DNA from: an uncultured Halobacteriales archaeon
Lineage (GTDB): Archaea > Thermoplasmatota > E2 > JACPAO01 > JAHFTW01
Reading direction: 5' to 3'
NCBI GenBank assembly: GCA_964643795.1
Contig: CAZXUC010000018.1
Span: 2,238 to 66,237, forward strand
DNA length: 64,000 nt
This document shows positions 1 to 64,000 of the stretch, one piece after another; positions within the stretch are counted from its first letter, which is position 1, and the number at the start of each line of letters is the position of its first letter. The translations under genes and the position numbers were made by a program. The notes beneath the pieces are model-generated. The model had not been told where the DNA came from. It did not search any database and worked only from the letters and a program-made list of their open reading frames with translations.

Positions 1-597
1 GACCGGCAACACGGAGTCGAGCATAGGCTGGGTTGGGTCCTCGACGTTGACGACGTGGATGCAGACGGAGCAAGCGCCCAATCCGTCCGGCGCCTCGGCG
101 CCAGGCCGCTGTTGCACGTTGAGCACCGCGTGGCGTCCATCGGGGGTGACGCGGACTTCCTGGAATCCAGAGCCGGGGGCACGATAACTTCCCAGGGGCT
201 TGATGTTGAGTGGGTCAGTGATGTCGGCGATGTTGAACCCGCCGTCGTCGTCGCCGTCGATGGCCACGAATGCCAGCGTCTTGTCGCCCGCCTCGTGCAG
301 CACGAAGTTCGCGAACCCGTTCTCCCCAAGCGTCACTCCAAGACTGGACCAGGCGACGAAGTCGATGTTGAAGGACTGCGTGTGCAGGTTCGCGTCGTTG
401 TGGTCGTGGTCCATTTCGATGGGAGCACCAATCAAGATGTCGATGACGTCGTGCAGGATGTTTCCGTCAAGGTCGACTTGGACGTTCGTCACGTGGTCCT
501 TACGATTGTCGCCTGGGCCCGGAGACGAAAGGCAACCCGCGAGGACCAGTCCGGCCGCCAACACTAGAATCCGGCGCACGACGCACCAGGAGAGCAC
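1..597 (-). CDS. Secreted lipoprotein, 3' end runs off the window. GTG start; signal peptide with lipobox LAGC.
   Basis: Reverse-strand frame is open from 597 down to 1 (translation read by hand, no stops seen; VLSWCVVRRILVLAAGLVLAGCLSSPGPGD...). Not in the ORF track, which lists no ORFs running off the window. D-rich repeats of the NIADITDPLNIKPLG type. Confidence 0.45.
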   Translation of the reverse strand, partial: MLSWCVVRRILVLAAGLVLAGCLSSPGPGDNRKDHVTNVQVDLDGNILHDVIDILIGAPIEMDHDHNDANLHTQSFNIDFVAWSSLGVTLGENGFANFVLHEAGDKTLAFVAIDGDDDGGFNIADITDPLNIKPLGSYRAPGSGFQEVRVTPDGRHAVLNVQQRPGAEAPDGLGACSVCIHVVNVEDPTQPMLDSVLPV

Positions 598-754
598 CCA
601 CTCATGACCCTTGTGCAAGGTCGGCCCACGCCACCCACCCCTCCGGCGCCACCCCGTATGGCGCCCTCATCAGGCTCATCAGGTGTCCAGGCTTCACCTC
701 AGCGTGACGGGTCAATCGCCCCATTGCGCCCAGTGCGCGTCATACGAGCACCGC

Positions 755-1006
755 GTCATGACCCGTAAGGCAGGCGAGGTGCTGCCGGCCGACTTGGTCC
801 CGTGCAAGGACTTCGAAATGTCGCAAACGTTCCAGGATTGGGCCGTGGATTCGATGCGCAAGGAAGTCCTCGGCCAAGTCTCTAAAGCAGGCCTAAACCG
901 CATGGCGATTGTGAAGGGCAAGGGGCCGGACGGCGAGGGTGGCGCGGCCGAGGCGGCCTCCACCAAACCGAGCCCGAATCAAGGCAATCAGCGGAAGAAC
1001 AAGTAG
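755..1006 (+). CDS. Hypothetical small protein, 83 aa, Lys-rich C-terminus.
   Basis: ATG at 755 within ORF 611..1006 (MTRKAGEVLPADLVPCKDFEMSQ...). Codon usage looks coding. Overlaps the 3' end of the convergent gene by 19 nt. Confidence 0.4.
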   Translation, partial: VMTRKAGEVLPADLVPCKDFEMSQTFQDWAVDSMRKEVLGQVSKAGLNRMAIVKGKGPDGEGGAAEAASTKPSPNQGNQRKNK

Positions 1007-1881
1007 ACGAGCAGGAGTGCAACGCCCCACTTGATGGCGCGTCGCACCATGCGCCTACGGTGGGCAGTGCGGATGAGGTCGCTGTCCAAGCCGCCCGCCT
1101 CGGGCGTGGACAGGTCCGGCTCCACGCCTTGGCCGATGAGCACGGGACCGCCCGCCGTCGCGGCCGAGGCCGGCGATGCTGAGGATGCGGGCGATGTCGA
1201 CGATGACGACGAAGCCTGCGACGGGGCGGGCTCGGCCGATGGATCGTATCCTGCCGGCCGCAGCCACGCGAATTTCGCACTGCTTGACCCAGACGCCGCC
1301 GGATTCGGCCCCTCCTGCTGGCCGGGGCCCTTCCACAATTCGGATTGAGATGCGGCCTCGTTCCGCCGTTCCGGTTCGGGTGGCTCCTGCAGGTCAGCCA
1401 GCAATTCATCGACGTCGCGCGCCCGCTTCGGCCCTTCCGGCTTGGCGGCGCCGCCGCGACCAGAGGCGGGCCACGGATGAGCAGAAAGGTCGGCGCGCAT
1501 GGTGTCGCCGGCCGTCGGCGTGACGGAGGCAATGCCCGGCGGCCACTCGGGGCGGGGGCCTGCGCGGCCTTGGTCCTGCAGGCTGTCGGCGTCCAGGATT
1601 ACGACGCCCAGCCTCGTCGCGGTCAAGCGGTAGCCTTCAGCGAATTGGTCGCCCGCCAGGACCGGTGTTGCTCCGATGTCCTTCGCGATGCGTCGGGCAG
1701 AACCCATCTCGGGGCCGTCGAGTCCCGCCGCGTCGCCGAAGCTGACAAGGAGATTGCCCAGCGGGCCCTCGGCGAGCATGTCGAGGACGTACTCGTTGCC
1801 GGATGAGCCCGCGACGCGCAGGTTCTCGTGCACCGTGTACCCCTTGCCGCGATAGTGCGCGGCGACACGGTTGCGATCCAT
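988..1881 (-). CDS. Hypothetical protein with a Ser/Ala/Pro-rich linker and a C-terminal TM anchor.
   Basis: ORF 988..2019, trimmed to the ATG at 1881 (MDRNRVAAHYRGKGYTVHENL...). C-terminal hydrophobic tail WGVALLLVYLFF. Confidence 0.5.
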   Translation of the reverse strand: MDRNRVAAHYRGKGYTVHENLRVAGSSGNEYVLDMLAEGPLGNLLVSFGDAAGLDGPEMGSARRIAKDIGATPVLAGDQFAEGYRLTATRLGVVILDADSLQDQGRAGPRPEWPPGIASVTPTAGDTMRADLSAHPWPASGRGGAAKPEGPKRARDVDELLADLQEPPEPERRNEAASQSELWKGPGQQEGPNPAASGSSSAKFAWLRPAGYDPSAEPAPSQASSSSSTSPASSASPASAATAGGPVLIGQGVEPDLSTPEAGGLDSDLIRTAHRRRMVRRAIKWGVALLLVYLFFR

Positions 1882-2051
1882 GGCCGCCCCACGAGGGTGC
1901 CAGGATAAATCGGTGGTGGATTGATTGTGGTGGATTGGTTGCCGGTCGCCTCCGCCGGCGGCGCCCGGCCCGGAGGTCGTGGACGACCAAAGCAACTTGT
2001 GAAAACGAAGCGGCCACAAGCGCTAAGGAGTCCCCGCGCAACTGCGGCCGC

Positions 2052-2609
2052 ATGCAACGCTTTTGGTTGTTCACGGCGGCCGTCCTCATTCCGCTTTCCG
2101 GCTGCGCCGACGACTCAGGCAGTCAGGCCGACCCGCCCGCCGATCAAGGGCCGGCTGTGATGATTCCGCTCCAGTTTGAATTCGCGGATACCGGGTTGGT
2201 GGTCGGATCAGGCCCAACGGCCACGGATGTGACTCCGCATGGGTGCACCACGTTGGATGAGGAGGGGCTCGACGTCGTCCACCACCCGTGGGAAATCCCT
2301 GGTGACGTCAATGGCACGAAGGTTTCCGTCTACAACATCACTGCCCACCTGCACATCGTGGACGAGAGCCTCCTCGATGCCGATATCTACCTGGAAGGAC
2401 CGGACGGAGATGTCCTCGGCTCGTCGGTCTTTTTCAACGTTCAAACCGGACCGGACGAATCCGTGAGCGTGGACGGCACCCTAGAGCCGGGCACGTACAA
2501 CATCGTCATCCGGGGCTGCGCAGGCCGCGGCAGCTACGAAGTCTCGGGCGAAGCCAAGATCCGCTTGCCTCCCGTCCCGACCCCCGCCATCAACGCGACG
2601 GCAGCCTAG
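2052..2609 (+). CDS. Putative lipoprotein.
   Basis: ATG at 2052 inside ORF 1803..2609. Signal peptide MQRFWLFTAAVLIPLSGC with a lipobox Cys. Confidence 0.55.
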   Translation: MQRFWLFTAAVLIPLSGCADDSGSQADPPADQGPAVMIPLQFEFADTGLVVGSGPTATDVTPHGCTTLDEEGLDVVHHPWEIPGDVNGTKVSVYNITAHLHIVDESLLDADIYLEGPDGDVLGSSVFFNVQTGPDESVSVDGTLEPGTYNIVIRGCAGRGSYEVSGEAKIRLPPVPTPAINATAA

Positions 2610-2676
2610 GCACCAACCCTTTCGCGCAATGGTTTCCCGCCCCCAACCTTCTTAGGACTCCCTCCGGTCGCCCGCT

Positions 2677-5598
2677 GTGCCGGAGTGGGACCTCGAAGCC
2701 ATCACTGCGAAATGGCAGGAGCGCTGGTGGCGGGAAGGCATCCATCACGCGGAGCGGCCGGTGGACGGCAAGACCTGGGATGGAACCGGCGCCAAGCCGA
2801 CCTACTTCATTCACTTCGCTTACCCCGGCATCTCCGGTTTCCTGCACGTCGGCCACATGCGGGGCTTCACCTACTCCGACGTGTTCGCGCGCTACAAGCG
2901 CATGACGGGACACCGCGTCCTCTTCCCCGCAGGCTTCCACGCCTCGGGGATTCCTGCCGTGGCGTTTGCCGCCGAAGTCAAGCGCGGGGAGAAGACCGAG
3001 TACCTGCGCGCGAACGGCTACGACGGCCCCATCGACGCCTTGACTGACCCGAAGGCGGTCGTTGCGCACTTCGCGCACGTCTATACGAACGACTACTGGA
3101 AGAAATTCGGCTTCCTCATCGACGAGCGCCGGAACTGCACGACGATCGATCCCGCATACCAACGCTTCATCCAGTGGCAGTTCCGCGCCCTCAAGGCGAA
3201 GGGATTCCTCATCGAGAAGCCCCACTACGCGCCCTTCTGCCCGGTGGCGGGGCCGGTGGCTGTTGACAAATCGGAGACCGACATCAAGCAGGGCGGCTCC
3301 GCGGAAGTGCTCGAGTTTCTGGCGCTCAAGTTCACGTTGCCCGCGGGGACCGTGTTCGACGAACCCGTCATCCTGCCGTGCGCGACGCTGCGGCCCGAGA
3401 CCGTCTTCGGCGCCACGAACATTTGGGTCCGTGCCGACCAGGAGTATTTCCTCGTCCGCGTTTGGGAGGACGGCCATGTCTCCGACAAGGACCCAAGCGA
3501 GGTCTGGTGCGTCAGTGCGCAAGGGTGCCGCAAGCTCGAGTGGCAATTCGAACGCGCCGAACCGCTGCACAAGAAAGTCCTAGGCAAGGAATTGCTGGAC
3601 GAGCTCGCGGTCGCCCCCATGACGGGCAAGCCGACGCGCGTCGTCTCTGGACATTTCGTCGACCCCCTAATCGCGACGGGGCTCGTGATGTCGGTCCCGG
3701 GGCACGCGCCTTTCGATTATGCGGCGTACAAGGATGCGGGCCTGCTCGAAACTATAGGGGAGCCGCCCAAGATCATTGACGTCGAAGGTGTCGTCGGGCT
3801 ACCAGCCCGGCTGGCCTGCCAACGACACAAGGTGACGGACCAAGGCGACCGCGCCCAGTTGGAGGCCGCTACGGAGGAAGTCTACACCGAGGAGTTCAAC
3901 AAAGGCGTCCTCAACGCGCAGTGCGGCACGTATGCGGGGCAGAAGGTGAAGGTGGTCAAAGACAAGATCAAGACGGACCTAATTGCCTCCGGTCATGCTC
4001 GCGTGCTGCGCCAATTCTCCGAACCCGTCGTAAGCCGCGCCGGGGAAATGGTGGACATCAAGCGCATCCCGGACCAGGACTTCATCCACTATGCCGACAA
4101 GCCGTGGACGGAGAAGGCCAAGGCGCACGCTGCGACGATGCAGATTTTCCCGCAGCGCTACGCGGAAGAAATGCCGAACGTCCTCGACTGGTTCGGCGAC
4201 CGCGCTTGTGTTCGCCGCGGCGCTTGGCTCGGGACGGAGTTCCCGTTCAAGCCCGGGTGGATCATCGAGCCGATCGCGGACTCGACGTTCTATCCGTGGT
4301 TCTACATCGTGAGCCGCTACGTCAAGTCCGAATGGAACCCGACGCCGGCCCACGGCGGACTCCAGGTAGAGGCCCTTACCGACGCATTCTTCGATTACGC
4401 GTTCAACGGAATCGGAAAAGCAGCCAAACCCATCTGGGATGAAGTACGAAAGGACGTCCTCTACTGGGGCCCGGTTGATCTCAACCTCGGCGGCAAGGAG
4501 CACCAGACCGTCCACTTCCCCGTCTACGTCATGATGATGGTGGCCCTCATGGAGGACCGCAAGCTGTGGCCGCGCGGTATCTTCGTCAATTGGTGGGTCA
4601 CGCAGAAGGCCGGGGCTAAGATCAGCAAATCGAAGGGCGGCGCAGAACCCATCCCAGGAGCAGCCAAACGCTACGGCGTCGACGCCATGCGCCTCTACTA
4701 TTGCCACGTCGGTTCGCCGCACGTCGACATCGAATGGGACCCAGACATTGTCCTCGATTATCGCAAGCACGTCGAGCGAATCGTCCGCGCAGCGGAGGAT
4801 GCGCTCAAGGCCGATGGCGGGGCCAGCGCCATGGACGCGTGGCTGTCGGCCGCCTTCGCGAGCGGGATGACGGCCGCCCGCGCCGCGTACGAGGAGTACG
4901 ACCTGCGCCGGGCCGCAACCGAACTCGTCTACGCCGTTCCCGAGTTGCTGCGCTGGTACCATCGCCGCGGCGGTGCCAACGGGGCGCTCCTGCGGGCCCT
5001 GGTGCAGGACTGGTCGAAGGCAATGACGCCCATGGTCCCGCACGTCGCGGAGGAAATGCATGAACGATCCGGCGCCAATACTCTCGCATCTATCGCGGCG
5101 TTCCCGTCCCCGGCTCCGGCGGATGGCATCGCACTGGCTCGCGAGGAATACCTACGCGCCGTTCTGGAGGACATCGCCACCGTGCACAAACTGTCGGGCG
5201 TCGACAAGGTCGCGTCGCTCGCGCTCTATACGACGCCATCCTGGAAACGGGGACTCGCCGCGAAGGCAGTCGCGATGGCGCAGGCCGCCGGGAAATTCCC
5301 GATGGGGCAATTCATGCAGGAAGTCATGGCCGATTCCGTCATGCGAACGCTAGGAAAATCCGTGCAAACGTACACCGGAAAACTTCCGGCGCAAGTAACG
5401 CAATTCACCGCGGCGCAACGCGCACTGCTTGCGGCCGGCGTCGACGAAGCCGACGTCTTGCGTGCCGCGGCCCCGTTCCTAGCATCCGAATTGGGCGTGG
5501 GCGAGGTCAAGGTCTGGTCGGGCGACGACGCGACGGCGCCGGACCACCCGAAGAAGGCCGTCGCGGCTCCACTCAAACCCGGCATCGCGCTAGCCTAG
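2677..5598 (+). CDS. leuS: Leucine--tRNA ligase, archaeal type.
   Basis: 973 aa, GTG start. HVGH motif (FLHVGHMRG) and KMSKS-like KISKSKGG. Archaeal LeuRS architecture. Confidence 0.95.
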   Translation: MPEWDLEAITAKWQERWWREGIHHAERPVDGKTWDGTGAKPTYFIHFAYPGISGFLHVGHMRGFTYSDVFARYKRMTGHRVLFPAGFHASGIPAVAFAAEVKRGEKTEYLRANGYDGPIDALTDPKAVVAHFAHVYTNDYWKKFGFLIDERRNCTTIDPAYQRFIQWQFRALKAKGFLIEKPHYAPFCPVAGPVAVDKSETDIKQGGSAEVLEFLALKFTLPAGTVFDEPVILPCATLRPETVFGATNIWVRADQEYFLVRVWEDGHVSDKDPSEVWCVSAQGCRKLEWQFERAEPLHKKVLGKELLDELAVAPMTGKPTRVVSGHFVDPLIATGLVMSVPGHAPFDYAAYKDAGLLETIGEPPKIIDVEGVVGLPARLACQRHKVTDQGDRAQLEAATEEVYTEEFNKGVLNAQCGTYAGQKVKVVKDKIKTDLIASGHARVLRQFSEPVVSRAGEMVDIKRIPDQDFIHYADKPWTEKAKAHAATMQIFPQRYAEEMPNVLDWFGDRACVRRGAWLGTEFPFKPGWIIEPIADSTFYPWFYIVSRYVKSEWNPTPAHGGLQVEALTDAFFDYAFNGIGKAAKPIWDEVRKDVLYWGPVDLNLGGKEHQTVHFPVYVMMMVALMEDRKLWPRGIFVNWWVTQKAGAKISKSKGGAEPIPGAAKRYGVDAMRLYYCHVGSPHVDIEWDPDIVLDYRKHVERIVRAAEDALKADGGASAMDAWLSAAFASGMTAARAAYEEYDLRRAATELVYAVPELLRWYHRRGGANGALLRALVQDWSKAMTPMVPHVAEEMHERSGANTLASIAAFPSPAPADGIALAREEYLRAVLEDIATVHKLSGVDKVASLALYTTPSWKRGLAAKAVAMAQAAGKFPMGQFMQEVMADSVMRTLGKSVQTYTGKLPAQVTQFTAAQRALLAAGVDEADVLRAAAPFLASELGVGEVKVWSGDDATAPDHPKKAVAAPLKPGIALA

Positions 5599-5821
5599 AT
5601 CGAGCACGCCTAGGCCGCGTGCGCTCCTGCGTGGACACAAGCAAGGTCCCCCTTAGACTGGAAGCCGGTGGGGTGGCCGAAGGGGCGGATTTCTCTTGCA
5701 GAACACAACCTCATCGCTCATATACTACGACGTTGCTGAAGCGTACCAATGGAGTTGACCATGGGGCCGGGCTGCGATTCCGACACGCACGATTACATCT
5801 ATTGGTGATTCCACAAGAAAC

Positions 5822-6118
5822 TCAGGTTCGAGTGGAGTCTTGTGGGGGCTGTGCCGTGCCTTCTTTGGGCGGTCCTTCTGGGGCCGGGGGCGCAGCTTCC
5901 AGGCCCTTCTTGCCGAGCATCTTGGAGTAGAATGCGTTAGGAAAACCGTGCAGCATGGCATTGAACTGCGCCACTCGAACCGGATCCCCGCCGCGCGCCG
6001 CGCGCTCGCCGGATTCAAAGCGGAAATAGAAGACGACAAACGCCACGATGTATAGTGTTCCGAGGACGTACAGGCACCAGGTCCACAGGGTCCACGCGGT
6101 CGGGTCCAGTTCCAGCAC
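5822..6118 (-). CDS. Small membrane protein, 98 aa.
   Basis: N-terminal TM helix. GTG start about 28 nt downstream of the TATA-like ttatag at 6144-6149, so possibly leaderless. Confidence 0.45.
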   Translation of the reverse strand: MLELDPTAWTLWTWCLYVLGTLYIVAFVVFYFRFESGERAARGGDPVRVAQFNAMLHGFPNAFYSKMLGKKGLEAAPPAPEGPPKEGTAQPPQDSTRT

Positions 6119-6192
6119 GTCCCTCCCCAGCGCCGGCCCACCTTATAGGGGCTGGGCCAACCCAGACGCGTGCCCGGCAATCAGCACGATGA

Positions 6193-7563
<1,371 letters not shown>

Positions 7564-7983
7564 CGAACGAAAGCACCGGAGCGCATCCCACCGGGCGCGC
7601 TCCCACATGGAACCGGGACCGGTTTCCGGTCCGTCTCGAGGTCGAAAACAGGGGGAGATTCGAACCCATACCTGGGGGGATTCGACCCCACCCACGAGCT
7701 GGAATTGCGGCGATGCAGTTCCAGGTTCTGCCGCCATGTCAGCGCGACGACATGCTCGCGGACTGCATCGACGCGAACCTCAAGGCAGGTCGCGCCGGCT
7801 CCTACGTCGTGTTGTACAAGAAGACAGCCGCGTCGGGGCTCGACTGGAAAGGCCATCCGGGATATTTGGCGGCGGCACCTGCCTTTGTCGCTAGCAGGCC
7901 CGCACCAATCCCCTCGGAAAACCACGAAACGAATCAGGAGGCATCAGCTTCAAAGCGCCCAGACCAGTCTCCGCCAGGATTCG

Positions 7984-8400
7984 ATGGCCCATACCTGGGA
8001 TGCCCATGTGGCGGAATACGTCGACTCGCCCAGCATGGTGCACCGCATCAAGGTCGGCTCCATCGTGGCAGCACGCATCCACGGCACCTTGGGCACGTAC
8101 AGGGTCCAAGTCGACACCAAGCCGAAGAAAGGCGGTGACTGCACGTGTCCCTCGGAAATCCAGCCGTGCAAGCACGTTGAGGCCCTGCGCCAGACGTGGA
8201 AGAAGAAGCCCGGTTCGTTTGCGGACGTAGACGAGTTGCTCGCGTTGGCACTCAAGGGCCGGACGAGGGCAGATCTCGTCCAGATGAGGAGGAGCATGGC
8301 GTTGGCCAGCCCATCGTCGTTGTCGGCGCTGGGCGCAGTTGGATTCGACGAGGTGGCGCCATGGGACGAGGAGGACCCGGAGGGGTACTTCGAGGAATGA
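7984..8400 (+). CDS. SWIM zinc-finger domain protein.
   Basis: CxC...CxH SWIM signature (DCTCPSEIQPCKHVEAL). ATG at 7984 in ORF 7705..8400. Its stop overlaps the next start (ATGA). Confidence 0.7.
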   Translation: MAHTWDAHVAEYVDSPSMVHRIKVGSIVAARIHGTLGTYRVQVDTKPKKGGDCTCPSEIQPCKHVEALRQTWKKKPGSFADVDELLALALKGRTRADLVQMRRSMALASPSSLSALGAVGFDEVAPWDEEDPEGYFEE

Positions 8401-8726
8401 CGCCCGCCACGAAGGCCATCAGTCCCAAGCGGCTTGCGGCGCTCATCGAGGAGGCCTGCGTCGATGCCTACAACGAGTCCGAGCAGGAGAGCGGATTCTT
8501 TTGCATGATGGAGGAACACCTTTTGGTTCCCTTCACGGCATTCGTCGTTGGAGAAGCGGTCGAGGTGACGGGGTTCGACCTGGCCGACCGCGGCATCAAG
8601 GCAATCGTGAAGCACAACAAGCAGAGCCCCCGCGTCCACCTGCTGGACCTCGATTTCGGTGACAAGCCGCCCAAGGGCATTGAGTGGGTCGAGGCCTACC
8701 GCCGCTGGGCTGACGGCGTGGGGTAG
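8397..8726 (+). CDS. Hypothetical protein translationally coupled to the SWIM gene.
   Basis: ATG at 8397 overlaps the TGA of the upstream gene. 109 aa (MTPATKAISPKRLAALIEEACVDAY...). Confidence 0.55.
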   Translation: MTPATKAISPKRLAALIEEACVDAYNESEQESGFFCMMEEHLLVPFTAFVVGEAVEVTGFDLADRGIKAIVKHNKQSPRVHLLDLDFGDKPPKGIEWVEAYRRWADGVG

Positions 8727-8923
8727 GAGCCTGGGCGCGCCGTGCGCCCGGACCGCCGGGTACCGGCCCCTATGGCACTATTTAAAGACGGCCCTGCCGG
8801 CTCCTGTAGAACGTGTTTGCAAAGACCTATTGCCAGCCGCGCCGCATTACCAACCAACACATTGCTTCGACCTAGGCTAACCTTGAAGTCAAGGCTTCCC
8901 TGCGAGAATCCTACCGAGGACGT

Positions 8924-9586
8924 GTGACAAACTCCATGCCCATCGACGTTCCACCGCAGTTCCGGCCTTCCCTCGATGTGCTGGGCACTCTAGGGGAGGT
9001 GAAATGGAGGAAGTTCACCGGCGTATTGTCCAAAGCCAAGGCCGCGTACAGCCCAAGTGGAATGGTCGCCCCAATTGCAGATGCACTTGGAAGCACGAAA
9101 GAGGACGCCGGCAAACTTCTCACGCTCGTTTTGAACACGTATGGCGATGCAGAGCAGCTAGGTATGGCCCATGAGGCGGCGGCGCGCGAAGTGGCTGGCC
9201 TAGCCCCTAGCCATGCCAAGTGGAACGCGAAGGAGCGGAAACGCCTAGTCGACCGGCTACAGGATTTGTATGACGACAAGTATTCCTTGGGCGTCACGGC
9301 CAAGGCCTTGTCCGTTCTACTGGACGTTGACCGGAGCTATTGCTCGTCGCGCGTACTGACCGACGCCAGGCCAATTTTCAGAGGAGTCGAGGATCCCCGT
9401 CCCTCCGCGATGGCTGTGATACACACGTTGAGAATCACCGCCCATGTTGATGACAAGATGACGGATTTCTACGTCACGCTCACTCCGCGACAACTCGACG
9501 CATTGACAGCCGACGTACGCCGAGCTCGCACAAAGGAACGGAACCTCATGAAGGCAATCACGGAATTGCCTTGGTTGCAAGAGTGA
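8924..9586 (+). CDS. Hypothetical protein, first gene of the low-GC island.
   Basis: ORF of 220 aa in a region whose sampled GC is 45-58%, against 66-68% in the flanks. Confidence 0.5.
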   Translation: MTNSMPIDVPPQFRPSLDVLGTLGEVKWRKFTGVLSKAKAAYSPSGMVAPIADALGSTKEDAGKLLTLVLNTYGDAEQLGMAHEAAAREVAGLAPSHAKWNAKERKRLVDRLQDLYDDKYSLGVTAKALSVLLDVDRSYCSSRVLTDARPIFRGVEDPRPSAMAVIHTLRITAHVDDKMTDFYVTLTPRQLDALTADVRRARTKERNLMKAITELPWLQE

Positions 9587-9591
9587 TTGAC

Positions 9592-10218
9592 ATGCCTGTG
9601 GAAATTCACGTTGTGGAAAATGGCAAGGATTCCAAGTCAGCCAAAGAAACCAGACTTCGGCAATGGAACAAGGCGGAATGCTTCGCCTACCCAACCGAGT
9701 CGCATAGCGAGGTCGACCGCCGCGCCGCGAGCCACGCGATTGAAGACGCGCTCCTTCGTCGGTATTCTATCATTTTCTCCCGTCTGCAACCGAAGGAAAC
9801 GGAAACGCGAGATTGGTCGGCAGATTTTGCTCATCACGCGGTCGGCTGGACGCACGACGACATCGAGGGTTTCGTCTCTCCGTACAAGAGCATGCTGGAG
9901 TTGAAAGAGGGGTGGGACGGGGAACGGGCGCCGCGAATCGCACGGCGCACCTTCACCAAGGCCAAGGACCTCCTCTCGGTCCTGGTAAGCGCGTTGGACC
10001 AGCGGCACAAGACGCTCTGCGCACCTGAACTGCATGCCACGCGGCGAGGCGACATCGACATGATGTGGGCGAAAGAGGATTCCTTTCTGGTAATCACGGT
10101 CGCTGCCGAGGCGAGCGATCCATACTGGGTCCTCGGTAGCCGGAAGGGCGCGAAGGCCCATAACCAGCTCGACGTTTCGGATGTCGATCCCCTGATTCTG
10201 GAATACATCGGCCGCTAG
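9592..10218 (+). CDS. Hypothetical protein, second gene of the low-GC island.
   Basis: ATG at 9592, 5 nt after the upstream stop. ORF 9571..10218. Confidence 0.5.
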   Translation: MPVEIHVVENGKDSKSAKETRLRQWNKAECFAYPTESHSEVDRRAASHAIEDALLRRYSIIFSRLQPKETETRDWSADFAHHAVGWTHDDIEGFVSPYKSMLELKEGWDGERAPRIARRTFTKAKDLLSVLVSALDQRHKTLCAPELHATRRGDIDMMWAKEDSFLVITVAAEASDPYWVLGSRKGAKAHNQLDVSDVDPLILEYIGR

Positions 10219-10226
10219 GTTTCGGG

Positions 10227-10727
10227 ATGACCGCGCTTGATCTGCAGGACTGCTTGTTCCATCGGTACGTTGCACCAGCTAGCAAAAAAGATGCCCCGCG
10301 GACCAACTGGCCATGGCCTTCAATGAGCACTTTCAAGGTCGACCCTGATGGAGTGTCGTTCGACGACGGCAGAACATGGGATGCAAACCACGTTCGAGCC
10401 CACATTGGGACGCTGCCGCAGGTCAAGGATCCTTCCAAGGCGCGAGACGCGGACACCTATGGATTGACCGTGATTTCCCGCAAGAGACTGGCCCAACATT
10501 TCAAACGGGCCTACAAAATCAGGCGCAAGCCGACGAAGGCTGTAGGGAACATGCCAGCCAATCCTGCCCATACCCTGGTGGTGCCGCCGATTGGCTATCA
10601 CGAGACCCTTGTTCGCTCAGACCTTTGGACCGTTTCTCAGGGCTACGAACCGCCGCCCACGCTGAAGATTCCGGACTCGGCATGGGCGCGTTGGGAAGAC
10701 ATTGCCTTCAAGCGAGCAGCCAACTGA
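10227..10727 (+). CDS. Hypothetical protein, third gene of the low-GC island.
   Basis: 166-aa ORF, 8 nt after the upstream stop. Confidence 0.5.
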   Translation: MTALDLQDCLFHRYVAPASKKDAPRTNWPWPSMSTFKVDPDGVSFDDGRTWDANHVRAHIGTLPQVKDPSKARDADTYGLTVISRKRLAQHFKRAYKIRRKPTKAVGNMPANPAHTLVVPPIGYHETLVRSDLWTVSQGYEPPPTLKIPDSAWARWEDIAFKRAAN

Positions 10728-10790
10728 GTTATCCTGAGTCCGTGGCTCGGTGGTCGCGGGGCGTAGGCTGAGCGACCTCGCCACACGAAA

Positions 10791-11204
10791 GTGAATCGAG
10801 GCTGGACCCACGACTTTAAGAAGCATCATTACCCATGGGTAACTATGTGGCCGAACGAGTACGACTCGAACCATGAGTACCAGTTGGCCCTCGAAATCCG
10901 TGGCCGAGGCGCCACAAGGCAACTCAAAGCCCTCGTGGCCCTGATGGGCCACGCCTTGAGCCGCCCGGAATTGGCCAAGCGCATCCAAGGCAAGGGTTCG
11001 CCCGCCACCGTGACGAAGACCATTCGCGGCCTGGACAACAAGGGCCTCGTCCGCCTGGGCCTGATGGCGGACCTCAAGACGCAACGCATCGAGTTGTCCG
11101 CCCTGGGCGCCCGAGTCCTGCTCGTTAGCCAGCAGCTGCTTCCTGATGCGTACCGCCTGGAAGTCACGCATCGCGCGATGCATCAGCCCTCGGCCAAGAC
11201 TTGA
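10791..11204 (+). CDS. Winged-helix (MarR-like) transcriptional regulator.
   Basis: HTH-like stretch SPATVTKTIRGLDNKGLVRLG. Last gene of the low-GC island. Confidence 0.5.
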   Translation: MNRGWTHDFKKHHYPWVTMWPNEYDSNHEYQLALEIRGRGATRQLKALVALMGHALSRPELAKRIQGKGSPATVTKTIRGLDNKGLVRLGLMADLKTQRIELSALGARVLLVSQQLLPDAYRLEVTHRAMHQPSAKT

Positions 11205-11312
11205 GCGACCAAATCTACGAGGACTTCCAACCCAACCGCGCGTAAGGCAAGCAGAAGCGTCGTGAGAAAACGGCAAGGGCGGCTTCAAGAGCGCCACTCC
11301 GCTCGGCGACAC

Positions 11313-12122
11313 GTGGAGCTTCCGCTCTTCCACGTCGACGCGTTCACGGACAAACCGTTCGGCGGCAATACGGCGAGCGTCTGCCTCTTGCCCGGCGGCG
11401 TACGGCCGAAGGATTCCTGGATGCAATCCGTCGCGCTCGAGATGAACCACTCCGAGACGGCGTTCGTGCAACCGGAGCCCGGCGGCTTCCATCTGCGCTG
11501 GTTCACGCCCGCGAAAGAAGTGGACCTGTGCGGGCATGCCACGCTTGCGAGTTCCCACGTGCTGTGGCAGGAGGGCATCGTGCGCAAGGACCAACCCGTC
11601 AAGTTCCGCACGCTGAACGGCACGCTCACGTGCCGCTCCACGCCGACCGGGATTGCGATGGATTTCCCCGCCGACAAGGCGAAACCCGCCAAGGCGCCGG
11701 CGGGCCTGTGGTCCGCTCTCGGCATCACGCCCGCGAAAATCCTCCGCGACCGCCTGGATTTCCTCATCACCCTGGAGGACGAGGCAGCCGTGCACAAGAT
11801 CGCACCCGACTTTTCGGCGCTGCGCAAGATATCGCAGGTCCGCGGGTTCATCGCCACAGCACCCGCCAAGGCGAAGGACGACTACGTGTGCCGTTACTTC
11901 GCGCCGGCCTTCGGCATCGACGAGGACCCCGCGACTGGCTCAATCCAATGCACACTTGGCCCCTATTGGTCCAAGAAACTCGGGAAGCAGGAACTGACGA
12001 TGCGCCAACTCTCGAGGCGCGGGGGCGCTATGCGCGTCCGGCCAGAAGGTGCTGGCGTCATCTTGACCGGGAACGCCGTGACGACAATGAAAGGGACACT
12101 GACGGCGTCGGCTCAGCCGTAG
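11313..12122 (+). CDS. PhzF-family phenazine-biosynthesis-like isomerase.
   Basis: ELPLFHVDAFTDKPFGGNTASV is a PhzF N-terminal signature. A GTG start at 11313 is preferred over the ORF start at 11262. Confidence 0.85.
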   Translation: MELPLFHVDAFTDKPFGGNTASVCLLPGGVRPKDSWMQSVALEMNHSETAFVQPEPGGFHLRWFTPAKEVDLCGHATLASSHVLWQEGIVRKDQPVKFRTLNGTLTCRSTPTGIAMDFPADKAKPAKAPAGLWSALGITPAKILRDRLDFLITLEDEAAVHKIAPDFSALRKISQVRGFIATAPAKAKDDYVCRYFAPAFGIDEDPATGSIQCTLGPYWSKKLGKQELTMRQLSRRGGAMRVRPEGAGVILTGNAVTTMKGTLTASAQP

Positions 12123-12442
12123 CCGTGGAACGACGCGTCGACGGAGATGCCCAAACTGCTCGTGTATGCGACATGCTCCAGTCGTGCCGCGAGCGCCTCG
12201 ACTTGGTCGAGGACTTTGGCGACTTCGGGGTCGCTGAGGCGGTAGAATTGGTTTCGCCCGGCGCGGCGCACGGCGACGAGGCCCGCGTCGCGCAGTGTGC
12301 CGAGGTGGTGGCTGACGTTGCTCTGTTCGTCCGCCAACTTGGTGACCAGGTCGTTCACCGTCTTCTCGCCTTGGCGCAGCGCGTCGAGGATGGCGTGGCG
12401 CGTCTCCTCGCTTACCAGACGAAGGAGTGCCACCGAATCCAT
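12113..12442 (-). CDS. ArsR/SmtB-family metalloregulator.
   Basis: 109 aa, HTH (TVNDLVTKLADEQSNVSHHLGTLRDAGLV). Downstream of and co-oriented with the ZIP transporter. Confidence 0.85.
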   Translation of the reverse strand: MDSVALLRLVSEETRHAILDALRQGEKTVNDLVTKLADEQSNVSHHLGTLRDAGLVAVRRAGRNQFYRLSDPEVAKVLDQVEALAARLEHVAYTSSLGISVDASFHGYG

Positions 12443-12515
12443 GGTGACGCAGGGCCCGGCACGGTCTTGGAGGTTGCGCTGTGACCGACGGACGACCCCA
12501 CGCCAGCCTGTCTGG

Positions 12516-12577
12516 CCGCGGAATCAAGGAATCCAGGGAACCTGGTTTCCCCTGATTCCGTGGATTCCGCGGCTCGG
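12516..12577. repeat. Palindromic repeat R-E, copy 1 (CCGCGGAATC...GATTCCGCGGCTCGG).
   Basis: Near-identical ends shared with 32166..32211. Internal GGAATCC/CCTGG palindrome. Confidence 0.6.
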
Positions 12578-12597
12578 TCGCGTGGACGGGCCGGGCT

Positions 12598-13428
12598 TCA
12601 ATGCGTGTGGCCCGCTTCCCCGCCGCCGAGTATTCCCGCTTCTTCCAGCGCGAGGACGCCGTACATCAGGCCGAGGCCGATGACGAAGAAGAACAGGATG
12701 GCCCACGCGTCGCGCCCCTTCGTGTGATGGTGCAACTCGGGGATCAAGTCGGCGGCCGCGATGTAGACGAAGGCGCCGGCGATGAGCGGCAGACCGAACA
12801 TCTCGATGGTCTCCGGGTCGACGGGCAAGGCGAGGACGATGACCGCGCCGAGGACCGCGAGCAGGGCGGAGCCGAAGTTGAACATCAGGGCGCGCGCCCG
12901 GGACATGCCCGCACGCAGGAGGACCGCGAAGTCGCCGAGTTCTTGGGGCACTTCGTGGATGACGACGGCGATTGTTGTGGCCACGCCGACGGCCGAGTCG
13001 ACGAGGAAGGCCGTCGCGATGACTGCGCCGTCGAGGAAGTTGTGGATAGCATCCCCAATGAGGTTGGTCCATGCATACGGGGCGACCACGCCGGCTTTGC
13101 CGGCATGGTCGTGCATGTGGTGGGCTTCGTCGACGCGCTCAACGTGGGCGTGACGGGAGCGCAGGCCGACCTCCAGCGCAAAGAAGACGAGGAACCCGCC
13201 GACGATCCACAGTCCCATCGTCGCGAGGCCGATGTCATCCCAGAGGTGGGTGGCCTCTGGCAGCACGTGGAAGAACGAGTCTCCCACAAGCGTCCCGGCC
13301 GCGACGGCGACGAGGGCAAGCAGGAAGCGGTGGCTGCGGAGGCCGGGCACGCTGAGGGCCAACGCGCCGAGGAGGCTGACGATGCTCACGACCGAGACGG
13401 CGAGGAGCGTGCTGACCCAGGGGTCCAT
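12598..13428 (-). CDS. ZIP-family zinc/iron permease (ZupT-like).
   Basis: Multi-TM protein with HNFLDG and HEVPQELGDF motifs. Confidence 0.9.
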   Translation of the reverse strand: MDPWVSTLLAVSVVSIVSLLGALALSVPGLRSHRFLLALVAVAAGTLVGDSFFHVLPEATHLWDDIGLATMGLWIVGGFLVFFALEVGLRSRHAHVERVDEAHHMHDHAGKAGVVAPYAWTNLIGDAIHNFLDGAVIATAFLVDSAVGVATTIAVVIHEVPQELGDFAVLLRAGMSRARALMFNFGSALLAVLGAVIVLALPVDPETIEMFGLPLIAGAFVYIAAADLIPELHHHTKGRDAWAILFFFVIGLGLMYGVLALEEAGILGGGEAGHTH

Positions 13429-13468
13429 GCGACAGGCGACGCCCCGAGGTTGATAACTCCTTGCGCAA

Positions 13469-13478
13469 TCTTATGAAA
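13469..13478 (+). promoter_or_regulatory. TATA-like box (TCTTATGAAA) about 28 nt upstream of the nikR-like ATG (leaderless). Sits in the divergent ZIP/nikR promoter region.
   Basis: AT-rich hexamer at the canonical archaeal -26/-28 position. Confidence 0.35.
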
Positions 13479-13500
13479 CCTGCACGTCTCGGCTCGCAAC

Positions 13501-13881
13501 ATGCCCGTCGTGAGCCTGAGCCTCCCCGCCGACCTATGCGAGACGATGGACGGCGCCATCGCCGAGGGCAACTACAAGGGCCGCAGCGAATTCGCAAGGG
13601 CAGCAATCCGCGACCACTTGCAGGGCCGGCAACGGCTTGCGGGGAAACATCTGCACGGCTCCATCACCGTCCTGTATCCCCACGACAAGGAGGCGCGCAT
13701 CTCCGACGTGAGGCACGCCTTCCACGACGTCGTCTTGAGCCTCATGCACACCCACTGCGAAACCGAGACCTGCATGGACGTCTTGATTGTTGGAGGACCG
13801 CCGCACAGGATCGAGGGGCTGCGGGACACGCTGGAGAGGATGAGGGACGTTACGCGGAGCAAGCTCGTGGTGATGGCGTGA
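13501..13881 (+). CDS. nikR: NikR-like nickel-responsive regulator (ribbon-helix-helix plus metal-binding domain).
   Basis: N-terminal RHH (CETMDGAIAEGNYKGRSEFARAAIRDHL). C-terminal His/Cys cluster (HTHCETETC). Confidence 0.8.
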   Translation: MPVVSLSLPADLCETMDGAIAEGNYKGRSEFARAAIRDHLQGRQRLAGKHLHGSITVLYPHDKEARISDVRHAFHDVVLSLMHTHCETETCMDVLIVGGPPHRIEGLRDTLERMRDVTRSKLVVMA

Positions 13882-13921
13882 GGGACTCCCGGGCGAAAGG
13901 CAGATACCTGTGGAGCCCGAA

Positions 13922-14071
13922 TCATGTTCATGCCCGCGCCAGTCAAGCGCCGCCGGCCAGTCAAGCGCAGCCCGAGCGACAAGGCACGCGACGCCTTCTT
14001 CGCGGAGATGCGCGAGGTCGCGGCGCACCCGGAGCGATTCAAATGGACCCGTCTCGAGGACATCGAGTGAC
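13922..14071 (+). CDS. Possible small basic protein, 49 aa.
   Basis: ATG-initiated ORF MFMPAPVKRRRPVKRSPSDKARDAFFAEMREV... Below the ORF-track length cutoff. Weak. Confidence 0.25.
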
Positions 14072-14133
14072 GGAATCGTGACCAGAACAGGCTGACCACC
14101 GCCTTCAAGTCCCGGCACGGGCCTGCCCTCCTC

Positions 14134-14739
14134 GTGCCCAAGAAACCGACCTTCCAACCGCCTCGCATCGGCATCTCGAAGGTCTACACTCGCACCGGCG
14201 ACAAAGGCGATACGGCACTCGTCGGCGGCCAACGCGTCCCCAAAGACGATTTGCGTATCGACGCGTATGGAACGGTGGACGAACTCAACTCCTGGGTGGG
14301 AATCTGCCGGACCGCCGCCCTCGACGACCCGAAGACCAAGTCGTTCGGTCCTGCCCTCCTTCGCGTCCAACACGGCCTGTTCAACGTCGGGTCCATCATG
14401 GCGACTCTTGCCGCCGATGTCGGACCCAAGCAGCCCCGGGTGACCGCCGCCGACGTGAAGTGGCTCGAGGCCGAGATGGATGCCGCCACGGCCAAACTAT
14501 CGGCGCTCAAGTCGTTCGTCCTTCCCGGCGGTTCTCGCCTCAATTCTCTTCTGCACATCGCTCGCACGGTGTGCCGCCGCGCTGAACGCTTGGCCGTGCG
14601 CTTGCAACGCGAAGTCGGCGGCGTCGAGATGGAAGTGCGCTACCTCAATCGGCTCAGCGATGCGCTCTTCGTGTGGTCGCGTTCGGCCGCGAAGGCGCTC
14701 GGGCACGACGAAGTGTTGTGGGATCCGAACCTGGCTTGA
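14134..14739 (+). CDS. PduO-type ATP:cob(I)alamin adenosyltransferase.
   Basis: KVYTRTGDKGDTAL...DAYGTVDELNS PduO/MMAB signature. Confidence 0.9.
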   Translation: MPKKPTFQPPRIGISKVYTRTGDKGDTALVGGQRVPKDDLRIDAYGTVDELNSWVGICRTAALDDPKTKSFGPALLRVQHGLFNVGSIMATLAADVGPKQPRVTAADVKWLEAEMDAATAKLSALKSFVLPGGSRLNSLLHIARTVCRRAERLAVRLQREVGGVEMEVRYLNRLSDALFVWSRSAAKALGHDEVLWDPNLA

Positions 14740-14792
14740 TGCTGCGGTCGACTCGTGAGCAGGGCGGGGCCGCGCGCCGCAACCACCATCAT

Positions 14793-14858
14793 CCACCGAT
14801 GTCACCGATGACACCGATGCGGTGTCTCGTCGTTCGGTGACATCGGTGTCATCGGTGG
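14793..14858. terminator. Long inverted repeat / hairpin with tandem CACCGATG units, immediately after the adenosyltransferase stop.
   Basis: ccaccgatgtcaccgatgacaccgatg ... gtgacatcggtgtcatcggtgg, 17-22 bp stem. Confidence 0.4.
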
Positions 14859-14905
14859 ATTGGATGTCGAATCTTGCTGCAACCGTAGACGGTGGACGAC
14901 GCCCC

Positions 14906-15057
14906 CGTCGGCGGACTGCGGTAATCCATGTGACAGCGGTACGGGCACGCGCGCCGTCATGCAACTGGATTGCTGGCGTCACCCTCCGAAGCATTGCTCG
15001 GGGGTGGGCGCGCGATTCCGGTGGGGAACCGTATCGGTGTCATCTGCGGAAAGGTCA
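14906..15057. repeat. Repeat R-C, copy 1 (CGTCGGCGGACTGCGGTAATCCATGTGAC ... GTCATCTGCGGAAAGGTC).
   Basis: About 150 bp. Shares 29-nt and shorter identical blocks with 40345..40495. Confidence 0.6.
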
Positions 15058-15081
15058 CGGTCGGCGTGCGCGACTTTTCCC

Positions 15082-15951
15082 TTAGGTAAGGCGGCGCCGG
15101 AAAGCCCCGGCAAACGCAAGCGCCACAACGATGCCGACAAGACCGAAGGCCGGCGTGGTTGCGTGCGGGGTTCCGCTTGATTCCGCGGTCGTCGAAATCG
15201 AGGAGGATGTCGAACTCGATTCCGTCCCTGTCGCGGTCACGGACGTCGACGAAGTCGTGGCCGACGATGAGCTGGACGACGCCGGCGGCGCTGCGGTGAG
15301 CTTGATGGAGCCGAGCGGGATGATGGTCTGCGCCGCCGTGCCCGCCGCCAACGGCATGAGGTACGCAGTATCTCCCGGCGTGTAGTCAATCGACGTGTCC
15401 GCGTCGAACCACCCGATGCTGGCTGCGTTCCACGGCGCAGCGTTGGATCCGAACGCGATGAAGTCTGCGTCGGCCGCGAGCACAAACGAGCCGGCCGCGA
15501 AGCCGCCATGCGCCGCTTCAGTCGCGGTGAGGCGGACCGTCCACTGCCCCGTCCCGGATGTTGCGACGAGCCCGTTCCCGTTTCCCGTACGGATGTAGAC
15601 GTAGTCGTGCAGCGAGTAGTGGCCGTCGTTGTTCGTGTCCGCGTACATCACCTGCTCCGCCCCGGCGCCGCCGACCTGTGGATAGGGGTCTGTTTTCTCC
15701 TGAACGTCCGCGTCTGCGATTTCCGTTCCGTAGGGCCGCTCGATGCACGGGGTGATGCGCAGGTCGAAATTCTGCGCGCCTGCGCCGGAGGTCTGTCCCA
15801 TGTCGAGGAGGAGGCAGTTATCCGTCGCATCGCCCGCGACGCCGAAGTCGGCCTCGTTGACGTTCACCGCGATGCTGGGGGCTCCCGTGTAGTGCTGGGC
15901 GGCGGCAAGGGGCAAGAGGAAGATGGCGAGCACAGAGAGGAACCGCACCAC
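15082..15951 (-). CDS. Secreted surface protein with an S/T-rich linker and a PGF-CTERM-like anchor. One DxNxDG calcium-binding-like module.
   Basis: Signal peptide. DTNNDGHYSLHDYVYI motif. C-terminus PAFGLVGIVVALAFAGAFRRRLT. Confidence 0.8.
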   Translation of the reverse strand: MVRFLSVLAIFLLPLAAAQHYTGAPSIAVNVNEADFGVAGDATDNCLLLDMGQTSGAGAQNFDLRITPCIERPYGTEIADADVQEKTDPYPQVGGAGAEQVMYADTNNDGHYSLHDYVYIRTGNGNGLVATSGTGQWTVRLTATEAAHGGFAAGSFVLAADADFIAFGSNAAPWNAASIGWFDADTSIDYTPGDTAYLMPLAAGTAAQTIIPLGSIKLTAAPPASSSSSSATTSSTSVTATGTESSSTSSSISTTAESSGTPHATTPAFGLVGIVVALAFAGAFRRRLT

Positions 15952-16098
15952 GAAGAGGGAAGGAGCCGGCCGGCCCTTAGAGACTAACGCATCGGGAACT
16001 GGAAGAGCCCGCGCAATAACAGGAAGGGGGAAAAGGAGACACGTGAGCGTCAGGGAGAGGAGGGGGAGGAGGGAGAGGCGGCGTCGGTGCGCCGCGTG

Positions 16099-18396
16099 CT
16101 AGGCCAGCCGTCGGCGAACCAACAAGCCGACCGCAAGGGCGGCCAAGAGGGCGACAACGCCGAGGCCCGGCGTATTCTCCCCAGTCGTGTCGCCAGAGAT
16201 CGGGGCCGGCTGCGTGGGCGCGGGCGTCGTCGGGGCGGGCGGCGTGGGGGTGGGCTCCACGGTCGGCGTGGGCTCGACGGGCGGCGCCGGCGGTGCGGGG
16301 GGCGCGATGTCTGCCGGCAGATTCCCAAAGAGGCGTACGCTGTAGCGCGGCACCGCCACGGGAGCTGCTCCCACGGCGAAGTAGGCCGAGTCTGTCGGCG
16401 TGAAGGAGCCACTCTGGTCTGCGTCGTAGTAGCGCAGCGACATGCCCGCCGCAGGGAAGGCCGTCACGGCGTTGCGGTACGCGACGAAGTCCGCGTCGGA
16501 GGCGAAGGCCAAGGACCCGGCCGGGTAGTCGCCGACGGGGGTGAGCCGCAGCGTCCAACTGGTCGGGGAGGTGGTCGGAAGTAGCGCCGTCGCTCCGACG
16601 CCGGCCACGACGTAGACGTCGTCGCCCGCCTTGTACTTCCCGTCGTTGTTGCGGTCGCTCCACATGAGCGTGTATCCCCCCGTGTCGGTGAGGACGGTGA
16701 CGGCCCCCTGGCGCAGGGCGACGTCGCCGTCGGAGACGAGTTCACCAGGCGACTTGCCGTTGCAGTTCGAGAGCAAGATGTCGAAGTTGGAGACGATGCC
16801 GGCGCTGATCGTGCTGTCCATGTCGGCAATCAGGCAGTCGTCCGTGGCTTCGGATCCGCCCAGGGCCACCCAGAGCAGGTCGTCCGTCACGAGGATGCCG
16901 GTCGACACGAGGGTAGGGCGGAAGTCGGCGTCGCCCAGTTTGACCTGGACGCCGGCCTTGGCCGGCTCTTGGACCCGGAGCGAGGAGGGGGGCAGGGTGG
17001 TGCCAGCGGCGGCGACGCCGCCCACGACGACGTACCACTTGGCCCCGTCGTACTCCTCGATCTCGGCCGACATCGCGGGCGTGAAGGCCAGGAGAGCGTT
17101 CTTGTAGGCGAGGTAGTCCAGGTCCGTCGCGAAGACGAACGAACCAGCCGGGCCACTTGCCGTCGGCGTCAAGCGGATGGTGAACGCGTCGATCCCAGTC
17201 GTGGCGGGCATGTTGGGCGCCGCCATGGCGGTTCCGGCGGCCATCTGGCCCATGTAGACGTAGTCGCCTGCGTCGTAGCGTCCGTTGTTGTTGACGTCGG
17301 CGAAGAGGAGGTCAACAATCTCCTGGACCGGGGTGGGCGCCTTCTCGATCACGTCGGTGTCAATGATCTTGGTCCCCGGAGCGCCTCCTGGGCCGGTCGT
17401 GATGCGGATGTCGTCGAAGTCGAGGGTGCCCGCCGAGTTCGTGCCCTTGACGTTGAAGAAGAACAAGTCGTCCGTGACGGGCGTGTCGCCAAGCGGCACG
17501 CGCCAGATGATGTCTGCGGCGGTACCCCCGGACAACGGCTTGCCTGCGCCCTTGGATGTCGGGACGAAGTCAGTTGCGCCACTGTTGACGCGGGAACCGA
17601 ACGTGTCGGTCTTGGACAAGCGCAGCGCGTAGCGGGGCGCGAAGACGTTGGCTGCAAAGCCGTCGGCGGCGGTGAAGGCACCATCCCCGTTTGAGGTCTT
17701 GAACATGAGGTAGACGCCGGTGCCCTCGAAGGCGACTGAGAACGCGAAAGGGATGCCTGGAGGCGCGCCGGGGTCGACGGCGGTAATGTCGTTTCCAAGC
17801 ACGACCACGGCGGTCTGGTAGGCTTGGTAGTCCGCGTCCGCGGGGTACGCGAAACTGCCGGCTGGGCCGGCGTCGCTCGACGTCAACCGGATCGTCCACG
17901 AGGCGAGGCCGGTGGTGGGCATGAGGACTGTCGTCCCCGTCCCGGACACGAGGAAGACTGGGTCCTTGTCCTTGAATTTCCCGTCGTGGTCCGCGTCGCC
18001 GTAGACGACGGTGGCGGCAGCCGCCAAGGCGGCGACCTTGATGCTCGAGTCCGAGTCGGACACTAGGTCGCCCGGCTTGCGGGTCTGGTACGGAGTGAGG
18101 AAGATGTCCTCGTTGTCCACGGTGTTGACGAGCGCGCCGCCGACGTTGATGCCCTTCATGTCGATGAAAAACACGTTGTCGGCCACTTCGCCGCTGACGC
18201 CGAGGTCGACCTGCAGCACCTTGAGGTGGTGGTTGTCGTCCACGTTGTCCACGCCGGCGGTCACGCCGTACGCTTTCTTGGAGAGGGGGGCGAAGTCGGC
18301 TTCCTTGTCAACTTGGCTTCCGAATTCGGCTTGTGCTAGCGGACCGGCCAAGAGGAGGGCCGCCAACAGAATTGTTCGCAAATGGATTGTTCGCAT
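16099..18396 (-). CDS. Large surface glycoprotein-like protein with four repeated DxNxDG modules and a PGF-CTERM-like anchor. Paralog of the neighbouring gene.
   Basis: Signal peptide. Repeats DADHDGKFKDKDPVF, DVNNNGRYDAGDYVYM, DRNNDGKYKAGDDVYV. C-terminus PGLGVVALLAALAVGLLVRRRLA. Confidence 0.85.
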   Translation of the reverse strand: MRTIHLRTILLAALLLAGPLAQAEFGSQVDKEADFAPLSKKAYGVTAGVDNVDDNHHLKVLQVDLGVSGEVADNVFFIDMKGINVGGALVNTVDNEDIFLTPYQTRKPGDLVSDSDSSIKVAALAAAATVVYGDADHDGKFKDKDPVFLVSGTGTTVLMPTTGLASWTIRLTSSDAGPAGSFAYPADADYQAYQTAVVVLGNDITAVDPGAPPGIPFAFSVAFEGTGVYLMFKTSNGDGAFTAADGFAANVFAPRYALRLSKTDTFGSRVNSGATDFVPTSKGAGKPLSGGTAADIIWRVPLGDTPVTDDLFFFNVKGTNSAGTLDFDDIRITTGPGGAPGTKIIDTDVIEKAPTPVQEIVDLLFADVNNNGRYDAGDYVYMGQMAAGTAMAAPNMPATTGIDAFTIRLTPTASGPAGSFVFATDLDYLAYKNALLAFTPAMSAEIEEYDGAKWYVVVGGVAAAGTTLPPSSLRVQEPAKAGVQVKLGDADFRPTLVSTGILVTDDLLWVALGGSEATDDCLIADMDSTISAGIVSNFDILLSNCNGKSPGELVSDGDVALRQGAVTVLTDTGGYTLMWSDRNNDGKYKAGDDVYVVAGVGATALLPTTSPTSWTLRLTPVGDYPAGSLAFASDADFVAYRNAVTAFPAAGMSLRYYDADQSGSFTPTDSAYFAVGAAPVAVPRYSVRLFGNLPADIAPPAPPAPPVEPTPTVEPTPTPPAPTTPAPTQPAPISGDTTGENTPGLGVVALLAALAVGLLVRRRLA

Positions 18397-18560
18397 GGGT
18401 TGTCCCGCACGGCCATCCCAGGCGTCCCGTCCTAGCCTCGACGCATTGCAAGTATTGTCGGCTCACGAGAAGACGTGGCACTATTGTGGAACTAGTGGAC
18501 CAGGCCGGGCACCAGGCACCCACGCCGGGCAGACAAGCATGAATCTCGTTAGCGCCGAAC

Positions 18561-18926
18561 TTACGGCCCAACGATCGTCTCCGCGGTCAACTTGCGCACG
18601 ACTCGGCCGTCGGCCACGATGCGGACTTGGAAGGTCATGCGTTCGCCCAGCGTGGCCTCCGGCGGTGCGGCGACTTGGAGGTACAGGACGAGCGGAATCC
18701 CTGCCATGAGTCGGAGCTTGTCCAGCCGAGTGTGTGCCGTCCAACCGGTGGCGGGTGGTTCGACATCGATGTACACGTCGCGGTAGGGTGCGAAGCGGTT
18801 CTGCAGGCGCAACTCGAACCTAGTGATGCGGCCAGGCTTGACCATTCCAGCGTTGGGCGTGATGGTTGCTTGCACTCGCGACCAGCGAGGACGTTGCGGG
18901 CGGAGCTTCAGAAGTTCGTTTGCCAT
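18561..18926 (-). CDS. Hypothetical protein upstream of the surface-protein genes.
   Basis: ORF 18561..18929, 122 aa. Confidence 0.45.
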   Translation of the reverse strand: MANELLKLRPQRPRWSRVQATITPNAGMVKPGRITRFELRLQNRFAPYRDVYIDVEPPATGWTAHTRLDKLRLMAGIPLVLYLQVAAPPEATLGERMTFQVRIVADGRVVRKLTAETIVGP

Positions 18927-19019
18927 CACGATGGACTAGAGGCGCATCACGACGAACCTTCGCACCGGAGACTCCATAGTGAAAGGTGCGACGCGGCATT
19001 CGGTCGTGCGACGGCAGCG

Positions 19020-19328
19020 TCAAGGCGGCGACGGTAACACTTCGAGCATCTCTTCGAGGAGTCGCTCGACCGCTCGCAGGTCCTTTGTCCGTCCCTTCCC
19101 CGGCTTCGTGCGCAGGGCATGGACAGCCTTGCGCATCTTCGCGATGGTCTTCAGGCTCGGCGGGCTTGGCTTGTTCTTGCCGCCAGGTGCCCGCAATGCT
19201 TTCACGACTTCCTGGAACCTCGCGTCCGTGCGCAGCTTGTACGCCTCCGCGGATTCCTTCCATGCACGTCGGGCCGCTTCGACCTCTACGGCAAGGGCCT
19301 GCGCATGTTCCACTCGCTTCGACGTCAT
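19020..19328 (-). CDS. Small basic protein coupled to the thymidylate-kinase-like pair.
   Basis: Its ATG overlaps the stop of the upstream gene (ATGA). Sequence MTSKRVEHAQALAVEVEAARRAWKES... Confidence 0.5.
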   Translation of the reverse strand: MTSKRVEHAQALAVEVEAARRAWKESAEAYKLRTDARFQEVVKALRAPGGKNKPSPPSLKTIAKMRKAVHALRTKPGKGRTKDLRAVERLLEEMLEVLPSPP

Positions 19329-20023
19329 GGCTTGGTTCCCCACGAAGCGAGAAGTCCCTGCAGTTGCGATTGCAAATGCCGGTCGACGACGCCGACGCCA
19401 CGGTTCGCGTTCACGACGTTGAAGCCATAGCGCGGGATGATCTCCTGGAACTGGTCGCGCATCTTGCGTTGGTACTTCAAGAACGATTCGTGCCAATCCC
19501 GGCTCAGGCCCAAGTCCATTCCGGATTCCCAGTAGTCGAGGTCGGGGTGGCGCTCGAGGCGCCGGTCGAGCAGGGTCTTGGCGCTGGCTTGCAAATAGAA
19601 CAACGCGTCCGGCACGATGGCCTTGGCATACACGTTCTCCACCCAGGCGGGGTCTGCGCCGCGGACAAGGTCGCGGGCCATCAGGGTGAAGATGTACCGG
19701 TCGGCGAGCACGATGGCGCCCGAGCGGAGTGCGGGGACGATCTGGTTCTCTAGTTGGTCGTAGAAGTCACTGGCATAGAACAAGCTCATCGTGCGCGGCG
19801 ACAAGGTGTTGCCACGACGGGCTTCCTCGAGTTCCGGCGCGACCAGTTCGCTGCGGCGCAGTCCGACTTCCACGACGGCGTAGCCTTCGCGCTGCAGCCA
19901 CTTGGAGAGGAGGCTAACGTGCGTTGACCGACCTGAGGAATCCTGGCCCTCGATGACGATGAGCAGGCCACCAAGGTCGGCGAGGTTGACGCCGGGCGGA
20001 GGGACACCGTAGCACGTCTTCAC
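19325..20023 (-). CDS. Thymidylate-kinase-like P-loop kinase, paralog B (P-loop Lys replaced by Arg: GRST).
   Basis: IVIEGQDSSGRST P-loop and DRY motif. Start overlaps the upstream stop. Confidence 0.8.
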   Translation of the reverse strand: MKTCYGVPPPGVNLADLGGLLIVIEGQDSSGRSTHVSLLSKWLQREGYAVVEVGLRRSELVAPELEEARRGNTLSPRTMSLFYASDFYDQLENQIVPALRSGAIVLADRYIFTLMARDLVRGADPAWVENVYAKAIVPDALFYLQASAKTLLDRRLERHPDLDYWESGMDLGLSRDWHESFLKYQRKMRDQFQEIIPRYGFNVVNANRGVGVVDRHLQSQLQGLLASWGTKP

Positions 20024-20976
20024 AATGGCACCCCGCGATACACTCGGCTGCGCCGTTGGAATCGCGCCAGATCAACGCGCTTCTTGACGACCGCCCGCAT
20101 CTCCTCCTGCATGGCATGGATCTCCCGGTTGGCGTCGATGCGTTGGAAAGCGAACTCTTCCGCCATGTCGCGATAGTGCTGCATGATGCGACCCTGGAAG
20201 ATCTTGAACGACTCCCGGATGTCCGTATGGAGTTCAAGGTCCATGCCTGCCTCGTGGAACTTGAGGTTGGGTCGGCCGCTGAGGATGCGATGCAGGCTGA
20301 CCTCGAGCGGGACGTCGTAGTAGAACGTCAAGTCGGGGACGCGGGCAAAACTGTACAGGCGACGTAGCCACTCGGGGTCGCAGCCGCGTACGCGGTCGCG
20401 CGCGAAGGCCGTGAACATGTAGCGGTCACACAAGACGATGGTGCCCGATTGCAGGCGCGGCAGGATCTGGCGTTCATATCGGTCCGCAAAATCCGTGGCG
20501 TGGATGAGGCTGAACGTCGTCGGCGTGAGAAGTTGGTCCTTCTTGCCGCGCTTGGTTGCCCCGCGCACGAGGCTCGAACTGTTCCATTCGCTGAAGAAGA
20601 CCTTGCAGCCAAGGCCGATGAGCCACTCGTGCAGGAGCCGGATCTGCGTCGATTTCCCGGAGCCGTCGACGCCTTCGACTGCGATGAGTATCCCCGGCGC
20701 GTTGTCGCCCTGCTCGGCGACGAACTCTGAGGCGGGCGCTTGGGCCGGCGTCAAGGGAGTGGCGGGTGTTGGTAGTGTGGTCGTGGGTGTTGGTAGTGGG
20801 GTGGTTGGTGTCGATGTGGAGGTTTGTGTTGATCCGGGGGTTGGCGTTGATGCGGTGGCTGCTCCCGGGCCTGACGCACCAACTGGTTGTGCCGGGGTCG
20901 CCTTGTGAAGTGGTGGTCTTCCCGCAAGCGCCTTGGGCCTGGTCGTCGCCATCGGCGTCTTGATTGCGGCCTTCAT
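20020..20976 (-). CDS. Thymidylate-kinase-like P-loop kinase, paralog A, with a P/T/A-rich N-terminal extension.
   Basis: IAVEGVDGSGKST and DRY motifs. Start chosen at MKAAIKTP to avoid the 170-nt overlap with ppx that ORF 20020..21183 would create. Confidence 0.7.
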   Translation of the reverse strand: MKAAIKTPMATTRPKALAGRPPLHKATPAQPVGASGPGAATASTPTPGSTQTSTSTPTTPLPTPTTTLPTPATPLTPAQAPASEFVAEQGDNAPGILIAVEGVDGSGKSTQIRLLHEWLIGLGCKVFFSEWNSSSLVRGATKRGKKDQLLTPTTFSLIHATDFADRYERQILPRLQSGTIVLCDRYMFTAFARDRVRGCDPEWLRRLYSFARVPDLTFYYDVPLEVSLHRILSGRPNLKFHEAGMDLELHTDIRESFKIFQGRIMQHYRDMAEEFAFQRIDANREIHAMQEEMRAVVKKRVDLARFQRRSRVYRGVPL

Positions 20977-21011
20977 CGGTTTCACGGGCGGCTTCTTGCG
21001 GGGCTTGCTGC

Positions 21012-22571
21012 TCAAGTCGACTCCTCCTTCTGTGTCTCGAGTTCCAGCCCGTAGACTGTCGTGAAGAGTCCGCCTTTTTGTTGCACGGCCCATTGCTCCA
21101 GTTCCATGTCGCCCTCGCCCGTGAGGCGGAGGCGGAGCAATTTCGGTTCGCGCAGGCACTTGACTTTGCGCACGGCTTGGCAATGCTCCCGGTCGAGGGC
21201 GTCTGCGACGCGAAGGATGCCGGACAGTCGCATCACGCGGGCTTGGTCGGCGAGGCTGAGCGCAGCGTACGGCGCATGGCTCGGCTTGGGCTCACTGCGC
21301 CGGTGGTACCGTGCGACCTGCGCCACGAGTTCCACTTCCGGTTCCGAGAAGCCCGGCAGCTCCGATTCCGAGATGAGGTAGTAGGAGTGCTTGTGGTGTT
21401 TCTTGTCGCCCACGAATCGCCCGACGTCGTGCAGGATGGCGGCGGCGTGCAGGATGGCTCGGTCAGCGGTGCCCAGGTTGTGCAGGGTGGCCAACTGGTC
21501 GAACATGGACAGGGCAAGCCGGGCCACATGAAGACCATGCGCCTGCTCAAGGTCGAACCTGCGTCCGAGGGCGAGCGCCCCGTCTTGGACTTTGGACGCG
21601 TATTTTCCAGCGCGACCGGGAGTAGCCCCTGTCGCTTCAACGAGTTGCTCGACGAGGTCGTACACGATGCCTTCCTTTAGTCCAACGTGGGGGACGTGGA
21701 TGCGGTCGACTCCTGCCAGGTGCGCGACGTGTTCGTACACATACGCAGCGGGGAGGATGACGTCGGCGCGGTCGGGGCGGAGGCCGAGTTCCTTGACGCG
21801 CTCCTTTGCGTCGAGCTTGGCGAGCCGGTCGATGGTCTTGCTGAGGTCCTTGAGCGGCATCTCGCTGACCTTCGTGTCCGGGTCGCGGAGGCCGGCGAGG
21901 CGAGCCAACTCTTCGATGTTGCCTCCCGTCGCGGCGAGGCCGGCAATCTTGCGAGACCTGCGGTTGCCGGGCAGGCGCAGCGTCTCGACGGTCTCTTGGA
22001 TGAGGCGACGGAACCGTTCGGGTTCGCCCTCCATCGCGCGGAATTCTTCGAGCAGGCGGACGGTGCCCATCGGATGCGATTCGCTCCACACGAGTCCGTC
22101 GCCGTCCACGAGGCTCACCTCGACGGAGCCGCCGCCCAGATCCATGGTGATCCAGGACCCGTCCATTTTGATGCGGCGGCGCACCGCCGCGTACACGAGC
22201 CTGGCCTCTTCGGCGCCGCTTACGACGTCGACGCGAAGGCCCGTCTCCTTCAGGATGCGTTCGAGGAAGCGACTTCGGTTGGACGCCTCACGCACGGCGC
22301 TCGTTGCGACAGCGCGCGTCTGGTAAACCTTCAAGTCTTTGAGTTGGCTCTGGAAGCCCTTCAGCGCGGCGACTGCGGCGTCCATCGTCTCCCCGTCGAT
22401 GGAGCCTTCGCGGAAGACGGACGTCCCCAGCCGCACGGTGGCGCGTTCCTCGAGCAGGTCCCGCAAGTCGCCGGCCGGAGTTGCCTCGGCGACCATGCAA
22501 CGGATGGCGTTCGATCCAATGTCGATGGCGGCGAGGCGGACGGGCCATGTTGCGCTGGTCTCTGTGGTCAC
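21012..22571 (-). CDS. ppx: Ppx/GppA exopolyphosphatase with a C-terminal HD domain.
   Basis: AAIDIGSNAIRC actin-fold N-terminus. HD motif (LHDVGRFVGDKKHHKHS). Confidence 0.9.
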   Translation of the reverse strand: MTTETSATWPVRLAAIDIGSNAIRCMVAEATPAGDLRDLLEERATVRLGTSVFREGSIDGETMDAAVAALKGFQSQLKDLKVYQTRAVATSAVREASNRSRFLERILKETGLRVDVVSGAEEARLVYAAVRRRIKMDGSWITMDLGGGSVEVSLVDGDGLVWSESHPMGTVRLLEEFRAMEGEPERFRRLIQETVETLRLPGNRRSRKIAGLAATGGNIEELARLAGLRDPDTKVSEMPLKDLSKTIDRLAKLDAKERVKELGLRPDRADVILPAAYVYEHVAHLAGVDRIHVPHVGLKEGIVYDLVEQLVEATGATPGRAGKYASKVQDGALALGRRFDLEQAHGLHVARLALSMFDQLATLHNLGTADRAILHAAAILHDVGRFVGDKKHHKHSYYLISESELPGFSEPEVELVAQVARYHRRSEPKPSHAPYAALSLADQARVMRLSGILRVADALDREHCQAVRKVKCLREPKLLRLRLTGEGDMELEQWAVQQKGGLFTTVYGLELETQKEEST

Positions 22572-22610
22572 GGCGGCCGCACTCCTCGAGGGCAGACCGG
22601 ATTTCCACTT

Positions 22611-22625
22611 TCCCTATAGAGACTA
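22611..22625. promoter_or_regulatory. CTATAGAGACT motif (inverted copy of GACTCTATAG) in the ppx/pstS divergent region.
   Basis: About 10-bp motif seen four times in the pho locus promoters. Other copies at 22725-22737, 23860-23869 and 23875-23890. Confidence 0.4.
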
Positions 22626-22724
22626 CGGCTCGTTGCACGTGTTGGCCGCCCCAGTTTGGGCGCATGCTTTGCGCGGTGGACTGTTGGGCATTCCCCTGCG
22701 GCGTGAGTCCAACGTGAGTCAATT

Positions 22725-22737
22725 GTGACTCTATAGG
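22725..22737 (+). promoter_or_regulatory. GACTCTATAGG motif (TATA-like) upstream of pstS.
   Basis: Same motif as above. Lies about 25 nt upstream of the TTG at 22759 and about 60 nt upstream of the SD-preceded ATG at 22798. Confidence 0.4.
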
Positions 22738-22797
22738 CAATGCTGAAGCGTCGCAAATTTGCCTGCAAGGTCAGCCCACATGGGTGAGGAAACAACC

Positions 22798-23787
22798 ATG
22801 ACAATGAAGCTCCCTCTGTTCGCGGTGGCCGCCATGACCACCATGCTACTGTCCGGCTGCACCAGCATGACCGGCAGTTCGACCTGCACGCCCTTCGAAG
22901 GCGCGGCCGTCACTATTGACATCGACGGCAGCTCCACCGTGTACCCCGTCTCCGAGGCCTGGGCCGAGGAATACTCCCGCTGCGCCGGCATCGAGGCCAA
23001 CGTCGCCTTCTCCGGCACCGGCGGAGGCTTCCAGCAGTTCTGCCGCGGCGAGATCGACGTCTCTGGCGCCAGCCGCCCCATCAAGACGGGCACCGGCTCC
23101 GAGACTGAGAACTGCCAGAAGGCCGGCATCACCCCCTTCGAGATCCCGGTCGCCATCGACGGGCTCGCCGTCGTCGTGAGCAAGCAGAACACCTTCGTCA
23201 CCGACCTCAAGGTGTCCGAGCTCAACCGCATGTGGACCGCCGACCCCGCCAAGCAGGTCAACAACTGGAAGGACCTGCGTTCCGAGTGGCCCGACCAGGA
23301 CATCAAGCTCTTCGGTCCCGACACCAACTCCGGCACCTTCGACTACTTCGTGGAGGTCATCGTCCACCCCTTCGACGGCAGCATCACCAAGGGCCGCAGC
23401 GACTACACGGGTGCGCCGGACGACCACGTCCTGGTCGCCGGCGTCGCCGGCACCGCCCGCGGCATGGCCTACTTCGGTCTCGCCTACGCGATAGAAGCGG
23501 CGGACAAGCTGCGCATCGTTCCCGTCATCCAGGACACCAAGGACGGCGGCAAGACCTTCATCTCCGGAGCCCAGCCCGTCATGCCCACGGCCAGCAACGT
23601 CGAGAACGGCGTCTACGCCCCCCTCTCCCGCCCGCTGTTCATGTACACGGACGGCGCTCCCACGGGCCAACTCAAGGCCTGGTTCCAGTACGGCCTTTCC
23701 CCCGAGGGCCAAGCGATCGTCTCCGAGGTCGGCTACATCAAGCTGAACGAGGCCAAGCGCACCGCGGCGCTCGCCAAGCTCGGCTAA
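22798..23787 (+). CDS. pstS: Phosphate ABC transporter substrate-binding lipoprotein.
   Basis: Signal peptide MKLPLFAVAAMTTMLLSGC. PstS-like body. ATG at 22798 preceded by GGTGAGGA. ORF 22759..23787. Confidence 0.9.
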   Translation: MTMKLPLFAVAAMTTMLLSGCTSMTGSSTCTPFEGAAVTIDIDGSSTVYPVSEAWAEEYSRCAGIEANVAFSGTGGGFQQFCRGEIDVSGASRPIKTGTGSETENCQKAGITPFEIPVAIDGLAVVVSKQNTFVTDLKVSELNRMWTADPAKQVNNWKDLRSEWPDQDIKLFGPDTNSGTFDYFVEVIVHPFDGSITKGRSDYTGAPDDHVLVAGVAGTARGMAYFGLAYAIEAADKLRIVPVIQDTKDGGKTFISGAQPVMPTASNVENGVYAPLSRPLFMYTDGAPTGQLKAWFQYGLSPEGQAIVSEVGYIKLNEAKRTAALAKLG

Positions 23788-23859
23788 GGCTCCCGGCATC
23801 CCGCCCCTCTTCCCCTTTCCTCCCTGGCACTCCTTGGGCCCCCAAACCGCTTTCATGTT

Positions 23860-23890
23860 CTCTAGAGTCAACATTAGACTCTATAGACAA
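23860..23890 (+). promoter_or_regulatory. Tandem CTCTAGAGTC / GACTCTATAG motifs between pstS and pstC, a candidate internal promoter or operator.
   Basis: Perfect palindrome CTCTAGAG followed by GACTCTATAG, about 35 nt upstream of the pstC ATG at 23921. Confidence 0.4.
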
Positions 23891-23920
23891 CTGTCATGCC
23901 GCGACGCGGCCCCTCGACCG

Positions 23921-24889
23921 ATGCCCATGGCCCCCGAATCCCTTCCCGCAGCCGCCCCTGTGCTGCACCGCGAGGGCTGGGGCTGGCACGTCTGGAAGGA
24001 ACGCGGCATCATCGCCATCATGTTTGCGGCGGCCAGTGTCGCCACCCTGGCCACGGCGGCCATCTTCCTCACCCTGATAATCAACGGCTGGGAGTTCTTC
24101 CAAGCCGTGAGCCTCAAGGAGTTCTTCACCGGCACCGACTGGGCGCCCGACTTCCCACCGCCGCGCTTCGGCAGCGTCCCGTTAGTCAAGGGCACGTTCC
24201 AGATCGCCCTCGGCGCCATCGCCATTGGCCTGCCCCTCGGCGTGGGATCGGCCTTGTTCATTTCGGAGTTCGCCGGCGCCCGCGTCCGCCGCATCCTCAA
24301 GCCCGCCATCGAGATTCTCGCTGGTATCCCCTCCATCATCTTCGGCCTCGTCGCCCTCTTCATTCTCTCCCCCCTCATCATCGACCTCTTCGGCCCCAGC
24401 AAGCTGTTCCCGGTCAGCGAGACGCCGGGCACCTTCACGGCCCTGGCCGCCATCTTGGCTTTGTCCATTATGGTCATCCCCATCATCGCCGCCATCAGTG
24501 AGGACGCCCTGCGCGCCGTCCCCATAGAACTGCGGGAAGCCAGCCTCGCCCTGGGCGCCACGAAGTGGGAAACGACGTGGAGCGTCGTGCTGCCTGCCGC
24601 CAAGTCCGGCATCACGGCCTCCGTCATCCTCGGCTTCAGCCGCGCCATCGGCGAAACCATGGTCGTCACGCTGGCCGCTGGCCTCGTCAGCAACATGAGC
24701 TGGAACCCCCTCGAGCCGACCCAGACCATCACCGCTTTCATCGCCAACCGCGCCGGCGGAGACCTTCCCACGGGCAGCATCGAGTACCTGGCCATCTTCG
24801 CCCTCGGCGCCTTGCTCTTCGTCATCACCTTCATCATCAACCTCGTCGCCGAGTACATCCTGGCTGCGCAGCGGAGGAAGTTCGCATGA
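23921..24889 (+). CDS. pstC: Phosphate ABC transporter permease.
   Basis: ATG at 23921 in ORF 23834..24889. Multi-TM ABC permease with the EAA-like loop. Confidence 0.9.
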   Translation: MPMAPESLPAAAPVLHREGWGWHVWKERGIIAIMFAAASVATLATAAIFLTLIINGWEFFQAVSLKEFFTGTDWAPDFPPPRFGSVPLVKGTFQIALGAIAIGLPLGVGSALFISEFAGARVRRILKPAIEILAGIPSIIFGLVALFILSPLIIDLFGPSKLFPVSETPGTFTALAAILALSIMVIPIIAAISEDALRAVPIELREASLALGATKWETTWSVVLPAAKSGITASVILGFSRAIGETMVVTLAAGLVSNMSWNPLEPTQTITAFIANRAGGDLPTGSIEYLAIFALGALLFVITFIINLVAEYILAAQRRKFA

Positions 24890-25758
24890 CCTCCACACTC
24901 GGCACCCTCTCCCTGCGGCGCCGCATCAAGTCCGCCATCGGCGTGGGCACCCTCGGCTTCGGCGCGTTCGGCGCGTTGGCGGTCCTTGCATGGCTTCTCG
25001 CCCTCATCGTCCAGAAGGGTGCCCCGTCCATCGACCTGCAGTTCCTGCAGGGATTCCCGTCCCGCAACGCGGCCGACGCTGGCGTCCTGCCCGCCGTCGT
25101 CGGCACGCTGCTCGTCGGCGCGGCCAGCATGCTGGTGGCAATCCCGGTGGGCATCGCCGCCGCCGTCTACCTCAACGAGTTCGCCCGCGCCACGCGCCTC
25201 ACGTCCTTCCTGCGCGCCAGCATCGCCAACCTTGCGGGCGTCCCCTCCGTGGTCTTCGGCATCCTCGGCCTGGCCCTTTTCGTCCGCGCCATGCAACTAG
25301 GCTCCAGCATCGTCTCCGCCGGCCTCACCCTGGGCCTCCTGACGCTTCCCATCGTGATCGTCGTGTCCGAGGAGGCCCTCAAGTCCGTGCCCGGCGCGAT
25401 GCGCGAGGCTGCCTACGGCCTGGGCGCGAGCCCTTGGCAGGCCGTGCGCCACCATGTCCTTCCCTACTCTCTGCCTGGCATGCTGACGGGCAGCATCCTC
25501 GCCCTCAGCCGCACGATGGGCGAGACCGCTCCGCTCATCCTCATCGGCGCTGTCGGCTTCACGGCAACGCTTCCGCAAGGCCCCAAGGACGCCTTCACGG
25601 TCCTGCCCATCCAGGCATACAGTTGGGCACCACGCCACCAGCCTGGCTTCGAGGCCATTGCGTGGGGCGCCGTCCTGATCCTCATCATCCTGGTGCTGGT
25701 GGCCAACCTCGCCGCCATCATCATGCGCGACCGCTTCCAACGCCGCTACCGGTGGTAA
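24886..25758 (+). CDS. pstA: Phosphate ABC transporter permease.
   Basis: ATG at 24886 overlaps the pstC TGA. Permease fold. Confidence 0.9.
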
Positions 25759-25759
25759 C

Positions 25760-26611
25760 ATGGCCCAAACCCTTCAGACCCAAACCAAGATGAACCACGC
25801 CTCGGCTCGCTTGCTCGTGAAGACCGCCGGCCCGCTGCCCAAGGCGGCCCCCATCATCGATCCCATCTTCACGGCGCGCGGCCTCGGCGTCCATTACGGC
25901 ACCAAGCAGGCGCTTCGGGACATCACCATCGACATCCCACAAAAACAGGTCACGGCATTCATCGGGCCGTCCGGCTGCGGCAAGTCCACGTTCCTGCGCT
26001 GCCTCAACCGCATGAACGACCTGATTCCGACTGCCAAAGTGTCGGGCGACCTGCGCTTCCGGGGCCTCGACGTCCACTCTAAGGACGTGGACCCGGTCAT
26101 GCTACGGCGCAAGGTCGGCATGGTGTTCCAGAAGCCCAACCCGTTCCCGAAGTCAATCTTCGAGAACATCGCATACGGCCTGAAGCTAGAGGGCAACCTC
26201 TCCAAGGCCGACGTCAAGGACCGCGTCATGTGGGCGCTGGAGAAGGCGAACCTCAGGGCGGAAGTTGAAGACCGACTCAATCAGCCTGGCACTGCACTTT
26301 CGGGGGGTCAACAGCAGCGCCTGTGCATCGCCCGCGCCTTGGCGGTCAAACCCGACGTCATCCTCATGGACGAGCCTTGCTCAGCCCTGGACCCGATTGC
26401 CACCTCAAAAATTGAGGACCTGATTGACGAACTGGTGAAGGAGTACACGGTCGTCATCGTCACGCACAACATGCAGCAGGCGGCGCGCGTGTCGGATCGG
26501 ACGGCGTTCTTCTACCTCGGCGACCTCATCGAGTACGATTCGACGCAGCGCATTTTCGAGAAGCCATCCAACGAGAAGACCGAGGCTTATGTCACGGGGA
26601 GGTTCGGCTGA
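25760..26611 (+). CDS. pstB: Phosphate ABC transporter ATP-binding protein.
   Basis: Walker [13 protein letters not shown] signature LSGGQQQR, Walker B ILMDEP. Confidence 0.95.
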
Positions 26612-27264
26612 TGCGCGAGAGCTTCCTTTCGCAGCTTGAGGCCCTCGACCAACATGTCGCAGACATGGCGCACCTGGCCAAGTCGATGCTCGCCGATGGT
26701 CTGGACGCACTTGAGGCCGTGGACCCTCACCTGGCAGAAACTGTCGCCGAGCGTGCCGAGGAACTGGCGAAGATGGACGAAAGCATCGAGACGGAAGCCC
26801 TCTCCTTGTTGATGCTGCAGGCGCCCGTCGCAAGGGACCTGCGCCGAATCGGAGCCATCCTGAAGATCATCACGTACCTGAACCGCATTGGGCGCTATGG
26901 CTATGACATCGCCAAGGCCACGAAGGACCTTGCCAAGGTCCCTGCCCCCCAACGGTCCAGCATCGTGACCCTGCGCCAGATGTCCGGCGACGTTGAGAAG
27001 ATGGTTGACTTGGTCTTGGCGGCCTTCCGCGAGCGGAAGGGCCCGGATGTGCGGGCCATCATGGCACTCGAAGACGACGTGGATTCCCAGCGCTACACGG
27101 TTTGGCGTGCCTGCCTCAGTTTCATGGCAGAGGAGCCCAAGACCATCGAAGCTTGTGCCCACGTCATGATGGTGGCGCGGTACTTGGAACGCTGCGGCGA
27201 CAACGTCGTCAAGATGGCTGAGAAGCTGCACTACGCCGCAACTGGCGAGCGCATCATGCTGTAA
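26611..27264 (+). CDS. phoU: Phosphate uptake regulator PhoU.
   Basis: ATG overlaps the pstB stop. Two PhoU repeats. Confidence 0.9.
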   Translation: MRESFLSQLEALDQHVADMAHLAKSMLADGLDALEAVDPHLAETVAERAEELAKMDESIETEALSLLMLQAPVARDLRRIGAILKIITYLNRIGRYGYDIAKATKDLAKVPAPQRSSIVTLRQMSGDVEKMVDLVLAAFRERKGPDVRAIMALEDDVDSQRYTVWRACLSFMAEEPKTIEACAHVMMVARYLERCGDNVVKMAEKLHYAATGERIML

Positions 27265-27532
27265 CGGCCGGGACGGTGGGGCCGAGTAAGGCCTTGCCCC
27301 CGCCGTGCGGATGGCGACCCCGGCCGTCCGCCACATGGCCCCACAAGCCTCCATCGGCCTCCATCGGCAACGCTGCCCGTATGACGTTACGAGCCGCGGA
27401 TTTGTCCAAGTCATGTTCAGCAATATGGCACCAGATTGAACATTATCGCAGTTTCCACAAAATTGCTGAACCAAGTTCTCGCATTGCTGCAAATGGCCGA
27501 ACCCTTTTATCGCGCGGTCGTTTGGCCAGTGC

Positions 27533-28765
27533 GTGGACTTCGGCCCGCTCTACAGCAACCGGACCCACCTCATGAAAGCGAGCGAAATCCGCGAGCTGCT
27601 GAAGCTTACGGAGAAGCCATCCATCATCAGCTTCGCCGGCGGTTTACCCAACCCGCAAACGTTCCCCGTCAAGGAGATTGAGGAAGCGACGAAACGCGTG
27701 CTGCGCGACCATTCCAAGCAGGCCCTGCAATACAGTACGACGGAAGGCGTCACCGTCCTACGCGAAGCCGTCGCTGAGCACCTCAAGAAGGAAGGCATGC
27801 AGGTCCACCCGGACGAGGTCATCATCACGAACGGCAGTCAACAAGGGCTCGACCTCCTAGGCCGCGTCTTCATCGACCGCGGCGACACCTTGGTGGTATC
27901 GAACCCAACGTACCTCGGCGCTTTGCAGTCGTTCAACTACTTCGGCGCCAAGTATGCGACGGCCGACTCGGACGACGACGGCCTCATCCCGGAAGCCCTC
28001 GACGAGACCCTACAGCGCCTCAAACGCCAAGGCATCCGACCGAAGTTCCTCTACCTCGTGCCCACGTTCGCAAACCCGACGGGCACCTGCATCCCCGCGA
28101 GTCGACGCAAGAGAATCCTGGAACTCGCGCACGAATACGACATCCTCGTCATTGAGGACGACCCGTACGGCAAGCTCCGCTTCGACGGTTCACCCATCCC
28201 GACGATGCATTCCATGGACAAGGGCGAAGGCCGCGTCCTCTACTTGGGCACATTCAGCAAGATCCTCGTCCCCGGCTTCCGACTCGCCTGGAGCATCGCG
28301 CCCCACGACGTGACGCGCAAGATGGTCATCTCCAAGCAATCCGTGGACCTCTGCACGAACGCCTTCACGCAATTCATCGCAGCCGACTTGCTGACAGGCG
28401 GCCTCATCGACCGCCACGTCCCCGAGATCATCAGCATGTACCGCAAGAAACGCGACCTCATGCTGAAGGGCATGACGAAGCACTTCCCCCAAGAAGGCAC
28501 ACACTGGACGCAGAGCCAGGGCGGCCTCTTCACGTGGGCAAAGATGGCGCCGCACGTCAACACCATCGAGATGCTCAAGGACGCCATCGCAAAGGACGTC
28601 GCCTACGTTCCAGGCAAATCGTTCTTCCCCGACCCGAAGGAGGGCTTCAACACGATGCGGCTCAACTTCAGCCACCCGACGGACGAGAAAATCCAAATCG
28701 GCGTCGAACGCCTCGGGGAAGTCATGTCGCGCTGGACGGCGAAGAAGACGGCCGTCGCTGCCTAG
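27533..28765 (+). CDS. PLP-dependent class I/II aminotransferase (2-aminoadipate/aromatic aminotransferase-like).
   Basis: SEIRELLKL N-terminus and GTFSKILVPGFRLAW Lys motif. GTG at 27533 is about 26 nt after TTTTAT (27505-27510). Alternative ATG at 27572. Confidence 0.85.
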   Translation: MDFGPLYSNRTHLMKASEIRELLKLTEKPSIISFAGGLPNPQTFPVKEIEEATKRVLRDHSKQALQYSTTEGVTVLREAVAEHLKKEGMQVHPDEVIITNGSQQGLDLLGRVFIDRGDTLVVSNPTYLGALQSFNYFGAKYATADSDDDGLIPEALDETLQRLKRQGIRPKFLYLVPTFANPTGTCIPASRRKRILELAHEYDILVIEDDPYGKLRFDGSPIPTMHSMDKGEGRVLYLGTFSKILVPGFRLAWSIAPHDVTRKMVISKQSVDLCTNAFTQFIAADLLTGGLIDRHVPEIISMYRKKRDLMLKGMTKHFPQEGTHWTQSQGGLFTWAKMAPHVNTIEMLKDAIAKDVAYVPGKSFFPDPKEGFNTMRLNFSHPTDEKIQIGVERLGEVMSRWTAKKTAVAA

Positions 28766-28787
28766 ATTTTACGCTGCACTGATGGCC

Positions 28788-28983
28788 GTAGTGTGGGAGG
28801 CCTGGGATTGCACAGAGATTCACAGAGCTTTGACCTCGACGCGCCGGGCACCATGCCGGTCACGCGGAGAACGCGGAAACCCGCGGAGTCCAGTTCCGCG
28901 CTGTTCCGCGCCCTCCGCGTGAAGGCCGAAGCTCGCCGACGACTCGATTCTGTGTAAATCCGTGCAATCCCAGGCCTCCAAAC
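28788..28983. repeat. MITE-like palindromic element R-A, copy 1, with 18-bp perfect TIRs GGAGGCCTGGGATTGCAC.
   Basis: Left end tagtgtgGGAGGCCTGGGATTGCACagagattcacagag. Right end is its reverse complement. Nested core CACGCGGAG...CTCCGCGTG at 28861-28921. Confidence 0.65.
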
Positions 28984-29006
28984 GCCCGGCCAACGACCTG
29001 AAACGG

Positions 29007-30605
29007 CTACTGCCGCAGCGCCCGCACGTCGTCGAGGATGGTCCGCACCGCCATCTCTTGCACGTTGCGCATCGCGGCGTCGACTTTGTAGCCGAGGATG
29101 TCCTGGCCGCGCAGCAACCCACTGAGGCGCTTGCGGTTGTAGTCCAACGCCTCCGTTGGAACCACTTGGTCAAGGATTCCGGCCGCGTCGGCGAGACCGA
29201 GGAGCAAAATCGTTGCGGCGTCCGGTGTGCCGCCGCCCGCGATGGCTCGCCGGAGGCGGTTGCGTAAGCGCTCCTGCGCGGTCGGATTCGTGACGGCGAA
29301 CGTCGAGCGGCGGAAGATGCCCATGTGCTTCCATTCGCGGGCCTCGGCGAGTCCTTTGCCGACGAGGCTTGCTTTACTGGCTCGGATGAGTCCGGGCAGT
29401 TCGCTGCCAAGGCTCTTCATCGCATCGCGGCTCGTCGTGTCCTTCATGACGCTCAACTTGTTGAGAAGCGGCGCTAGGCGGGGCGTTCCGTTGCCTTGCA
29501 CGATGAAGCGGTCGCGCTGCACCTGAAGGGCGCCGTGGTGGACGGCTTCGAGGAGAAGCGCACCAAGGAGCGCGCCGCCGACGCCGCCGGACGCCACTTT
29601 TTCGCCGCGCTCATCCCAGATTCCTTCCGCGGCGAGCAGGAGGAATGCTTCGGGGATCGGTTGCTCCGAACTGGATTTCGTCGCCTCTTCGTCGTGGACC
29701 TGAACCATCGAACCGTTGTCGCCCGAGTCGGCATCGGCGTCGGGTGAACGCCCGCGACCCTTGCGCGAGGTCCCGTCGTCATCGCGCGCGTCGGGGGCAG
29801 CATCAAGTGAGTCTAGGACGACCGGCTTGGCGCGCCGCTTCTCCAGTTCAGCGACCCAGTCGGTATTCTTGCCGGCGGCCGCGGCCTGCGTCTTCTTTGC
29901 GGGCTCGCCTTTCTTGGCCGTCTCCTTCGCGATTTCCGGCTCGAGTTTGCGGCGGTGGCCATTGGTGGGAGCGGGCTTCACTGCGACGGCCGGCTCGGAC
30001 GGCACGACTTCCGGTTCCGCTGGAGGGGAGTCTACCTCGATTGTGTTGGCGGCCTTGCCATGCAGCGCGGGTTCAGGTTTCGCGTCGACGACTGGCTTGG
30101 CCTTGGCTTGCTTGGCTGCCGCCTTCTTCGCCGCCTTTGCAGCCTTTGCCTCGGTCTTGCGCAGTTTCTTGGCGGCCTTCTCGTGCGACGCCTTCAGTTT
30201 CTTCGCCGCCTTTGCCTCCGCTGCGAGCTTCTTCTTGGCGGCCTTTGCTTCAGTCGCCTTGAGTTGCTTGGCGGCCTTGGCGTTCGTCGCCTTGTGCTTC
30301 TCGGCTGCGGCCGCGTCCACGGCCTTGTGCGCCTGCGCGGCATGGGCGTCGGTGTCCTTGTGCGCCTGCACCGGATCCGAGGATTTCGCATGGGCAGGCT
30401 TCGCCTTGGCGGCCTTGGCTTTCGCCTTCGTCGCCTTCGGGCTCGAACTCTGCTTGGCGGCTTTGGCCGGTTTGGCGGCCTTCGCGGGCTTGTGCGCTTT
30501 CGGCTCCGTTTTCGCAGCCAGGTGGGGTTTGGCCTTGGCCTTGGCGTCCTTCTTCGCGGCTTCCGCCTTCTGCTTCATCGCTGCCTTCTGGGTGCGCGTC
30601 GCCAT
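29007..30605 (-). CDS. Lys/Ala-rich (histone-H1-like) N-terminal region fused to a C-terminal GPP34/GOLPH3-like domain.
   Basis: About 200 aa of KAAK/AKAK repeats. The C-terminal segment LLLAAEGIWDERGEKVASGGVGGALLGALLLE... resembles GPP34 (PF05719). Confidence 0.75.
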   Translation of the reverse strand: MATRTQKAAMKQKAEAAKKDAKAKAKPHLAAKTEPKAHKPAKAAKPAKAAKQSSSPKATKAKAKAAKAKPAHAKSSDPVQAHKDTDAHAAQAHKAVDAAAAEKHKATNAKAAKQLKATEAKAAKKKLAAEAKAAKKLKASHEKAAKKLRKTEAKAAKAAKKAAAKQAKAKPVVDAKPEPALHGKAANTIEVDSPPAEPEVVPSEPAVAVKPAPTNGHRRKLEPEIAKETAKKGEPAKKTQAAAAGKNTDWVAELEKRRAKPVVLDSLDAAPDARDDDGTSRKGRGRSPDADADSGDNGSMVQVHDEEATKSSSEQPIPEAFLLLAAEGIWDERGEKVASGGVGGALLGALLLEAVHHGALQVQRDRFIVQGNGTPRLAPLLNKLSVMKDTTSRDAMKSLGSELPGLIRASKASLVGKGLAEAREWKHMGIFRRSTFAVTNPTAQERLRNRLRRAIAGGGTPDAATILLLGLADAAGILDQVVPTEALDYNRKRLSGLLRGQDILGYKVDAAMRNVQEMAVRTILDDVRALRQ

Positions 30606-30693
30606 GGGAGTCCCTATGGTCCCGGCGAGGCAGGGTTAGGAAGAAGAGCCCTTCGCTCGAGCGGCAATCCGCTCGACCGATTGGTCGGCCTTC

Positions 30694-30770
30694 GCCGACC
30701 GGGTGGGGGGCTCTGCCCCCCACCCTCTGCCCCCCGCCGGTGGCCCTGCGGTCCCCCGGACCCCCTTGCC
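30694..30770. repeat. G/C-rich repeat R-D, copy 2 (GCCGACCGGG...CTGCGGTCCCCCGGACCCCCTTGC).
   Basis: Shares a 25-nt block and overall architecture with 38432..38553. Confidence 0.55.
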
Positions 30771-30833
30771 AGGAGTAGGGCGGCAGCTTCAGGGAGCGCC
30801 GAACCGCAACTTCACAGTGCCACGACGGTAGAT

Positions 30834-31535
30834 TCACGCGGCCGCGAGCTTGCCAAGCAAGTCTTCCGGCCGCTCCAGCACCCAATCTGCCTCGGGCGGG
30901 ACGGGTGCGCCAGGCTTACCGTACGACGCCCACGCCGTGCGCATGCCGACCGCCTTCGCCCCGGCCATATCTTTCTCGGGCCAGTCGCCGACCATGAGGA
31001 TGGACGCCGGTGGAATGCCGAGCAGGTCGACGGCGGCGCGGAAGGGCTTCTCGTGCGGCTTGCGTTCGCCTGAATCCGTGAACGTGACGACGAACTCGAA
31101 GAAATCGACGAGCCCGGCGGCGTCGAGGCGCTGGTAGCCTTTGAGGCGGGGTGCATCCGTCACGACGCCCATGCGTATGCCGCGGCGGGAAAGTTGGATG
31201 AGCGTGCGGCGGACTCCCGCGTACGGCTCAGTGTGCAGCGTCTTCGTCTTGAGGTAGGCGTTGACGGCGGCGGCAGTGATGCGGTCAACGTGATGCTGAC
31301 TCAACCCGATCTTCTGCTGGTGGTGCTTCGTGAGGAACTGCGAAAAGACGGCGTCGCCCTCGATGTCCTGCAAGTATTCGCCGAAGAGGATGTCGCCGGC
31401 CTCGTCGGAGTTGAACGGAAACAGGGCGCCGGCTTGGATCATGGCGCGGGCGGCGGCGTCGGAGGCGGTGCGCTTCATGCGCAGAAAATCGACGAGAGTG
31501 TTGTCGAGGTCCCATAGCACTGCCTGGATGTTCAC
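30834..31535 (-). CDS. HAD-IA family hydrolase.
   Basis: Motif I VLWDLDNTL. GTG start at 31535 inside ORF 30834..32000. Upstream in-frame region looks non-coding. Confidence 0.8.
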   Translation of the reverse strand: MNIQAVLWDLDNTLVDFLRMKRTASDAAARAMIQAGALFPFNSDEAGDILFGEYLQDIEGDAVFSQFLTKHHQQKIGLSQHHVDRITAAAVNAYLKTKTLHTEPYAGVRRTLIQLSRRGIRMGVVTDAPRLKGYQRLDAAGLVDFFEFVVTFTDSGERKPHEKPFRAAVDLLGIPPASILMVGDWPEKDMAGAKAVGMRTAWASYGKPGAPVPPEADWVLERPEDLLGKLAAA

Positions 31536-32165
31536 GCGCTGCCATGATGCAGGCGGTTCAAGGCGTTGGCGACGACGTGATTCAAGGCGCTGGCGACGAA
31601 GTGGTGGCCAGCTCCGCCCCCGGCCGGCGGCAGGGGAGGCGGCGTGGTGGGCGCCTGCGTCCTTCCCGCCATGATGCAAGTGATTCCCGCAAGCAAGGCC
31701 AGCAAGTGGCGGCTTGCCAATTCGACCGCGTACTCGGCCTTGCTGACGTCGCCGTAGGAGGTCTTGGACGTGCAAGGGTCGCCCGCAACTGAACATCAGG
31801 CTGATGCAGCCGCCGAGCGCCGTGAACGCCCCCGCCCAAGCAATCACCGCTTGGCGGACCAAGATGCCGATTGCCGCCACGGCCATGAGTCCAAGCAAGA
31901 CGAAGGGCGGCGGGTAATGCTTCTGCGAGCACGTCGTCTCGGTGGGAGGGCGCGTAACGTCACCCGTACGCCGCACTCGCTCGATGCCGCCGGATCCCAA
32001 CGATCACGACGAGCCGCGGAATCCGCGGAGCCTGTCCGCGTATTCGACAGGCGCAAAAGGAAAAACTCGTTCAAGCCGCAATGTCGACGAAAATCGCCGC
32101 TTCTGCGTCGAGATTCTCCTTGGTTTCCTGTGGAAAATGGTCAAAAAGGCATTTCCCGGACAGGC

Positions 32166-32211
32166 TCCGCGGAATCTTGGGAAACCAAGTTCCCTTGATT
32201 CCGCGGCTCGG
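32166..32211. repeat. Palindromic repeat R-E, copy 2.
   Basis: CCGCGGAATCttgggaaaccaagttcccttGATTCCGCGGCTCGG, matching 12516..12577. Confidence 0.6.
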
Positions 32212-32243
32212 GCGGGCGCCGGAGGCCCGGAGAAACGAGGCCC

Positions 32244-32858
32244 TCACTTCTTCGGCGCCGCCAGCTTTCCGGTATGCCGCGCCTCGGCGATGAGGTCTTT
32301 CGCGTTCTCCACGACGTCCTTTGCGTCAAGGATGGCTTGCAGGATGACGAGCAGCAACGCGACGCCGGAGGCACCGAGCACGGCGACGGCGAGGATGCCG
32401 AGGGGGGTGCTCAGCAGGCCTCCGGGAATCTCCAGGTTCATGGCGGCGGTGCAATCTGTGCCGTCCTGCAGCGTCGCCCTTCCCGACACTTGGTACAAAC
32501 CGGAACCGTACGAAGTCCAGTTGCTTGCGTCGATGACTCCGGACTCGCTCATCGTAGGGGGATCATACGTCTCGTCGAGCAGGACTTTGCTTACCGGGCC
32601 GAAGTGCAGCGTGACGACGAGTCGCGCAATCGGTGTCGGCGACGATAGCCGGTAAGTCAAGTTTCCATCCGCCGGCAACGCAATCCTTGGCCGTTCTTCC
32701 GCCGCAAGGTCGCGGTCCTGGACGAAGATCTGGCACGGGCCGTCCACGGAAGCCGCCGCCGGGACGCTCACCGCCAGCACTGCTAGCAATGTCAGCAATG
32801 CCATGATGCATAGCCCCGCAGTGGCCCACCCAGCGGCGGGTCCCAGCCTTGCCGTCAT
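32244..32858 (-). CDS. Membrane protein with N- and C-terminal TM segments.
   Basis: ATG at 32858 (MTARLGPAAGWATAGLCIMALL...) inside ORF 32244..33083. Overlaps the upstream stop (ATGA). Confidence 0.5.
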   Translation of the reverse strand: MTARLGPAAGWATAGLCIMALLTLLAVLAVSVPAAASVDGPCQIFVQDRDLAAEERPRIALPADGNLTYRLSSPTPIARLVVTLHFGPVSKVLLDETYDPPTMSESGVIDASNWTSYGSGLYQVSGRATLQDGTDCTAAMNLEIPGGLLSTPLGILAVAVLGASGVALLLVILQAILDAKDVVENAKDLIAEARHTGKLAAPKK

Positions 32859-33277
32859 GCCGTTGCCTCCCTGGCCTGCCGCAGGACGCGGTTTGCCCAC
32901 CAGACTCCGACGCCGCGGCCAAGGGATGGCGCAACGAAGCCGAGGATGAGGCCGACGACTGCCGCGTGGAAGAAATCGTACGTCGTGAAGAAGTGCTTGC
33001 CAAGTTGTTGCAGGACGAGTTCTGCCGCGAGGTCGAAGAGGAAACCGAAGATGAGCGCCTTGACGAGGAAGACCGGACGCCACTTGAGAGGCTTCGGCAA
33101 ACCATCCGCGTCAAGTTCGATTGGCTTTCCCATCCAGTCCGACGCGCCAGGGACGGGCGACTCGGACACTGACTTCTTGTCCTCGTGGGCCGATTCGGAT
33201 TGCACGGAGCCAGCCGCGGGCGCAACGTCGTTCATAGGCGCATCTGGTTCGGTCGAATCCGGGTCCTTGGCGTCCAT
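32855..33277 (-). CDS. Small membrane protein.
   Basis: ATG at 33277 (MDAKDPDSTEP...). C-terminal TM hairpin. Confidence 0.45.
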   Translation of the reverse strand: MDAKDPDSTEPDAPMNDVAPAAGSVQSESAHEDKKSVSESPVPGASDWMGKPIELDADGLPKPLKWRPVFLVKALIFGFLFDLAAELVLQQLGKHFFTTYDFFHAAVVGLILGFVAPSLGRGVGVWWANRVLRQAREATA

Positions 33278-33333
33278 GTTATTGCCTGCAACGTACGCGC
33301 CAATGATAACCACAGCGCCGGCGTCGTCGCCGC

Positions 33334-34914
33334 TCAGAACTTTATTGCCGCACCCAATCGGGGCTCGACCGCTCGCCGTCCCAAGACGGCGCTGTAATGC
33401 TCGACGCCTTCCGTGTGGACGGGGATGATGCGCTTCGCGCCCATCGCGTCGGCCATCCAGAGCAATTCCTTCTCCGTCGCGTGCCCTGAGACGTGAGCGC
33501 CCACTTCGCGCAGCCCCCAACGGTTCAGCCACCATTGCAGGCGCGCCCGGTCGTGCACCATTTCCTCCGAGAACGGTTCCGTCTTCGAGTTGACGTAGGC
33601 TCCGCCCGGTGGGTCCAGCATTCCTGGGCCGGCCGCATATTCATGCAGTTCCGTCAGGTTCCAGATGTCAGCGAAGACGAGAAATCGGCCCGGGTCAGCC
33701 TTCACGTCGGCGCGGGTGACGGCGTTCGGATGGCTGAGGTACGGACGCTCCCAAGTTTGGTAGTCCTGCGCGACGAGGTCGGGTTGGGTGCCGCGTAGTG
33801 CATCGTTTCCGACGAGGCCCCACGATTTGCGGGGGATGTAGATGCGCACGTCGGGGTCGTCCGTGCGCGGGATCGGCGTGTCGAGTGCCTTGCTAGCTGT
33901 CGCGTCCACCATGTCGAGGAGGTAAGCCTGCTTGAGGCTCAAACACAATTTGCGACCAATCTTGCGCGCCACACGCAGGAACGTCTCGAGGCGGTCGAGG
34001 TCGCGTTGTGGGTATGCCACGAACACGTAGCCATGCTCGCCGGCCAATTGCTCGGCGATGTAGGATTCGACGCCGCCTTCAGTGTAGTCGCCGAGCGCCT
34101 TGAAGTCGTGCAGGTGCCCGTCGTGGCGCTTCTTTTCGTCGGCGACCTCCTTCGGGTTCTGCACGTTCGTGCCTTCAATGATGAGCGCGTCGACGCCGGC
34201 GCAACGCTCGACGAACCGCTCCGTCCATTGCTTGTTGCGGCCATGCATGCGCAAATCGCCGGAATACGCAATCTGGACATCGCCCTCAAGCAGGATGCCG
34301 CGAGCACCATGGATGGAGTGGTCAACGGGCATTAAATGCGCCGTGATTCCGTCCAACTCCAGCCGCGACTCGGTATGCCAAGGGCGGTGTTGCGGGGTCT
34401 CGCCCTTCTCACTGTCCCCGCTGGATGAGTACTTGACGCGAACCAGGCGGTTGTCCTGGCCCTTGCGTTTGTCCGGGCGCAGGCGGAACTGCTCGCGGAA
34501 CGTCGTGAAGTCGCTTTGATCGAACGAGCCGCCGGTCTCCTCGATGGCGCGCGCAACCGCGAACGCCGTTGGACTGGAGGCGACCGTGATGTCGGGGCGC
34601 AGGAGGGGAACCAAGCCAAGGTGGTCGATGTGGGGGTGGCTGATGAACACAGCATCGAATCGGCGCTCCTCGGCGCGGGCTCCCGATTGGCCGCGGTAAT
34701 CCTGGCGGTAAAGGCCGGGCACGTCTGGTGCCACGCCCGCGAGGAGCCAATCGGCCATTCCGTTGACCTTGCGTGGCTTGAGGAACTCCGAGAACGCCTG
34801 TCCGTATCGCTTGAATGAGATGCCGAAGTCGAGGAGGACGCGCGAGCGGCCGGAGGAGACCTCGAAGCAGTTGCCGCCAATCTCCGCCACACCACCGTGC
34901 GGGACAATCTCCAC
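33334..34914 (-). CDS. Metallo-beta-lactamase / beta-CASP family nuclease (RNase J-like).
   Basis: HPHIDH motif. 526 aa with a beta-CASP-like C-terminal region. Confidence 0.8.
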   Translation of the reverse strand: MEIVPHGGVAEIGGNCFEVSSGRSRVLLDFGISFKRYGQAFSEFLKPRKVNGMADWLLAGVAPDVPGLYRQDYRGQSGARAEERRFDAVFISHPHIDHLGLVPLLRPDITVASSPTAFAVARAIEETGGSFDQSDFTTFREQFRLRPDKRKGQDNRLVRVKYSSSGDSEKGETPQHRPWHTESRLELDGITAHLMPVDHSIHGARGILLEGDVQIAYSGDLRMHGRNKQWTERFVERCAGVDALIIEGTNVQNPKEVADEKKRHDGHLHDFKALGDYTEGGVESYIAEQLAGEHGYVFVAYPQRDLDRLETFLRVARKIGRKLCLSLKQAYLLDMVDATASKALDTPIPRTDDPDVRIYIPRKSWGLVGNDALRGTQPDLVAQDYQTWERPYLSHPNAVTRADVKADPGRFLVFADIWNLTELHEYAAGPGMLDPPGGAYVNSKTEPFSEEMVHDRARLQWWLNRWGLREVGAHVSGHATEKELLWMADAMGAKRIIPVHTEGVEHYSAVLGRRAVEPRLGAAIKF

Positions 34915-35071
34915 GAGGGGGCGACGGCCTTGGGGCTAGTAGGTTTGCCGCACGGCGCCCCGCGGGGAGTGCGAGCAGATTCCATTGAACGCGGCCCCTT
35001 CCCGGGGCCAAATCCGGCGGCACTCTTTTCTAGGTCCACGCCTCCCAAGGGACCCGTTCCTGGAAATTCGC

Positions 35072-37804
35072 ATGGTGGATGAAACAAACGAACCAGGCCC
35101 CGAACGCACCCTATTCAAGCGCACTCGGCGCGACCCGTTGCGGGGGCACCCCATCGAAGACCCTCACGGGGTCGAGGCCGCCCTCACGAAGGGCACGTTC
35201 GCTCCCCTGGAAATGCATCAACTCAACCTGCGCGCCCACCGTTTGCGCGCCATGCGGCATGAAGGCATCACGACGTTGCCGCAACTGCGCCGCAAGATTC
35301 GCATCCTGCCCCACCAAGTGAAGGCAGCCATCAAGATCCTCAACCAGATGCAGGGCCGTGGCATCCTCGCCGACGAAGTCGGTCTCGGGAAGACCATCGA
35401 GGCGGGCATCGTCATGAAGGAACTCGTCGCCCGCGGCAAGGCCAAGACCATCCTCGTCCTCACGCCCGCGTCGCTTGCTGCCCAATGGCAGGAGGAACTT
35501 TGGAACAAGTTCGGTGAGCGCTTCATCAAGCACGATGACATGGAATTCAAGGGCTTCTCCAAGCACGACCGTATCGTGGCTTCGATTGATACCGCCAAGT
35601 CAGCGCAGCATTATCCCGACATCATCGGCCGCGAATGGGACTTGTGCATCATCGACGAGGCGCATTACCTCAAGAACAAGAAGACGCAGCGTTACTCGCT
35701 TGCGGACGACATCACGGCCCGCCACGCTTTGATGCTCACGGCGACGCCCATCCAGAACAACCTCATCGAATTGTACAACCTCATCAACCTCATCAAACCG
35801 GGCCTACTGGGCACGATGCAGAATTTTGAGGAAGAGTACATCGGTGATGCGCAGGGGCGAGTCCTGCTTCACGCGACGCGGCTGCAGACGTTGCTCAAGC
35901 AGGTGCTCATCCGGAACCGTCGCTCCGAGACCGGCCTCAAATTCCCGGAACGCAAGGTCGAGACGAACCGCGTCCAAGCCTCCAAGGGCGAATACGAACT
36001 GCATCAGGCCGTATCGAACTTCATCCGCAACTACAAGCAATTCTTCGATTCGCATCTCGCGTTGATGGTGTTGGAACGTGAAGTGGCGTCTTCCGCCCCC
36101 GCCCTAGCAAAAACGCTGGGGAACATGCTGCCCAAGGTGCACGACCCTGAAGTCGCCAAGGCAATGGAGGACCTCAAGCACCTGGCCGACTCCATCAAGC
36201 GCAATGCTAAGGTCAACCTCATCGTCGACATCGCGAAGGGTACGAAGGAGAAGATGATCGTCTTCACGCAGTTCCGCGAGACGCAGGAATTGCTTGCGCG
36301 CCGCCTCAAGCTGGAGGGCATCGAGAACGTCAAGTTCCACGGCCAACTCACGCCCGGCCGCCGCCGCAAGGCGCTCGAAGAGTTTCGTGACCAGGACATC
36401 CAGGTCCTTGTCGCCACCGACTCCGGGTCCGAAGGCTTGAACTTGCAATTCTGCCACATCATGATCAATTATGATTTGCCGTGGAACCCGATGCGCGTCG
36501 AGCAACGCATCGGCCGCGTCCACCGCATCGGCCAAGAGTCGAGCAACGTCATCATCCTAAACTTGGCCGTCGCCAACACCATCGAGGACTACGTGTTGCA
36601 GGTCCTCTACGAGAAGATCAAACTATTCGAGGTCGCGATTGGTGAAATGGACCTCATCCTGAGCGACATCAACGAGGAAGGTGGCCTGGAGAAGCGCATC
36701 CTCGACATCATCCTTGAGACGAAGAACGACGAAGAGGTCCGCGACTCGCTGCAGAAGGTCGAGCGCGACGTCAAGAAGTCGAAGGAACAGGCCGAGGAGA
36801 TCAAGATGCTCGACGCATCCGTGTTCCAACAGTTCGACCTATCGACCGCGAAGGATGACGTCAAGATTGAGGACTCGGTTGACTTGGAGGCCGAAGTGCA
36901 GGATTTCGTCTCCTCGTTCCTGCGGGCAGCCTCGGGTGAAGTCGAAGTGACGGACCACATCACGACGGTCAAGCTCCCGCGCAGCTACTGGAAAAAACTC
37001 GGCGGCCTGCACACCTACACGACGGACGCGGAGACGTTCGAGGACCGCGACGGCGAAGTCGAACTCCTCAGCCTCGGCTCCAAGTTCGTGCAAGGCGTCA
37101 TGGACGTTCTGCAAGGGGAAGGTTCGGTGGGCGAAATCCGCACGGACCAAATCGATGCTCCCGTGACGCAGCTCTACTACCGCTACTTCATCGAGACGCT
37201 GCGCAGCGAAATGGAGGCCTTCGTGACGATTCACATCGCCGATGATGGCTCGCTACTCAAGGTTCAGGAAGACCTGGCCGAGGTCCCGGACGGGACGCCA
37301 GCGGCCTCGGCGCATGCCATCACGGCGGCCGAGTGGACCGAGATGCAGGAGAAGGCCCGCTTCGAAGTGGGAAACCTCCTCGTGCCTCTCTTGCAGAAGA
37401 AGCGCGAAGAGGCCGGCGAAGAGATCCGCCGCACAGAGAAACGACTCGAGCACTACTACGAGGGGCTCAAGGAGGAAATCCGCGGCGACGAGGCAAAGAT
37501 TCGCCGCAAGATGGGCGACATCCGCAACCGCCTATGGTTCACGGAGAACGGCGTCCGCGAACGCAAACTCGAGGAGCAATACCAGCAGCTCGAGGCGCAA
37601 CTGCACGATTTGACGTTCAAGAACAACCGCCGCGTCGAAGAACTCGACAAGGAATTGAAGGACCGCCTAGTACGCGAGCACGAGAAGAACGAGCCTCGCC
37701 TCATCGTCGAACTCATCGGCGCGACGCGCTTGGTCCCCGCGGCAGGGAGTGTCCGCGTGGCGGCGACGGCACGGTCACGTGAGGTCGCGGCCGTCGCCGC
37801 CTAA
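35072..37804 (+). CDS. SNF2-family DEAD/DEAH helicase with a C-terminal coiled-coil region.
   Basis: Motif I VGLGKT, motif II DEAH, helicase-C motifs. ATG at 35072 in ORF 34985..37804. Confidence 0.9.
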   Translation: MVDETNEPGPERTLFKRTRRDPLRGHPIEDPHGVEAALTKGTFAPLEMHQLNLRAHRLRAMRHEGITTLPQLRRKIRILPHQVKAAIKILNQMQGRGILADEVGLGKTIEAGIVMKELVARGKAKTILVLTPASLAAQWQEELWNKFGERFIKHDDMEFKGFSKHDRIVASIDTAKSAQHYPDIIGREWDLCIIDEAHYLKNKKTQRYSLADDITARHALMLTATPIQNNLIELYNLINLIKPGLLGTMQNFEEEYIGDAQGRVLLHATRLQTLLKQVLIRNRRSETGLKFPERKVETNRVQASKGEYELHQAVSNFIRNYKQFFDSHLALMVLEREVASSAPALAKTLGNMLPKVHDPEVAKAMEDLKHLADSIKRNAKVNLIVDIAKGTKEKMIVFTQFRETQELLARRLKLEGIENVKFHGQLTPGRRRKALEEFRDQDIQVLVATDSGSEGLNLQFCHIMINYDLPWNPMRVEQRIGRVHRIGQESSNVIILNLAVANTIEDYVLQVLYEKIKLFEVAIGEMDLILSDINEEGGLEKRILDIILETKNDEEVRDSLQKVERDVKKSKEQAEEIKMLDASVFQQFDLSTAKDDVKIEDSVDLEAEVQDFVSSFLRAASGEVEVTDHITTVKLPRSYWKKLGGLHTYTTDAETFEDRDGEVELLSLGSKFVQGVMDVLQGEGSVGEIRTDQIDAPVTQLYYRYFIETLRSEMEAFVTIHIADDGSLLKVQEDLAEVPDGTPAASAHAITAAEWTEMQEKARFEVGNLLVPLLQKKREEAGEEIRRTEKRLEHYYEGLKEEIRGDEAKIRRKMGDIRNRLWFTENGVRERKLEEQYQQLEAQLHDLTFKNNRRVEELDKELKDRLVREHEKNEPRLIVELIGATRLVPAAGSVRVAATARSREVAAVAA

Positions 37805-37824
37805 TCCTTGGTTTCGCCGGGCCC

Positions 37825-37934
37825 TAGTGTGGGAGGCCTGGGATGGCACAGATTTTCACAGAACTTGAGAGGCGGCCTTCTGCTGCGGCAAGACTAGTCT
37901 GTGGGTCTCCGTGGAATCCCAAGCCGCCCACACC
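37825..37934. repeat. MITE-like element R-A, copy 2 (short form).
   Basis: Left end tagtgtgggaggcctgggatggcacagattttcacagaac. Right end is an imperfect inverted copy (gtggaatcccaagccgcccacac). Confidence 0.6.
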
Positions 37935-37963
37935 GACGGTCGCCAGCCTGACTAGAAGCGCGT

Positions 37964-38389
37964 TCAAACGTCAACAAGCAGGACGCTGCACTTCGACTTG
38001 CGTAGGATTTTTCCCGTCCGCGACGCAAGGCCGCCCCAGCGCCCGGCCGCGCCGTGCATGACGATGAGGTCGTGACTGGCAGTCTCCTTGATGATTTCCT
38101 TCGTAACGTTGCCCTTCACCGTCTTGAACTTGATCTGCACACCGTGCTTTCGGCAACGCTTCGACGCCATGCGAAGCACTTGCAGCGTCGACGCCTCGGT
38201 GGGAAAGATTTCGTCCTCCTCGTCGTCCTCGAACTGCTTGATTAGGTCCTCGGGCGCATGCTCGAAGCCGGCTTGACGCACGACGAGGATGGTCGCTTCG
38301 AGGCCGGGCGTCTGGAGCATCTGCAACGCCTTGTCCATGCAAGCCAGGCTTCGCTCGGAGCCGTCCATCGGGAACAGGAGCCTTTTCAC
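37964..38389 (-). CDS. Universal stress protein UspA family.
   Basis: 141 aa with the Usp fold signature (LVMHGAAGRWGGLASRTGKILRKSKCSVLLV). Confidence 0.85.
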   Translation of the reverse strand: MKRLLFPMDGSERSLACMDKALQMLQTPGLEATILVVRQAGFEHAPEDLIKQFEDDEEDEIFPTEASTLQVLRMASKRCRKHGVQIKFKTVKGNVTKEIIKETASHDLIVMHGAAGRWGGLASRTGKILRKSKCSVLLVDV

Positions 38390-38431
38390 GCCAACACCAG
38401 CCGCGGCACCCTAGTGGGGGGCCTTAGTCTT

Positions 38432-38553
38432 GCCGACCGGGAGGGGCTTCGCCGCTCAACCCGAAGTGCGGGCTGCGCCCGCACGGCGAGGGGCGCTGCC
38501 CCCCGCGCCGTTCCCCGCCGCTGGGGGACCTGCGGTCCCCCAGACCCCCTTGC
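38432..38553. repeat. G/C-rich repeat R-D, copy 1, abutting the tRNA-Leu 3' end.
   Basis: CTGCGGTCCCCCAGACCCCCTTGC ends 5 nt from the tRNA. Homologous to 30694..30770. Confidence 0.55.
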
Positions 38554-38558
38554 GTCAG

Positions 38559-38642
38559 TGCAGAGGCCAGGATTCGAACCTGAGAACCACGAAGGACTGG
38601 ATCCTAAGTCCAGCGCCTTTGACCAGACTTGGCTACCTCTGC
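38559..38642 (-). tRNA. tRNA-Leu, anticodon TAG, long variable arm.
   Basis: Reverse complement folds as GCAGAGG acceptor / CTTAGGA anticodon loop (TAG) / long variable arm / GGTTCGAATCC T-arm / CCTCTGC-A. No encoded CCA. Confidence 0.85.
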
Positions 38643-38709
38643 GTGCAGGCCGCTACGCTACGAACACGATAAAGCGAACCGGAGCCACGCGCCCTGGCGC
38701 GAATTGCCC

Positions 38710-38871
38710 CTAGTGGGACTTGGCCCAGTTGTAGGAGCGTAGCTTCGCCGTCTTGCCGTAGCCGCACGACGCGCAGGTCTTCTTCTGCATGTGGTAGCTG
38801 TGGCGACCGCAGCGGCGGCAGCGCATGTGCGTGCGGCGTCCGCCGCGCTTGGAGGGGGTTCCGGTTCCCAT
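38710..38871 (-). CDS. rpl37e: 50S ribosomal protein L37e.
   Basis: [38 protein letters not shown] zinc-ribbon L37e. Start inside ORF 38710..38919. Confidence 0.9.
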
Positions 38872-38983
38872 GAGAGTCACCCAGGCGCCTTGCGGCGGCC
38901 CGTGCAGTTCGCGCGACAAGAGGGGGCTTTAATATGGTTCCGGGCGCCGTCACCGGACCGCGCGACTCTTCTGCAAACGCGCC

Positions 38984-39490
38984 TTGGCGACGGGCGTGAC
39001 TGACGAACTGCGCATCCGGCGCCGCAGCCGCCTACGCGAGAAGGAAACCAAGGGCCTGCATGAGGACATCACCGCCCGTCTCGGTGGCTCCGGCATCTGG
39101 CCGGAGGACGCGACCGTCGAGACGGCGGAATTCCTCGAACGCCAAGTCATCGTCGTGGGAAACCTCGTGCACGGCATCTACCACGAAGGGACTCCATTCC
39201 TCTCGGTGCGCGGGCTTCTTGCGTACAAGCCGCAACTGCGCTTCGTCACCGTGGACATGGGCGCCGTCAAGTTTGTCTGCAACGGGGCGGACGTCATGGC
39301 GCCCGGAATCGTCGAAGCCGACCCTGCCCTCCAGGTCGGTGACTGGTGTTGGATCCGCGACGAGCGCAACAAGCAGCCCCTCGCCGTTGGGAAAGCCCTC
39401 GTCCCGGGGACGGCCATGGTGCGCGGGAAGGGCAAAGCCGTGCAGTCCATCCATCACCTCGGCGACAAATTGTGGCTCGTCGAGAATTGA
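38984..39490 (+). CDS. PUA-domain protein of the Tma20/MCT-1 family.
   Basis: GAVKFVCNGADVMAPGI and IHHLGDKLWL match the MCT-1 PUA core. TTG or GTG start. Confidence 0.8.
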   Translation: MATGVTDELRIRRRSRLREKETKGLHEDITARLGGSGIWPEDATVETAEFLERQVIVVGNLVHGIYHEGTPFLSVRGLLAYKPQLRFVTVDMGAVKFVCNGADVMAPGIVEADPALQVGDWCWIRDERNKQPLAVGKALVPGTAMVRGKGKAVQSIHHLGDKLWLVEN

Positions 39491-39609
39491 AAGCGTGTGT
39501 TCCTGGTGAAAGGCCCGCCGCCTACCGTCTCCAGCCCACTCGAAGGACCACGAGGTAAAGTCGCTAGCCTTATCTGTGGGAACAGGAGTGGAAGGGTTGG
39601 GATGCACTA

Positions 39610-39984
39610 ATGGGATTGAAGTCTCTCTTCACGCCGCGCACGGCCACCAAGCGTTCGGACGGGGCCGACTACATCGACCTCGAGGAATACACGCAAGGCA
39701 CCGAGATGTTCGACGGCACGGCCAGCATGATGGTCCGCGTCGCGGAGATCGCGAAGTACGACGACCTGCGCGAGTACGCGAACTACGTTTACCAGGGCAA
39801 CCTCCTGCTCCTCGACTTCTCCGCCATCGCGAACGACGAGATTATTCTCCGCCGCGTCACGGGCGACTTGAAGAAGCTCGTCGCGGACATCAACGGCGAC
39901 ATCGCGGGCCTCGGCAAGACTATGCTCATCATCGCGCCGACCGGCGTCAAGATTGACCGGCATAAGGCGCGCTCGGGCCGCTAG
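39610..39984 (+). CDS. sepF: Archaeal SepF-like cell division protein.
   Basis: DUF552 core (VRVAEIAKYDDLREYANYVYQGNLLLLDFSAIANDE...GKTMLIIAPTGVKI). Confidence 0.8.
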   Translation: MGLKSLFTPRTATKRSDGADYIDLEEYTQGTEMFDGTASMMVRVAEIAKYDDLREYANYVYQGNLLLLDFSAIANDEIILRRVTGDLKKLVADINGDIAGLGKTMLIIAPTGVKIDRHKARSGR

Positions 39985-40027
39985 GCGGACGACGCTGGGC
40001 AAATTGAGATTGCGGATTTGACTCAGC

Positions 40028-40495
40028 TTCAGCTCCGCTTCCTCTTTCCGCAGATGACACAGATTTCGCAGACCGTTGCAGTCCCTTCGTACCGTTGAAC
40101 TCTGTGACCGGTCCCGACTACGCGAGCAATGCGGTAGGCCAGCGGCGCGCCGCTTCACGCGGAGGCCGCGGAAGTTCGCGGAACGACCGGTCGCAGAACG
40201 CGCAGAAACCACAGAATTCGTTTCTGCGCCTTCTGTGCGTTCTGCGACTGGGCGTCGGCGGCTCGCGGCGTGTTCCGCGTTTTCCGCGCACTCCGCGTGA
40301 AAAGGGCGAGTCCTGCTGCGATGGCAAACCGTGGACCACGCCGACGTCGGCGGACTGCGGTAATCCATGTGACCGAGGCATCGATCAACGGATCTGTTGT
40401 GCTAGCCGGATTGCTGGCGTAACCTGCCGAGCCTAGAATGGGGTCAGGCCTCCAGTCCGATGGAATACCGCATCTGCGTCATCTGCGGAAAAGTC
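40028..40495. repeat. Composite repeat-rich non-coding element with terminal inverted repeats TTTCCGCAGATGAC / GTCATCTGCGGAAA. Contains the R-B core (40156-40299) and an R-C copy (40345-40495).
   Basis: About 470-bp element inside the 587-bp sepF-ZPR1 intergenic region. Nested palindromes. Blocks shared with 28861-28921 and 14906-15057. Confidence 0.55.
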
Positions 40496-40571
40496 GTGGG
40501 TGGCGCAAACCCCCGCTCCCCAACGCTTTTTTGACACTTCACCTCGGCAGGCCACAGTGCCTACGAGCTTC

Positions 40572-41165
40572 ATGGCGGAGGCCATCTGCCCCGGTTGCGA
40601 CGGGCGCGGCCTCTCCTACACCACGGAGAACGTGGACCTGCCCTTCCTCGGCATGAGCCTGGAAGTCCTCTTGCGCTGCGAATCGTGTGGCTACCGGCAC
40701 ACGGACTTCGTGTTGACGGAGCACCGCGAACCGACGCGCTACAGTTACACGGTCCGGACCGGCGACGACATGATGGTGCGGGTCGTGCGTTCAGGATCCG
40801 GCACCATCCGCATCCCCGAGCTCGGCATCACGATCGAACCCGGTGCCGCGTCGGAGGCCTTCGTCAGCAACATCGAGGGCATCCTCGTGCGCGTCGAGCG
40901 CATCCTCGACCAGCTCCTGCGCGACGCCGAGGACGACGCGCAGCGCACACGCATCTTGGACCTCCTCGAGACGATGGGGAAAATGCGCGAGGGGCAGGCG
41001 GAGCCGGTGACGGTCATCCTGGAAGACCCGTTCGGCAACTCAGCGATTCTTGCGGAAGGCGCGACGCATGAACCCATCTCCGAGGAGGACGCTAACCGCC
41101 TCAAGTTTGGAATGGTCGTCATCGATCCGACAACGGACGCCAAGGCTGAGAAAGACCAGGACTAG
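40572..41165 (+). CDS. ZPR1-type zinc-finger protein.
   Basis: CPGCDGRG...LLRCESCGYR ZPR1 zinc ribbon. ATG at 40572 in ORF 40500..41165. Confidence 0.8.
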   Translation: MAEAICPGCDGRGLSYTTENVDLPFLGMSLEVLLRCESCGYRHTDFVLTEHREPTRYSYTVRTGDDMMVRVVRSGSGTIRIPELGITIEPGAASEAFVSNIEGILVRVERILDQLLRDAEDDAQRTRILDLLETMGKMREGQAEPVTVILEDPFGNSAILAEGATHEPISEEDANRLKFGMVVIDPTTDAKAEKDQD

Positions 41166-41202
41166 GCCACGAACACGCTGTCCAGCTCACGCGACGGCCA
41201 AA

Positions 41203-41436
41203 TCAGGCGTGTTCCTCGACTTCGTCCTTGAATTGCTCCGGGAACAGGTGCCACGCCGCCATCATGCCGAGGCCGAGACGGACGAGCATGTCACGCTCCA
41301 AGGAACGAGCTTCGTCGGGGAATTCTTTCGCAATCAGTTGCCGCATTTCGCGTTCTTGGACGGCTGTCAGTCGCCCCAGCCGCTCGGTCCCGATCAGGAT
41401 CTTGAGGCGCAGACGTTCTGGTGCGGAAAGCATCAT
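41203..41436 (-). CDS. Small hypothetical protein, 77 aa.
   Basis: Start overlaps the upstream stop (ATGA). Confidence 0.4.
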   Translation of the reverse strand: MMLSAPERLRLKILIGTERLGRLTAVQEREMRQLIAKEFPDEARSLERDMLVRLGLGMMAAWHLFPEQFKDEVEEHA

Positions 41437-41669
41437 GCGTTCAGCCTACGCGCAATAGTCGTTGCATCCTCATCCATGTTTCGCTGGAGGACCTTTGCCA
41501 ATGGTCTAAGGGCGAAGTTTTCACGCTCCAGGGTGCGGATGCGTTGTTCAAGCTCGCGCATCCGTTCGCGTTGCTGGTCGAGCTCCCGCCGAACGAGGAG
41601 GGCCACTAGGGTAAGCAGCCCACCCGTCAAGGTCACGACTAGACCGAACGCAGAAGCCGTCCAATCCAT
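41433..41669 (-). CDS. Small membrane-anchored coiled-coil protein, 78 aa.
   Basis: N-terminal TM segment then a coiled coil (LDQQRERMRELEQRIRTLERENFALR). Confidence 0.4.
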   Translation of the reverse strand: MDWTASAFGLVVTLTGGLLTLVALLVRRELDQQRERMRELEQRIRTLERENFALRPLAKVLQRNMDEDATTIARRLNA

Positions 41670-41678
41670 GAGCCAACC

Positions 41679-42644
41679 TCACGTCGACTTGAGGACACCG
41701 AGCGTCGGCTCGTAGATGAGTCCCTTGTCCATTAGGCGGTTGAGAGACTCCTCGACGTCTTCCGACGTGATGCCGCCCTTGCCTACGTCGCCGAGCACAT
41801 CGTCCCAGCGCGCGCCTTTGGCTCCCTCGAGTCGACCTACGGCGGCAATGACTTGTTGGTCAAGTGCCTCTTGGGCCGCATCGACTTCGGGGCCCTTTGC
41901 GGCTGCCACGACGGGCGCCTTCCATGCGGGCGCATCGCCCGTCGCTTGCGGTGCCGTGACGCCGCCACCCATTCCCGTGGGCTGCGGTTCGTCGCGACGC
42001 ACGACTTCGTGCACGGGCATGGCGTTGCCAGAGACGAGGTAGCCTACCGAGGTGCGCAGCATGTCGCCGAAGCGCTCGACATCCGTCAAGCCGTAGTGTT
42101 GCTGGGCAAGCATCGCGCCTTCCGCGGTCGCTTTCGGGACGCCTTGCGCTGAGAGGCTGTCGGGCGTCGCCTTCGGGTCGGCGCGCGCGAGGCGGACGGC
42201 CTTGAGGCGCTCGTTTGTGCGGCGCGCCGTGTCGAGGACCCATTGGTCACGAGTGGCTTCGTCGACGACCGAGATGGACTCGGGGCGCACGGAGACGAAG
42301 ATGGAGCCTGGCTCCGGTTCGTAACTGCGCGCCTTTCCCGTGACTGCCACGTATTGGGGAGGCTGGATCTGGCTCAACGCTTGCGCTGCTTCAGGCTGAT
42401 ACTGGCCAGCGTACACGGTGAAGACACCGGTGGGGTCGCTGATGCGGGCGCGCCACGATTCACCGGATTCTCCCACGGGTTCGACTTCGGTGCAGACGCC
42501 GACGATGTGGATGCGGTTGACCTTTGCACCGAGCGGCGTCACGAGGAAGGATGGGTCCTTCTCGCCTTGGCCCTTGATCTCGGTGCGACTGGCGTTGAAT
42601 TCTTGGGCGAAGGCCCGGTGCGCGACTTCCCGTTGGTAGGCCAT
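41679..42644 (-). CDS. RPA-associated OB-fold protein (RPAP-like, COG3390).
   Basis: OB-fold N-terminus. Translationally coupled to RPA. Confidence 0.75.
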   Translation of the reverse strand: MAYQREVAHRAFAQEFNASRTEIKGQGEKDPSFLVTPLGAKVNRIHIVGVCTEVEPVGESGESWRARISDPTGVFTVYAGQYQPEAAQALSQIQPPQYVAVTGKARSYEPEPGSIFVSVRPESISVVDEATRDQWVLDTARRTNERLKAVRLARADPKATPDSLSAQGVPKATAEGAMLAQQHYGLTDVERFGDMLRTSVGYLVSGNAMPVHEVVRRDEPQPTGMGGGVTAPQATGDAPAWKAPVVAAAKGPEVDAAQEALDQQVIAAVGRLEGAKGARWDDVLGDVGKGGITSEDVEESLNRLMDKGLIYEPTLGVLKST

Positions 42645-44032
42645 CAGACTGCCCCCTTTGTGGACGCGGCGGTCGCAGCCTTTGCGGCGGCGAGGGCGCC
42701 GGCGAGTTTCTCGGCTTCCTCTTGCACGTCTTCCGTGTGGACAGCCATGGCACGGGCGATGAGCATGATGCCGTACTCGTCACTCATGGCGTTGCCGCGC
42801 ACGGTGAAGACGCGTGCAGTCAACTTCTCCCTCAACTGGTCCCAGATGACTTCTGGGCGGAAAGCCGCCTTGGCTTCCGCGACGCACTGGTCGAGGTTCT
42901 TGTCGAGGAGCTTCTCGGTGAGTTCGCGGCCCACGATGACGCTGATGGCTCCGGTGCCATCGTCGAGGATGCCCTTGATGCGTAGGTCGGGAGTGCCTTC
43001 GACGCGGTTGTGCAAACGGCATTGACCAGCAGTGAGGACGCGGGTGCAGCCCGCCGTGCTGCAGCGGAGCACCAGGCCTGATCCCGCTCTGACTTCGAGG
43101 AGCGTCGCCGTGACGGTGACGTCGTTGCCGCCATTGCGCTCGACGATGGTCGCAAGCGGCGTGGCAGGGCGGACCGCGAGGGCTTCGAGGGCGGGGATGT
43201 CGATCGTCGCTGGCGTGACCTTCGCGTCCTGGTCGAAATTGAACTGCGGGGTGCCGCGGTAGCCGCGCACGTAGCCGCCTTCGATGGTGACGGCTTGGCC
43301 GGGCTGGAGCTGGTGGTCGTGCCAAGAAGTGAACTCGACTTGGCCCGAGGCGTCGGCGAGGACGCCGCCCCACAGTGTCTTGGGTTGCTCTTTGACGGTA
43401 ACTTGGCGGGGCGCCACCGCAAGGATGCGGCCGGAGACGCGGATGCCACGCAGGCCCTCCTTGAGGTCCGCCACGCGGGTGTCGGCGAACGTGATGGGTT
43501 GGCGCGGGATGGCTTCGGCGTCAAGCTTCTCGATTATCGTGCGGTCGCCGAAGTTGACCTGGCCTTGGCCATTGTACTCCTTCGTGTAGGCGCCCTGGAC
43601 TTCGATGACGTCGCCCTTCTCGATTCCCGTGAGGGGACGCCATGACGTGTAGGGGGCGCTGCCGGTCTCGTCGCCGAGCAGGCCCCACACGATCTGCTTG
43701 CTTTCGCCGCGTGCGACGACGTCGCGCAGGTTGATGGTGAGGACGCGCGCCTTGAGGTGGACGTTGTTCGCGTTCGCGGGCAGGTTGGCCAGGGGAATGA
43801 GGCCTTGCGGTGCCTGTGTTCCGACGGGACGGGCGCTGGCAGTCACGACGCCGTGGTGCCGGAGGATCGTCCGGATGGCTTGGTCGACGGGGACGCCGTA
43901 CTCGAGGTATTTCGCGAACTCGTCCTTGATGTCGGACTCCTTCAGTTCGGTGCCAATCTTGCTGCCGAGCGCCTTGCGAAGCGTCTCTAGGTGCGGGGCG
44001 AGGTCTTGTTCTTGCGTTGTGCTGTGCATGGT
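42644..44032 (-). CDS. rpa: Replication protein A (multi-OB-fold ssDNA-binding protein with zinc finger).
   Basis: Tandem OB folds and a CxxC...C zinc motif (CSTAGCTRVLTAGQCRLHNRVE). ATG at 44032 in ORF 42644..44137. Confidence 0.85.
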   Translation of the reverse strand, partial: TMHSTTQEQDLAPHLETLRKALGSKIGTELKESDIKDEFAKYLEYGVPVDQAIRTILRHHGVVTASARPVGTQAPQGLIPLANLPANANNVHLKARVLTINLRDVVARGESKQIVWGLLGDETGSAPYTSWRPLTGIEKGDVIEVQGAYTKEYNGQGQVNFGDRTIIEKLDAEAIPRQPITFADTRVADLKEGLRGIRVSGRILAVAPRQVTVKEQPKTLWGGVLADASGQVEFTSWHDHQLQPGQAVTIEGGYVRGYRGTPQFNFDQDAKVTPATIDIPALEALAVRPATPLATIVERNGGNDVTVTATLLEVRAGSGLVLRCSTAGCTRVLTAGQCRLHNRVEGTPDLRIKGILDDGTGAISVIVGRELTEKLLDKNLDQCVAEAKAAFRPEVIWDQLREKLTARVFTVRGNAMSDEYGIMLIARAMAVHTEDVQEEAEKLAGALAAAKAATAASTKGAV

Positions 44033-44224
44033 TTCACCAAGCGGCCAAGTAGTGCTTTTCGAGGGCCGCAGACGGGTCAAGCCAGGCCTGCACGCAAACC
44101 GCGTGGCACAGGCCAAGGTGTGCCCGATTTCACCCAACCCCCACTCGACCTTGAAGCCTGGGGGATGGGGCGGATGAAACCACTGGAGCGGCTCCAGGGG
44201 CCAGAGCGGTGTGGCAGCGCTGTG

Positions 44225-44285
44225 GCGGCGGTAGTTCGACGCCGGTTCGACGGCGGTTCGGCGCTGGTTCGGAGGTCGTTCAGCG
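44225..44285. repeat. About 11-bp imperfect tandem repeat (GGTTCGRNGNN, 5 copies) in the rpa promoter region.
   Basis: gtagttcgacgcc ggttcgacggc ggttcggcgct ggttcggaggtc gttcagcggc. Confidence 0.45.
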
Positions 44286-44771
44286 GCGGCGCAAGGCCAC
44301 GGCAGCGAGGAGGCCTAACGTAAGCAGGGGCAACGGGGCACCCGGAATGCCAGTCTTGCCGGACGTGCTGGGTCCATCCTCGTAATCCACCACGTCGCCG
44401 GCCACGACGTTCAGCGTGACGGTGTCGCTGGTCGGCTCGTCGCGCAGGGCGTAGGTGCCGGGCGCGCCCATGGGGAATTTCTCGGAATCCTGGATGTCAA
44501 CCGCTTCCACCGTGACCGAGGCTGCGTGACCGGCGAGGCTGACCGTGTGACGGACGTCGTCGTCGTTGTAGACCGAGAGCATGAACCAGTCGCCGGAGGT
44601 GAAATTGAGCTGGGACACCGACGCGATTCCGAGGTCGTCTACGTCCACGGTGAGGATGCATGGATTGGCTTCGACGCATCCGTCCTCCGCTTGGACTTGC
44701 CCTGACGCATGGGGCGCAACGACAAGCATAGACAGCACGGCGGCAAAGGGCAGGAGGGGGGACCGGCGCAT
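44280..44771 (-). CDS. Secreted protein with a PGF-CTERM-like C-terminal anchor.
   Basis: Signal peptide. C-terminus GIPGAPLPLLTLGLLAAVALRRR. Confidence 0.6.
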   Translation of the reverse strand: MRRSPLLPFAAVLSMLVVAPHASGQVQAEDGCVEANPCILTVDVDDLGIASVSQLNFTSGDWFMLSVYNDDDVRHTVSLAGHAASVTVEAVDIQDSEKFPMGAPGTYALRDEPTSDTVTLNVVAGDVVDYEDGPSTSGKTGIPGAPLPLLTLGLLAAVALRRR

Positions 44772-44914
44772 AGTTGGACCGCGGGGTGAAAACGAGGTGG
44801 AGAGGATAGGGTTTGCCCGCCCAGTAGCTGAGGGGTGCGTCCTGGGCGGGCGGTGAGGGGTAGAAAGAAAGGGGCGAAGGTTGGGAAGAGAGGAGGAGAA
44901 GTGGATGTCCCGGC

Positions 44915-45586
44915 TCAGGCTGCGGGCGACGTGGACTCGGTCTCCGAGTCGGACTCTTGCTCGGCGTCGCCCCTGCTGCCAGCGTCTTCACCGCGGTGGC
45001 GGCGTTCTTCGACGTGCTCACGCACGGCGTCCCACCGCGCATGCAAGGCGGCCAGGCGGTCGCGCAGGTGTGCCAGGCGCTCAATCATGCGGTCCTGGTG
45101 CTCCTCGATTCGGTCAATCTTTTCCTGCACGGACTCGGCGGTTTCATTGCCGGTGAAGTTGCCCGAGGCCAATTTGTCCTCAAGCATCGCTTCGCGGACC
45201 TCAAGGCGCCCGATGCGGCGCTCTAGGGCGGCGATGGCGCCGAGCATGGCGTGCGCCTCACGGCGGGCCTGGTGGGAGCGGTCTGAGAACTCCTCAAACT
45301 TCTCGCAGCGTTCCTGCTCCGATTCGTTCAGTTCGTCGGCCTGGGCGCTGCACCTGTCCGCGTACTGCTCCTTCGCGCCGTCGCGGCGCTCTTGGGCAGC
45401 TTCGCGGTGCTGCGCGGCGGTTTCGCGTTGCGCTGCAGCGCGGTCCTTGCCTTGCTCGCTCTGGGATGAGGATGAATCGGACTCGGACCCAGCGTCATGG
45501 GCAGCCACGGGGGCTGCGAGGGCGGTGGCGACGAGGAGCCCGAAGGCCAGGGCGGCCATCAGGGGTTTTCGAAGGTTCTTGGTCAT
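44915..45586 (-). CDS. Secreted coiled-coil protein.
   Basis: ATG at 45586 preceded by GGAGGA. Signal peptide then heptad-rich Glu/Arg sequence. TATA-like ATTTAAT at about 45626-45633. Confidence 0.6.
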   Translation of the reverse strand: MTKNLRKPLMAALAFGLLVATALAAPVAAHDAGSESDSSSSQSEQGKDRAAAQRETAAQHREAAQERRDGAKEQYADRCSAQADELNESEQERCEKFEEFSDRSHQARREAHAMLGAIAALERRIGRLEVREAMLEDKLASGNFTGNETAESVQEKIDRIEEHQDRMIERLAHLRDRLAALHARWDAVREHVEERRHRGEDAGSRGDAEQESDSETESTSPAA

Positions 45587-46001
45587 TGCATGTCCTCCTT
45601 GGACGGCAGACATCCGGTTGCCATGGTATTTAATGGGCTTCGTGCGGGACTCGAACGGACGGGCCAACGGGGTTACGGGACGGCGACTGAGTTGCGATTT
45701 CGGCGCGCCACGTCCTTTCGGCCCCCTGACTTGATGACGATGGTCGCCCGTGGAATCTTGGCCGGATCAACCCTGGGGGCTGGAGCCTGCTTACGCGTCA
45801 TCATGCTTGGATTGCCCCAGCGAGTACATAAGCGTACGACAGTACGTACGCGCCGATTGACACCACGAGCACGTAGAGTCCGCGTCGCCTATCTTCTGCC
45901 GCGCTTTGCATCGCCGAATCGTTGGCCCGCTCATAGTTTGGGTAAGCCGCGAGTACGTGGTCACGGTCGAGTAGGCACCCCAGACAGACACCGTCCGCGG
46001 C

Positions 46002-46538
46002 CTACCGGTTCCGCTGGCAGTTCTTCAGCAGTTCCAATGTGATGGGCACCCGTTCATCAACCGCGAGGCGCAGGCTGTGGTGCGTCGGCAGTTCGTGGCT
46101 GTAGTGCAGCGAGACGGTGACGCCGGCTTCCTTGACGGCGGTGACAACGGGAACGAAGTCGCTGTCGCCGGTAATGAGGATGGCCTTGTCGATGTTCTTC
46201 GACGGGGCAAGCCGCAAGAGGTCCACGGCTAGCTGAATGTCCACGCCCTTCTGCTTGAACTTCCCGTCCACCCTCTGCAACCGGCCCTCGCGGACCTCGA
46301 AACGGTTCAACGAGTTGAGCCGCGACGCGAACTTCTGGTAGCCCGAAAGGCGCTGGCTTTCCTCGGGCGTGGGGACTGGACTCTGCCACGGCGGACAGTG
46401 GTAGTAGTACGTCCGAAGCCGTTCATCCGGCTTGCAGATTTCGTCGGTGAACCGCTCCTAGTCGATGCGGATTCGGTCGTGAAAATCAAGAACGTGGTCG
46501 AAATAGCCGCCGTCGATGAAGACCGCCACTTTTCCCAC
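46002..46538 (-). pseudogene. NYN/LabA-like domain gene interrupted by an in-frame TAG at 46458-46460.
   Basis: ORFs 46458..46646 and 46002..46310 are in the same frame. Read-through gives a contiguous NYN domain (GKVAVFIDGGYFDHV...*...KGVDIQLAVDLL...ILITGDSDFVPVV). Confidence 0.6.
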
Positions 46539-46838
46539 ATGAGCACCAAAGGGGGAATCTAAACCCGGCATCCCGTGAGGAACGCCGGGGCGTATTCTGG
46601 GCATCCTCTCAGTTCCGCATCCGTATAAGTGTTCCTGAGTGGTCACAGGTTAGGTCTCCTGGGCCACGTGGTCGTTAGTCAGTTCCACGTCGCCGCGCTT
46701 GGCCTCGGGGCCGCCCACCTTGCTTGCGCGGGTTGCGCCCGCGCGTCCCATTTCGTGCATGGTGGCGTCGATGCGCTGGAGGGCCTTGTCGAACCGGTCC
46801 TGCGGCACGATGGCCGCCCATCTCGGACACTTGTTGGC

Positions 46839-48314
46839 CTAATCCTCGCCCATCGGCCCGTCGGAGTCGTGATGCATATGCGCCTCGGCTACGGTCGACA
46901 ACGCGGAGCGCTTTCGGCACACGCCGGACTGGATGGCGGCTTCCTTGACGGCGCGGGCCACGACGCGGCCGACGCGGGGGTGGAACGTGCTGGGGACGAT
47001 GTAGTCCGCCGACAGCTCATGCGGTTCGACTAGGCTCGCGATAGCCTTCGCCGCCGCCACTTTCATCACTTCGTTGATGTCGGTCGCGCCGGCGTCGAGC
47101 GCGCCGCGGAAGACCCCGGGGAACGCGAGGACGTTGTTGATCTGGTTGGGATAGTCACTGCGGCCTGTCGCCATTACCGCGACGGTGTCGCCTGCGTCCT
47201 CCGGCGTAATCTCGGGGTCAGGGTTCGCCATCGCGAAGACGACGGGGGATTTCGCCATCGTGAGGATGTCCGCGCGCTGCAGCAGGCCCTTCGCGCTCAG
47301 GCCGACGAATACGTCGGCACCCTTGAGGGCGTCACGCAGCGTCCCCTTCATGTTGCGCGGGTTCGTGAGGCTTGCGTACTCCAGCTTCTCGGCGTTGAGG
47401 TCTGTGCGGTCGCGCGAGACGATGCCTTTGGAATCGCATCCAATGATGTCCTTGGCGCCCGCGGCGAGCATGATCTTCGTACAGGCCGTGCCGGACGCTC
47501 CGACTCCGGACACGACGATCTTGACCTTCGAGAGGTCCTTCTTGACGACCTTGAGGGCGTTCGTCATGGCCGCAAGCATCACGATGGCGGTCCCGTGCTG
47601 GTCGTCGTGGAAGACGGGAATATCCAACTCTGCCTTGAGGCGGCGTTCGATTTCGAAGCACTGCGGGGCCGCGATGTCCTCGAGGTTGATGCCGCCAAAA
47701 GTGGGGGCGATGGCTTTGACGAAGGCGACAATCTCGTCGGCCGTGTGCACGTCGATGCAGATGGGGAACGCATCGACGCCGCCGAACTCTTTGAAGAGTT
47801 GCGCCTTGCCCTCCATCACGGGCATCGCGGCTTCGGGCCCGAGATTACCTATGCCAAGGATGGCGGAGCCGTCACTCACCACGGCGACCGTGTTCTTGCG
47901 GATGGTGAGGTTGAAGGACGCCGACTTGTCCTTCGATATCGCCCAGCAGATGCGGGCGACGCCCGGCGTGTAGGCGATGGAAAGGTCGTCCCGCGTCTTG
48001 AGCGGGAGTTTGGAGTGCGTCGTGAGTTTTCCACCAAGGTGGGCAAGGAACACGCGGTCGGATACCGCAGCGACTGTGACGCCGTCCATCGCGTCGAGGC
48101 CGTGGCGCACCTTCTCGGCGTGTTCCTCCGACGAGCAATCCACCGTGATGTCGCGGATGAGGGTAGCTCCGCCCTTCTCCGTGCGCACCATGTCGATGGC
48201 ACCGATTGAGCCGCCAATCTCGCCGATCCTCGTCAGAATCTTCGCGAGCATCCCTGGCTTGTTGTCGATTGCTAGGCGGAGCGTGATGGAGTAGGAGGCG
48301 GAAAGGTGCGGCAC
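46839..48314 (-). CDS. NAD(P)-dependent malic enzyme with an N-terminal ACT domain.
   Basis: ACT segment ITLRLAIDNKPGMLAKILTRIG. Malic enzyme Rossmann body. GTG start at 48314. The upstream in-frame part of ORF 46839..48599 is low-complexity. Confidence 0.85.
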   Translation of the reverse strand: MPHLSASYSITLRLAIDNKPGMLAKILTRIGEIGGSIGAIDMVRTEKGGATLIRDITVDCSSEEHAEKVRHGLDAMDGVTVAAVSDRVFLAHLGGKLTTHSKLPLKTRDDLSIAYTPGVARICWAISKDKSASFNLTIRKNTVAVVSDGSAILGIGNLGPEAAMPVMEGKAQLFKEFGGVDAFPICIDVHTADEIVAFVKAIAPTFGGINLEDIAAPQCFEIERRLKAELDIPVFHDDQHGTAIVMLAAMTNALKVVKKDLSKVKIVVSGVGASGTACTKIMLAAGAKDIIGCDSKGIVSRDRTDLNAEKLEYASLTNPRNMKGTLRDALKGADVFVGLSAKGLLQRADILTMAKSPVVFAMANPDPEITPEDAGDTVAVMATGRSDYPNQINNVLAFPGVFRGALDAGATDINEVMKVAAAKAIASLVEPHELSADYIVPSTFHPRVGRVVARAVKEAAIQSGVCRKRSALSTVAEAHMHHDSDGPMGED

Positions 48315-48576
48315 GGACGGCCACCAAGGGCGTTGGGGTCTTGAAGGCGACCTACTGGCGGGAGGGAGCCTGGCGGACCGGCTGCGGCTCCGCCGCGCGC
48401 TGCTGGCAGCGCTCGTTCCGCGGGTTGTCTTCGCAGTACGCGGCCGCGCGGCGTTCTGCGGCGTGGTCATTGCACTGGCGGTCGTCCGGGTTCTCGGCGC
48501 AGAAGGCACGCAGGCGGGCCTGGCGGTGGCAACGCTCCGGCGATTCAGCGTTGGCGCAGCGGGACGCGCTGTTGAT

Positions 48577-49638
48577 TCAGACCAAGCGGAGGAAGTCATC
48601 GACCGCCGCGCCGGGGCCGGCCACTTTCTTGGAGGGCATTTGCTGGCTCAAGCAGTGGATGGCACCCATCCCCCAGACTAAGTCTTGGCAAGGCAGCTTA
48701 ACGACGGGGCGGTCCTTGAAGCACTGCTGCAATCGTCGTTGCGCGATGTCGTCGGTCGGGCTTGCGAAGGTCGGCATGAGGACGGCGCCGTTCGTGATGA
48801 GGAAGTTGCCGTGGCTCGCTGGCAGGACGTTGCCTTCGTTATCGATCAGGTCCTTCGGCATCGGCAGTTCCACGATGCGAATCGACCGGTTGTGGGCGTC
48901 GGTCATGTGGCTCAACCGATGTCGGTTCTCGGCGAGGGGCTCGTAGTTGGGGTGAGCTCGGTCCTCTTCGACGCACGTGACGACGAGGCGGGGACCAACG
49001 AAGCGCGTGATGTCATCGACGTGGCCATCCGTATCGTCGCCTGCGATGCCGTCCGCGAGCCACAGGACTTTCTCGACGCCGAGGTATTCGCGCAAGTGCC
49101 TCTCGATGTCGGGCCGCGTCATGTCGTGGTTGCGGTTCTTGTTGAGCAGGCATTGTTCCGTGGTGATGAGTGTTCCTTGGCCGTCGACGTCGACGGAGCC
49201 GCCCTCCAGGACCATCTTGACGGCTGAGAGCGGGGAGCCGATTGCGTCGCCCAGTTGGTCGATGACCTTCTTGTCGCGCAAGAGTGATTCGTACTTGTTG
49301 CCCCACGCGTTGAATTCGAAGCGGACGACGATGCGGTCGCGCGTTCCCGGTTGCTTGCCGGGGCGAACGAGATAGATGGGGCCGTAATCGCGGATCCACG
49401 AGTCCTGATGGTTGACGGCGTGGAACTTGACGTTCTTGATTCCCTCGGCCTTGACGGCCTTGCTTGCGGCGGCTTCGAGGTCGGGGTGGACGACGAGGTC
49501 GACGCGTTGGTGCGGCGTGATTGCCTTCATCGCTGCTAGGAATGTTGCGCGCGCCAACGCAACGCGGTCCGGCCACGTCACTGGGTCGCGGGGCCAGACG
49601 AGCCAGACGGATTCCTGCGGCTCCCATTCGGCTGGCAT
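48577..49638 (-). CDS. aguA: Agmatine deiminase.
   Basis: MPAEWEPQESVWLVWP N-terminus. Catalytic-Cys C-terminal region (GAIHC). ATG at 49638 in ORF 48577..49704. Confidence 0.9.
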   Translation of the reverse strand: MPAEWEPQESVWLVWPRDPVTWPDRVALARATFLAAMKAITPHQRVDLVVHPDLEAAASKAVKAEGIKNVKFHAVNHQDSWIRDYGPIYLVRPGKQPGTRDRIVVRFEFNAWGNKYESLLRDKKVIDQLGDAIGSPLSAVKMVLEGGSVDVDGQGTLITTEQCLLNKNRNHDMTRPDIERHLREYLGVEKVLWLADGIAGDDTDGHVDDITRFVGPRLVVTCVEEDRAHPNYEPLAENRHRLSHMTDAHNRSIRIVELPMPKDLIDNEGNVLPASHGNFLITNGAVLMPTFASPTDDIAQRRLQQCFKDRPVVKLPCQDLVWGMGAIHCLSQQMPSKKVAGPGAAVDDFLRLV

Positions 49639-49799
49639 GCGGTAGCCCTGCTCGCGCGGGGTCGGAACGGGGCCGCGCAGCGACATGTGCACGGCAGCCT
49701 TCACGCGGGCACGATTGGCGCTTGCGACTTAACGGCGCCGCAACCCGCCCCCGCCCGGACCACCTGCCCACGCACCGCACCGGGCGCTTGCGGCCGTGA

Positions 49800-51398
49800 C
49801 TAGACCGGAAGGCCAGTGATGCCCGCGATGACCGCGGCGGCCGCCGGCCCCCCGTCGGGGCAGGCTGCGACGAGAGCGCTGCGCACCGGCCAGGCCTGCG
49901 AGGCCGCCGGCAACGTCGTGGTCGCGTTGTAGTATCCCTGGGTCCAGGCGCCCCAGGCGGACTGGCGACACATGGAGTCCACCTCGAACCACGCCTTCTG
50001 GTTGCCGTTCTGGACGCTGTACCAGGTGCCGGCGGCGTACCCGGCGATGCGGTCGGCCTCGTGGGACCAGTGGTCGGTGCCCTTGTAGCGTCCCCAGTAC
50101 GTGCCATGGCCCTCCGACATGTACGTCACCTCGGTCCGGCTTGCGCCCAGCGGCAGCGCGGCGACCTGGCCGACCTGGTCGCCCTGCAGCGTGTAGTTAG
50201 CGGCCCGGAAGAGGGCCTCGCGCATCTCGTCGATCGTAAGGACACCGTCGGCCAGGGCGCACTGCGCGTTGGCCGCGCCACAACCCGCCGTGCCCCGAGC
50301 CAGCACGCCGGCGTCCTGCGTGCGGGACTCGCCCACGAGCCGGCGCAGCTGGTACAGGGCCTCCGCGTACATGCCGGCGGTGACCGGCGTCGCGTTGCTC
50401 GTGCCGCCGAACTTTCCCTCGCCGGCCACGGTCGGTCCGGCGCCGCGCGGGTAGTCCGTACCGAGGCTTGCCACGTGCACGGGCTTGCCGGTGCCCGAAT
50501 ACGAGTAGCCCTCGCCCGAGATGGCGCCGACGACAATCGTCCAGTCGTTGCCCTTGGCGTCGTTGGCGTAAGTCGACTGGGGTGCCCGGAAGTCGTTCTG
50601 CAGGCCGTTGCCGGCCGCCCAGAAGATCTGGTGGCCGCGCTCGACGGCGACGCGGCGCGCCTCGAGGTCGGCACCCGCGTTGACTGAGTCGCGCATGGTG
50701 ACGCACTGGACTGGCAGCGGCGGCACGGACGGCGTGCACTCGCCACGTAAGGTGGAGGATTCCCAGGAGTTGCTCTGCACGTCAATCCAGTCCTGCGCCG
50801 CGGCCCACTCGGAGGCCTTGTTGCCCAAGCCGTGGACGAAGACGAGGAGGCACTCGGGGCACGTGCCGTGCAGGTTGCCGACGCTCACGGTTGCGGAGCC
50901 GAGGCCGTGGCTGTCCGGCATGAAGGCGCCGTCGCCTGCGAAGTCGACGAGGCCGATGACCTTCGTGCCGGGGATGTACGCGTAGTTCACCTTGTCCGGT
51001 TCGGAGGGCTTGAGGGTGTCCCAGGCGGCCTGGTCGGCGTCGTGCAGCTCCTGCGCGAGGCGGGAGCCGTCGTCGGGGGTGAAGTTGAGGTCGAGGCGCG
51101 TGTAGCTCGCAAACGCGGAGGCTCCGGGGAAGCCGGGGACCCATTCGGCGGGGTCAGCGGTTAGGGGGAGGTCGTCGGTGGGATCGTCGTTGCCGTGCTG
51201 CGGCAGGTACTCGGAGAGGAAGTCGAAGTGGTACGGGTTGATGCCGACGTCGATGATGGCGACCACGACGACACCGTCGTGGTTTCGGTCGGACAAGGGG
51301 GAGCCGGCGGGATCGTCGCGCGGCGTGGCGCAGCCTGACAGAAGGACGCCGACGAGGGCGACGGTGAGGGCGACGGTGAGGAACCTGGTCCGCAGCAT
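49800..51398 (-). CDS. Subtilisin-like (S8) serine protease lipoprotein.
   Basis: Asp / His (HGT) / Ser (GTSNATPVTAG) triad. Lipobox signal peptide MLRTRFLTVALTVALVGVLLSGC. Confidence 0.85.
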   Translation of the reverse strand: MLRTRFLTVALTVALVGVLLSGCATPRDDPAGSPLSDRNHDGVVVVAIIDVGINPYHFDFLSEYLPQHGNDDPTDDLPLTADPAEWVPGFPGASAFASYTRLDLNFTPDDGSRLAQELHDADQAAWDTLKPSEPDKVNYAYIPGTKVIGLVDFAGDGAFMPDSHGLGSATVSVGNLHGTCPECLLVFVHGLGNKASEWAAAQDWIDVQSNSWESSTLRGECTPSVPPLPVQCVTMRDSVNAGADLEARRVAVERGHQIFWAAGNGLQNDFRAPQSTYANDAKGNDWTIVVGAISGEGYSYSGTGKPVHVASLGTDYPRGAGPTVAGEGKFGGTSNATPVTAGMYAEALYQLRRLVGESRTQDAGVLARGTAGCGAANAQCALADGVLTIDEMREALFRAANYTLQGDQVGQVAALPLGASRTEVTYMSEGHGTYWGRYKGTDHWSHEADRIAGYAAGTWYSVQNGNQKAWFEVDSMCRQSAWGAWTQGYYNATTTLPAASQAWPVRSALVAACPDGGPAAAAVIAGITGLPV

Positions 51399-51531
51399 GC
51401 GCCGGACGTGGCGGGGCGGATTGAAAGTGTTGCGGTGGCCGGGGCGAGCGCCGTCCGGCACGTCGCGCCGGCTGCTTCGAACGCGATTGCCCCCCGGAAA
51501 TGCCCATGAAGTCGCCGGGCGTGCCTTTCCC

Positions 51532-51852
51532 ATGGCCTACGACGAGGGTCTTGCCGAACGTATCCGCGAGCTCTTGCCCAAGGCGACCGAGAAACGCATG
51601 TTCGGTGGCGTCGGCTTCATGGAGCGCGGCAACCTCGTGGTGGGAGTCCTGGGCGACGAAATGATTGCCCGCGTCGGTCCCGATGACACGGCGGCGGCCC
51701 TCAAGGAGGATGGGGTTCGCACCTTCGACTTCACCGGGAAAACGATGAAGGGCTGGGTCGTCGTCGCGCAAGAAGTCCTGCCGGAAGAGGAAGAGCTCCT
51801 AGCGTGGGTGCAACGCTGCCAGAATTTTGCCCGCACGCTGCCTGCCAAGTGA
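51532..51852 (+). CDS. TfoX N-terminal-domain protein.
   Basis: ATG at 51532 in ORF 51178..51852. MAYDEGLAERIRELL...RMFGGVGFM matches the TfoX_N fold. Confidence 0.75.
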   Translation: MAYDEGLAERIRELLPKATEKRMFGGVGFMERGNLVVGVLGDEMIARVGPDDTAAALKEDGVRTFDFTGKTMKGWVVVAQEVLPEEEELLAWVQRCQNFARTLPAK

Positions 51853-51858
51853 CTGTGC

Positions 51859-52068
51859 CTAGGGGGTCGGCGTCGGCACCATCGCCTTCCCGCAGTCAGC
51901 GCAGAACGTCGCGGATTCGGCCTGCAGTTTCTGCATGCGCTCCCTTGGCTTCAGGGGGAAGTTGGTCGCCGTATACGCCAAGGCCAGCGACGCCAAGGCC
52001 AAGCCCATCGTCGCGTAGCGGATGAGGGCCAGCCCTCCTGAGCTGACCATGCTGCCAGCGCCGAGCAT
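51859..52068 (-). CDS. Possible small membrane protein with a C-terminal CxxC.
   Basis: 69-aa ORF. TM segment then FCADCGK. Confidence 0.3.
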   Translation of the reverse strand: MLGAGSMVSSGGLALIRYATMGLALASLALAYTATNFPLKPRERMQKLQAESATFCADCGKAMVPTPTP

Positions 52069-52117
52069 GCAGCGGGACCGGCTGGCCGCTAGATGAAGGC
52101 TGGAGGCTGGCTTGGGC

Positions 52118-52346
52118 TCGACATGCGCCTCGGAGCCTTCCTGGCCGAGGGAGCACCATCATCGCGCTGCGCGAGGACAGCAAGGCCCGTGTCGTCAACA
52201 AGAACCACTTCGAGGAAGCGTTCCGCAGCGTCTGCATCTCCGTCACGGAAGAGGTCATCAAGTACTACGACCGCCTCGCCGAGCAGCTCGGCCAGACCAC
52301 CGTCAAGAAGGTCGCGACGGGCGGGGGCGGAATGGAGTTCCTTTAA
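52118..52346 (+). pseudogene. C-terminal fragment of a Cdc48/VAT-type AAA ATPase (last 65-75 aa only).
   Basis: Third-frame translation STIIALREDSKARVVNKNHFEEAFRSVCISVTEEVIKYYDRLAEQLG...MEFL* matches a Cdc48 C-terminus. No upstream ATPase body. Confidence 0.6.
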
Positions 52347-52416
52347 GGGACTGCGGTCCCAGCGGCGGGCCGTTGCGGCCGTCAAAGCTGATATCCTATC
52401 CAAGAATGGTTCTGCC

Positions 52417-53919
52417 GTGAGCGGCAGGACACGGAGGCACCGGGAGCCGGAGGCCCCGCAACCCTTCCGGCCACGCCGCGGCATCGACCTCGCGCTCCTG
52501 GGCATCCTGCTCGTCGGCATTCTCCTGCGCCTGCCGCACGCCACGGACGAGGACGGCTACTTCAAGGACTACGCCGACGAGGCGACCTACTTCACTACCG
52601 GCTACGCGCACTACCGCGGCGGCCCCGATTTCCCCTTGCCCCATGGTGGGTCAGGCCTGCCGCTCGCGCTCGAGTTCGTGCTGTGGGTCTCGGGCGTCCC
52701 AGGCGGCGACCCCGTGCCACAGCCCCATGCCGACGCAAGCTACCAGCTGACCCCGGACCAGGTGCACGCCGCACACCTCGCCTACGCCATGACCTTGGGC
52801 TTCAACCTCCTCTTCATCCTGGGCGTCTTCGCTTTGGCGGCCGGCTTGCTGGGGCGCGACAACCCTTGGTCGCTCCTGCCGCCTGCCCTCGTGGCCGTGG
52901 CGCCATACCAAGTGACGTCTAACATGCGCTTCCTCTCGGAGCCGCTGTACGCGGCCTTGGTCTGCTTCGCCATCGTGTTCGTCCTCAAGGCGAAGAAGGA
53001 TCTGGCCTACCTGTACGCCGCCGCCTTGTGCATGGCCGGTGCCCACCTGCTGCGCGTGACCGGCCTCTTCCTCATGGCCGCCCTCGCCTTGTTCGCCTGG
53101 TTCTTCCTGCGCAACCCGTACGCCACGCGGCAGAAGCACCATTGGCACGTGCTGGGATCCGTCGCCGTCTTCTTCCTGGTCTGCACGCCTTACCTGGACT
53201 GGCGCGCGGAATCGCTGCCCGGCCCCTTCGACTACGGGGTGAACGGCCGCTATTGGACCGACAACCAGTGGGATTTCTCGGACCAGTACTGGCAGACCTA
53301 CACGCCCAAGACCGGGGGCGAGAAGGAGACCATGTCCGACTACTTCGAGTCGCACAGCGTCGGCCATGCCGCCGAACGCCTGTGGCATAGCCTGTGGTGG
53401 CCCCTGCGCGACACCTTCAGCCTAAGCCCGGGATCGGAGCCCGACAAAGTCTTCTCAGGCCTGGAGACCGCGGCGGTCGCTGCGGCCTTCGGGTGGGGGC
53501 TGAGCAGGGGAAGCATCCCCGCCGGGCAGCGGTGGCTCTCGTTGACCATGTTCCTGAGCACCAACCTTCCCGTCGTCTGGGTCTACCCGACGGCCATCAA
53601 CCCGCGTTTCTTCCTGCTCCTGGCACCTATCGCCTTCGTGGTGGTCGCCGGCCAGGTCCAGGCCATCCCGCGGCCCCGCCTGCGCCTTGCCGTGGGCCTT
53701 GCGCTCCCGCTCGCCGTGCTCGGCGTGTACACGCTGCGGGTCGCGATGCCCGGCCCGGCGGTCGCCCATTGGCTTACCATGGGAGGGTGGGCGCTGTTCT
53801 GGGGCTCGTGGCCCGTCCTTGCCTGGGGCATCCTGCGCGGCCGCACGCACTGGATGGCCCGCAAGCTGCCGCCCCCGGGGCAACCGGCGGGCGCAGTCCC
53901 CGAAGCGACCGTGGCGTAA
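52417..53919 (+). CDS. GT39/GT-C family glycosyltransferase (ArnT/PMT-like multi-TM protein).
   Basis: About 500 aa, polytopic. GTG at 52417 preceded by the AT-rich aaagctgatatcctat. Paralog of 57783..59360. Confidence 0.75.
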   Translation: MSGRTRRHREPEAPQPFRPRRGIDLALLGILLVGILLRLPHATDEDGYFKDYADEATYFTTGYAHYRGGPDFPLPHGGSGLPLALEFVLWVSGVPGGDPVPQPHADASYQLTPDQVHAAHLAYAMTLGFNLLFILGVFALAAGLLGRDNPWSLLPPALVAVAPYQVTSNMRFLSEPLYAALVCFAIVFVLKAKKDLAYLYAAALCMAGAHLLRVTGLFLMAALALFAWFFLRNPYATRQKHHWHVLGSVAVFFLVCTPYLDWRAESLPGPFDYGVNGRYWTDNQWDFSDQYWQTYTPKTGGEKETMSDYFESHSVGHAAERLWHSLWWPLRDTFSLSPGSEPDKVFSGLETAAVAAAFGWGLSRGSIPAGQRWLSLTMFLSTNLPVVWVYPTAINPRFFLLLAPIAFVVVAGQVQAIPRPRLRLAVGLALPLAVLGVYTLRVAMPGPAVAHWLTMGGWALFWGSWPVLAWGILRGRTHWMARKLPPPGQPAGAVPEATVA

Positions 53920-54029
53920 CGCCCCGGCGTGTTCTGGCTCGCACCATTATTTCCCCTGGACCACTCGAAGGGCTGGGTGCACTGAATGAAGGTCTTCGAG
54001 TCCGAGCTGCGTGGCGGCGTCTTCGTGCG

Positions 54030-54275
54030 GCCGTGCTGACATGCGCGCCCAACGCGCGCGACGAGCGCCAAGCCGCCTACGAAGAATTCGGGGCCCACAT
54101 CTGGAAAACCGTCCTTGACGACGTTGAATTCCCCGACTTCGACGACAAACTCACCTACCTCCAAAACGGCCGCGGCGACTGGACCCGATGCGTCCTGCAC
54201 CCCGGCATGTCCGCCACCAACAACCCCGCCGAACAAGCCCTACGGGAACACGTCACAGCTACACGGATTGAATCC
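54030..54275 (+). mobile_element. IS66-family transposase C-terminal remnant.
   Basis: In-frame segment ...DWTRCVLHPGMSATNNPAEQALREHV... carries the NNxAExALR motif of IS66 TnpC. No DDE core and no IRs. Confidence 0.5.
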
Positions 54276-54356
54276 CCAAAGGCAAAGAGGGCGACCTTTG
54301 TCGGTGCGCACGTGCCCCGACCCGCCAAGCGTCCCGCGCAGGAGGCCGAACGTCCC

Positions 54357-55439
54357 GTGCAGGCCAACGGCCCCACCGCGGGCGGCAAGGACCTCACGAA
54401 GCCGGCGTTCCGTTCCTACCTTGTCACGGGGGGTGCCGGCTTCCTCGGCCAAGCCATCGTCCCCCGCTTGCTGGCTGGCGGGGCGCGCGTGCGCGTGCTC
54501 GACACCGCGCGCATCCCGTCCGAGTGGGAAGGGCAGGTCGAGGGCATCATCGGCGACATCCGGGACGCGGCCGCGGTCGAGGCGGCCGCCGCCGGCATGG
54601 AGTGCGTCCTGCACGGCGCCGCCGCCTTGCCCATCCACCGTTCGGCCAAACTGATCCACGGCGTCAACGTCGACGGGACGAGGAACCTGCTCGATGCCGC
54701 CGTGCGGCATCGCGCGAAATCATTCGTCTTCGTCTCCTCGACGGCCGTGTACGGCCTGCACAAGGAGCACCCCATCACGGAGGAGAACCGCATGATTCCC
54801 GTGGGACCATACGGCGAATCCAAGGTCAAGGCGGAACTCGTGTGCCAGTCCTTCCGCGACCGCCTGCACGTCGCCATCGTCCGGCCGAAGACGTTCCTCG
54901 GCCAAGGCCGCCTCGGCGTCTTCGAGATCCTCTTCGACTGGATCCATGACGGCAAGCGCATCCCCATGATCGGCAAGGGGCACAACAAGTACCAGCTCCT
55001 GGACGTCGAGGACCTCGTCGATGCCATACTCATCACCAGCGCCCACCCCAAGGGCTCCGACACGTTCAACGTCGCCGCGAACGAGTTCGGCACGTTGCGC
55101 GAGGACCTGACCCCCCTGTTCAAGGCCGCAGGGCATGAGCCACGGTTTTTGCCGACGCCGCGCCGCACCACCATCAGCGCCCTCTGGGTCCTGGACAAGC
55201 TGCGCCTCAGCCCGCTCACGAAGTGGCACTACGGCACGATGTCGAGCGACTCCTACGTCGAGACCGACAAGGCGCAACGCATTCTCGGCTGGACCCCCAA
55301 GCGCAGCAACCAGGACACCCTGCTCGCCGCCTACACGTGGTACCACGCGCACCGCGATGAAGTCAAGGCCCAAGTCGGCACGACGCACACCGTGCCCTGG
55401 AACCAGAAGATCCTGAAAGTGTTCAAGCGTCTGGCCTGA
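54357..55439 (+). CDS. NAD-dependent epimerase/dehydratase (SDR family).
   Basis: GGAGFLG Rossmann motif and YxxxK (YGESK). GTG at 54357 with GGAGG 12 nt upstream. The N-terminal part of ORF 53394..55439 is the IS remnant. Confidence 0.85.
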   Translation: MQANGPTAGGKDLTKPAFRSYLVTGGAGFLGQAIVPRLLAGGARVRVLDTARIPSEWEGQVEGIIGDIRDAAAVEAAAAGMECVLHGAAALPIHRSAKLIHGVNVDGTRNLLDAAVRHRAKSFVFVSSTAVYGLHKEHPITEENRMIPVGPYGESKVKAELVCQSFRDRLHVAIVRPKTFLGQGRLGVFEILFDWIHDGKRIPMIGKGHNKYQLLDVEDLVDAILITSAHPKGSDTFNVAANEFGTLREDLTPLFKAAGHEPRFLPTPRRTTISALWVLDKLRLSPLTKWHYGTMSSDSYVETDKAQRILGWTPKRSNQDTLLAAYTWYHAHRDEVKAQVGTTHTVPWNQKILKVFKRLA

Positions 55440-55620
55440 CCCCACGGACCTTGAGGCCAGGCGCGGCTGAATCAGCTCAATTGCAGGGAGACACGCAAAA
55501 CGTGTCCTTGCAATTGAGAGATTCAACCGTCTGCCCCCAAGATTTTCTGCTCAATCCGAGGCCCCCAACCGTTCGCCAACCAATGCAAAACCATGAAGGG
55601 CGCCAGGCCGTGGCCAATGT

Positions 55621-56610
55621 GTGCGTGACGAGCTTAGCGTCCAGGAGGCAGTACAGCCCCCGCGCCGACGTGTCAAGGCATCAGCCGTCCTCGCCGCCGT
55701 CGCCGTCGTCGTGCTCGCCGTCGCCCTGTGGCGCAGCGACCCCCGCGCCGCCGCCCGCGAGCTGGTTCGGGTCCCCCTTGGCCACATCGGCCTCGTCGTG
55801 GTCCTCGTCCTCGTCGCGTACGCCTTGCGCTTCGCCAAGTGGCACCTGTTCCTGCGCCGCCTCGGCACAGAGGTCCCTTTGGGGCGCAGTGCGGCCATCT
55901 TCACAAGCGGCCTCCTCATGGTCGTCACGCCCGCCAAGGTCGGCGAGGTGTGGAAGGCCCTCGCACTGAAGGAAACGGACGGCATCCCTGTCGCGCGCGG
56001 CCTGGGCGCCGTCGCCCTCGAACGGCTGACGGACCTTGCCGCCGTGGGCGCCCTCGCGCTTCTTGGCGCCGCCGCCCTGGGGCTTGCCCCCTGGCTCGCA
56101 GCGGGGGCCATGCTGGCCTTCACCGCCGGGGTCCTTCTCCTGCGCTGGCGCCGCCCTTGGCTCGCCCTCCTCGCGCGCCTCGAGGCCAGGCACCCCGGCT
56201 CGCGGCCCGTCGCGTTCCTGCATGCGCTCTACCTAGACACTGCGAGCCTGCTGTCCTGGTCAACCCTCGGCATCGGCGCGGTGCTTGGGCTGGTCGCGTG
56301 GGCGCTGGAGGGCCTTGCCTTGTGGGTCATCCTCGACGGCCTCGGCGTCGATGCGTCCCCCGTCTGGGCGATCGGGGTGTTCTCGGTTGGCACGCTCGCG
56401 GGCGGCCTCAGCGTCCTGCCCGGGGGCGTCGGCACCGCGGAGGCGGGGATGATCGCGCTCCTCGTCGCTGGCGGCGTCGCCTCATCGACGGCGTTCGCCG
56501 CGACGCTCCTTGTGCGCGTGCTCACGCTGGGTTTCGGGGCGACGTTGGGTGGCGTATGCTATGGCTTGTGGTCATGGCGGCGCCGCGTGGCCCTGGTTCC
56601 CTCCGCGTAA
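55621..56610 (+). CDS. Lysylphosphatidylglycerol-synthase-TM / flippase-like membrane protein (UPF0104-like).
   Basis: About 8 TM segments. Pattern typical of PF03706 proteins that accompany GT clusters. Confidence 0.65.
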   Translation: MRDELSVQEAVQPPRRRVKASAVLAAVAVVVLAVALWRSDPRAAARELVRVPLGHIGLVVVLVLVAYALRFAKWHLFLRRLGTEVPLGRSAAIFTSGLLMVVTPAKVGEVWKALALKETDGIPVARGLGAVALERLTDLAAVGALALLGAAALGLAPWLAAGAMLAFTAGVLLLRWRRPWLALLARLEARHPGSRPVAFLHALYLDTASLLSWSTLGIGAVLGLVAWALEGLALWVILDGLGVDASPVWAIGVFSVGTLAGGLSVLPGGVGTAEAGMIALLVAGGVASSTAFAATLLVRVLTLGFGATLGGVCYGLWSWRRRVALVPSA

Positions 56611-56677
56611 GGGCACGGTCGCGGTGGCGGCCCCCCACATGCGCGCCATGTCACGGAATCGCGGGGAGGACGCAAAT

Positions 56678-57547
56678 CTAGCCGAGGGCATGCAGCCACT
56701 CGTATCCCGCCTGCGGCCACCCCGCCTTCACGGCCACAATCATGGCAAGCCACAGCACCGCGTTGACGACGGTCGCGCGGTCCTTGAACACCATCTCCGC
56801 CTCATCGCCGAGGTCGCGGCGGTGCACGAGCCACGAGTAGCGGAAGACGCCGTAGATGGCGAAGGGGATGGTGAACATCATCCACGCGTCGGTGCCGAAG
56901 AAGGTGTACAGGCTGTACGCCATCAAGAGCAGCGTCGTGCTGGTCTGCATGGCCTGCTCGACGAACGGCACCGTGTATGCGCCCAGGCTGGGGCGGCTCT
57001 CGAGCGCCTTGGGGTCGTCCTGGACCAGCAGGAGCTCGTGGCGCCGCTTGGCCAGCGCGAGGTAGAGGGCGAAGAGGAACGTGCAGACGATGAGCCACTC
57101 CGTAGAGGGAACGTCGATGGCCGCGGAGCCCGCCAAGGCGCGCACGACGAAGCCGATAGCCACGGCGATGGCATCCCACAGGACGAGGCGTTTGAGCAAG
57201 CCATTGTACAGCACTTGCAGCAGCAGGTAGGCCATGCCGAGCACGATGGAGAGCGGGCCGAGCCACCACAACGCGGCGAGGGCAGCGACGGCGAGAAGCA
57301 AGCAGAGGGCGACGCCGGTGGCGGGTGAGACCTTGCCGGACGCGATGGGGCGCGCCTTCTTGCGCGGATGCATGCGGTCGCGGTCGGCATCGACGACGTC
57401 GTTGGCCGCGTACACCGACGCGGACAGCGCGCAGAACGCAGCGAAGCAGAGGAGGATCGGCGGCCAGAGCGTCGTGTTGCTGGCGTTGCCGGAGAACAGG
57501 AGGGGAATGAAGACGACGAGGTTCTTGTACCACTGGCGGGGCCGCAT
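56678..57547 (-). CDS. UbiA-family prenyltransferase, DPPR-synthase-like (decaprenyl-phosphate phosphoribosyltransferase).
   Basis: QWYKN..., ANDVVDADRDRMHPRKKARPIASG Asp-rich motifs. ATG at 57547 in ORF 56678..57955. Confidence 0.8.
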   Translation of the reverse strand: MRPRQWYKNLVVFIPLLFSGNASNTTLWPPILLCFAAFCALSASVYAANDVVDADRDRMHPRKKARPIASGKVSPATGVALCLLLAVAALAALWWLGPLSIVLGMAYLLLQVLYNGLLKRLVLWDAIAVAIGFVVRALAGSAAIDVPSTEWLIVCTFLFALYLALAKRRHELLLVQDDPKALESRPSLGAYTVPFVEQAMQTSTTLLLMAYSLYTFFGTDAWMMFTIPFAIYGVFRYSWLVHRRDLGDEAEMVFKDRATVVNAVLWLAMIVAVKAGWPQAGYEWLHALG

Positions 57548-57782
57548 CAGGCGCAGCAACGGAGGCAGGCCGCTCAACGACGCTCCAGCGGCGGCGCGTT
57601 TGAAAGGCTGACTGGTCGCGCGCTGACCATGCCGTTCTCCCGTGAAGCGTCTACAAGGGGTCCGATTGCGCCGGGCGCGGGGGCCGGTTGGAAGCCGCTT
57701 GACGCGGGTAGCTTCTTGATGGCCTCCATGGCGTCGTGGATGGCCTTGGGCCGCGGAGGCCCGCGCGGACAGCGACAGGCTC

Positions 57783-59360
57783 ATGATTGTCGCGCCGGAT
57801 GGCCTCGCGTTGGGACGCAAACGCGCCGCCGAGCGCCGCATCGAGGAGCCCGAAGGCTGGGCGCAGCGCCTGCTCCGGCCGCACATCCTCGGCCTGGGCT
57901 TGGTCCTCCTCCTAGCCGCCGCGATGCGGTTGTGGGGACTGGGCCGCGAGAGCATCTGGTGGGACGAGGCCTACTCGATCGCGTGGTCGCAGCACGACCT
58001 GGGCTGGCTGCTCGACTACCTCCGGACCTCGGACGTCCACCCGCCGGCCTACTACGCCGTGCTGCACGGCTGGGTCGTGGCGCTCGGGCCGGGCGTCGCC
58101 GAGACGCGCCTGCTCTCGGCCCTCCTCGGCCTGGCCGGAATCGCCGCGGCGTACCTCTTGGGCCGCGACATGTTCCGGCCCCGCGTCGGCGTGCTCTTCG
58201 CGCTCTTCGTGGCGGTGTCCGAGTTCCACCTGTACTACTCGCAGGAAGTCCGCAGCTACATCATGCTGTTCGCGGCCTCGGTGGTCTCCATGCACGCGTA
58301 CTGGCAGCTCTTCCACCGCCCGGACGCGCCGCGCCTGGGGTGGCGGTTCGCCTACTACGTGGCGGCCACGACGCTCCTCCTCTACACCCACTTCACCGGC
58401 GTGTTCGTCGTGGTGGCGCAGGTCGCCCACCGAGCCATCATCCTCGCCAACGCGCCCGACCGGAAGGCGTTCCTCCTGTGGGCGGCCAGCCAGGCCCTGG
58501 TCGCCGCGCTGTTCCTGCCGTGGTTCCTCGTGCTGCTGGAGCAGGCGGCCCGCGTCGAGCAGGGGTTCTGGATCCCGAAGCCGACGCTGGCGGCGGGGCA
58601 GCGGCCGCCGGACTTCTCGGTTGGAGGGACCTTCCGGCAGTTCACCGGCGGCGGCCCGCGGGCCTGGGTCGCGTGGCTGCTGGTGGGCAACGGGCTCGCG
58701 GCCTCCACGCTTGCCACCCTGAACCGCGAGCGCAACCCGGACGACTCCGAGTCGCACCGGCCGTACCCGGCCGCCAAGGTGCTGCTCCTGGTGGCGTGGC
58801 TGCTCTGCAGCGTCCTCCTCCCGTTCTTCCAGTCGATGTTGTCCCAGCCCATCTACCTGAGCCGCATCGTCATCCCGGCGCTGGCGCCGCTGTGGCTGCT
58901 GGCGGCCGTGGGCGTGGCACGGCTGCGGCTGCCGGCAGCGCAGACGGTCGCCGCTGGACTCGTGGTCGCCTTGGCGGTGCCCGGCCTGGCCGACTACTAC
59001 ACGACGGACGCCAAGGAGCGCTGGGACCTCGTGGTGGCCGCGGTGGAGGAGGGCGCCGCGCCCAATGCCACAGTCGTGCTCGTCGGCAACGCCGGGAACC
59101 CGTGGGCCGTGTACGCCGAGCGGCCGGACCTCCGCACCGTGCGCGCCGGGACGGCGCAGGAGGTCGCGAACCAGACCGCCGGCGAATCCGACGTCTGGCT
59201 GGTCTCGCGCCAGGATCCCGCCTGCGGCCAGCCGAGCCCCCTCGTGTCCGCCCTCGGGCAGGGGCGCCGTCTCGTCTCGTGCGAGCAGTACATGGCGCAG
59301 GGGCTGCGCGACTTCCCGTTGGCGGCCAACCCCCTGTACGTCCACCATTTCTCCGCGTGA
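57783..59360 (+). CDS. GT39/GT-C family glycosyltransferase, second copy.
   Basis: RLWGLGRESIWWDEAYS motif. Polytopic N-terminus and soluble C-terminal domain. Confidence 0.85.
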   Translation: MIVAPDGLALGRKRAAERRIEEPEGWAQRLLRPHILGLGLVLLLAAAMRLWGLGRESIWWDEAYSIAWSQHDLGWLLDYLRTSDVHPPAYYAVLHGWVVALGPGVAETRLLSALLGLAGIAAAYLLGRDMFRPRVGVLFALFVAVSEFHLYYSQEVRSYIMLFAASVVSMHAYWQLFHRPDAPRLGWRFAYYVAATTLLLYTHFTGVFVVVAQVAHRAIILANAPDRKAFLLWAASQALVAALFLPWFLVLLEQAARVEQGFWIPKPTLAAGQRPPDFSVGGTFRQFTGGGPRAWVAWLLVGNGLAASTLATLNRERNPDDSESHRPYPAAKVLLLVAWLLCSVLLPFFQSMLSQPIYLSRIVIPALAPLWLLAAVGVARLRLPAAQTVAAGLVVALAVPGLADYYTTDAKERWDLVVAAVEEGAAPNATVVLVGNAGNPWAVYAERPDLRTVRAGTAQEVANQTAGESDVWLVSRQDPACGQPSPLVSALGQGRRLVSCEQYMAQGLRDFPLAANPLYVHHFSA

Positions 59361-59370
59361 TGGGGCCAAA

Positions 59371-59589
59371 TCAGTGGCTGCCGGCGACCTTGGGGAACTG
59401 CCACGCCTTCCATTGCCCCTTTTTGCATTGATCGACCATCTGCCAGAACTGGTCGAAAAAGTGGCCGGAGTCCCATGGCCCGGGGCTGGCCTCGGGGTGG
59501 TACTGCATCGTGAAGATGGGGAGGCTCTCGTGCCGGACGGCTTCGACGACGCCGGAATCAAGACGTCGCTGAAGGCGGCGCGCAAACAC
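59371..59589 (-). pseudogene. carA: C-terminal fragment of a carbamoyl-phosphate synthase small subunit (GATase) gene.
   Basis: [21 protein letters not shown] matches the CarA C-terminus. No upstream N-terminal body. Confidence 0.55.
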
Positions 59590-59648
59590 AACTCGTGCTC
59601 GAGGTCGTCGTTGATGCGGTCACAGTCCGCGTCCGTGGAGCCCGTGCA

Positions 59649-59722
59649 TTGCCGGAAGAGGAAGAATTGGCGGCGTGGGTGAAGCGCTGCCAGACGTTCG
59701 CGCGGACCTTGCCTGCGAAGTG
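59649..59722 (+). pseudogene. Duplicated 3' fragment of the tfoX gene (last 24 codons).
   Basis: LPEEEELAAWVKRCQTFARTLPAK* against TfoX LPEEEELLAWVQRCQNFARTLPAK*. About 80% nucleotide identity to 51781-51852. Confidence 0.55.
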
Positions 59723-59731
59723 AAGAACACC

Positions 59732-60172
59732 CTACGTCACGACAATCTGGATTGGCTGGCTCCACACCTCGACGCCATCGACAAGGGCGCGGGCACGCAG
59801 CCAAAACGTGCCGGGCGTCCTCAACACGATTAGGTCGTTCTTGGTGCACCCGAGGTGCCGCTGATTACCGTCCGGGCTAGTGCACGGTTCGGGCGTGGAA
59901 AGCGACGTGGGTGCCGTCGAGATGTAGTAGTGTTCGAGGGTGGCCGGCTCAGCGTCGCCGGGCGTGGCCCAGACGGCCGTGTGGGTAGCATTTGCGAATC
60001 CCCCGTGATGCCCAAGTGTTCCATGGCGAGCGATTTCGTAGCTCACGCTGAACTGTTGACCTGCCTCCACTTGTTCTGGGTAATCCAGCCAGGCGATGGT
60101 TGCCACAGGGGCCTCAGTAAGGCAGCCGGACCCCAGCACGATGGCGACGACGAGCAACAAGACCACACGCAT
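59732..60172 (-). CDS. Lipoprotein, 146 aa.
   Basis: MRVVLLLVVAIVLGSGC lipobox. Shares the PGTF[WY]LRA...W motif with 62851..63705. Confidence 0.55.
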   Translation of the reverse strand: MRVVLLLVVAIVLGSGCLTEAPVATIAWLDYPEQVEAGQQFSVSYEIARHGTLGHHGGFANATHTAVWATPGDAEPATLEHYYISTAPTSLSTPEPCTSPDGNQRHLGCTKNDLIVLRTPGTFWLRARALVDGVEVWSQPIQIVVT

Positions 60173-60212
60173 GTAACACGCGAGCCGGCCCGATGCCCAA
60201 GTATGTTGGGGT

Positions 60213-61073
60213 TCAATCGTCGAGGTACCGCTGCACAAGTCCCTGGTACGCGTCGATGCGTCGGTCGCGGAAGAACGGCCAACCGCGGCGGGCCTTCTCG
60301 ATTTCGGCCATGTCAAGTTCGACGACCATGACTTCCTCCTTCTCGCCCGCTTCGGCCGCCACGATCCCCATGGGCTTCGCGACGAAACTGTGGCCCCAGA
60401 ATTCGAGTTCGCCCTCCTTGCCGACGCGGTTGACGGCCACGACGAAGCACCCGTTGGCAACGGCGTGGCTGCGTTGGATGGTGTGCCAAGCCTGGTGCTG
60501 CGTCTCCTTGTATTCCATCTCGCCCGTCCAGGTTCCGATTGCCGTCGGATAGAACAGGATGTCCGCTCCCTGCAGGGCCGTGAGTCGGGCCGCTTCCGGG
60601 TACCATTGGTCCCAGCACACTAGGGTGCCAATGCGGCCAAACTTCGTGTCGAAGACCTTGAAGCCCAAGTCGCCGGGCGCGAAGTAGAATTTCTCGTAGA
60701 AGCGCGGGTCGTCGGGGATGTGCATCTTGCGGTACTTGCCGAGGTACTTCCCATCCGCATCGAGGACGGCGGCCGTGTTGTGATACAGGCCTTTTGCGCG
60801 GCGCTCGAAGATGGAGCCGACGATGACGATGCCGTGTTGCTTCGCCTTCTGCGCGAGGGCTTCCGTGGTGGGTCCGGGGATTTCTTCAGCGAGGTCGAAG
60901 AACGCCGCGTCCTCTTCTTGGCAGAAATACGTGGAGGAGAAGAGTTCCTGCGTGCACACGACTTGCGCGCCCTTGTTGGCGGCTTGGTCGATGAGCGTGA
61001 GCTGGCGAGCCAGGTTCTCCTTCGGGTCGTCCGAGGCGTGGGTCTGGATGAGTCCGACCTTGAGCTTCGTCAT
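60213..61073 (-). CDS. aguB: N-carbamoylputrescine amidase (carbon-nitrogen hydrolase).
   Basis: CN-hydrolase Glu-Lys-Cys triad context (VCWDQWYPE). Length and sequence typical of AguB. Confidence 0.9.
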   Translation of the reverse strand: MTKLKVGLIQTHASDDPKENLARQLTLIDQAANKGAQVVCTQELFSSTYFCQEEDAAFFDLAEEIPGPTTEALAQKAKQHGIVIVGSIFERRAKGLYHNTAAVLDADGKYLGKYRKMHIPDDPRFYEKFYFAPGDLGFKVFDTKFGRIGTLVCWDQWYPEAARLTALQGADILFYPTAIGTWTGEMEYKETQHQAWHTIQRSHAVANGCFVVAVNRVGKEGELEFWGHSFVAKPMGIVAAEAGEKEEVMVVELDMAEIEKARRGWPFFRDRRIDAYQGLVQRYLDD

Positions 61074-61174
61074 TGCAGACCGTCCACCGCGTGTCAGGCT
61101 TCAGGATTTGGGTGATGGGGCGCCGCTTGGTAGTCCCTCTGCCGCTTCGAGGTCATCCCCTCCGCAATCGGGCC

Positions 61175-62089
61175 CTACACCTTCACCGCGACCTTCGCCG
61201 CCCCAAGTTCAATCGGGCGCTCAGCATCCGGCCAACTCCACTCGGACCAGGACCCCGGGTACAATGCAGCAGTACCCATTCCTGCGATCTCCAATGCCAA
61301 CACGAGGTGCGCGGAAGTGACGCCCGAACCACAATAGCAAGCGACGCGTCCCGTCTCTTGCACGCCCAGGAACGCCTCGTACTTGGCGCGCAATTCGTCG
61401 GGGGAGAGGAACATCATGCCTTGCCCGATGTTGCCGCCGAAGGGCATACTGATGGCGCCAGGGATATGGCCGGCGCGTTTGTCGACTGGCTCGACTTCGC
61501 CGCGGTACCGTTCGCCGGCCCGAGCATCGACGAGCTGGTACGCGGCGAGTTGGCCGAGTTCGGCCTCGATGCGTGTCGTGTCAATTATCGGCATGTTGCC
61601 AGGAGCGCCGGTGAACGCGATTGGCGTGCGGGGCTTCTCATGGCCGGCAGACTGCGCCAGTTTCAGCGCCTTCCACCGCGACAGGCCACCGTCGAGGACG
61701 GCTACGTTCTTGTGACCGTAGTGGCGCAGGAGCCACCACAATCGGCTCGCCCATTGGCCTGCTTGGTCATCGTAGCAGACCACCTGCGTGTCGGGGCCGA
61801 TGCCGTGTTGCCCGACGAAGCGCTGGAACGCACCGGGGATGGGGAGCGGGTGGCGGCCCTTGCGGCCGTCCCCGACGGGTCCGGATAGGTCGCGGTCGAC
61901 ATGCGCAAAATAGGCGCCGGGGATGTGCGCCTTGCCATACTCGCGCAGGCCCTTTTCGGCGTCCGCGAGGTCATATCGGCAATCGAAGACGACCCAATCG
62001 GGGTCCGCCACGTGCTCAAACGTCGTCTCACACGACACGAGGGGGGCATGGTGTTCGCGCGCCACGACGCCGCGACCGGCATCAGCCAC
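61175..62089 (-). CDS. Thiosulfate/3-mercaptopyruvate sulfurtransferase (tandem rhodanese).
   Basis: Two rhodanese domains. Active-site CYCGSGVTS. Confidence 0.85.
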   Translation of the reverse strand: MADAGRGVVAREHHAPLVSCETTFEHVADPDWVVFDCRYDLADAEKGLREYGKAHIPGAYFAHVDRDLSGPVGDGRKGRHPLPIPGAFQRFVGQHGIGPDTQVVCYDDQAGQWASRLWWLLRHYGHKNVAVLDGGLSRWKALKLAQSAGHEKPRTPIAFTGAPGNMPIIDTTRIEAELGQLAAYQLVDARAGERYRGEVEPVDKRAGHIPGAISMPFGGNIGQGMMFLSPDELRAKYEAFLGVQETGRVACYCGSGVTSAHLVLALEIAGMGTAALYPGSWSEWSWPDAERPIELGAAKVAVKV

Positions 62090-62159
62090 TTAAGGTTCGG
62101 CCCAAGGGCGCGGCTGGTGCGGGGCCGGTGTGGGCGACGACCTTGTGGCATGGTTCCGA

Positions 62160-62747
62160 CTACCGGCTCAGGTGGTAGTAGCCGCGCGTGCCCAACACGT
62201 TGGCGTTGTCACCTTGCAGCTCCACGATGACGCTCGCTGCGTTGTTCGTCTCATCGACCTCGTCCAAGGTCCCCAAACCGTCGGCCAGCGACACGAGCTC
62301 ATAGACGCCATCGGCGACGTCGGACACTTCGACGTATTGGTCCGTCAACCCGGACGTGTATAAGTCATACCAACCGACGCTTACGCCCATCGACCAGCCA
62401 GTTTCGTCCGGAACCAGACAATTCGTCTCGGCGAATTCCGTCTGCGCCGGCTCGATTTCGTCGTCCTCGATTTCGCCGACGTCCAAGAAACAGAATCCAG
62501 CCTTGTGGTGCGCCGAGACTTCCTCGCCGCGCAACCCCGTCACAGGGTCGTAGGCATGGAGGGAGAACGCAGCGAGGCCGGTGTAGTGCCAATGGCTATG
62601 CGTGAGGTGGAAGGATGCCTCTCCAACGTCGTGGTCACTGTACCCGCCGGCCCTGTCGAAGATGCGCTGTGAAAAGCGCCCCTCTCCCCCCAATGCCATG
62701 GCGCCGCGTTCGAACGCTAGGTTCACTTGCAGCGGACCTTCACCCAT
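62160..62747 (-). CDS. Lysyl-oxidase-like copper amine oxidase domain protein.
   Basis: FHLTHSHWHYTG resembles the LOX copper-binding His cluster. Confidence 0.6.
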   Translation of the reverse strand: MGEGPLQVNLAFERGAMALGGEGRFSQRIFDRAGGYSDHDVGEASFHLTHSHWHYTGLAAFSLHAYDPVTGLRGEEVSAHHKAGFCFLDVGEIEDDEIEPAQTEFAETNCLVPDETGWSMGVSVGWYDLYTSGLTDQYVEVSDVADGVYELVSLADGLGTLDEVDETNNAASVIVELQGDNANVLGTRGYYHLSR

Positions 62748-62850
62748 GTTGCCAACGGCGTTCGATAGGCGCAGGCACTTGCGGGCGCCTTGTGCATGCC
62801 ATGCGTACTTGCGGCGGTCTAGAAATCCCTTGTGCGCCCAACGTGAACGC

Positions 62851-63705
62851 CTAGGCGCTAAGTTTCACGGTAATCTTCAGGGCTTGTTTCTGGACGTCGT
62901 CCGTCTCCAATTCGTAGACGCCCGGCACCGTGAGAAGAATCTCGGCGGACGTCATTTGGGCGGGAACCGTCACCGCAGGGACGGTGGCGGGTCCGCTCAG
63001 GAAGGTGAAGACGTGGTCCTTGACGTCGTCGTTCTTGAAGGTCACCGTGTCGCCGAGGAGTATGTCCTTCTCAGCGGGCGTGGTCTCGCCCAAGAAATCG
63101 CCGGGGCTGTGGACGAACTGGTGCACGGCCCCGCTCGCCGTGACGGGTGTGACGTTAAGGCGAGTCTCGGCGCTCCAGTAGTCCTTGTAGTTGACCTCGG
63201 CGTACGCGCGGAGGTAGAACGTGCCGGGCACCGTGAAGGTCAGGTTGCCTAGGAACGTGACGGGGAGGTTATTGTGTTCCTTCTTCAACAGTTCCTGGCC
63301 AAAGGTCTCCGGCCCGGCAAGCGACGAAGCATTTGCGGCGGACGTGCGGTAGCGGATGGATGTGAGCATGCTATGCGCGCCGACCAGGCTGCCGTTGTCA
63401 AGTTCCCACGAGAAGGAGGTGGACTTGTACGCGCCGAGGCTCGCTGGGATCCCGAGGAGCCGGACGCTTGGGGGTTCCGGGCACGAGGCGTTGGCGTCGA
63501 AGCCGGCGTCATGGTGACCGGCCACGTCGGCCAGATTGATGACTTGGCCGTCCGGGCACGTGAAGGTATCCTCGTGCGCATCTCCGCCCTTCTTCGAGCA
63601 GCCGGAGAGAAGCAGCGTGAACAGGGTGGCAACGGCCAACAGTTTCTGCACGACGACGGCGAGGTTTCCTGCCTTATGGGCTTTCTGTAGGGGGGCCTGC
63701 TGCAT
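62851..63705 (-). CDS. Lipoprotein (paralogous domain to 59732..60172).
   Basis: ATG at 63705 (MQQAPLQKAHKAGNLAVVVQKLLAVATLFTLLLSGC). Lipobox. Confidence 0.6.
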   Translation of the reverse strand: MQQAPLQKAHKAGNLAVVVQKLLAVATLFTLLLSGCSKKGGDAHEDTFTCPDGQVINLADVAGHHDAGFDANASCPEPPSVRLLGIPASLGAYKSTSFSWELDNGSLVGAHSMLTSIRYRTSAANASSLAGPETFGQELLKKEHNNLPVTFLGNLTFTVPGTFYLRAYAEVNYKDYWSAETRLNVTPVTASGAVHQFVHSPGDFLGETTPAEKDILLGDTVTFKNDDVKDHVFTFLSGPATVPAVTVPAQMTSAEILLTVPGVYELETDDVQKQALKITVKLSA

Positions 63706-63910
63706 GCACGCGGAGCGCGCGGAACGCACGGAACGACTGACGTCGTCAGTTTCCGCGCGTTCCGTGCGTTCCGCGTGTCGCTGGCAGGGGTGGTCGCCGC
63801 CGCGCGGTCCTTGTTTCGTCGCGAGGAACGCCAACCCCGGCTGAAGCCCGCCGTCCGTTCAGGTCATATCCCGCCCGGCCCTCGCGCCAATCGTGACCCA
63901 AGCTCAAGGG

Positions 63911-64000
63911 ATGGCGCACCGCAAACCGTTGACCATCCCCGAGTTGGAGGAAAAGGCCCGCTTGGTTCGCGTCAACACGTTGCGTATGACGTATGGCGCC
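63911..64000 (+). CDS. Transketolase N-terminal subunit, 5' partial.
   Basis: MAHRKPLTIPELEEKARLVRVNTLRMTYGA resembles the split-transketolase N-terminus. Confidence 0.5.
   Translation, partial: MAHRKPLTIPELEEKARLVRVNTLRMTYGA

What the first reader, a model, noticed from the sequence alone, without database searches (positions are those of the whole stretch)
28788..28983. MITE-like palindromic element family R-A/R-B (18-bp perfect TIR GGAGGCCTGGGATTGCAC)
A 196-bp non-coding element has perfect 18-bp terminal inverted repeats and a nested palindromic core (CACGCGGAG...GTTCCGCG...CTCCGCGTG). A shorter copy with the same termini lies at 37825-37934. The core alone recurs at 40156-40299. All copies are intergenic, immediately after stop codons.
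Basis: seen in the sequence. Interest (0 to 1): 0.55.

Follow-up and report, generated by a model that had tools for sequence, protein, structure and literature searches.

The report
Nested palindromic repeat elements in archaeon
The flagged sequence is a real, non-coding, about 210-base nested hairpin-forming repeat in an uncultured Thermoplasmata archaeon; it is one of at least seven similar intergenic palindromes in the window, each built from short words repeated every 9-10 bases, and it behaves like selfish repeat DNA (REP/MITE-like) rather than a classical MITE.

Summary
A perfect 18-nt inverted repeat (28796-28813 / 28962-28979) encloses a CACGCGGAG...CTCCGCGTG palindrome. A shorter, decayed copy lies at 37820-37938.

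The "TIR" is not a simple transposon end. It aligns with three-unit CACGGATT array arms of a palindrome in the closest relative. The window holds at least seven intergenic palindromes in five word families. Each arm is 2-4 copies of a 7-nt word at an 8-10-nt period, often nested.

Related elements occur in six of seven fragments from related Thermoplasmata genomes, at non-orthologous sites. The spacer downstream of the orthologous gene is only 6-44 bp in six relatives' loci (five distinct relatives). CGCGGAR array palindromes of the same design also occur in soil bacteria.

I found no target-site duplication, no transposase and no Rfam family. The single arms do not fold as REP hairpins.

Best reading: a dispersed, non-autonomous palindromic repeat that is REPIN/MITE-like but meets neither definition. 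Genome-wide copy number could not be measured. MITE label: partly supported. Interest is moderate.

The parts
28783..28992 (.). P3: the whole nested imperfect palindrome. Outer F1 arms enclose an inner F2 palindrome. It lies between the convergent aminotransferase gene (stop at 28765) and the GPP34-like gene (stop at 29007).
   Evidence: I1: 44-nt arms. RNA fold -129.2 kcal/mol, z -11.2; both strands fold about equally well.
28796..28813 (+). Left copy of the perfect 18-nt inverted repeat GGAGGCCTGGGATTGCAC. It contains the degenerate first array unit CTGGGATTG.
28962..28979 (-). Right copy of the perfect 18-nt inverted repeat.
28811..28827 (+). Two CACAGAG units with a 10-nt period. Their inverted partners are TCTGTG and TCCGTG at 28948-28963.
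28861..28921 (.). Inner F2 palindrome ('core'): three CGCGGAR heptamers per arm with mirrored periods of 9 and 10 nt and a 4-7 nt loop. The 2-3-nt spacers between units are not complementary between the arms.
   Evidence: (I5).
37820..37938 (.). P5: second F1 copy, short and decayed. It lies between the convergent SNF2 helicase gene (stop at 37804) and the USP gene. It shares about 47 nt on the left and about 35 nt on the right with P3; the interior is unrelated.
   Evidence: (D20, I8).
40156..40299 (.). P6 outer: an F2 palindrome with three CGCGGAR units per arm and a 90-nt interior.
   Evidence: (I10).
40190..40248 (.). P6 inner: an F5 palindrome with three CGCAGAA/CACAGAA units per arm, nested inside P6.
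   Evidence: (I2).
63707..63777 (.). It lies between divergent genes. Two pairing registers, one unit apart, are possible.
   Evidence: (I4, I11).
12515..12573 (.). P1: an F3 palindrome with GCCGCGGAATC termini and GGAATC units, in the ArsR-ZIP spacer.
   Evidence: (I9).
32010..32210 (.). P4: the second F3 copy. It has the same GCCGCGGAATC...GATTCCGCGGCTCGG termini and a 118-nt interior of lower GC content.
   Evidence: (I7, I8).
14791..14860 (.). P2: an F4 palindrome with three CACCGATG units per arm at a 9-nt period. Homologues lie at L066:550-642 and L100:2545-2610, at different loci.
   Evidence: (I3).
40044..40493 (.). Composite region of about 450 bp bounded by inverted CGCAGATGA arrays. 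It contains P6 and the repeat module of about 210 nt.
28749..28764 (+). 16-mer CGGCCGTCGCTGCCTA, which encodes the last codons (AVAA plus stop) of the upstream gene. A 15/16 identical copy sits at 37788-37803, at the same offset (16-19 nt) before P5.
   Evidence: 0 of 500 shuffles reach the score.

Best explanation
The feature is a non-coding nested palindrome of about 210 bp. It belongs to a lineage-wide superfamily of intergenic 'array palindromes' in these Thermoplasmata archaea.

Anatomy. Each arm consists of 2-4 copies of a 7-nt word of the form CRCNGA(N): CACAGAG, CACGGAT, CGCGGAR, CGCAGAA or CACCGATG. Copies are spaced 8-10 nt apart, and the second arm mirrors the first. P3 is an F1 element (GGCC, CTGGGATTG, CACAGAG x2) with an F2 element (CGCGGAR x3) in its centre.

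Behaviour. I read these as dispersed, non-autonomous selfish repeats, REPIN/MITE-like in behaviour. They insert into permissive intergenic DNA, often the short spacer between convergent genes or the centre of an existing palindrome. Their ends stay conserved while interiors diverge. They gain and lose units by slippage, and they decay, as copy 2 has.

Mechanism. Neither window copy nor the clearest bacterial family has a target-site duplication. Transposition therefore probably does not use a classical DDE cut-and-paste enzyme. A single-strand hairpin-recognising enzyme (HUH/Y1-type) or a recombination or template-switch route is more likely.

Consequence. Any transcript reading into P3 would form a very stable hairpin. 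That could secondarily insulate or stabilise the 3' ends of the two convergent genes.

Shown: the anatomy, the dispersal, absence downstream of the orthologous gene in six relatives' loci, the lack of a TSD, transposase or Rfam match, and unit-number polymorphism. Inferred: mobility, the transposition mechanism and any host effect.
For: - Anatomy and significance. There are 21 arrays in the window against about 5 in shuffles. Paired arrays have mirrored periods: 9 nt x86, 8 nt x35, 10 nt x15.
- The F1 arms align with the three-unit CACGGATT arms of L065:1128-1200, the closest relative at 88% amino-acid identity.
- Two F1 copies share their ends (89% over 47 nt) but not their interiors. F3 has two copies, P1 and P4. 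F2 has three copies.
- F4 homologues sit at three different loci in three genomes: window 14791-14860, L066:550-642 and L100:2545-2610.
- The spacer downstream of the orthologous aminotransferase is 14 bp in L066 (which has the same GPP34 neighbour), 11 bp in L065, 6 bp in L068, 21 bp in L100 and L101, and 44 bp in L099. It is 241 bp here.
- Array palindromes occur in six of seven relatives' fragments.
- Same-locus metagenome contigs differ by exactly one 9-10-nt unit: L070 versus L077, and L074/L093 versus L096.
- Copy 2 has non-compensated arm mismatches.
- Fold energies show no strand asymmetry, which points to a DNA-level palindrome.
- A Logan contig of the same organism ends exactly inside an F2 arm (window 40174) and inside another repeat (38524). 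This fits multi-copy sequence in the sample.
- The bacterial L073/L076 family shows the same design (terminal inverted repeat, CGCGGAA arrays, variable loop), is multi-copy and has no TSD.
Against: - Only two F1 copies are known, and the genome-wide count could not be made. The long F1 pattern gave no metagenome hit.
- No TSD, no transposase and no polymorphic empty site in a near-identical strain was found. The relatives used are 80-88% identical at protein level, so insertion boundaries cannot be read.
- L102, an 80% relative, has CACAGAT arrays plus a CGCGGAR palindrome in the same slot downstream of the aminotransferase. Different families also occupy the same intergenic slots in different genomes. 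This equally fits selection for a hairpin at those positions.
- Words within an arm stay identical while spacers vary. Simple selfish spread plus slippage does not explain this.
Confidence: 0.55

Rival explanations
1. Host-selected structural element. The palindromes are kept because a strong hairpin in the spacer serves the neighbouring genes. It could act as a bidirectional transcription barrier or insulator, or protect the RNA 3' end. Its sequence family would then be replaceable.
For: - P3, P5, P2 and L100:2545-2610 fill the spacers between convergent genes.
- The same slots carry palindromes of different families in different genomes. The ArsR-ZIP spacer has F3 here and F4 in L066. The site downstream of the cobalamin adenosyltransferase has F4 here and a CGCAGAT inverted-repeat element in L066. 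The site upstream of ZPR1 has F2/F5 here and CACGGATT in L065. The site downstream of the aminotransferase is occupied here and in L102.
- The hairpins are very stable.
Against: - Six relatives' loci manage with 6-44 bp at the aminotransferase 3' end.
- Copy 2 is decaying without compensatory changes.
- P7 lies between divergent genes and P6 lies upstream of a gene.
- No T-run follows the hairpins. From general knowledge, archaeal termination relies on oligo-T rather than hairpins.
- There is no strand asymmetry of the kind expected for an RNA element.
Confidence: 0.2
2. Protein-binding arrays. The repeated 7-nt words at a period of about 9 bp, in direct and then inverted orientation, are cooperative binding sites for a DNA-binding protein. 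Ribbon-helix-helix dimers bind arrays in this way, as do transposase subterminal sites and nucleoid proteins.
For: - Words are conserved within an arm while the 2-3-nt spacers vary and are often not complementary between arms.
- Unit number (3-4 per arm) and period (8-10 nt) are strikingly constant across archaeal and bacterial examples.
- The same word vocabulary appears in both domains.
Against: - At least five different words occur in 64 kb, and up to four in 5 kb of one bacterial contig (L080). That would need many cognate proteins.
- No candidate binding protein is linked to the elements.
- Several arrays (P2, P6 inner, P7) are near-perfect hairpins including their spacers.
Confidence: 0.12
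3. Local origin without mobility. Each palindrome arose where it lies, by inverted duplication or template switching followed by slippage of short units. Similarity between loci would reflect a limited vocabulary of slippage-prone words.
For: - One-unit indel polymorphisms occur between same-locus contigs.
- L084 shows 18-nt higher-order repeats.
- The two arms have mirrored periods.
- No TSD or transposase was found.
Against: - P3 and P5 share 47 nt of non-array end sequence at 89% identity, although they lie at unlinked loci.
- P1 and P4 share their termini plus the flanking TCGG.
- F4 copies in three genomes share ends and the start of the loop.
- L073 and L076 copies share a 110-nt loop.
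- None of this is expected from independent local origins.
Confidence: 0.08
4. Classical MITE: a deletion derivative of a DDE insertion sequence (IS66 or another), mobilised in trans through its 18-bp TIRs.
For: - Size, the perfect 18-bp terminal inverted repeat, non-coding content and intergenic position all fit.
- A second copy with related ends exists.
- The site is empty in relatives.
Against: - There is no TSD at either copy.
- No transposase domain was found in about 70 ORFs, and no IS66 remnant.
- The 'TIR' is part of a periodic array that aligns with the array arms of L065.
- The whole body is palindromic.
Confidence: 0.05

Closest known systems
REPINs / REP sequences mobilised by RAYT (HUH Y1) transposases in bacteria
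   Same: - Extragenic and palindromic.
- Two inverted conserved ends separated by a highly variable spacer, forming one long hairpin.
- No TSD.
- Long persistence within a lineage.
- Often nested or clustered.
The description of REPINs is from bioRxiv 10.1101/2021.07.10.451892 and PMC3733652.
   Different: - Each REP is itself a palindrome of about 14 bp with a GTAG tag. The F1 arms alone do not fold (z = +0.4 to +1.2 for three arms, -1.1 for the fourth).
- GTAG is present only at one end of P3; P5 has CTAG there.
- No RAYT was seen.
- The arms are arrays of 9-10-nt units.
- REPINs are reported as not detected in archaea.
Prokaryotic MITEs (for example Correia/NEMIS, ERIC, RUP, and archaeal Sulfolobus and haloarchaeal MITEs)
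   Same: - Short, non-coding and intergenic.
- Terminal inverted repeats.
- Fold into long hairpins.
- Size variants share the same ends.
The MITE definition is taken from PMC11602168. The named examples are from general knowledge.
   Different: - MITEs are defined by a TSD of 2-10 bp and TIRs matching an IS. Neither was found here.
- Periodic subterminal word arrays are not a described MITE feature, as far as I could find.
TIR families associated with RAYT-like 'TIRYT' transposases in Acidobacteria and others (Di Nocera et al. 2013, PMC3733652)
   Same: - Moderately abundant families of long inverted repeats, some self-complementary, organised as dimers or clusters.
- They occur in the same kind of soil bacteria that carry the CGCGGAR arrays.
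- The L073/L076 family has a GTAG-tagged terminal hairpin.
   Different: - No tyrosine transposase was found next to any element examined here.
- That paper does not describe 9-nt word arrays.
MITE with an internal minisatellite in Porphyromonas gingivalis (PMC4596501; title and abstract only) and cyanobacterial STRR heptamer tandem repeats (general knowledge)
   Same: Short tandem units lie inside or alongside intergenic repeat elements, and unit number varies by slippage.
   Different: In those cases the tandem units are contiguous and sit in one orientation in the element's interior. They are not mirrored arrays that form the hairpin arms.
Operator or centromere arrays bound by ribbon-helix-helix proteins (MetJ 8-bp metboxes, omega heptads, ParG tetramer boxes; general knowledge)
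   Same: Short words repeated at a 7-9-bp period in direct and inverted orientation.
   Different: Those arrays are single-locus and linked to a cognate gene. Here there are many loci, many words and no linked regulator.

Membership tests
MITE | Small (50-800 bp) and without coding capacity | tested here: met
   The elements are 119-210 bp. ORFs overlapping them have no Pfam match.
MITE | Terminal inverted repeats of at least 10-15 bp | tested here: met
   18 nt perfect, and about 35-44 nt imperfect. However, the repeat is part of a periodic array.
MITE | Target-site duplication of 2-10 bp flanking the element | tested here: not met
   No direct repeat abuts either copy at any plausible boundary. 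Flank-versus-flank alignments are no better than shuffles (sequence).
MITE | A cognate autonomous IS with the same TIRs | tested here: inconclusive
   About 70 window ORFs have no transposase domain. The rest of the genome was not available.
MITE | Multiple dispersed copies and insertion polymorphism | tested here: inconclusive
   Two F1 copies occur in 64 kb. Six relatives' loci have only a 6-44 bp spacer downstream of the orthologous aminotransferase (only L066 keeps the same downstream neighbour), but they are only 82-88% identical at protein level. No near-identical strain was found.
REP / REPIN | Each end is a short palindrome of about 14-40 nt (a REP) able to fold on its own | tested here: not met
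   Single F1 arms fold no better than shuffles.
REP / REPIN | Conserved GTAG (or CGTC) tag at one end of the REP | tested here: inconclusive
   GTAG is present at the left end of P3 (28788-28791). P5 has CTAG there, and the right ends have no tag.
REP / REPIN | Two inverted conserved ends, a variable spacer, and a long hairpin | tested here: met
   P3 and P5 share their ends but not their interiors. Hairpins are shown.
REP / REPIN | An associated single-copy RAYT gene and hundreds of copies per genome | not testable with these tools
   Only 64 kb of the genome is in hand, and no RAYT lies in it.
Intrinsic (hairpin plus T-run) terminator | A GC-rich hairpin directly followed by a T-run | tested here: not met
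   No T-run follows either side of P3 or P5. The T4 tract lies before the hairpin, directly after the stop codon.
Curated RNA families (Rfam 15) | A match to any covariance model | tested here: not met
   Only tRNA-Leu reached the gathering threshold. At E <= 5 there were only spurious sub-threshold matches. Ten bacterial loci gave none.

The most novel reading that the evidence does not exclude
The window elements are the archaeal representatives of a cross-domain, so far unnamed class of replicating 'array palindromes'.

The class has 3-4 copies of a 7-nt word per arm at an 8-10-nt period, mirrored arms and frequent nesting. A shared vocabulary (CGCGGAR, CGCAGAG, CACAGAG, CACGAAG) appears in Thermoplasmata and in Acidobacteria-like soil bacteria.

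On this reading they are a REPIN-like system, propagated by a dedicated enzyme that reads the periodic words or the periodically bulged hairpin. That would be the first such system in Archaea, where REPINs are reported as undetected.
Probability: 0.22. Interest if true: 0.7.

Novelty: new variant of a known kind. Interest (0 to 1): 0.42.

Why it matters
Small palindromic repeats (REPs, REPINs, MITEs) shape bacterial genome architecture, transcript stability and rearrangements. Very little is known about them in uncultured archaea, and REPIN-type replicators are reported as not yet detected there.

Here an archaeal lineage carries several co-existing families with an unusual periodic construction. 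The elements sit at synteny breakpoints and between convergent genes. The same construction, down to the same words, appears in soil bacteria.

If the elements are mobile, they point to an unidentified mobilising enzyme. They would also be a handy marker for strain typing and for explaining assembly breaks in these MAGs. If they are not mobile, they are a case of recurrent selection for hairpins in compact archaeal intergenic DNA.

Taken alone, the flagged copy is an ordinary selfish-repeat insertion with no evident effect on the neighbouring genes.

Tried and rejected
- **Genome-contig scan with the 18-mer (one N):** 63 single hits in unrelated taxa.
- **Metagenome contigs with the long F1 end pattern:** 0 hits.
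- **Viral contigs with the F1, F2 and 26-mer patterns:** 0 hits.
- **Rfam at gathering and E-value thresholds:** nothing but tRNA-Leu.
- **Exact-protein look-ups to find the source genome or near-identical strains:** only one 1.65-kb Logan contig. The aminotransferase and USP proteins are not on record.
- **Transposase or IS66 remnant:** none in Pfam scans of about 70 ORFs. One weak, sub-threshold SWIM zinc-finger hit at 7564-8397 was ignored.
- **TSD search at several candidate boundaries** (GGAGG, TGTGGG, GTGTGGG, GGCC): none.
- **Tn7-like reading of the TGTGGG termini, and an IS5-type CTAG duplication:** considered and dropped. No 5-bp or 4-bp duplication is present, and CTAG is itself palindromic.
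- **CsrA-decoy, C/D-box sRNA, origin-recognition-box and parS readings of the words:** considered from memory and dropped, because the motifs do not match.
- **tRNA-linked integration** (the 30716/38500 repeat as att sites): rejected. The genes in between are syntenic with L066.
- **Literature searches (8):** no description of 9-nt array palindromes.

Full report

Yes. GGAGGCCTGGGATTGCAC occurs perfectly at 28796-28813 (+) and 28962-28979 (-). With up to 3 mismatches the window has four matches against 0.11 expected.

The imperfect palindrome in fact reaches 28783-28992 (I1). As a single strand it folds into one almost continuous hairpin of -129 kcal/mol, z = -11.2.

The nested core is there: CACGCGGAG at 28861 and CTCCGCGTG at 28913-28921.

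The second copy lies at 37820-37938. Its arms carry 1 and 3 mismatches that are not compensatory, and the hairpin is weak, z = -2.4.

The core recurs at 40156-40299 as reported.

All copies are intergenic, and ORFs overlapping them have no family match. Only the two TIR copies directly follow a stop codon.

**2. Host and context**

The window has 64.5% GC. Its genes include SepF, ZPR1, a PUA-domain protein, tRNA-Leu, a pst/PhoU phosphate-uptake operon, NikR, ArsR and ZIP. Best protein hits are Thermoplasmata MAGs, 88% at most.

A Logan contig from SRR6868923 is 100% identical to window 38524-40174. It stops exactly inside an F2 arm and inside another repeat, which is typical of assembly breaks at multi-copy sequence.

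P3 lies between the convergent aminotransferase and GPP34-like genes. P5 lies between the convergent SNF2 and USP genes.

**3. What the 'TIR' really is**

The four F1 ends align with the two arms of a palindrome in the closest relative, L065:1128-1200. That palindrome is plainly three CACGGATT units per arm.

In the window the pattern is GGCC, CTGGGATTG, CACAGAGATT, CACAGAG. The perfect 18-mer is therefore the GGAGGCC lead plus a degenerate first unit and the start of the second.

The two F1 copies share about 47 nt on the left and about 35 nt on the right. Their interiors are unrelated.

**4. A whole class, not one family**

A search for close inverted repeats and for periodic words found at least seven intergenic palindromes in five word families.

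| Family | Word or termini | Copies in the window |
|---|---|---|
| F1 | GGCC lead, CACAGAG / CACGGAT units | P3 outer, P5 |
| F2 | CGCGGAR x3 per arm | P3 inner, P6 outer (40156-40299), P7 (63707-63777) |
| F3 | GCCGCGGAATC termini | P1 (12515-12573), P4 (32010-32210) |
| F4 | CACCGATG x3 per arm | P2 (14791-14860) |
| F5 | CGCAGAA x3 per arm | P6 inner (40190-40248) |

- Arrays of at least 3 units number 21 in the window, against about 5 in Markov shuffles.
- In paired arrays the period is 9 nt (86 cases), 8 nt (35) or 10 nt (15). Periods are mirrored between arms, for example 9,10 | 10,9.
- In several elements the 2-3-nt spacers are not complementary between arms (P3 core, P6 outer). P2, P6 inner and P7 are near-perfect hairpins.
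- Both strands fold about equally well. This argues for DNA-level palindromes rather than a strand-specific RNA.
- Nesting is common: F2 inside F1 in P3, and F5 inside F2 in P6. The whole of 40044-40493 is bounded by inverted CGCAGATGA arrays.

**5. Relatives**

L066 (GCA_040960315.1) is syntenic with the window from ArsR to the malic enzyme. It has only 14 bp between the aminotransferase and GPP34 stops. The corresponding spacer is 11 bp in L065, 6 bp in L068, 21 bp in L100 and L101, and 44 bp in L099. P3 is therefore absent from that spacer in six relatives' loci (five distinct relatives, since L100 and L101 carry the same protein); only L066 has the same downstream neighbour.

L102 (80% identity) has 633 bp in that slot. 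It contains CACAGAT arrays plus a CGCGGAR palindrome, and the same composite is repeated at L102:16991-17231.

F4 homologues with the same ends and loop start occur at L066:550-642, in the ArsR-ZIP spacer, and at L100:2545-2610, between a permease gene and a polB gene. Both are different loci from the window copy.

Six of seven relatives' fragments contain at least one array palindrome. The window's palindromes coincide with synteny breakpoints relative to L066.

**6. Beyond the lineage**

An exact-pattern scan for the F2 arm in metagenomes returned 30 loci. About 19 of them have the inverted partner array 7-320 nt downstream, which the pattern did not require.

The contigs scanned for family matches are bacterial: they carry an ADOP permease, bacterial-type alaS, Omp85 and Lgt. 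They also carry other word families of the same design, including CACGAAG, CGCAGAG, CACAGAG, GGATGTG, GACGGTT and GCGGATG. Some show the same outer CGCGGAR / inner CRCRRAR nesting.

Same-locus contigs differ by exactly one unit: L070 versus L077, and L074/L093 versus L096. This shows slippage.

One bacterial family (L073/L076) has 32-nt terminal repeats containing a GTAG-tagged small hairpin, four CGCGGAA units per arm and a conserved 110-nt loop. It has several copies and no TSD.

**7. Tests of known kinds**

- **MITE.** Size, TIR and non-coding content are met. The TSD is not met. No transposase or IS66 remnant was found in about 70 ORFs.
- **REP/REPIN.** The overall architecture matches (conserved inverted ends, variable spacer, long hairpin, no TSD). 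However, single arms do not fold, the GTAG tag is inconsistent, and no RAYT was seen. REPINs are reported as undetected in archaea.
- **Intrinsic terminator.** There is no T-run after the hairpin.
- **Rfam.** No family matched.
- **Viral collections.** No hits.
- **Literature.** Eight searches found no description of such arrays.

**8. Interpretation**

The best-supported reading (about 0.55) is that P3 is a nested insertion of non-autonomous palindromic repeat DNA. It belongs to a long-lived superfamily in this archaeal lineage. The superfamily spreads without target duplication, diversifies its words, changes unit number by slippage, and decays.

The rivals are:
- a host-selected hairpin in these intergenic slots (about 0.2). 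This is supported by slot re-use across genomes, including L102;
- protein-binding arrays (about 0.12). This is supported by word conservation with variable spacers;
- purely local origin (about 0.08);
- a classical IS-derived MITE (about 0.05).

Three things remain unexplained.
- The three words within an arm are homogenised while the spacers between them are not.
- The word vocabulary is shared across domains.
- The 16-mer CGGCCGTCGCYGCCTA ends both genes upstream of the F1 copies, at the same offset.

**9. Verdict**

The feature is real and statistically secure. The flagged copy is an ordinary selfish-type repeat with no evident effect on its neighbours.

The 'MITE' label is only partly right. 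The periodic, nested construction, its recurrence in archaea and bacteria, and the lack of any described family make it a new variant of a known kind, of moderate interest.

The decisive missing data are a genome-wide census, empty-site alleles in population reads, and a search for an enzyme gene flanked by the same arms.

Noticed in passing
window 14862-15075 and 40301-40514: A repeat module of about 210 nt (about 73-75% identity, with an exact 26-mer CGGCGGACTGCGGTAATCCATGTGAC at 14909 and 40348). Each copy lies directly 3' of an array palindrome (P2, P6). It has its own long-range pairing and some compensatory changes. There is no Rfam match and no hit in viral contigs. It could be element cargo or a small RNA.
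   Followed up: partly
window 30650-30770 and 38440-38553: A repeat of about 100 nt, G-rich on the minus strand and containing GGGGGACCGCAGGTCCCCC. In both cases it lies about 111 nt upstream of a minus-strand gene start (GPP34-like and USP). The second copy abuts tRNA-Leu. It may be a promoter or 5'-UTR element, or another repeat family. The Logan contig L064 also breaks inside it.
   Followed up: partly
window 28749-28764 and 37788-37803: The two unrelated genes upstream of the F1 copies end with the same 16-mer CGGCCGTCGCYGCCTA (residues AVAA plus stop), 16-19 nt before the element. No shuffle of 500 reached this score. It may reflect target preference, an element-derived C-terminus, or coincidence.
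   Followed up: partly
window 29007-30605 (-): The GPP34-domain protein has a Lys/Ala-rich N-terminal extension of about 300 residues, encoded partly by 33-nt tandem repeats (30135-30299). The L066 orthologue is 212 aa and lacks it.
   Followed up: no
window 8900-10750: A lower-GC island with three consecutive ORFs (220, 215 and 166 aa) that have no Pfam match. It is flanked by a small protein with a CcbP-like calcium-binding domain. It may be foreign DNA.
   Followed up: partly
window 22703-22731: A direct array GTGAGTC x3 (10-11-nt period, no inverted partner) about 30 nt upstream of the pstS-like phosphate-binding protein gene. It is a candidate regulator-binding site for the pst/PhoU operon.
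   Followed up: no
window 15082-22613, 33334-34914 and 37964-41165, compared with L066: Compared with the syntenic relative, the window has an 8-kb insertion after the cobalamin adenosyltransferase gene, an inverted MBL/RNase-J-like gene, and a 3.9-kb block (USP, tRNA-Leu, PUA, SepF, ZPR1) after SNF2. Array palindromes sit at these breakpoints.
   Followed up: partly
L076:7283-7530, L076:1-200 and L073:778-1040: A bacterial REPIN-like family of about 280 bp. It has a 32-nt terminal repeat ACTGCCGCTCGGGCTGGCTACAATGACGGAAG with a GTAG-tagged end hairpin, four CGCGGAA units per arm and a conserved 110-nt loop. One tandem or nested partial copy is present, and there is no TSD.
   Followed up: partly
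L102:11236-11345: Directly after the aminotransferase stop in this relative there are three tandem 38-nt repeats, each carrying CCACAGATTCCACAG. About 130 nt further on lies a CGCGGAR palindrome plus a module of about 200 nt that is repeated at L102:16991-17231.
   Followed up: partly
window 51779-51852 and 59650-59723: A 74-nt direct repeat (78% identity) ending in TGA. It appears to be the shared C-terminal coding end of two paralogous genes. The first is a TfoX_N-domain ORF at 51106-51849.
   Followed up: no

Follow-up and report, generated by a model that had tools for sequence, protein, structure and literature searches.

The window (the whole 64-kb stretch of DNA analysed here, from an uncultured Thermoplasmatota archaeon) contains a probably horizontally acquired genomic island of 7,796 bp (51853-59648) that carries glycosylation genes and lies between a complete tfoX gene and a second copy of the tfoX 3' end. 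The island is absent from this locus in relatives, deviates in composition from its surroundings and is flanked by direct repeats. The island is genuine but of an ordinary type, and the event behind it is of a known kind. Taken together, the data probably reflect a recombination via tfoX homology that brought in the cassette and displaced the old 3' end of the gene, with a putative pentofuranose glycosylation pathway as cargo.

The complete tfoX gene (51532..51852, + strand) encodes a protein of 106 amino acids that contains a TfoX_N domain only (Pfam TfoX_N, E=7e-15), and its orthologues, sharing 64-87% sequence identity with it, are all about 106 aa long. The TfoX_C domain is absent from the window protein, which thus lacks the TfoX_N plus TfoX_C combination of the TfoX/Sxy competence regulator. 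Judged by its domain content, the label tfoX denotes here a stand-alone TfoX_N protein, to which no role is assigned. The 3' end of the gene (51778..51852, + strand; about codons 82-106 plus stop) recurs as a stub of 24 codons plus stop at 59649..59723 (+ strand), at a spacing of 7871 bp. The ungapped alignment of both tails shows 58/75 identical nucleotides (77%) and 21/24 identical amino acids (tblastn E=2e-10), while the second-best ungapped match of the 75-mer on both strands of the window reaches 37/75. The repeat has an abrupt 5' edge with an identical run of 16 nt (TGCCGGAAGAGGAAGA) and a 3' edge at the TGA stop, without any flanking similarity on either side. No direct repeat in the region ranks higher, and further repeats between 49.7 and 60.5 kb are short, chance-level matches, with no IS ends among them. 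The recurrence of the tail is therefore far beyond chance, as the preliminary description had stated, although the end of the stub was placed there at 59722, one base short of the stop that ends at 59723.

The two tails have diverged under purifying selection. Their 17 nucleotide differences are split 5/2/10 by codon position and cause only three amino acid changes, corresponding to a dN of 0.107, a dS of 1.81 and a dN/dS of ~0.06. In simulations, 17 random hits produced three or fewer amino acid changes together with an intact stop in 0/50,000 runs, and 8 or 9 neutral hits confined to a single copy gave this outcome in only 1.3-3.4%. Because the tails differ mainly at synonymous sites, the stub is best read as a different, once-functional allele, and not as a decayed local duplicate. 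The stub, probably the displaced old 3' end of tfoX, shares 22/24 amino acids with the tail of orthologue P0006. Its 77-79% nucleotide identity to the two nearest orthologues, compared with 64-67% for the resident tail, is no more than suggestive as to which tail is native, because tails in general vary more than gene bodies.

The surroundings of tfoX were compared with the loci of relatives (L082, L085, L087, L001, L093, L091, L092 and short contigs). The left backbone gene aguA (48577..49704, - strand), encoding agmatine deiminase, is 58-72% identical at the amino acid level to the tfoX-adjacent PAD_porph genes of L082, L085, L087 and L093. The right backbone gene aguB (60213..61073, - strand), encoding N-carbamoylputrescine amidase, shares 73-83% with the tfoX-adjacent CN_hydrolase genes of the same four loci and L001; a look-up of the exact AguB protein returned no identical record. 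In eight relatives with flanking sequence, the order aguA(-), tfoX(+), aguB(-) is kept and the island is absent, which supports the earlier proposal that insertion or recombination brought in a glycosylation cassette. Only 6 bp separate tfoX and aguB in L087, and the slot of the other relatives contains different small genes in each lineage, including non-glycan genes such as those for a BNR protein, an MFS transporter and an AbiEii-like pair. What is conserved at the locus is thus the order aguA-tfoX-aguB, whereas the slot that separates tfoX from aguB is hypervariable. A metagenome scan with the TfoX alignment retrieved only 11 loci, mostly <2.5 kb and too short to inform on the slot.

Two further genes are lineage-specific. 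An S8 subtilase (49800..51533, - strand; Pfam Peptidase_S8, E=3e-13) is encoded between aguA and tfoX and has a homologue in no examined relative's locus. A lipoprotein gene with the lipobox LGSGC (59732..60174, - strand; inferred start ATG 60172) is convergent with the tfoX stub and shows no family match and no relative in any search; a metagenome scan for the empty site of a very close relative, based on this lipoprotein, gave 370 pattern matches and 0 relatives. Since the lipoprotein gene occurs in no relative, the exact empty site expected in the preliminary description, with tfoX directly before the lipoprotein gene, was found in none of them, whereas the absence of the island itself was borne out in all eight. 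The exact pre-insertion state is therefore only inferred, since the searches yielded no relative so closely related that it shares this lipoprotein.

The GC content of the island is 68.4%, compared with 63.8% in the backbone, and GC3 is 0.87-0.95 in island genes versus 0.73-0.83 in backbone genes. The lipoprotein gene (GC3 0.73) and likewise the tfoX stub are backbone-like in composition, and the S8 subtilase gene (GC3 0.90) is island-like. An independent Logan contig (L081) spans positions 48702-52270 and matches aguA, the S8 gene, tfoX, orf69 and part of a cdc48 stub, inside which it ends, at 100% identity. The right junction of the island is backed by the present assembly only. A scan for sigma-70 promoters and intrinsic terminators remained at background level, and these models are not applicable to archaea.

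All genes and gene fragments that had been listed between the tfoX copies are confirmed. The small orf69 (51859..52068, - strand), convergent with tfoX and called as a gene on L081, has no family match and no homologue in the relatives. GT-C1 (52417..53919, + strand) is a divergent GT-C-type membrane glycosyltransferase without a Pfam match of its own; the assignment is based on P0175 (40% identity, PMT/PMT_2), its single homologue in a search of 5.8 billion proteins, and on an hhalign comparison with the GT-C2 family (77.5% probability, E=1.9e-5). In L093, the gene for P0175 lies in the slot between tfoX and aguB and is inverted relative to GT-C1. A simple inversion relative to L093 was also considered and rejected, the stub being in direct orientation. 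An NAD-dependent SDR epimerase/dehydratase (54357..55439, + strand; Pfam Epimerase, E=2e-37) contains the motifs TGGAGFLG and YGESK, corresponding to TGxxGxxG and YxxxK; it has no clear ATG, and GTG at 54357 is the inferred start. It is followed by an LPG_synthase_TM/flippase-like membrane protein (55621..56610, + strand; PF03706, E=2e-44; TIGR00374 with 91 bits, cut-off 43). On the opposite strand, a UbiA-family, polyprenyl-phosphate phosphoribosyltransferase-like enzyme (56678..57549, -) carries an NDxxDxxxD motif and matches the equivalog NF008977 (decaprenyl-phosphate phosphoribosyltransferase) with 215.5 bits, just below the cut-off of 234. GT-C2 (57783..59360, + strand) has a weak Pfam PMT_2 match (E=0.0037) that does not reach the curated cut-off, and is assigned to the GT-C glycosyltransferases because of its predicted fold and its PMT_2-annotated homologues in Thermoplasmatota (52-61% identity). 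The best 34 PDB fold matches of its AF2 model (pLDDT 88) are all GT-C enzymes, including Pmt4, AglB, ArnT, Stt3, AftA, AftB and AftD.

The gene debris reported in the preliminary description consists of cdc48, IS66 and carA fragments. The cdc48/VAT 3' stub (52158..52346, + strand), which comprises roughly the final 60 codons and the stop, matches the C-terminus of VAT (PDB 5vc7 residues 503-550, E=0.0026) and positions 693-732 of the 733 positions of TIGR01243 (E=6e-4). The carA 3' stub (59371..59571, - strand), comprising the last 66 codons plus stop and matching GATase, is 79% identical at the amino acid level to CarA residues 320-385 of L088. The gene order in L088 is carB, GT-C2 homologue, carA, with carA convergent to the GT-C2 homologue as in the island. 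The IS66-family transposase remnant (54045..54257, + strand) corresponds to positions 271-342 of 387 in NF033517 (E=7e-6), with a score far under the cut-off because it is only a fragment; its Pfam match has an E of only 0.055. It is in frame with the downstream epimerase ORF and is the only trace of a mobility gene in the island; a complete IS66 transposase is absent and no inverted repeats surround the remnant. Pfam searches with GT-C1, orf69, the lipoprotein and the cdc48 stub gave 0 matches, and intact cdc48, carA and carB are missing from the window. Gene content thus presents the island as a mosaic that contains 3' stubs of former neighbour genes, and the cdc48 and carA stubs point to an origin of its pieces in other genomic contexts.

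In the probable course of events, the incoming GC-richer DNA would have been put together from pieces of the chromosomes of related archaea. It would have kept 3' stubs of the genes that once flanked these pieces, cdc48 at the left and carA at the right, as well as an IS66 remnant in the middle. It may have entered via homology in tfoX and supplied either the 3' end of tfoX or the whole gene, while the other join would have occurred at about codon 82 of the resident tfoX. This join would have moved the last 24 codons plus stop 7.87 kb downstream, beside the native lipoprotein gene. A homologous anchor is seen on one side of the insert, where tfoX is complete at the left and the displaced tail allele shows the low dN/dS against it, and homology breaks off abruptly at 59648/59649. 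This geometry fits a one-ended homologous plus illegitimate recombination, i.e. homology-facilitated illegitimate recombination, and a displacement mechanism leaving orphaned 3' ends has been described (PMC5361080). It fits equally well a circular fragment that integrated by one Campbell-type crossover within the 75-bp homology. No donor genome was found.

The anatomy of the locus is also exactly that expected for the site-specific integration of a now degraded integrative element with its attachment site in the tfoX 3' end. Such an element would have carried its own replacement end and left the resident tfoX intact, with attL formed by the tfoX body and the tail of the element, and attR by the original tail. 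In agreement with this, the repeat opens at its 5' edge with its longest stretch of identity (16 nt), followed by a diverged but coding-conserved tail up to the stop. The run could equally reflect codon conservation, however, and is weak evidence for an att site, since it lies in a conserved LPEEEE coding stretch and has a probability of ~1-2% at a given position. Against integration, no integrase or recombinase gene or fragment is present in 51853-59648, all stretches of which are assigned to other genes or stubs, and the cargo is of chromosomal type, with stubs of housekeeping genes. In addition, no second tfoX tail exists in the loci of about ten relatives with flanks, and a scan of viral contigs with the TfoX alignment revealed no TfoX-related locus, which together make an integrative element unlikely. 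The repeats had previously been read as target duplications, and direct copies of the tail do flank the insert in this manner. A duplication of the tfoX 3' end in situ during insertion, after which the downstream copy decayed neutrally, nevertheless has a very small probability, because transposase target duplications are far shorter than 75 bp and because 23% nucleotide differences (17/75) are accompanied by only three amino acid changes, a retained stop and no frameshift. This pattern indicates two alleles and not a transposon-type duplication; its simulated P is ~0.01-0.03 if half of the changes fell on the live copy and <2e-5 if all were neutral. The stub is, moreover, nearer to the tails of other lineages than to the resident tail.

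Between tfoX and aguB, L093 carries a GT-C gene that is the sole homologue of GT-C1. The window is therefore not alone in having a glycosyltransferase in this slot, which could speak for an island that is ancestral here and disappeared from the relatives through independent losses, with the stub as an old local duplication. An ancestral arrangement shared by all relatives, a possibility named in the preliminary description, was checked and not observed: the slot content differs in each of the eight relatives (64-87% TfoX identity). GT-C1 and its L093 counterpart are inverted and only 40% identical, in contrast to the 65-87% identity of the backbone proteins. The GC3 of the island is clearly above that of the backbone, the cdc48 and carA stubs indicate that the pieces came from other genomic contexts, and the dN/dS of the tails is unlike that of a decaying duplicate, so that this history is quite improbable. 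Equally, there is little reason to expect that the contig is a chimera of two strains or loci. The contig is metagenome-assembled and the sole independent contig stops at 52270, yet up to this point L081 confirms the assembly. A chimera formed via tfoX homology would join the body to a tail, and not place the tail after 7.8 kb of other DNA, and a k-mer assembler would not be misled by an identical run of just 16 nt. The position of GT-C2 beside the carA stub, moreover, mirrors the real arrangement of L088, and an artefact is accordingly very improbable.

Family knowledge of the island proteins points to a possible common function. The UbiA enzyme is predicted to use PRPP for the synthesis of a pentofuranose donor linked to polyprenyl phosphate, whose pentose may be modified by the SDR epimerase. 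Transport of the donor across the membrane would fall to the flippase-like protein, and GT-C1 and GT-C2 would add the sugar to surface glycans or glycoproteins. GT-C2 homologues of L090 and L105 are encoded in operons with FAD_binding_4 (DprE1-like), adh_short (DprE2-like), UbiA and GT-C genes, and their UbiA proteins are 43% identical to that of the island. The cassette contains neither a phosphoribose 5-phosphatase gene nor a MATE or SMR flippase gene, and the LPG_synthase_TM flippase-like protein stands in the place of the latter. To our knowledge, extracytoplasmic pentofuranose glycosylation has so far been described only in bacteria. We tentatively propose, at somewhat less than even chances, that the cargo is an archaeal version of this pathway (for ribo-, arabino- or xylofuranose) with an LPG_synthase_TM-type flippase, which serves as a mobile surface-diversifying cassette among Thermoplasmatota. 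L090 and L105, whose operons are complete, would then produce polyprenyl-phospho-arabinofuranose, a compound thought to be typical of mycobacteria and their relatives.

The locus provides a clean example of surface-glycan gene swapping in an uncultured archaeon, dated by sequence, in which the displaced tfoX end probably records the recombination event and the hitch-hiking stubs reveal the earlier neighbours of the cargo. It is of use for studies on gene flow and surface diversity in Thermoplasmatota and leaves the view of genomic islands unchanged. The gene set is the more interesting by-product. It suggests that archaea, too, possess the lipid-linked pentofuranose glycosylation that was recently defined in bacteria, and it supplies candidate genes for this process.

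O-antigen clusters (galF-gnd) and the pneumococcal cps locus (dexB-aliA) are hypervariable surface-polysaccharide loci that are swapped by recombination in their flanks. The window shares with them conserved flanks, a lineage-specific slot, glycosylation cargo, atypical composition, IS remnants and gene debris. It differs in its archaeal host, in its flanks tfoX and aguB, in the non-glycan genes found in the slots of relatives, in an island that is GC-richer rather than GC-poorer, and in the cut inside one flanking gene that left a stub. In E. coli, e14 and phage 21 insert in the 3' end of icd and supply a replacement end. As in icd, an intact gene at one end is paired with a mostly synonymously diverged 3' pseudo-copy at the other, with homology up to the stop, but the island lacks an integrase and phage or plasmid genes, and its site is not reused in relatives. 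Homology-facilitated illegitimate recombination was reportedly described by de Vries and Wackernagel in 2002. In the T6SS effector-immunity arrays of Vibrio cholerae and in Rhs orphan tips, this process leaves orphaned 3' ends (PMC5361080). Common to these systems and the window are a conserved upstream anchor, a join inside the resident gene that appears illegitimate, and a resident 3' end that is shifted downstream with its neighbour and retained. The anchor in the window is, however, a small TfoX_N gene instead of a toxin gene, a single displacement is seen instead of an array, and the mechanism is deduced from the end product alone in an archaeon for which DNA uptake is not established.

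The bacterial system for extracytoplasmic pentofuranose addition (Citrobacter youngae O1/O2) has three components, a UbiA polyprenyl-phosphate phosphoribose synthase, a flippase (MATE in the prototype, SMR in mycobacteria) and a GT-C transferase (PMC11127046). The island resembles this system and the mycobacterial decaprenyl-phospho-arabinose pathway in its UbiA-family enzyme, putative lipid-sugar flippase and GT-C transferases, and the former also in its auxiliary SDR epimerase, which has the TGxxGxxG and YxxxK motifs. It departs from the bacterial system in its archaeal host, its LPG_synthase_TM flippase candidate instead of MATE or SMR, its two GT-C genes, its lack of a phosphoribose 5-phosphatase gene and a UbiA protein that scores under the NCBIfam equivalog cut-off, and it is known from its genes alone. 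The operons with DprE1-like, DprE2-like, UbiA and GT-C genes in relatives of the window can in turn be likened to the mycobacterial pathway.

The tfoX gene at 51532-51852 (+) is complete and encodes a 106-residue protein consisting of a TfoX_N domain only (Pfam E=7e-15). Its 3' end (51778-51852, the resident tail) recurs at 59649-59723 as a displaced stub. A gap-free alignment anchored on the stop codons gives 58/75 identical nucleotides, while the next best match of the 75-mer in the whole window, on either strand, reaches 37/75. The similarity sets in sharply with 16 consecutive identical nucleotides and stops at the TGA, identity on both sides of the repeat is at background level, and a repeat search ranks the pair first among the direct repeats of the region, with a spacing of 7871 bp. 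The duplication claimed in the preliminary description is therefore real at the nucleotide level, although the second copy had been ended one base short of its stop, which ends at 59723. The tail peptides, each followed by a stop codon, are LPEEEELLAWVQRCQNFARTLPAK (resident) and LPEEEELAAWVKRCQTFARTLPAK (stub). The stub also forms the end of an ORF of 42 codons that begins with GTG (59595-59723, +). This ORF runs antisense to the stretch immediately upstream of the carA stub, and there is no sign that it is expressed.

Between the two tfoX ends, all genes and fragments that had been listed are present (52158-59571). They are a cdc48/VAT C-terminal stub (52158-52346), the membrane glycosyltransferase genes GT-C1 (52417-53919) and GT-C2 (57783-59360), an IS66 remnant (54045-54257), an SDR epimerase (54357-55439), an LPG_synthase_TM flippase-like protein (55621-56610), UbiA (56678-57549, -) and a carA stub (59371-59571, -). 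The IS66-like fragment and the epimerase share one unbroken 681-codon reading frame (53394-55439, +). No ATG lies near the Rossmann motif of the epimerase, only GTG codons at 54312 and 54357, and translation of the enzyme may begin within the frame or yield a fusion protein.

The closest genome match of aguB (N-carbamoylputrescine amidase) is a Thermoplasmata MAG (80% amino acid identity), and the TfoX and GT-C2 homologues carry Thermoplasmatota annotation. An independent Logan contig matches 48702-52270 at 100% identity. It ends at 52270, inside the cdc48 stub, which could reflect a repeat in common with the genome's intact cdc48 or plain low coverage.

Around the TfoX orthologues of relatives, the backbone is conserved and the slot between tfoX and aguB is variable. 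Locus L082 (TfoX 81%) contains malic enzyme, aguA (-), tfoX (+), a BNR lipoprotein (-), aguB (-) and rhodanese; L085 (74%) contains aguA, a 333-aa secreted protein, tfoX, a DUF6036/AbiEii-like pair and aguB; L087 (74%) contains aguA, tfoX and aguB, with a tfoX-aguB gap of 6 bp. In L001 (64%), tfoX is followed by a 147-aa membrane protein, aguB and rhodanese, and L093 (65%) contains aguA, a 123-aa protein, tfoX, a GT-C gene, a 261-aa gene and aguB, while L091 (87%) and L092 (81%) carry other membrane or MFS genes 3' of tfoX. The proposed comparison with empty sites finds the island in none of these seven loci, from which the S8 protease and the lineage-specific lipoprotein gene (59732-60174, -) are each absent as well. 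The tfoX-aguB slot is thus hypervariable, with the island as content specific to this lineage. In the slot of L085 (10337-11072), the gene of a DUF6036/AbiEii-like nucleotidyltransferase is accompanied by a small second gene, and together they resemble a toxin-antitoxin or defence system.

The aguA-tfoX interval is likewise variable among relatives, and L085 and L093 carry other secreted proteins there. Because the S8 subtilase found here in the window (49800-51533, -) is missing from the relatives' loci and has an island-like GC3 of 0.90, this interval, too, seems to have gained genes in a lineage-specific way. A stand-alone TfoX_N gene is kept between aguA and aguB in the window (48577-61073) and in L082, L085, L087, L093 and L001, and is convergent with aguB in every Thermoplasmatota relative of that set. 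This conserved position between aguA (agmatine deiminase) and aguB, both genes of the agmatine-to-putrescine pathway, suggests a functional or regulatory link unrelated to competence.

The 17 nucleotide differences between the two tails (5/2/10 at codon positions 1/2/3) change the amino acid in three codons only, with a dN of 0.107 and a dS of 1.81 (NG86). In simulations, 17 random substitutions left at most three changes and an intact stop in 0/50,000 runs, and 8-9 neutral hits on one tail did so in 1.3-3.4% of runs. The stub peptide matches the orthologues P0006 and P0002 at 22/24 and 20/24 positions, against 19/24 and 18/24 for the resident tail. At the nucleotide level the stub is 77-79% identical to the two nearest orthologues versus 64-67% for the resident tail, but tails generally vary more than gene bodies, and this closeness is at most suggestive as to which tail is native. 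The synonymous bias, the simulations and the orthologue identities argue that both tails diverged within working genes and that one of them probably came by recombination with another lineage. A decayed local duplicate, considered for the stub, was rejected on the three amino acid changes, the dN and dS values and the simulations. The same values and simulations replace the earlier reading of the repeat as a target duplication with that of a displaced allele end.

The GC content is 68.4% in the island versus 63.8% outside, and GC3 is 0.87-0.95 in island genes versus 0.73-0.83 in aguA, tfoX, aguB and rhodanese; the stub (0.80) and the lipoprotein gene (0.73) are backbone-like. In L088, a contig from the same metagenome sample as L093, a GT-C2 homologue is flanked by carB (-) and carA (-) and converges on carA with its 3' end. 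The carA stub of the window is 79% identical to the last 66 residues of this CarA, including an unusual C-terminal extension. Arrangement and identity show the carA stub to be a fragment of a former neighbour gene that hitch-hiked along. The cdc48 stub lies just upstream of GT-C1 in the same direction and may, on the same reasoning, mark a former cdc48-GT-C1 neighbourhood; no example of this gene order was found. GT-C1 has only one homologue (40% identity) in a collection of 5.8 billion proteins; remarkably, this homologue occupies the corresponding slot between tfoX and aguB in L093 (8192-9724), on the opposite strand. The IS66 fragment divides the GT-C1 part from the remaining island. Stubs, GC content, this divider and the arrangements in relatives indicate that the island is a mosaic, put together from two or more chromosomal pieces of related archaea with a higher GC content.

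The end product comprises an intact tfoX, the cargo, a displaced 3' end that belonged to a different tfoX allele and, next to it, a backbone-like neighbour. With relatives devoid of the island and the tail repeat real at the nucleotide level, the initial proposal of an insertion or recombination is essentially right. Homology-facilitated illegitimate recombination would yield this product if one end of the incoming DNA paired with the conserved tfoX and the other joined illegitimately within the resident tfoX, whose 3' end would thereby be moved downstream. The predicted pre-insertion allele is a tfoX that ends in AAWVKRCQTFARTLPAK and converges directly on the lipoprotein gene. A circular fragment undergoing a single Campbell-type crossover in the 75-bp homology would leave an identical product. 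An integrase could drive such a crossover, in which case the 16 identical nucleotides at the edge of the repeat would be its core, and the integrase-driven insertion of e14 and phage 21 in icd provides an analogue. However, no recombinase gene or fragment was found in the island, tfoX stubs do not recur in the relatives, viral matches are lacking and the cargo is chromosomal in character, all of which speaks against the integrase version. For Vibrio T6SS modules and Rhs orphans, displacement of 3' ends by homology-facilitated illegitimate recombination has likewise been put forward, with the same product geometry (PMC5361080). The island finding is real, and it is a new example of an already known kind of event.

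The most interesting lead is a possible archaeal pentofuranose pathway. Judged by protein families, the cargo may be a lipid-linked pentofuranose glycosylation set. Against the decaprenyl-phosphate phosphoribosyltransferase equivalog, the UbiA protein reaches 215.5 bits, below the cut-off of 234; the epimerase contains the SDR motifs TGGAGFLG and YGESK, and the PF03706 protein matches a flippase-like domain model above the cut-off. The predicted fold of GT-C2 (pLDDT 88) is that of a GT-C enzyme, with Pmt4, AglB, ArnT, Stt3, ALG9/12 and AftA/B/D as top PDB matches. Elsewhere in the window, a 765-aa secreted repeat protein (16099-18396, -) ends in a Pro/Thr-rich linker and PGLGVVALLAALAVGLLVRRRLA, which resembles a PGF-CTERM archaeosortase sorting signal; given this C-terminus, the protein is a possible S-layer or surface glycoprotein and, as such, a candidate acceptor of surface glycosylation.

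Three-component pentofuranose systems have been defined in Citrobacter (PMC11127046), and the predicted components of the island follow their logic, with a putative lipid phosphoribose synthase, a candidate flippase, a GT-C enzyme and, as an optional member, an SDR epimerase. Unlike the Citrobacter system, the island has no recognisable 5-phosphatase, its candidate flippase belongs to another family and it contains two GT-C genes. In the Thermoplasmatota contigs L090 (240-4763) and L105 (696-5194), GT-C2 homologues lie downstream of FAD_binding_4 (DprE1-like), adh_short (DprE2-like) and UbiA genes in a co-directional operon, so that these archaea carry the same gene set as the mycobacterial decaprenyl-phospho-arabinose (DPA) pathway.

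Follow-up and report, generated by a model that had tools for sequence, protein, structure and literature searches.

A core of three genes, encoding an extended SDR, a flippase-like membrane protein and a UbiA-type phosphoribosyltransferase homologue, was found within positions 52417-59360 of a 64-kb stretch of DNA from a Thermoplasmatota archaeon (hereafter, the window). Based on sequence comparisons, this core probably represents an archaeal form of the pathway that supplies polyprenyl-phosphate-pentofuranose donors. Two GT-C-fold glycosyltransferase genes, here G1 and G5, lie at its borders and their tie to the core is weak.

Organization of the locus

All five gene types named beforehand are present in this interval, and the gene set itself (UbiA, SDR, two GT-C and flippase-like) is real, the frames having been chosen by GC3 and confirmed by profile searches. 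The genes do not make up one operon; there are at least three transcription units: G1 followed by the SDR and flippase-like genes on the plus strand, UbiA on the minus strand, and G5 on the plus strand, divergent from UbiA. The cluster is flanked on either side by aguA and aguB, and the GC content of the segment between them is raised.

In this genome, the locus is a rearranged mosaic. Directly upstream of the SDR gene, positions 53922..54311 (plus strand) probably derive from an IS66-family transposase, as suggested by a weak match to DDE_Tnp_IS66 (E=0.024, profile positions 221-268 of 284) and by the motif TNNPAEQALR in the translation. As this remnant is in frame with the downstream SDR, the raw ORF appears 681 aa long; the long ORF at 53394-55439 is therefore misleading, and the SDR gene comprises 54312-55439 only. 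The SDR and flippase-like genes are separated by a 181-bp spacer containing a 17-bp inverted repeat (55476..55518), which occurs once in the window, at exactly the point that is occupied in close relatives by a 3.8-kb gene encoding a GT87-like protein of ~1100 aa. Compared with the relative L007, this gene has been deleted, the DNA to the left and right of the gap being 82-84% identical, and the repeat may be a scar left by a deletion, or else a terminator. The ~1100-aa GT-C protein kept by most close relatives is absent from this window.

At the other end, G5 is followed by a truncated 3' remnant of carA, the gene of the carbamoyl-phosphate synthase small subunit (59374..59571, minus strand), identified by tblastn against the carA protein of L005 (residues 320-385, 79% identity). 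DNA similarity to L005 (10104-11788) extends from 57889 to 59554 of the window, and a G5 homologue (P0124, 57% identity) is located between carB and carA, without a UbiA gene. The remnant shows that it and G5 were transferred as one block out of a carB/GT-C/carA locus; G5 is a recent arrival brought in with the carA fragment.

The IS66-like remnant, the carA fragment, the deletion relative to L007 and the raised GC content between aguA and aguB would also fit a locus in decay, in which the cognate GT-C has been removed, the phosphatase was never linked and no glycan is made now. We regard this as quite unlikely, as the UbiA, SDR and flippase-like genes are all full length, with dN/dS values against their L001 orthologues of 0.08, 0.13 and 0.14, respectively, values that indicate purifying selection on all three and a retained function. 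Moreover, an identical arrangement was independently assembled from a sequencing run (L004), and a donor-using GT-C need not be linked to the core, the window being only 64 kb of the genome. In mycobacteria, many genes, separate from one another, encode the arabinosyltransferases for which DPA is the donor.

The UbiA protein is related to Rv3806c

The UbiA gene (56678..57577, minus strand, TTG start) encodes a 299-aa homologue of the Rv3806c/DPPRS-type polyprenyl-phosphate 5-phosphoribosyltransferases. Its best NCBIfam model is the decaprenyl-phosphate phosphoribosyltransferase NF008977 (213.9 bits, cut-off 234), accompanied by NF008978 (186.9 bits, cut-off 207). Although both scores fall just under the equivalog cut-offs, these models rank first by a wide margin, with the DPPRS models more than 150 bits ahead of the other NCBIfam prenyltransferase models, which score at most 60 bits. 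Among the latter are the DGGGP, heme O and quinone prenyltransferase families, assignments against which the scores argue. In the PDB sequence search, Rv3806c (8j8j, E=2e-31) was the sole match, with no other UbiA structure at E=0.01 or better. The proposal of a DPPR-synthase-like UbiA was borne out by these comparisons.

In the HMMER alignment to 8j8j, 11 of the 13 Rv3806c residues that contact the substrates (PRPP or decaprenyl phosphate) are identical in the window protein (R22, K28, Y70, N73, D77, K87, R90, Q135, Y138, K143 and K191, Rv3806c numbering), the two substitutions being Y157 to F and K208 to P. The NDxxDxxxD motif reads NDVVDADRD (aa 59-67) and aligns with NDVRDVEAD of Rv3806c, in which Asn73 and Asp77 are Mg2+ ligands (PMC10994848). 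K28, Y70 and Q135 of Rv3806c contact the phosphoribose and 5'-phosphate and are not shared by the rest of the UbiA enzymes, while Arg22, Lys87, Arg90, Lys143 and Tyr138 form the pyrophosphate K/R cluster (PMC10994848); all eight are identical in the window protein. By these sequence measures, it groups with the Rv3806c-type polyprenyl-phosphate phosphoribosyltransferases and not with DGGGP synthases or the prenyltransferases of heme and quinone synthesis.

The SDR is of the extended GalE-like type

The SDR (54312..55439, plus strand) is a 375-aa NAD-dependent protein matching PF01370 (129 bits) and 3Beta_HSD (86 bits), with KR under threshold and adh_short not among its Pfam matches. Its Rossmann motif (TGGAGFLG, aa 39-46), Ser (SSTAVYG, 142-148) and YxxxK (YGESK, 167-171) are all intact, and the Asp-Glu pair of dehydratases is not present in the sequence. 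Among solved structures, that of a GDP-sugar 4-epimerase (8rdg) comes closest. Judged by profiles and motifs, the protein is GalE-like and not DprE2-like, and we propose that it acts as an epimerase on lipid-linked ribose.

The best profile matches of the SDR are generic, close homologues of the UbiA protein bear names such as UbiA prenyltransferase family protein (NCBI) or 4-hydroxybenzoate polyprenyltransferase (JGI), and its score is under the equivalog cut-off. These points would be expected if the neighborhood were coincidental, with an ordinary lipid, quinone or heme prenyltransferase next to a nucleotide-sugar epimerase or dehydratase of an unrelated glycosylation process. We consider this very improbable, given that the residues with which Rv3806c specifically binds phosphoribose and pyrophosphate are conserved, that the other prenyltransferase models score low and no other UbiA structure is matched at E=0.01 or better, and that this SDR family accompanies this UbiA family in six or more archaeal and bacterial lineages that are far apart.

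The flippase-like protein

The third core gene (55621..56610, plus strand) encodes a 329-aa MprF-type membrane protein of the LPG_synthase_TM/UPF0104 family, matching PF03706 with 152.6 bits (cut-off 33.4) over profile positions 6-302 of 302, and TIGR00374 with 91.1 bits (cut-off 43.2); its NCBIfam matches are MprF and a GlcN-PG flippase. To our knowledge, characterized LPG_synthase_TM proteins flip glycerophospholipids and not polyprenyl-P-sugars. For the UPF0104 family (arCOG00899), which includes the MprF flippase domain and the AglD C-terminal domain, a flippase role in the glycosylation of archaea has been predicted (Makarova et al. 2015, PMC5898192). The window protein clearly belongs to the same Pfam family but, in contrast to MprF and AglD, it stands alone, without fusion to a synthase or GT2 domain, and its partner is a UbiA phosphoribosyltransferase, a protein nowhere mentioned in that work (PMC5898192). 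We propose that it is a flippase for the lipid-linked pentose.

The GT-C proteins G1 and G5

G1 (52417..53919, plus strand, GTG start) is a GT-C-fold membrane glycosyltransferase of 500 aa, its 5' end being fixed by the GC3 rise and the start codon. G5 (57783..59360, plus strand) is a second one, of 525 aa. G1 has no Pfam match of its own and G5 reaches 17.9 bits against PMT_2, under the cut-off of 26.1, so their description as two GT39 proteins was loose wording. The GT-C fold and the loop-1 Asp-Glu do stand: D54 of G1 (YADEATYF) and D61 and E62 of G5 (WWDEAY) are invariant across their family alignments, and AlphaFold models (pLDDT 87.8 and 91.7) have a GT-C fold, matching Pmt4, AglB, ArnT, AftB and Emb for G1, and Pmt4, ArnT, AglB, STT3, AftA and Emb for G5. 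Pmt4 ranked first in the fold searches, which also retrieved ArnT, AglB, STT3, ALG and Aft/Emb proteins. Homologues of both exceed the PMT/PMT_2 threshold, including P0209, the only close homologue of G1 (50% identity; PMT), whose contig has no UbiA gene nearby. The G1 family is rare, a search of 1.84 billion representative proteins having yielded only 54 relatives. In the UbiA cluster of Haloterrigena, a GT39 gene shares 32% identity with G5.

No homologue of G1 or G5 was detectable in the UbiA loci of the relatives examined, and their closest homologues are in unrelated contexts. Neither of the two is co-conserved with UbiA.

Distribution of the core genes

In related Thermoplasmatota, the SDR and UbiA genes are kept in synteny, in most cases together with the flippase-like gene, and the SDR orthologues near UbiA share 59-88% identity with that of the window. 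On haloarchaeal megaplasmids the SDR orthologues have 43-45% identity, and in NGR234 and Streptomyces 38-39%. Four Natrialbaceae megaplasmids hold both UbiA and SDR homologues; in the two with annotated regions, GT-C, SDR, UbiA, PHP and flippase-like genes are found together, and the Natrialbaceae proteins have similar identities to those of the window (45%, 44% and 41%). In Aenigmatarchaeota, UbiA is followed by two SDR genes, and the same SDR family occurs near UbiA in the rhizobial NGR234 and in the actinomycetes Streptomyces and Nonomuraea. Of 80 species-level loci, 56 have a homologue of the flippase-like protein no more than a few kb from UbiA. In most other archaea, UbiA is accompanied by a PHP phosphatase and a DUF362 protein in place of the SDR. 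The expected co-conservation of UbiA with the SDR and flippase-like protein therefore holds from one archaeal phylum to another, and bacteria share that of UbiA and the SDR. Homologous UbiA loci were found in Methanobacteriaceae, Methanosarcinales, Methanomicrobiales, Thermococcus, Halobacteria, Aenigmatarchaeota and others, so such a system is not unusual in an archaeon, contrary to what was initially supposed.

The same distribution bears on an alternative in which the core makes a finished membrane lipid, not a glycosyl donor, and the GT-C genes are bystanders. The UbiA protein would phosphoribosylate a phosphomonoester lipid, for instance archaetidic acid or a polyprenyl phosphate, the SDR would remodel the sugar head group, and the resulting lipid would be flipped into the outer leaflet by the MprF-type protein, in the way that MprF flips lysyl-PG. 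The flipping of modified glycerophospholipids by characterized LPG_synthase_TM proteins and the NCBIfam matches are in line with this, as are the lack of co-conservation of G1 and G5 with UbiA and the many UbiA loci with no recognizable GT-C within 10 kb. Nevertheless, we judge it unlikely: a PMT_2-type GT-C lies near UbiA in 21 loci (median gap 0 bp), GT-C genes adjoin the SDR on haloarchaeal megaplasmids, and in most of the window's own clade the gene for a large GT87-like protein separates the SDR from the flippase-like gene. In addition, all characterized UbiA-type phosphoribosyltransferases supply donors for GT-C enzymes (PMC11127046, PMC10994848).

Comparison with known pentofuranose systems

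The mycobacterial DPA pathway, whose logic the locus had been said to mirror, comprises Rv3806c, Rv3807c, DprE1/DprE2, Rv3789 and Emb/Aft. The first enzyme is homologous, and in both cases a lipid-linked pentose would be made inside and used by GT-C enzymes outside. However, the epimerization analogy does not carry over, as a single extended 375-aa SDR takes the place of DprE1/DprE2. A Pfam scan of 48 window ORFs revealed no DprE1-type FAD oxidase (FAD_binding_4), no PAP2 phosphatase and no GtrA/SMR protein, and the window has no classical SDR (about 250 aa) of the DprE2 type. The window GT-C proteins share with Emb/Aft the fold alone.

Given the GalE-like SDR and the lack of DprE1, PAP2, PHP and GtrA in the window, the locus comes nearest, among known systems, to the three-component pentofuranose pathway of bacteria in the variant that has an auxiliary GalE-like epimerase, a better comparator than the mycobacterial route. 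In Citrobacter youngae O1/O2, the three-component system consists of PPPRS, a flippase and a GT-C of family GT136 (Kelly et al., PNAS 2024, PMC11127046). The shared logic is donor synthesis by a UbiA-type phosphoribosyltransferase, a proposed flipping transporter and external use by a GT-C, G1 and G5 being likened to GT136 by the GT-C fold only. ORF13 of C. youngae (serotype O2), a single GalE-like SDR, alone changes the undecaprenyl-P-Ribf chemistry to Xylf (PMC11127046); the window SDR is of the same enzyme class, with TGxxGxxG and YxxxK, the likeness being one of class and motifs. Several components differ. The host is archaeal and so the carrier is presumably dolichyl phosphate, and an LPG_synthase_TM protein stands at the place equivalent to that of the MATE transporter, with no MATE or SMR/GtrA-type flippase in the cluster. 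The phosphoribose 5'-phosphatase of the three-component system is either a HAD PRP domain that forms part of the synthase or another phosphatase encoded in the locus (PMC11127046). The window has neither: the 299-aa UbiA protein carries no extra domain and thus no fused HAD phosphatase, and no HAD protein was found by Pfam in or beside the cluster, the nearest HAD gene (30837-32003) being 20 kb away.

Some archaeal loci are already annotated at NCBI as decaprenyl-phosphate phosphoribosyltransferase, for instance in Halostagnicola larsenii XH-48 (HALLA_RS14970-14990) and Methanobacterium spp. Their UbiA, flippase-like and, in haloarchaea, SDR proteins are orthologous to those of the window (41-45% identity), with a GT-C gene adjoining. 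Unlike the window, they carry a PHP phosphoesterase directly after UbiA, and methanogens and many other archaea have the DUF362 protein instead of the SDR. Our literature search found no experimental study of the archaeal loci annotated in this way.

A proposed pathway

In the donor pathway that we favor, UbiA would move 5-phosphoribose from PRPP onto the polyprenyl phosphate at the cytoplasmic face, a step for which homology argues strongly. The 5'-phosphate would then be removed by a component missing in the window. Since most other archaeal loci have a PHP phosphoesterase beside UbiA and tblastn found no PHP homologue across the whole window, an unlinked phosphatase would be needed. The SDR, with bound NAD, would oxidize and re-reduce one ring hydroxyl, converting lipid-P-ribofuranose to its epimer, either arabinofuranose (C2) or xylofuranose (C3), between which the sequence does not distinguish. 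The MprF-type protein would carry the lipid-linked pentose to the outer face, where, in the most tentative step, GT-C enzymes may put the pentose on a surface glycan or protein, with G1 and G5 as candidates by adjacency and fold only. The suggested decoration of a neighboring PGF-CTERM protein finds no backing, as the only PGF-CTERM-like protein found in the window (16099-18462) is 34 kb from the cluster and thus no neighbor of it. We know of no report of a pentofuranose in an archaeal surface glycan. If the proposal is true, the core would be an archaeal counterpart of the bacterial pathway that adds five-carbon furanose sugars to cell-surface molecules.

Organization and rearrangement of the predicted glycosylation locus

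With a G+C content of ~64%, the window holds many overlapping ORFs, and reading frames were therefore picked by third-position GC and verified with profile searches. The set of five genes that the initial annotation had recognized within 52417-59360 was confirmed in this way. It comprises, on the forward strand, a first GT-C gene (G1, 52417-53919, 500 aa), an extended, GalE-like SDR gene (54312-55439, 375 aa), a flippase-like gene of the LPG_synthase_TM type (55621-56610, 329 aa) and a second GT-C gene (G5, 57783-59360, 525 aa), and, on the reverse strand, a UbiA gene (56678-57577, 299 aa) of the type of Rv3806c, the mycobacterial decaprenyl-phosphate phosphoribosyltransferase. The five genes are spread over at least three transcription units and thus do not form a single operon. 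Between G1 and the SDR gene lies an IS66-like remnant (53922-54311, forward strand, ~390 bp) with a weak transposase match (Pfam E=0.024) and the motif TNNPAEQALR, which is in frame with the SDR. A raw ORF of 681 aa (53394-55439) was rejected as one gene, since its 5' part is out of frame over G1 and its middle is read-through of the IS66-like stretch; the automatic gene call at a Logan-assembled locus (L004) gives an SDR of 468 aa lengthened by the same stretch. At NCBI, the closest homologues of the window proteins are assigned to uncultured Thermoplasmatota archaea, and two window proteins are present, in identical form, on an NCBI contig and in the Logan assembly of run SRR6868923. The tRNA and Rfam scans of the window yielded just one tRNA-Leu, distant from the cluster.

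The nearest Thermoplasmatota relatives, whose UbiA and SDR proteins are 52-89% and 59-88% identical to those of the window, share a conserved order: a variable set of GT-C genes comes first, followed by UbiA, the flippase-like gene, a gene for a ~1100-aa protein and the SDR. The ~1100-aa product is a membrane protein whose N-terminus weakly resembles GT87 and whose C-terminus is GH99/WbsX-like, and in most of these relatives its gene occupies this position (e.g., L007 12047-15857). The window and L007 share 82-84% DNA identity over the SDR, flippase-like and UbiA genes, and the 3.8-kb gene of L007 is replaced in the window by a 181-bp spacer (55440-55620), which holds a 17-bp inverted repeat (hairpin, 55476-55518) occurring once in the window. 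Searching the whole window by tblastn with the relatives' PHP, DUF362, three GT-C clusters and ~1100-aa protein gave no match at E<0.1. A tblastn search of the close relatives' UbiA loci with G1 and G5 gave nothing better than E=0.08, so the GT-C complement differs between genomes. Between the window and a relative's lineage (L001), dN/dS is 0.08 (UbiA), 0.13 (SDR) and 0.14 (flippase-like gene), so selection maintains these core genes. That the locus, lacking parts found in its relatives, is non-functional in this genome appears quite improbable to us.

Neither GT-C gene has a homologue in the UbiA loci of the relatives. The 57% identical homologue of G5 sits between carB and carA, and directly 3' of G5 lies a carA remnant (59374-59571, reverse strand) that consists of the final 66 codons and shares 79% identity with a carA from Thermoplasmatota. 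As the DNA similarity to the carB/GT-C/carA locus of a relative (L005) spans 57889-59554, taking in both G5 and the carA remnant, G5 moved in as a block. The G1 family is rare (54 matches among 1.84 billion representative proteins), and the sole close homologue of G1 has an unrelated gene context. On either side of the region lie the genes for agmatine deiminase (48577-49704, reverse strand) and N-carbamoylputrescine amidase (aguB, 60213-61073, reverse strand), which catalyze consecutive steps of putrescine synthesis and flank a segment of ~10.5 kb. Besides the predicted glycosylation genes, this segment encodes an S8 protease and a TfoX_N protein, and its G+C content is above that of its flanks (0.66-0.70 versus 0.63 just downstream). 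This arrangement suggests an insertion between once-adjacent putrescine genes, and the stretch from the S8 protease to G5 fits a rearranged island. No small GtrA-like gene was seen in the intergenic stretch 59361-60212, which instead contains the carA remnant and, between this and aguB, a small ORF whose signal sequence is lipoprotein-like (…VLGSGC…, ~59732-60150, reverse strand).

Assignment of the predicted enzymes

The closest NCBIfam models to the window UbiA are decaprenyl-phosphate phosphoribosyltransferase equivalogs (213.9, 186.9 and 134.8 bits), the first two scores being slightly under the curated cut-offs of 234 and 207, which is why close homologues are named merely "UbiA prenyltransferase family protein" at NCBI. 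A UbiA-family NCBIfam model, matched in its C-terminal part, reaches 168 bits, and the models for heme O synthase, 4-hydroxybenzoate prenyltransferases, DGGGP synthase, MqnP and chlorophyll synthase stay at or below 60 bits. In a sequence search of the PDB (E<=0.01), the two Rv3806c entries were the only matches (8j8j, E=2e-31). Based on the 8j8j alignment and the cryo-EM study of Rv3806c, which reports that the phosphoribose-binding positions are not shared by ordinary UbiA prenyltransferases (PMC10994848), Arg22, Lys28, Tyr70, Asn73, Asp77, Lys87, Arg90, Gln135, Tyr138, Lys143 and Lys191 are identical in the window protein. Two positions are substituted, Tyr157 by Phe, as reported in some mycobacteria too (PMC10994848), and Lys208 by Pro. 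The proposal of a DPPR-synthase-like UbiA is thus supported, and the protein does not group with the DGGGP, quinone or heme enzymes.

The SDR is of the extended type (PF01370, 129 bits; 3Beta_HSD, 86 bits), with the motifs TGGAGFLG, a Ser within SSTAVYG, and YGESK, and the solved structure nearest to it, 8rdg (E=3.5e-21), is that of a promiscuous GDP-sugar 4-epimerase. It differs in type from classical short SDRs such as DprE2. Typical 4,6-dehydratases carry an acid pair behind the catalytic Ser/Thr; because the SDR lacks it (SSTAV), assignment as a 4,6-dehydratase or a decarboxylase was rejected, as was HpnA (101.8 bits against a cut-off of 367). In Pfam searches of 48 window ORFs, we identified no DprE1-type FAD oxidase, the counterpart looked for by analogy with mycobacteria, and no PAP2 phosphatase, GtrA/SMR or MATE protein.

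The AlphaFold models of G5 and G1 are confident (pLDDT 91.7 and 87.8) and match the GT-C structures of Pmt4, ArnT, AglB, STT3, ALG9/12, AftA/AftB and Emb; both families carry an invariant Asp, or an Asp-Glu pair, in the first outer loop. Of the description of these genes as two GT39 enzymes, the GT-C fold can be kept, but neither protein reaches the GT39 Pfam threshold. As for a neighboring PGF-CTERM substrate, the candidate (16099-18462, reverse strand) lies 34 kb away from the cluster. It is a secreted protein of 787 aa with a GEVED domain match, a Thr/Pro-rich C-terminal linker and a PGF-CTERM-like tail (TGENTPGLGVVALLAALAVGLLVRRRLA), and it is a plausible glycoprotein substrate. Elsewhere in the window, a GPP34 (Golgi phosphoprotein 3) domain match of 72 bits was found at 29010-30635 (reverse strand), which we judged unexpected for an archaeon.

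Conservation of the UbiA neighborhood

One genome per GTDB species was surveyed, and 80 loci with this UbiA family were obtained from Thermoplasmatota, Methanobacteriaceae, Methanosarcinales, Methanomicrobiales, Methanothrix, Methanoperedens, Thermococcus, Aenigmatarchaeota and Nanohalarchaeota bins, as well as from a few bacteria. Neighbors were counted via ORF clustering and direct tblastn. A flippase-like gene was found near UbiA in 56 of the 80 loci, a DUF362 protein in 55, a PHP-family phosphoesterase in 50 and a PMT_2-type GT-C in 21 (median gap to UbiA, 0 bp). The SDR family of the window (>=35% identity) was present in eight loci, none of which also had DUF362. A cluster of UbiA, PHP, flippase-like and DUF362 genes is conserved in methanogens, Thermococcus, some Thermoplasmata and a few bacteria (L016-L082; e.g., L064 10001-14500 and L057 975-2102), and its DUF362 partner is highly conserved across phyla (56-80% identity). 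Since DUF362 belongs to the same Pfam clan as the N-terminal domain of the LarA racemase (PMC11770544), the DUF362 partner may, by this family relationship, act as an alternative epimerase.

UbiA and SDR homologues occur together on megaplasmids of Halostagnicola larsenii XH-48, Haloterrigena sp. KLK7 and two Natronococcus strains. In the two annotated regions retrieved, from Halostagnicola and Haloterrigena (L087 5945-11514, HALLA_RS14970-14990 of the XH-48 plasmid; L088 4658-11576), the cluster is the most complete: the GT-C and SDR genes share a strand, and the genes for UbiA (HALLA_RS14980 in XH-48), PHP (HALLA_RS14985) and the flippase-like protein lie on the opposite one. Identities to the Halostagnicola/Haloterrigena proteins are 45% for UbiA, 44% for the SDR and 41% for the flippase-like protein, and the Haloterrigena cluster includes a GT39-annotated gene 32% identical to G5. 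In two Aenigmatarchaeota (L084 10001-12957 and L085 10001-13007), UbiA is followed by two extended SDRs on the same strand, the second being of the window family (38-39% identity). Among bacteria, the symbiotic plasmid of Sinorhizobium fredii NGR234 (L089 6854-14919) has an SDR of the window family (38-40%) in the vicinity of a UbiA-family prenyltransferase gene, in a cluster with a GMC oxidoreductase, another SDR and an SMR transporter. In Nonomuraea and in Streptomyces sp. SAT1, a member of this SDR family adjoins UbiA, and the SAT1 locus also encodes an EEP-family phosphatase and a protein with an LPG-synthase domain. Two separate extended-SDR families accompany UbiA, both being present in Aenigmatarchaeota and NGR234 and one in the window; two SDRs could carry out two epimerizations, or split oxidation and reduction between them.

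UbiA and SDR therefore form a module recurring in two domains of life, and UbiA with the flippase-like protein is an even commoner pair. The co-conservation expected from the initial annotation holds for UbiA, the SDR and the flippase-like gene in the relatives and in haloarchaea and, for UbiA with the SDR, also in bacteria; G1 and G5 do not share in it. A coincidental gene neighborhood is very unlikely next to this recurrence.

A predicted lipid-linked pentose pathway

The closest characterized system to the UbiA, SDR and flippase-like trio is a bacterial three-component pathway described by Kelly et al. (PMC11127046), in which a UbiA-type synthase makes undecaprenyl-P-ribofuranose from PRPP, flipping by a transporter is proposed, and the pentose is added to a glycan extracellularly by a GT-C enzyme. 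The system of C. youngae O2 has a single GalE-like SDR, which switches the added sugar from ribofuranose to xylofuranose, and the arabinofuranose systems are accompanied by DprE1/DprE2 homologues (PMC11127046).

From the homologies and the co-conservation we infer each catalytic step of the following model, which we consider reasonably probable as a whole. UbiA would make lipid-P-ribose-5-P, from which an unlinked phosphatase would strip the 5'-phosphate, the PHP protein being the obvious candidate in archaea that carry it. The SDR would then epimerize C2 or C3 of the lipid-linked ribose, and the product would be flipped by the UPF0104 protein, a family predicted as a glycosylation flippase in archaea (Makarova et al., PMC5898192). 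Finally, GT-C enzymes would transfer the pentose, which for G1 and G5 is the weakest step. In a rival reading, the end product is a membrane lipid rather than a glycosyl donor; with GT-C genes lying beside UbiA in part of the survey, we regard this as unlikely. The donor pathway is retained as the preferred reading.

Implications for archaeal surface glycans

A literature search retrieved no study of Rv3806c homologues, or of GT-C systems for pentofuranose, in archaea. The enzyme family is already known in archaea at the annotation level, since decaprenyl-phosphate phosphoribosyltransferase is the NCBI label of its methanogen and haloarchaeal homologues. The apparent novelty lies in how the archaeal module is built, in an MprF-type protein as flippase candidate, in the use of a single SDR and in DUF362 as a mutually exclusive alternative to it. 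A broader and more tentative reading, to which we give somewhat less than even weight, is that Archaea widely use a dolichyl-P-pentofuranose pathway, with an Rv3806c-type UbiA, a stand-alone MprF-type UPF0104 flippase and interchangeable accessory enzymes. The sugar would then be set either by a single extended SDR (in the window, haloarchaea and Aenigmatarchaeota) or by DUF362, a relative of the LarA nickel-pincer racemase (in methanogens and Thermococcus).

The copy in the window is not the best model, being rearranged and incomplete. As cultured haloarchaea (XH-48, KLK7) have the fullest cluster, the predictions could be tested without culturing the Thermoplasmatota organism. Lipid-linked pentofuranose glycosylation has been described so far in mycobacterial arabinan synthesis, Pseudomonas pilin glycosylation and enterobacterial O antigens; if the model is true, it would extend from bacteria to archaea. 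The MprF-type protein would become a candidate polyprenyl-P-sugar flippase, flippases for polyprenyl-phosphate monosaccharides being, to our knowledge, still a poorly defined class, and the single SDR, or elsewhere in archaea the DUF362 protein, a candidate lipid-linked ribose epimerase. Sugars not yet reported in archaeal envelopes would be predicted and, should the broader reading hold, arabino- or xylofuranose would be awaiting discovery in archaeal surface glycans.
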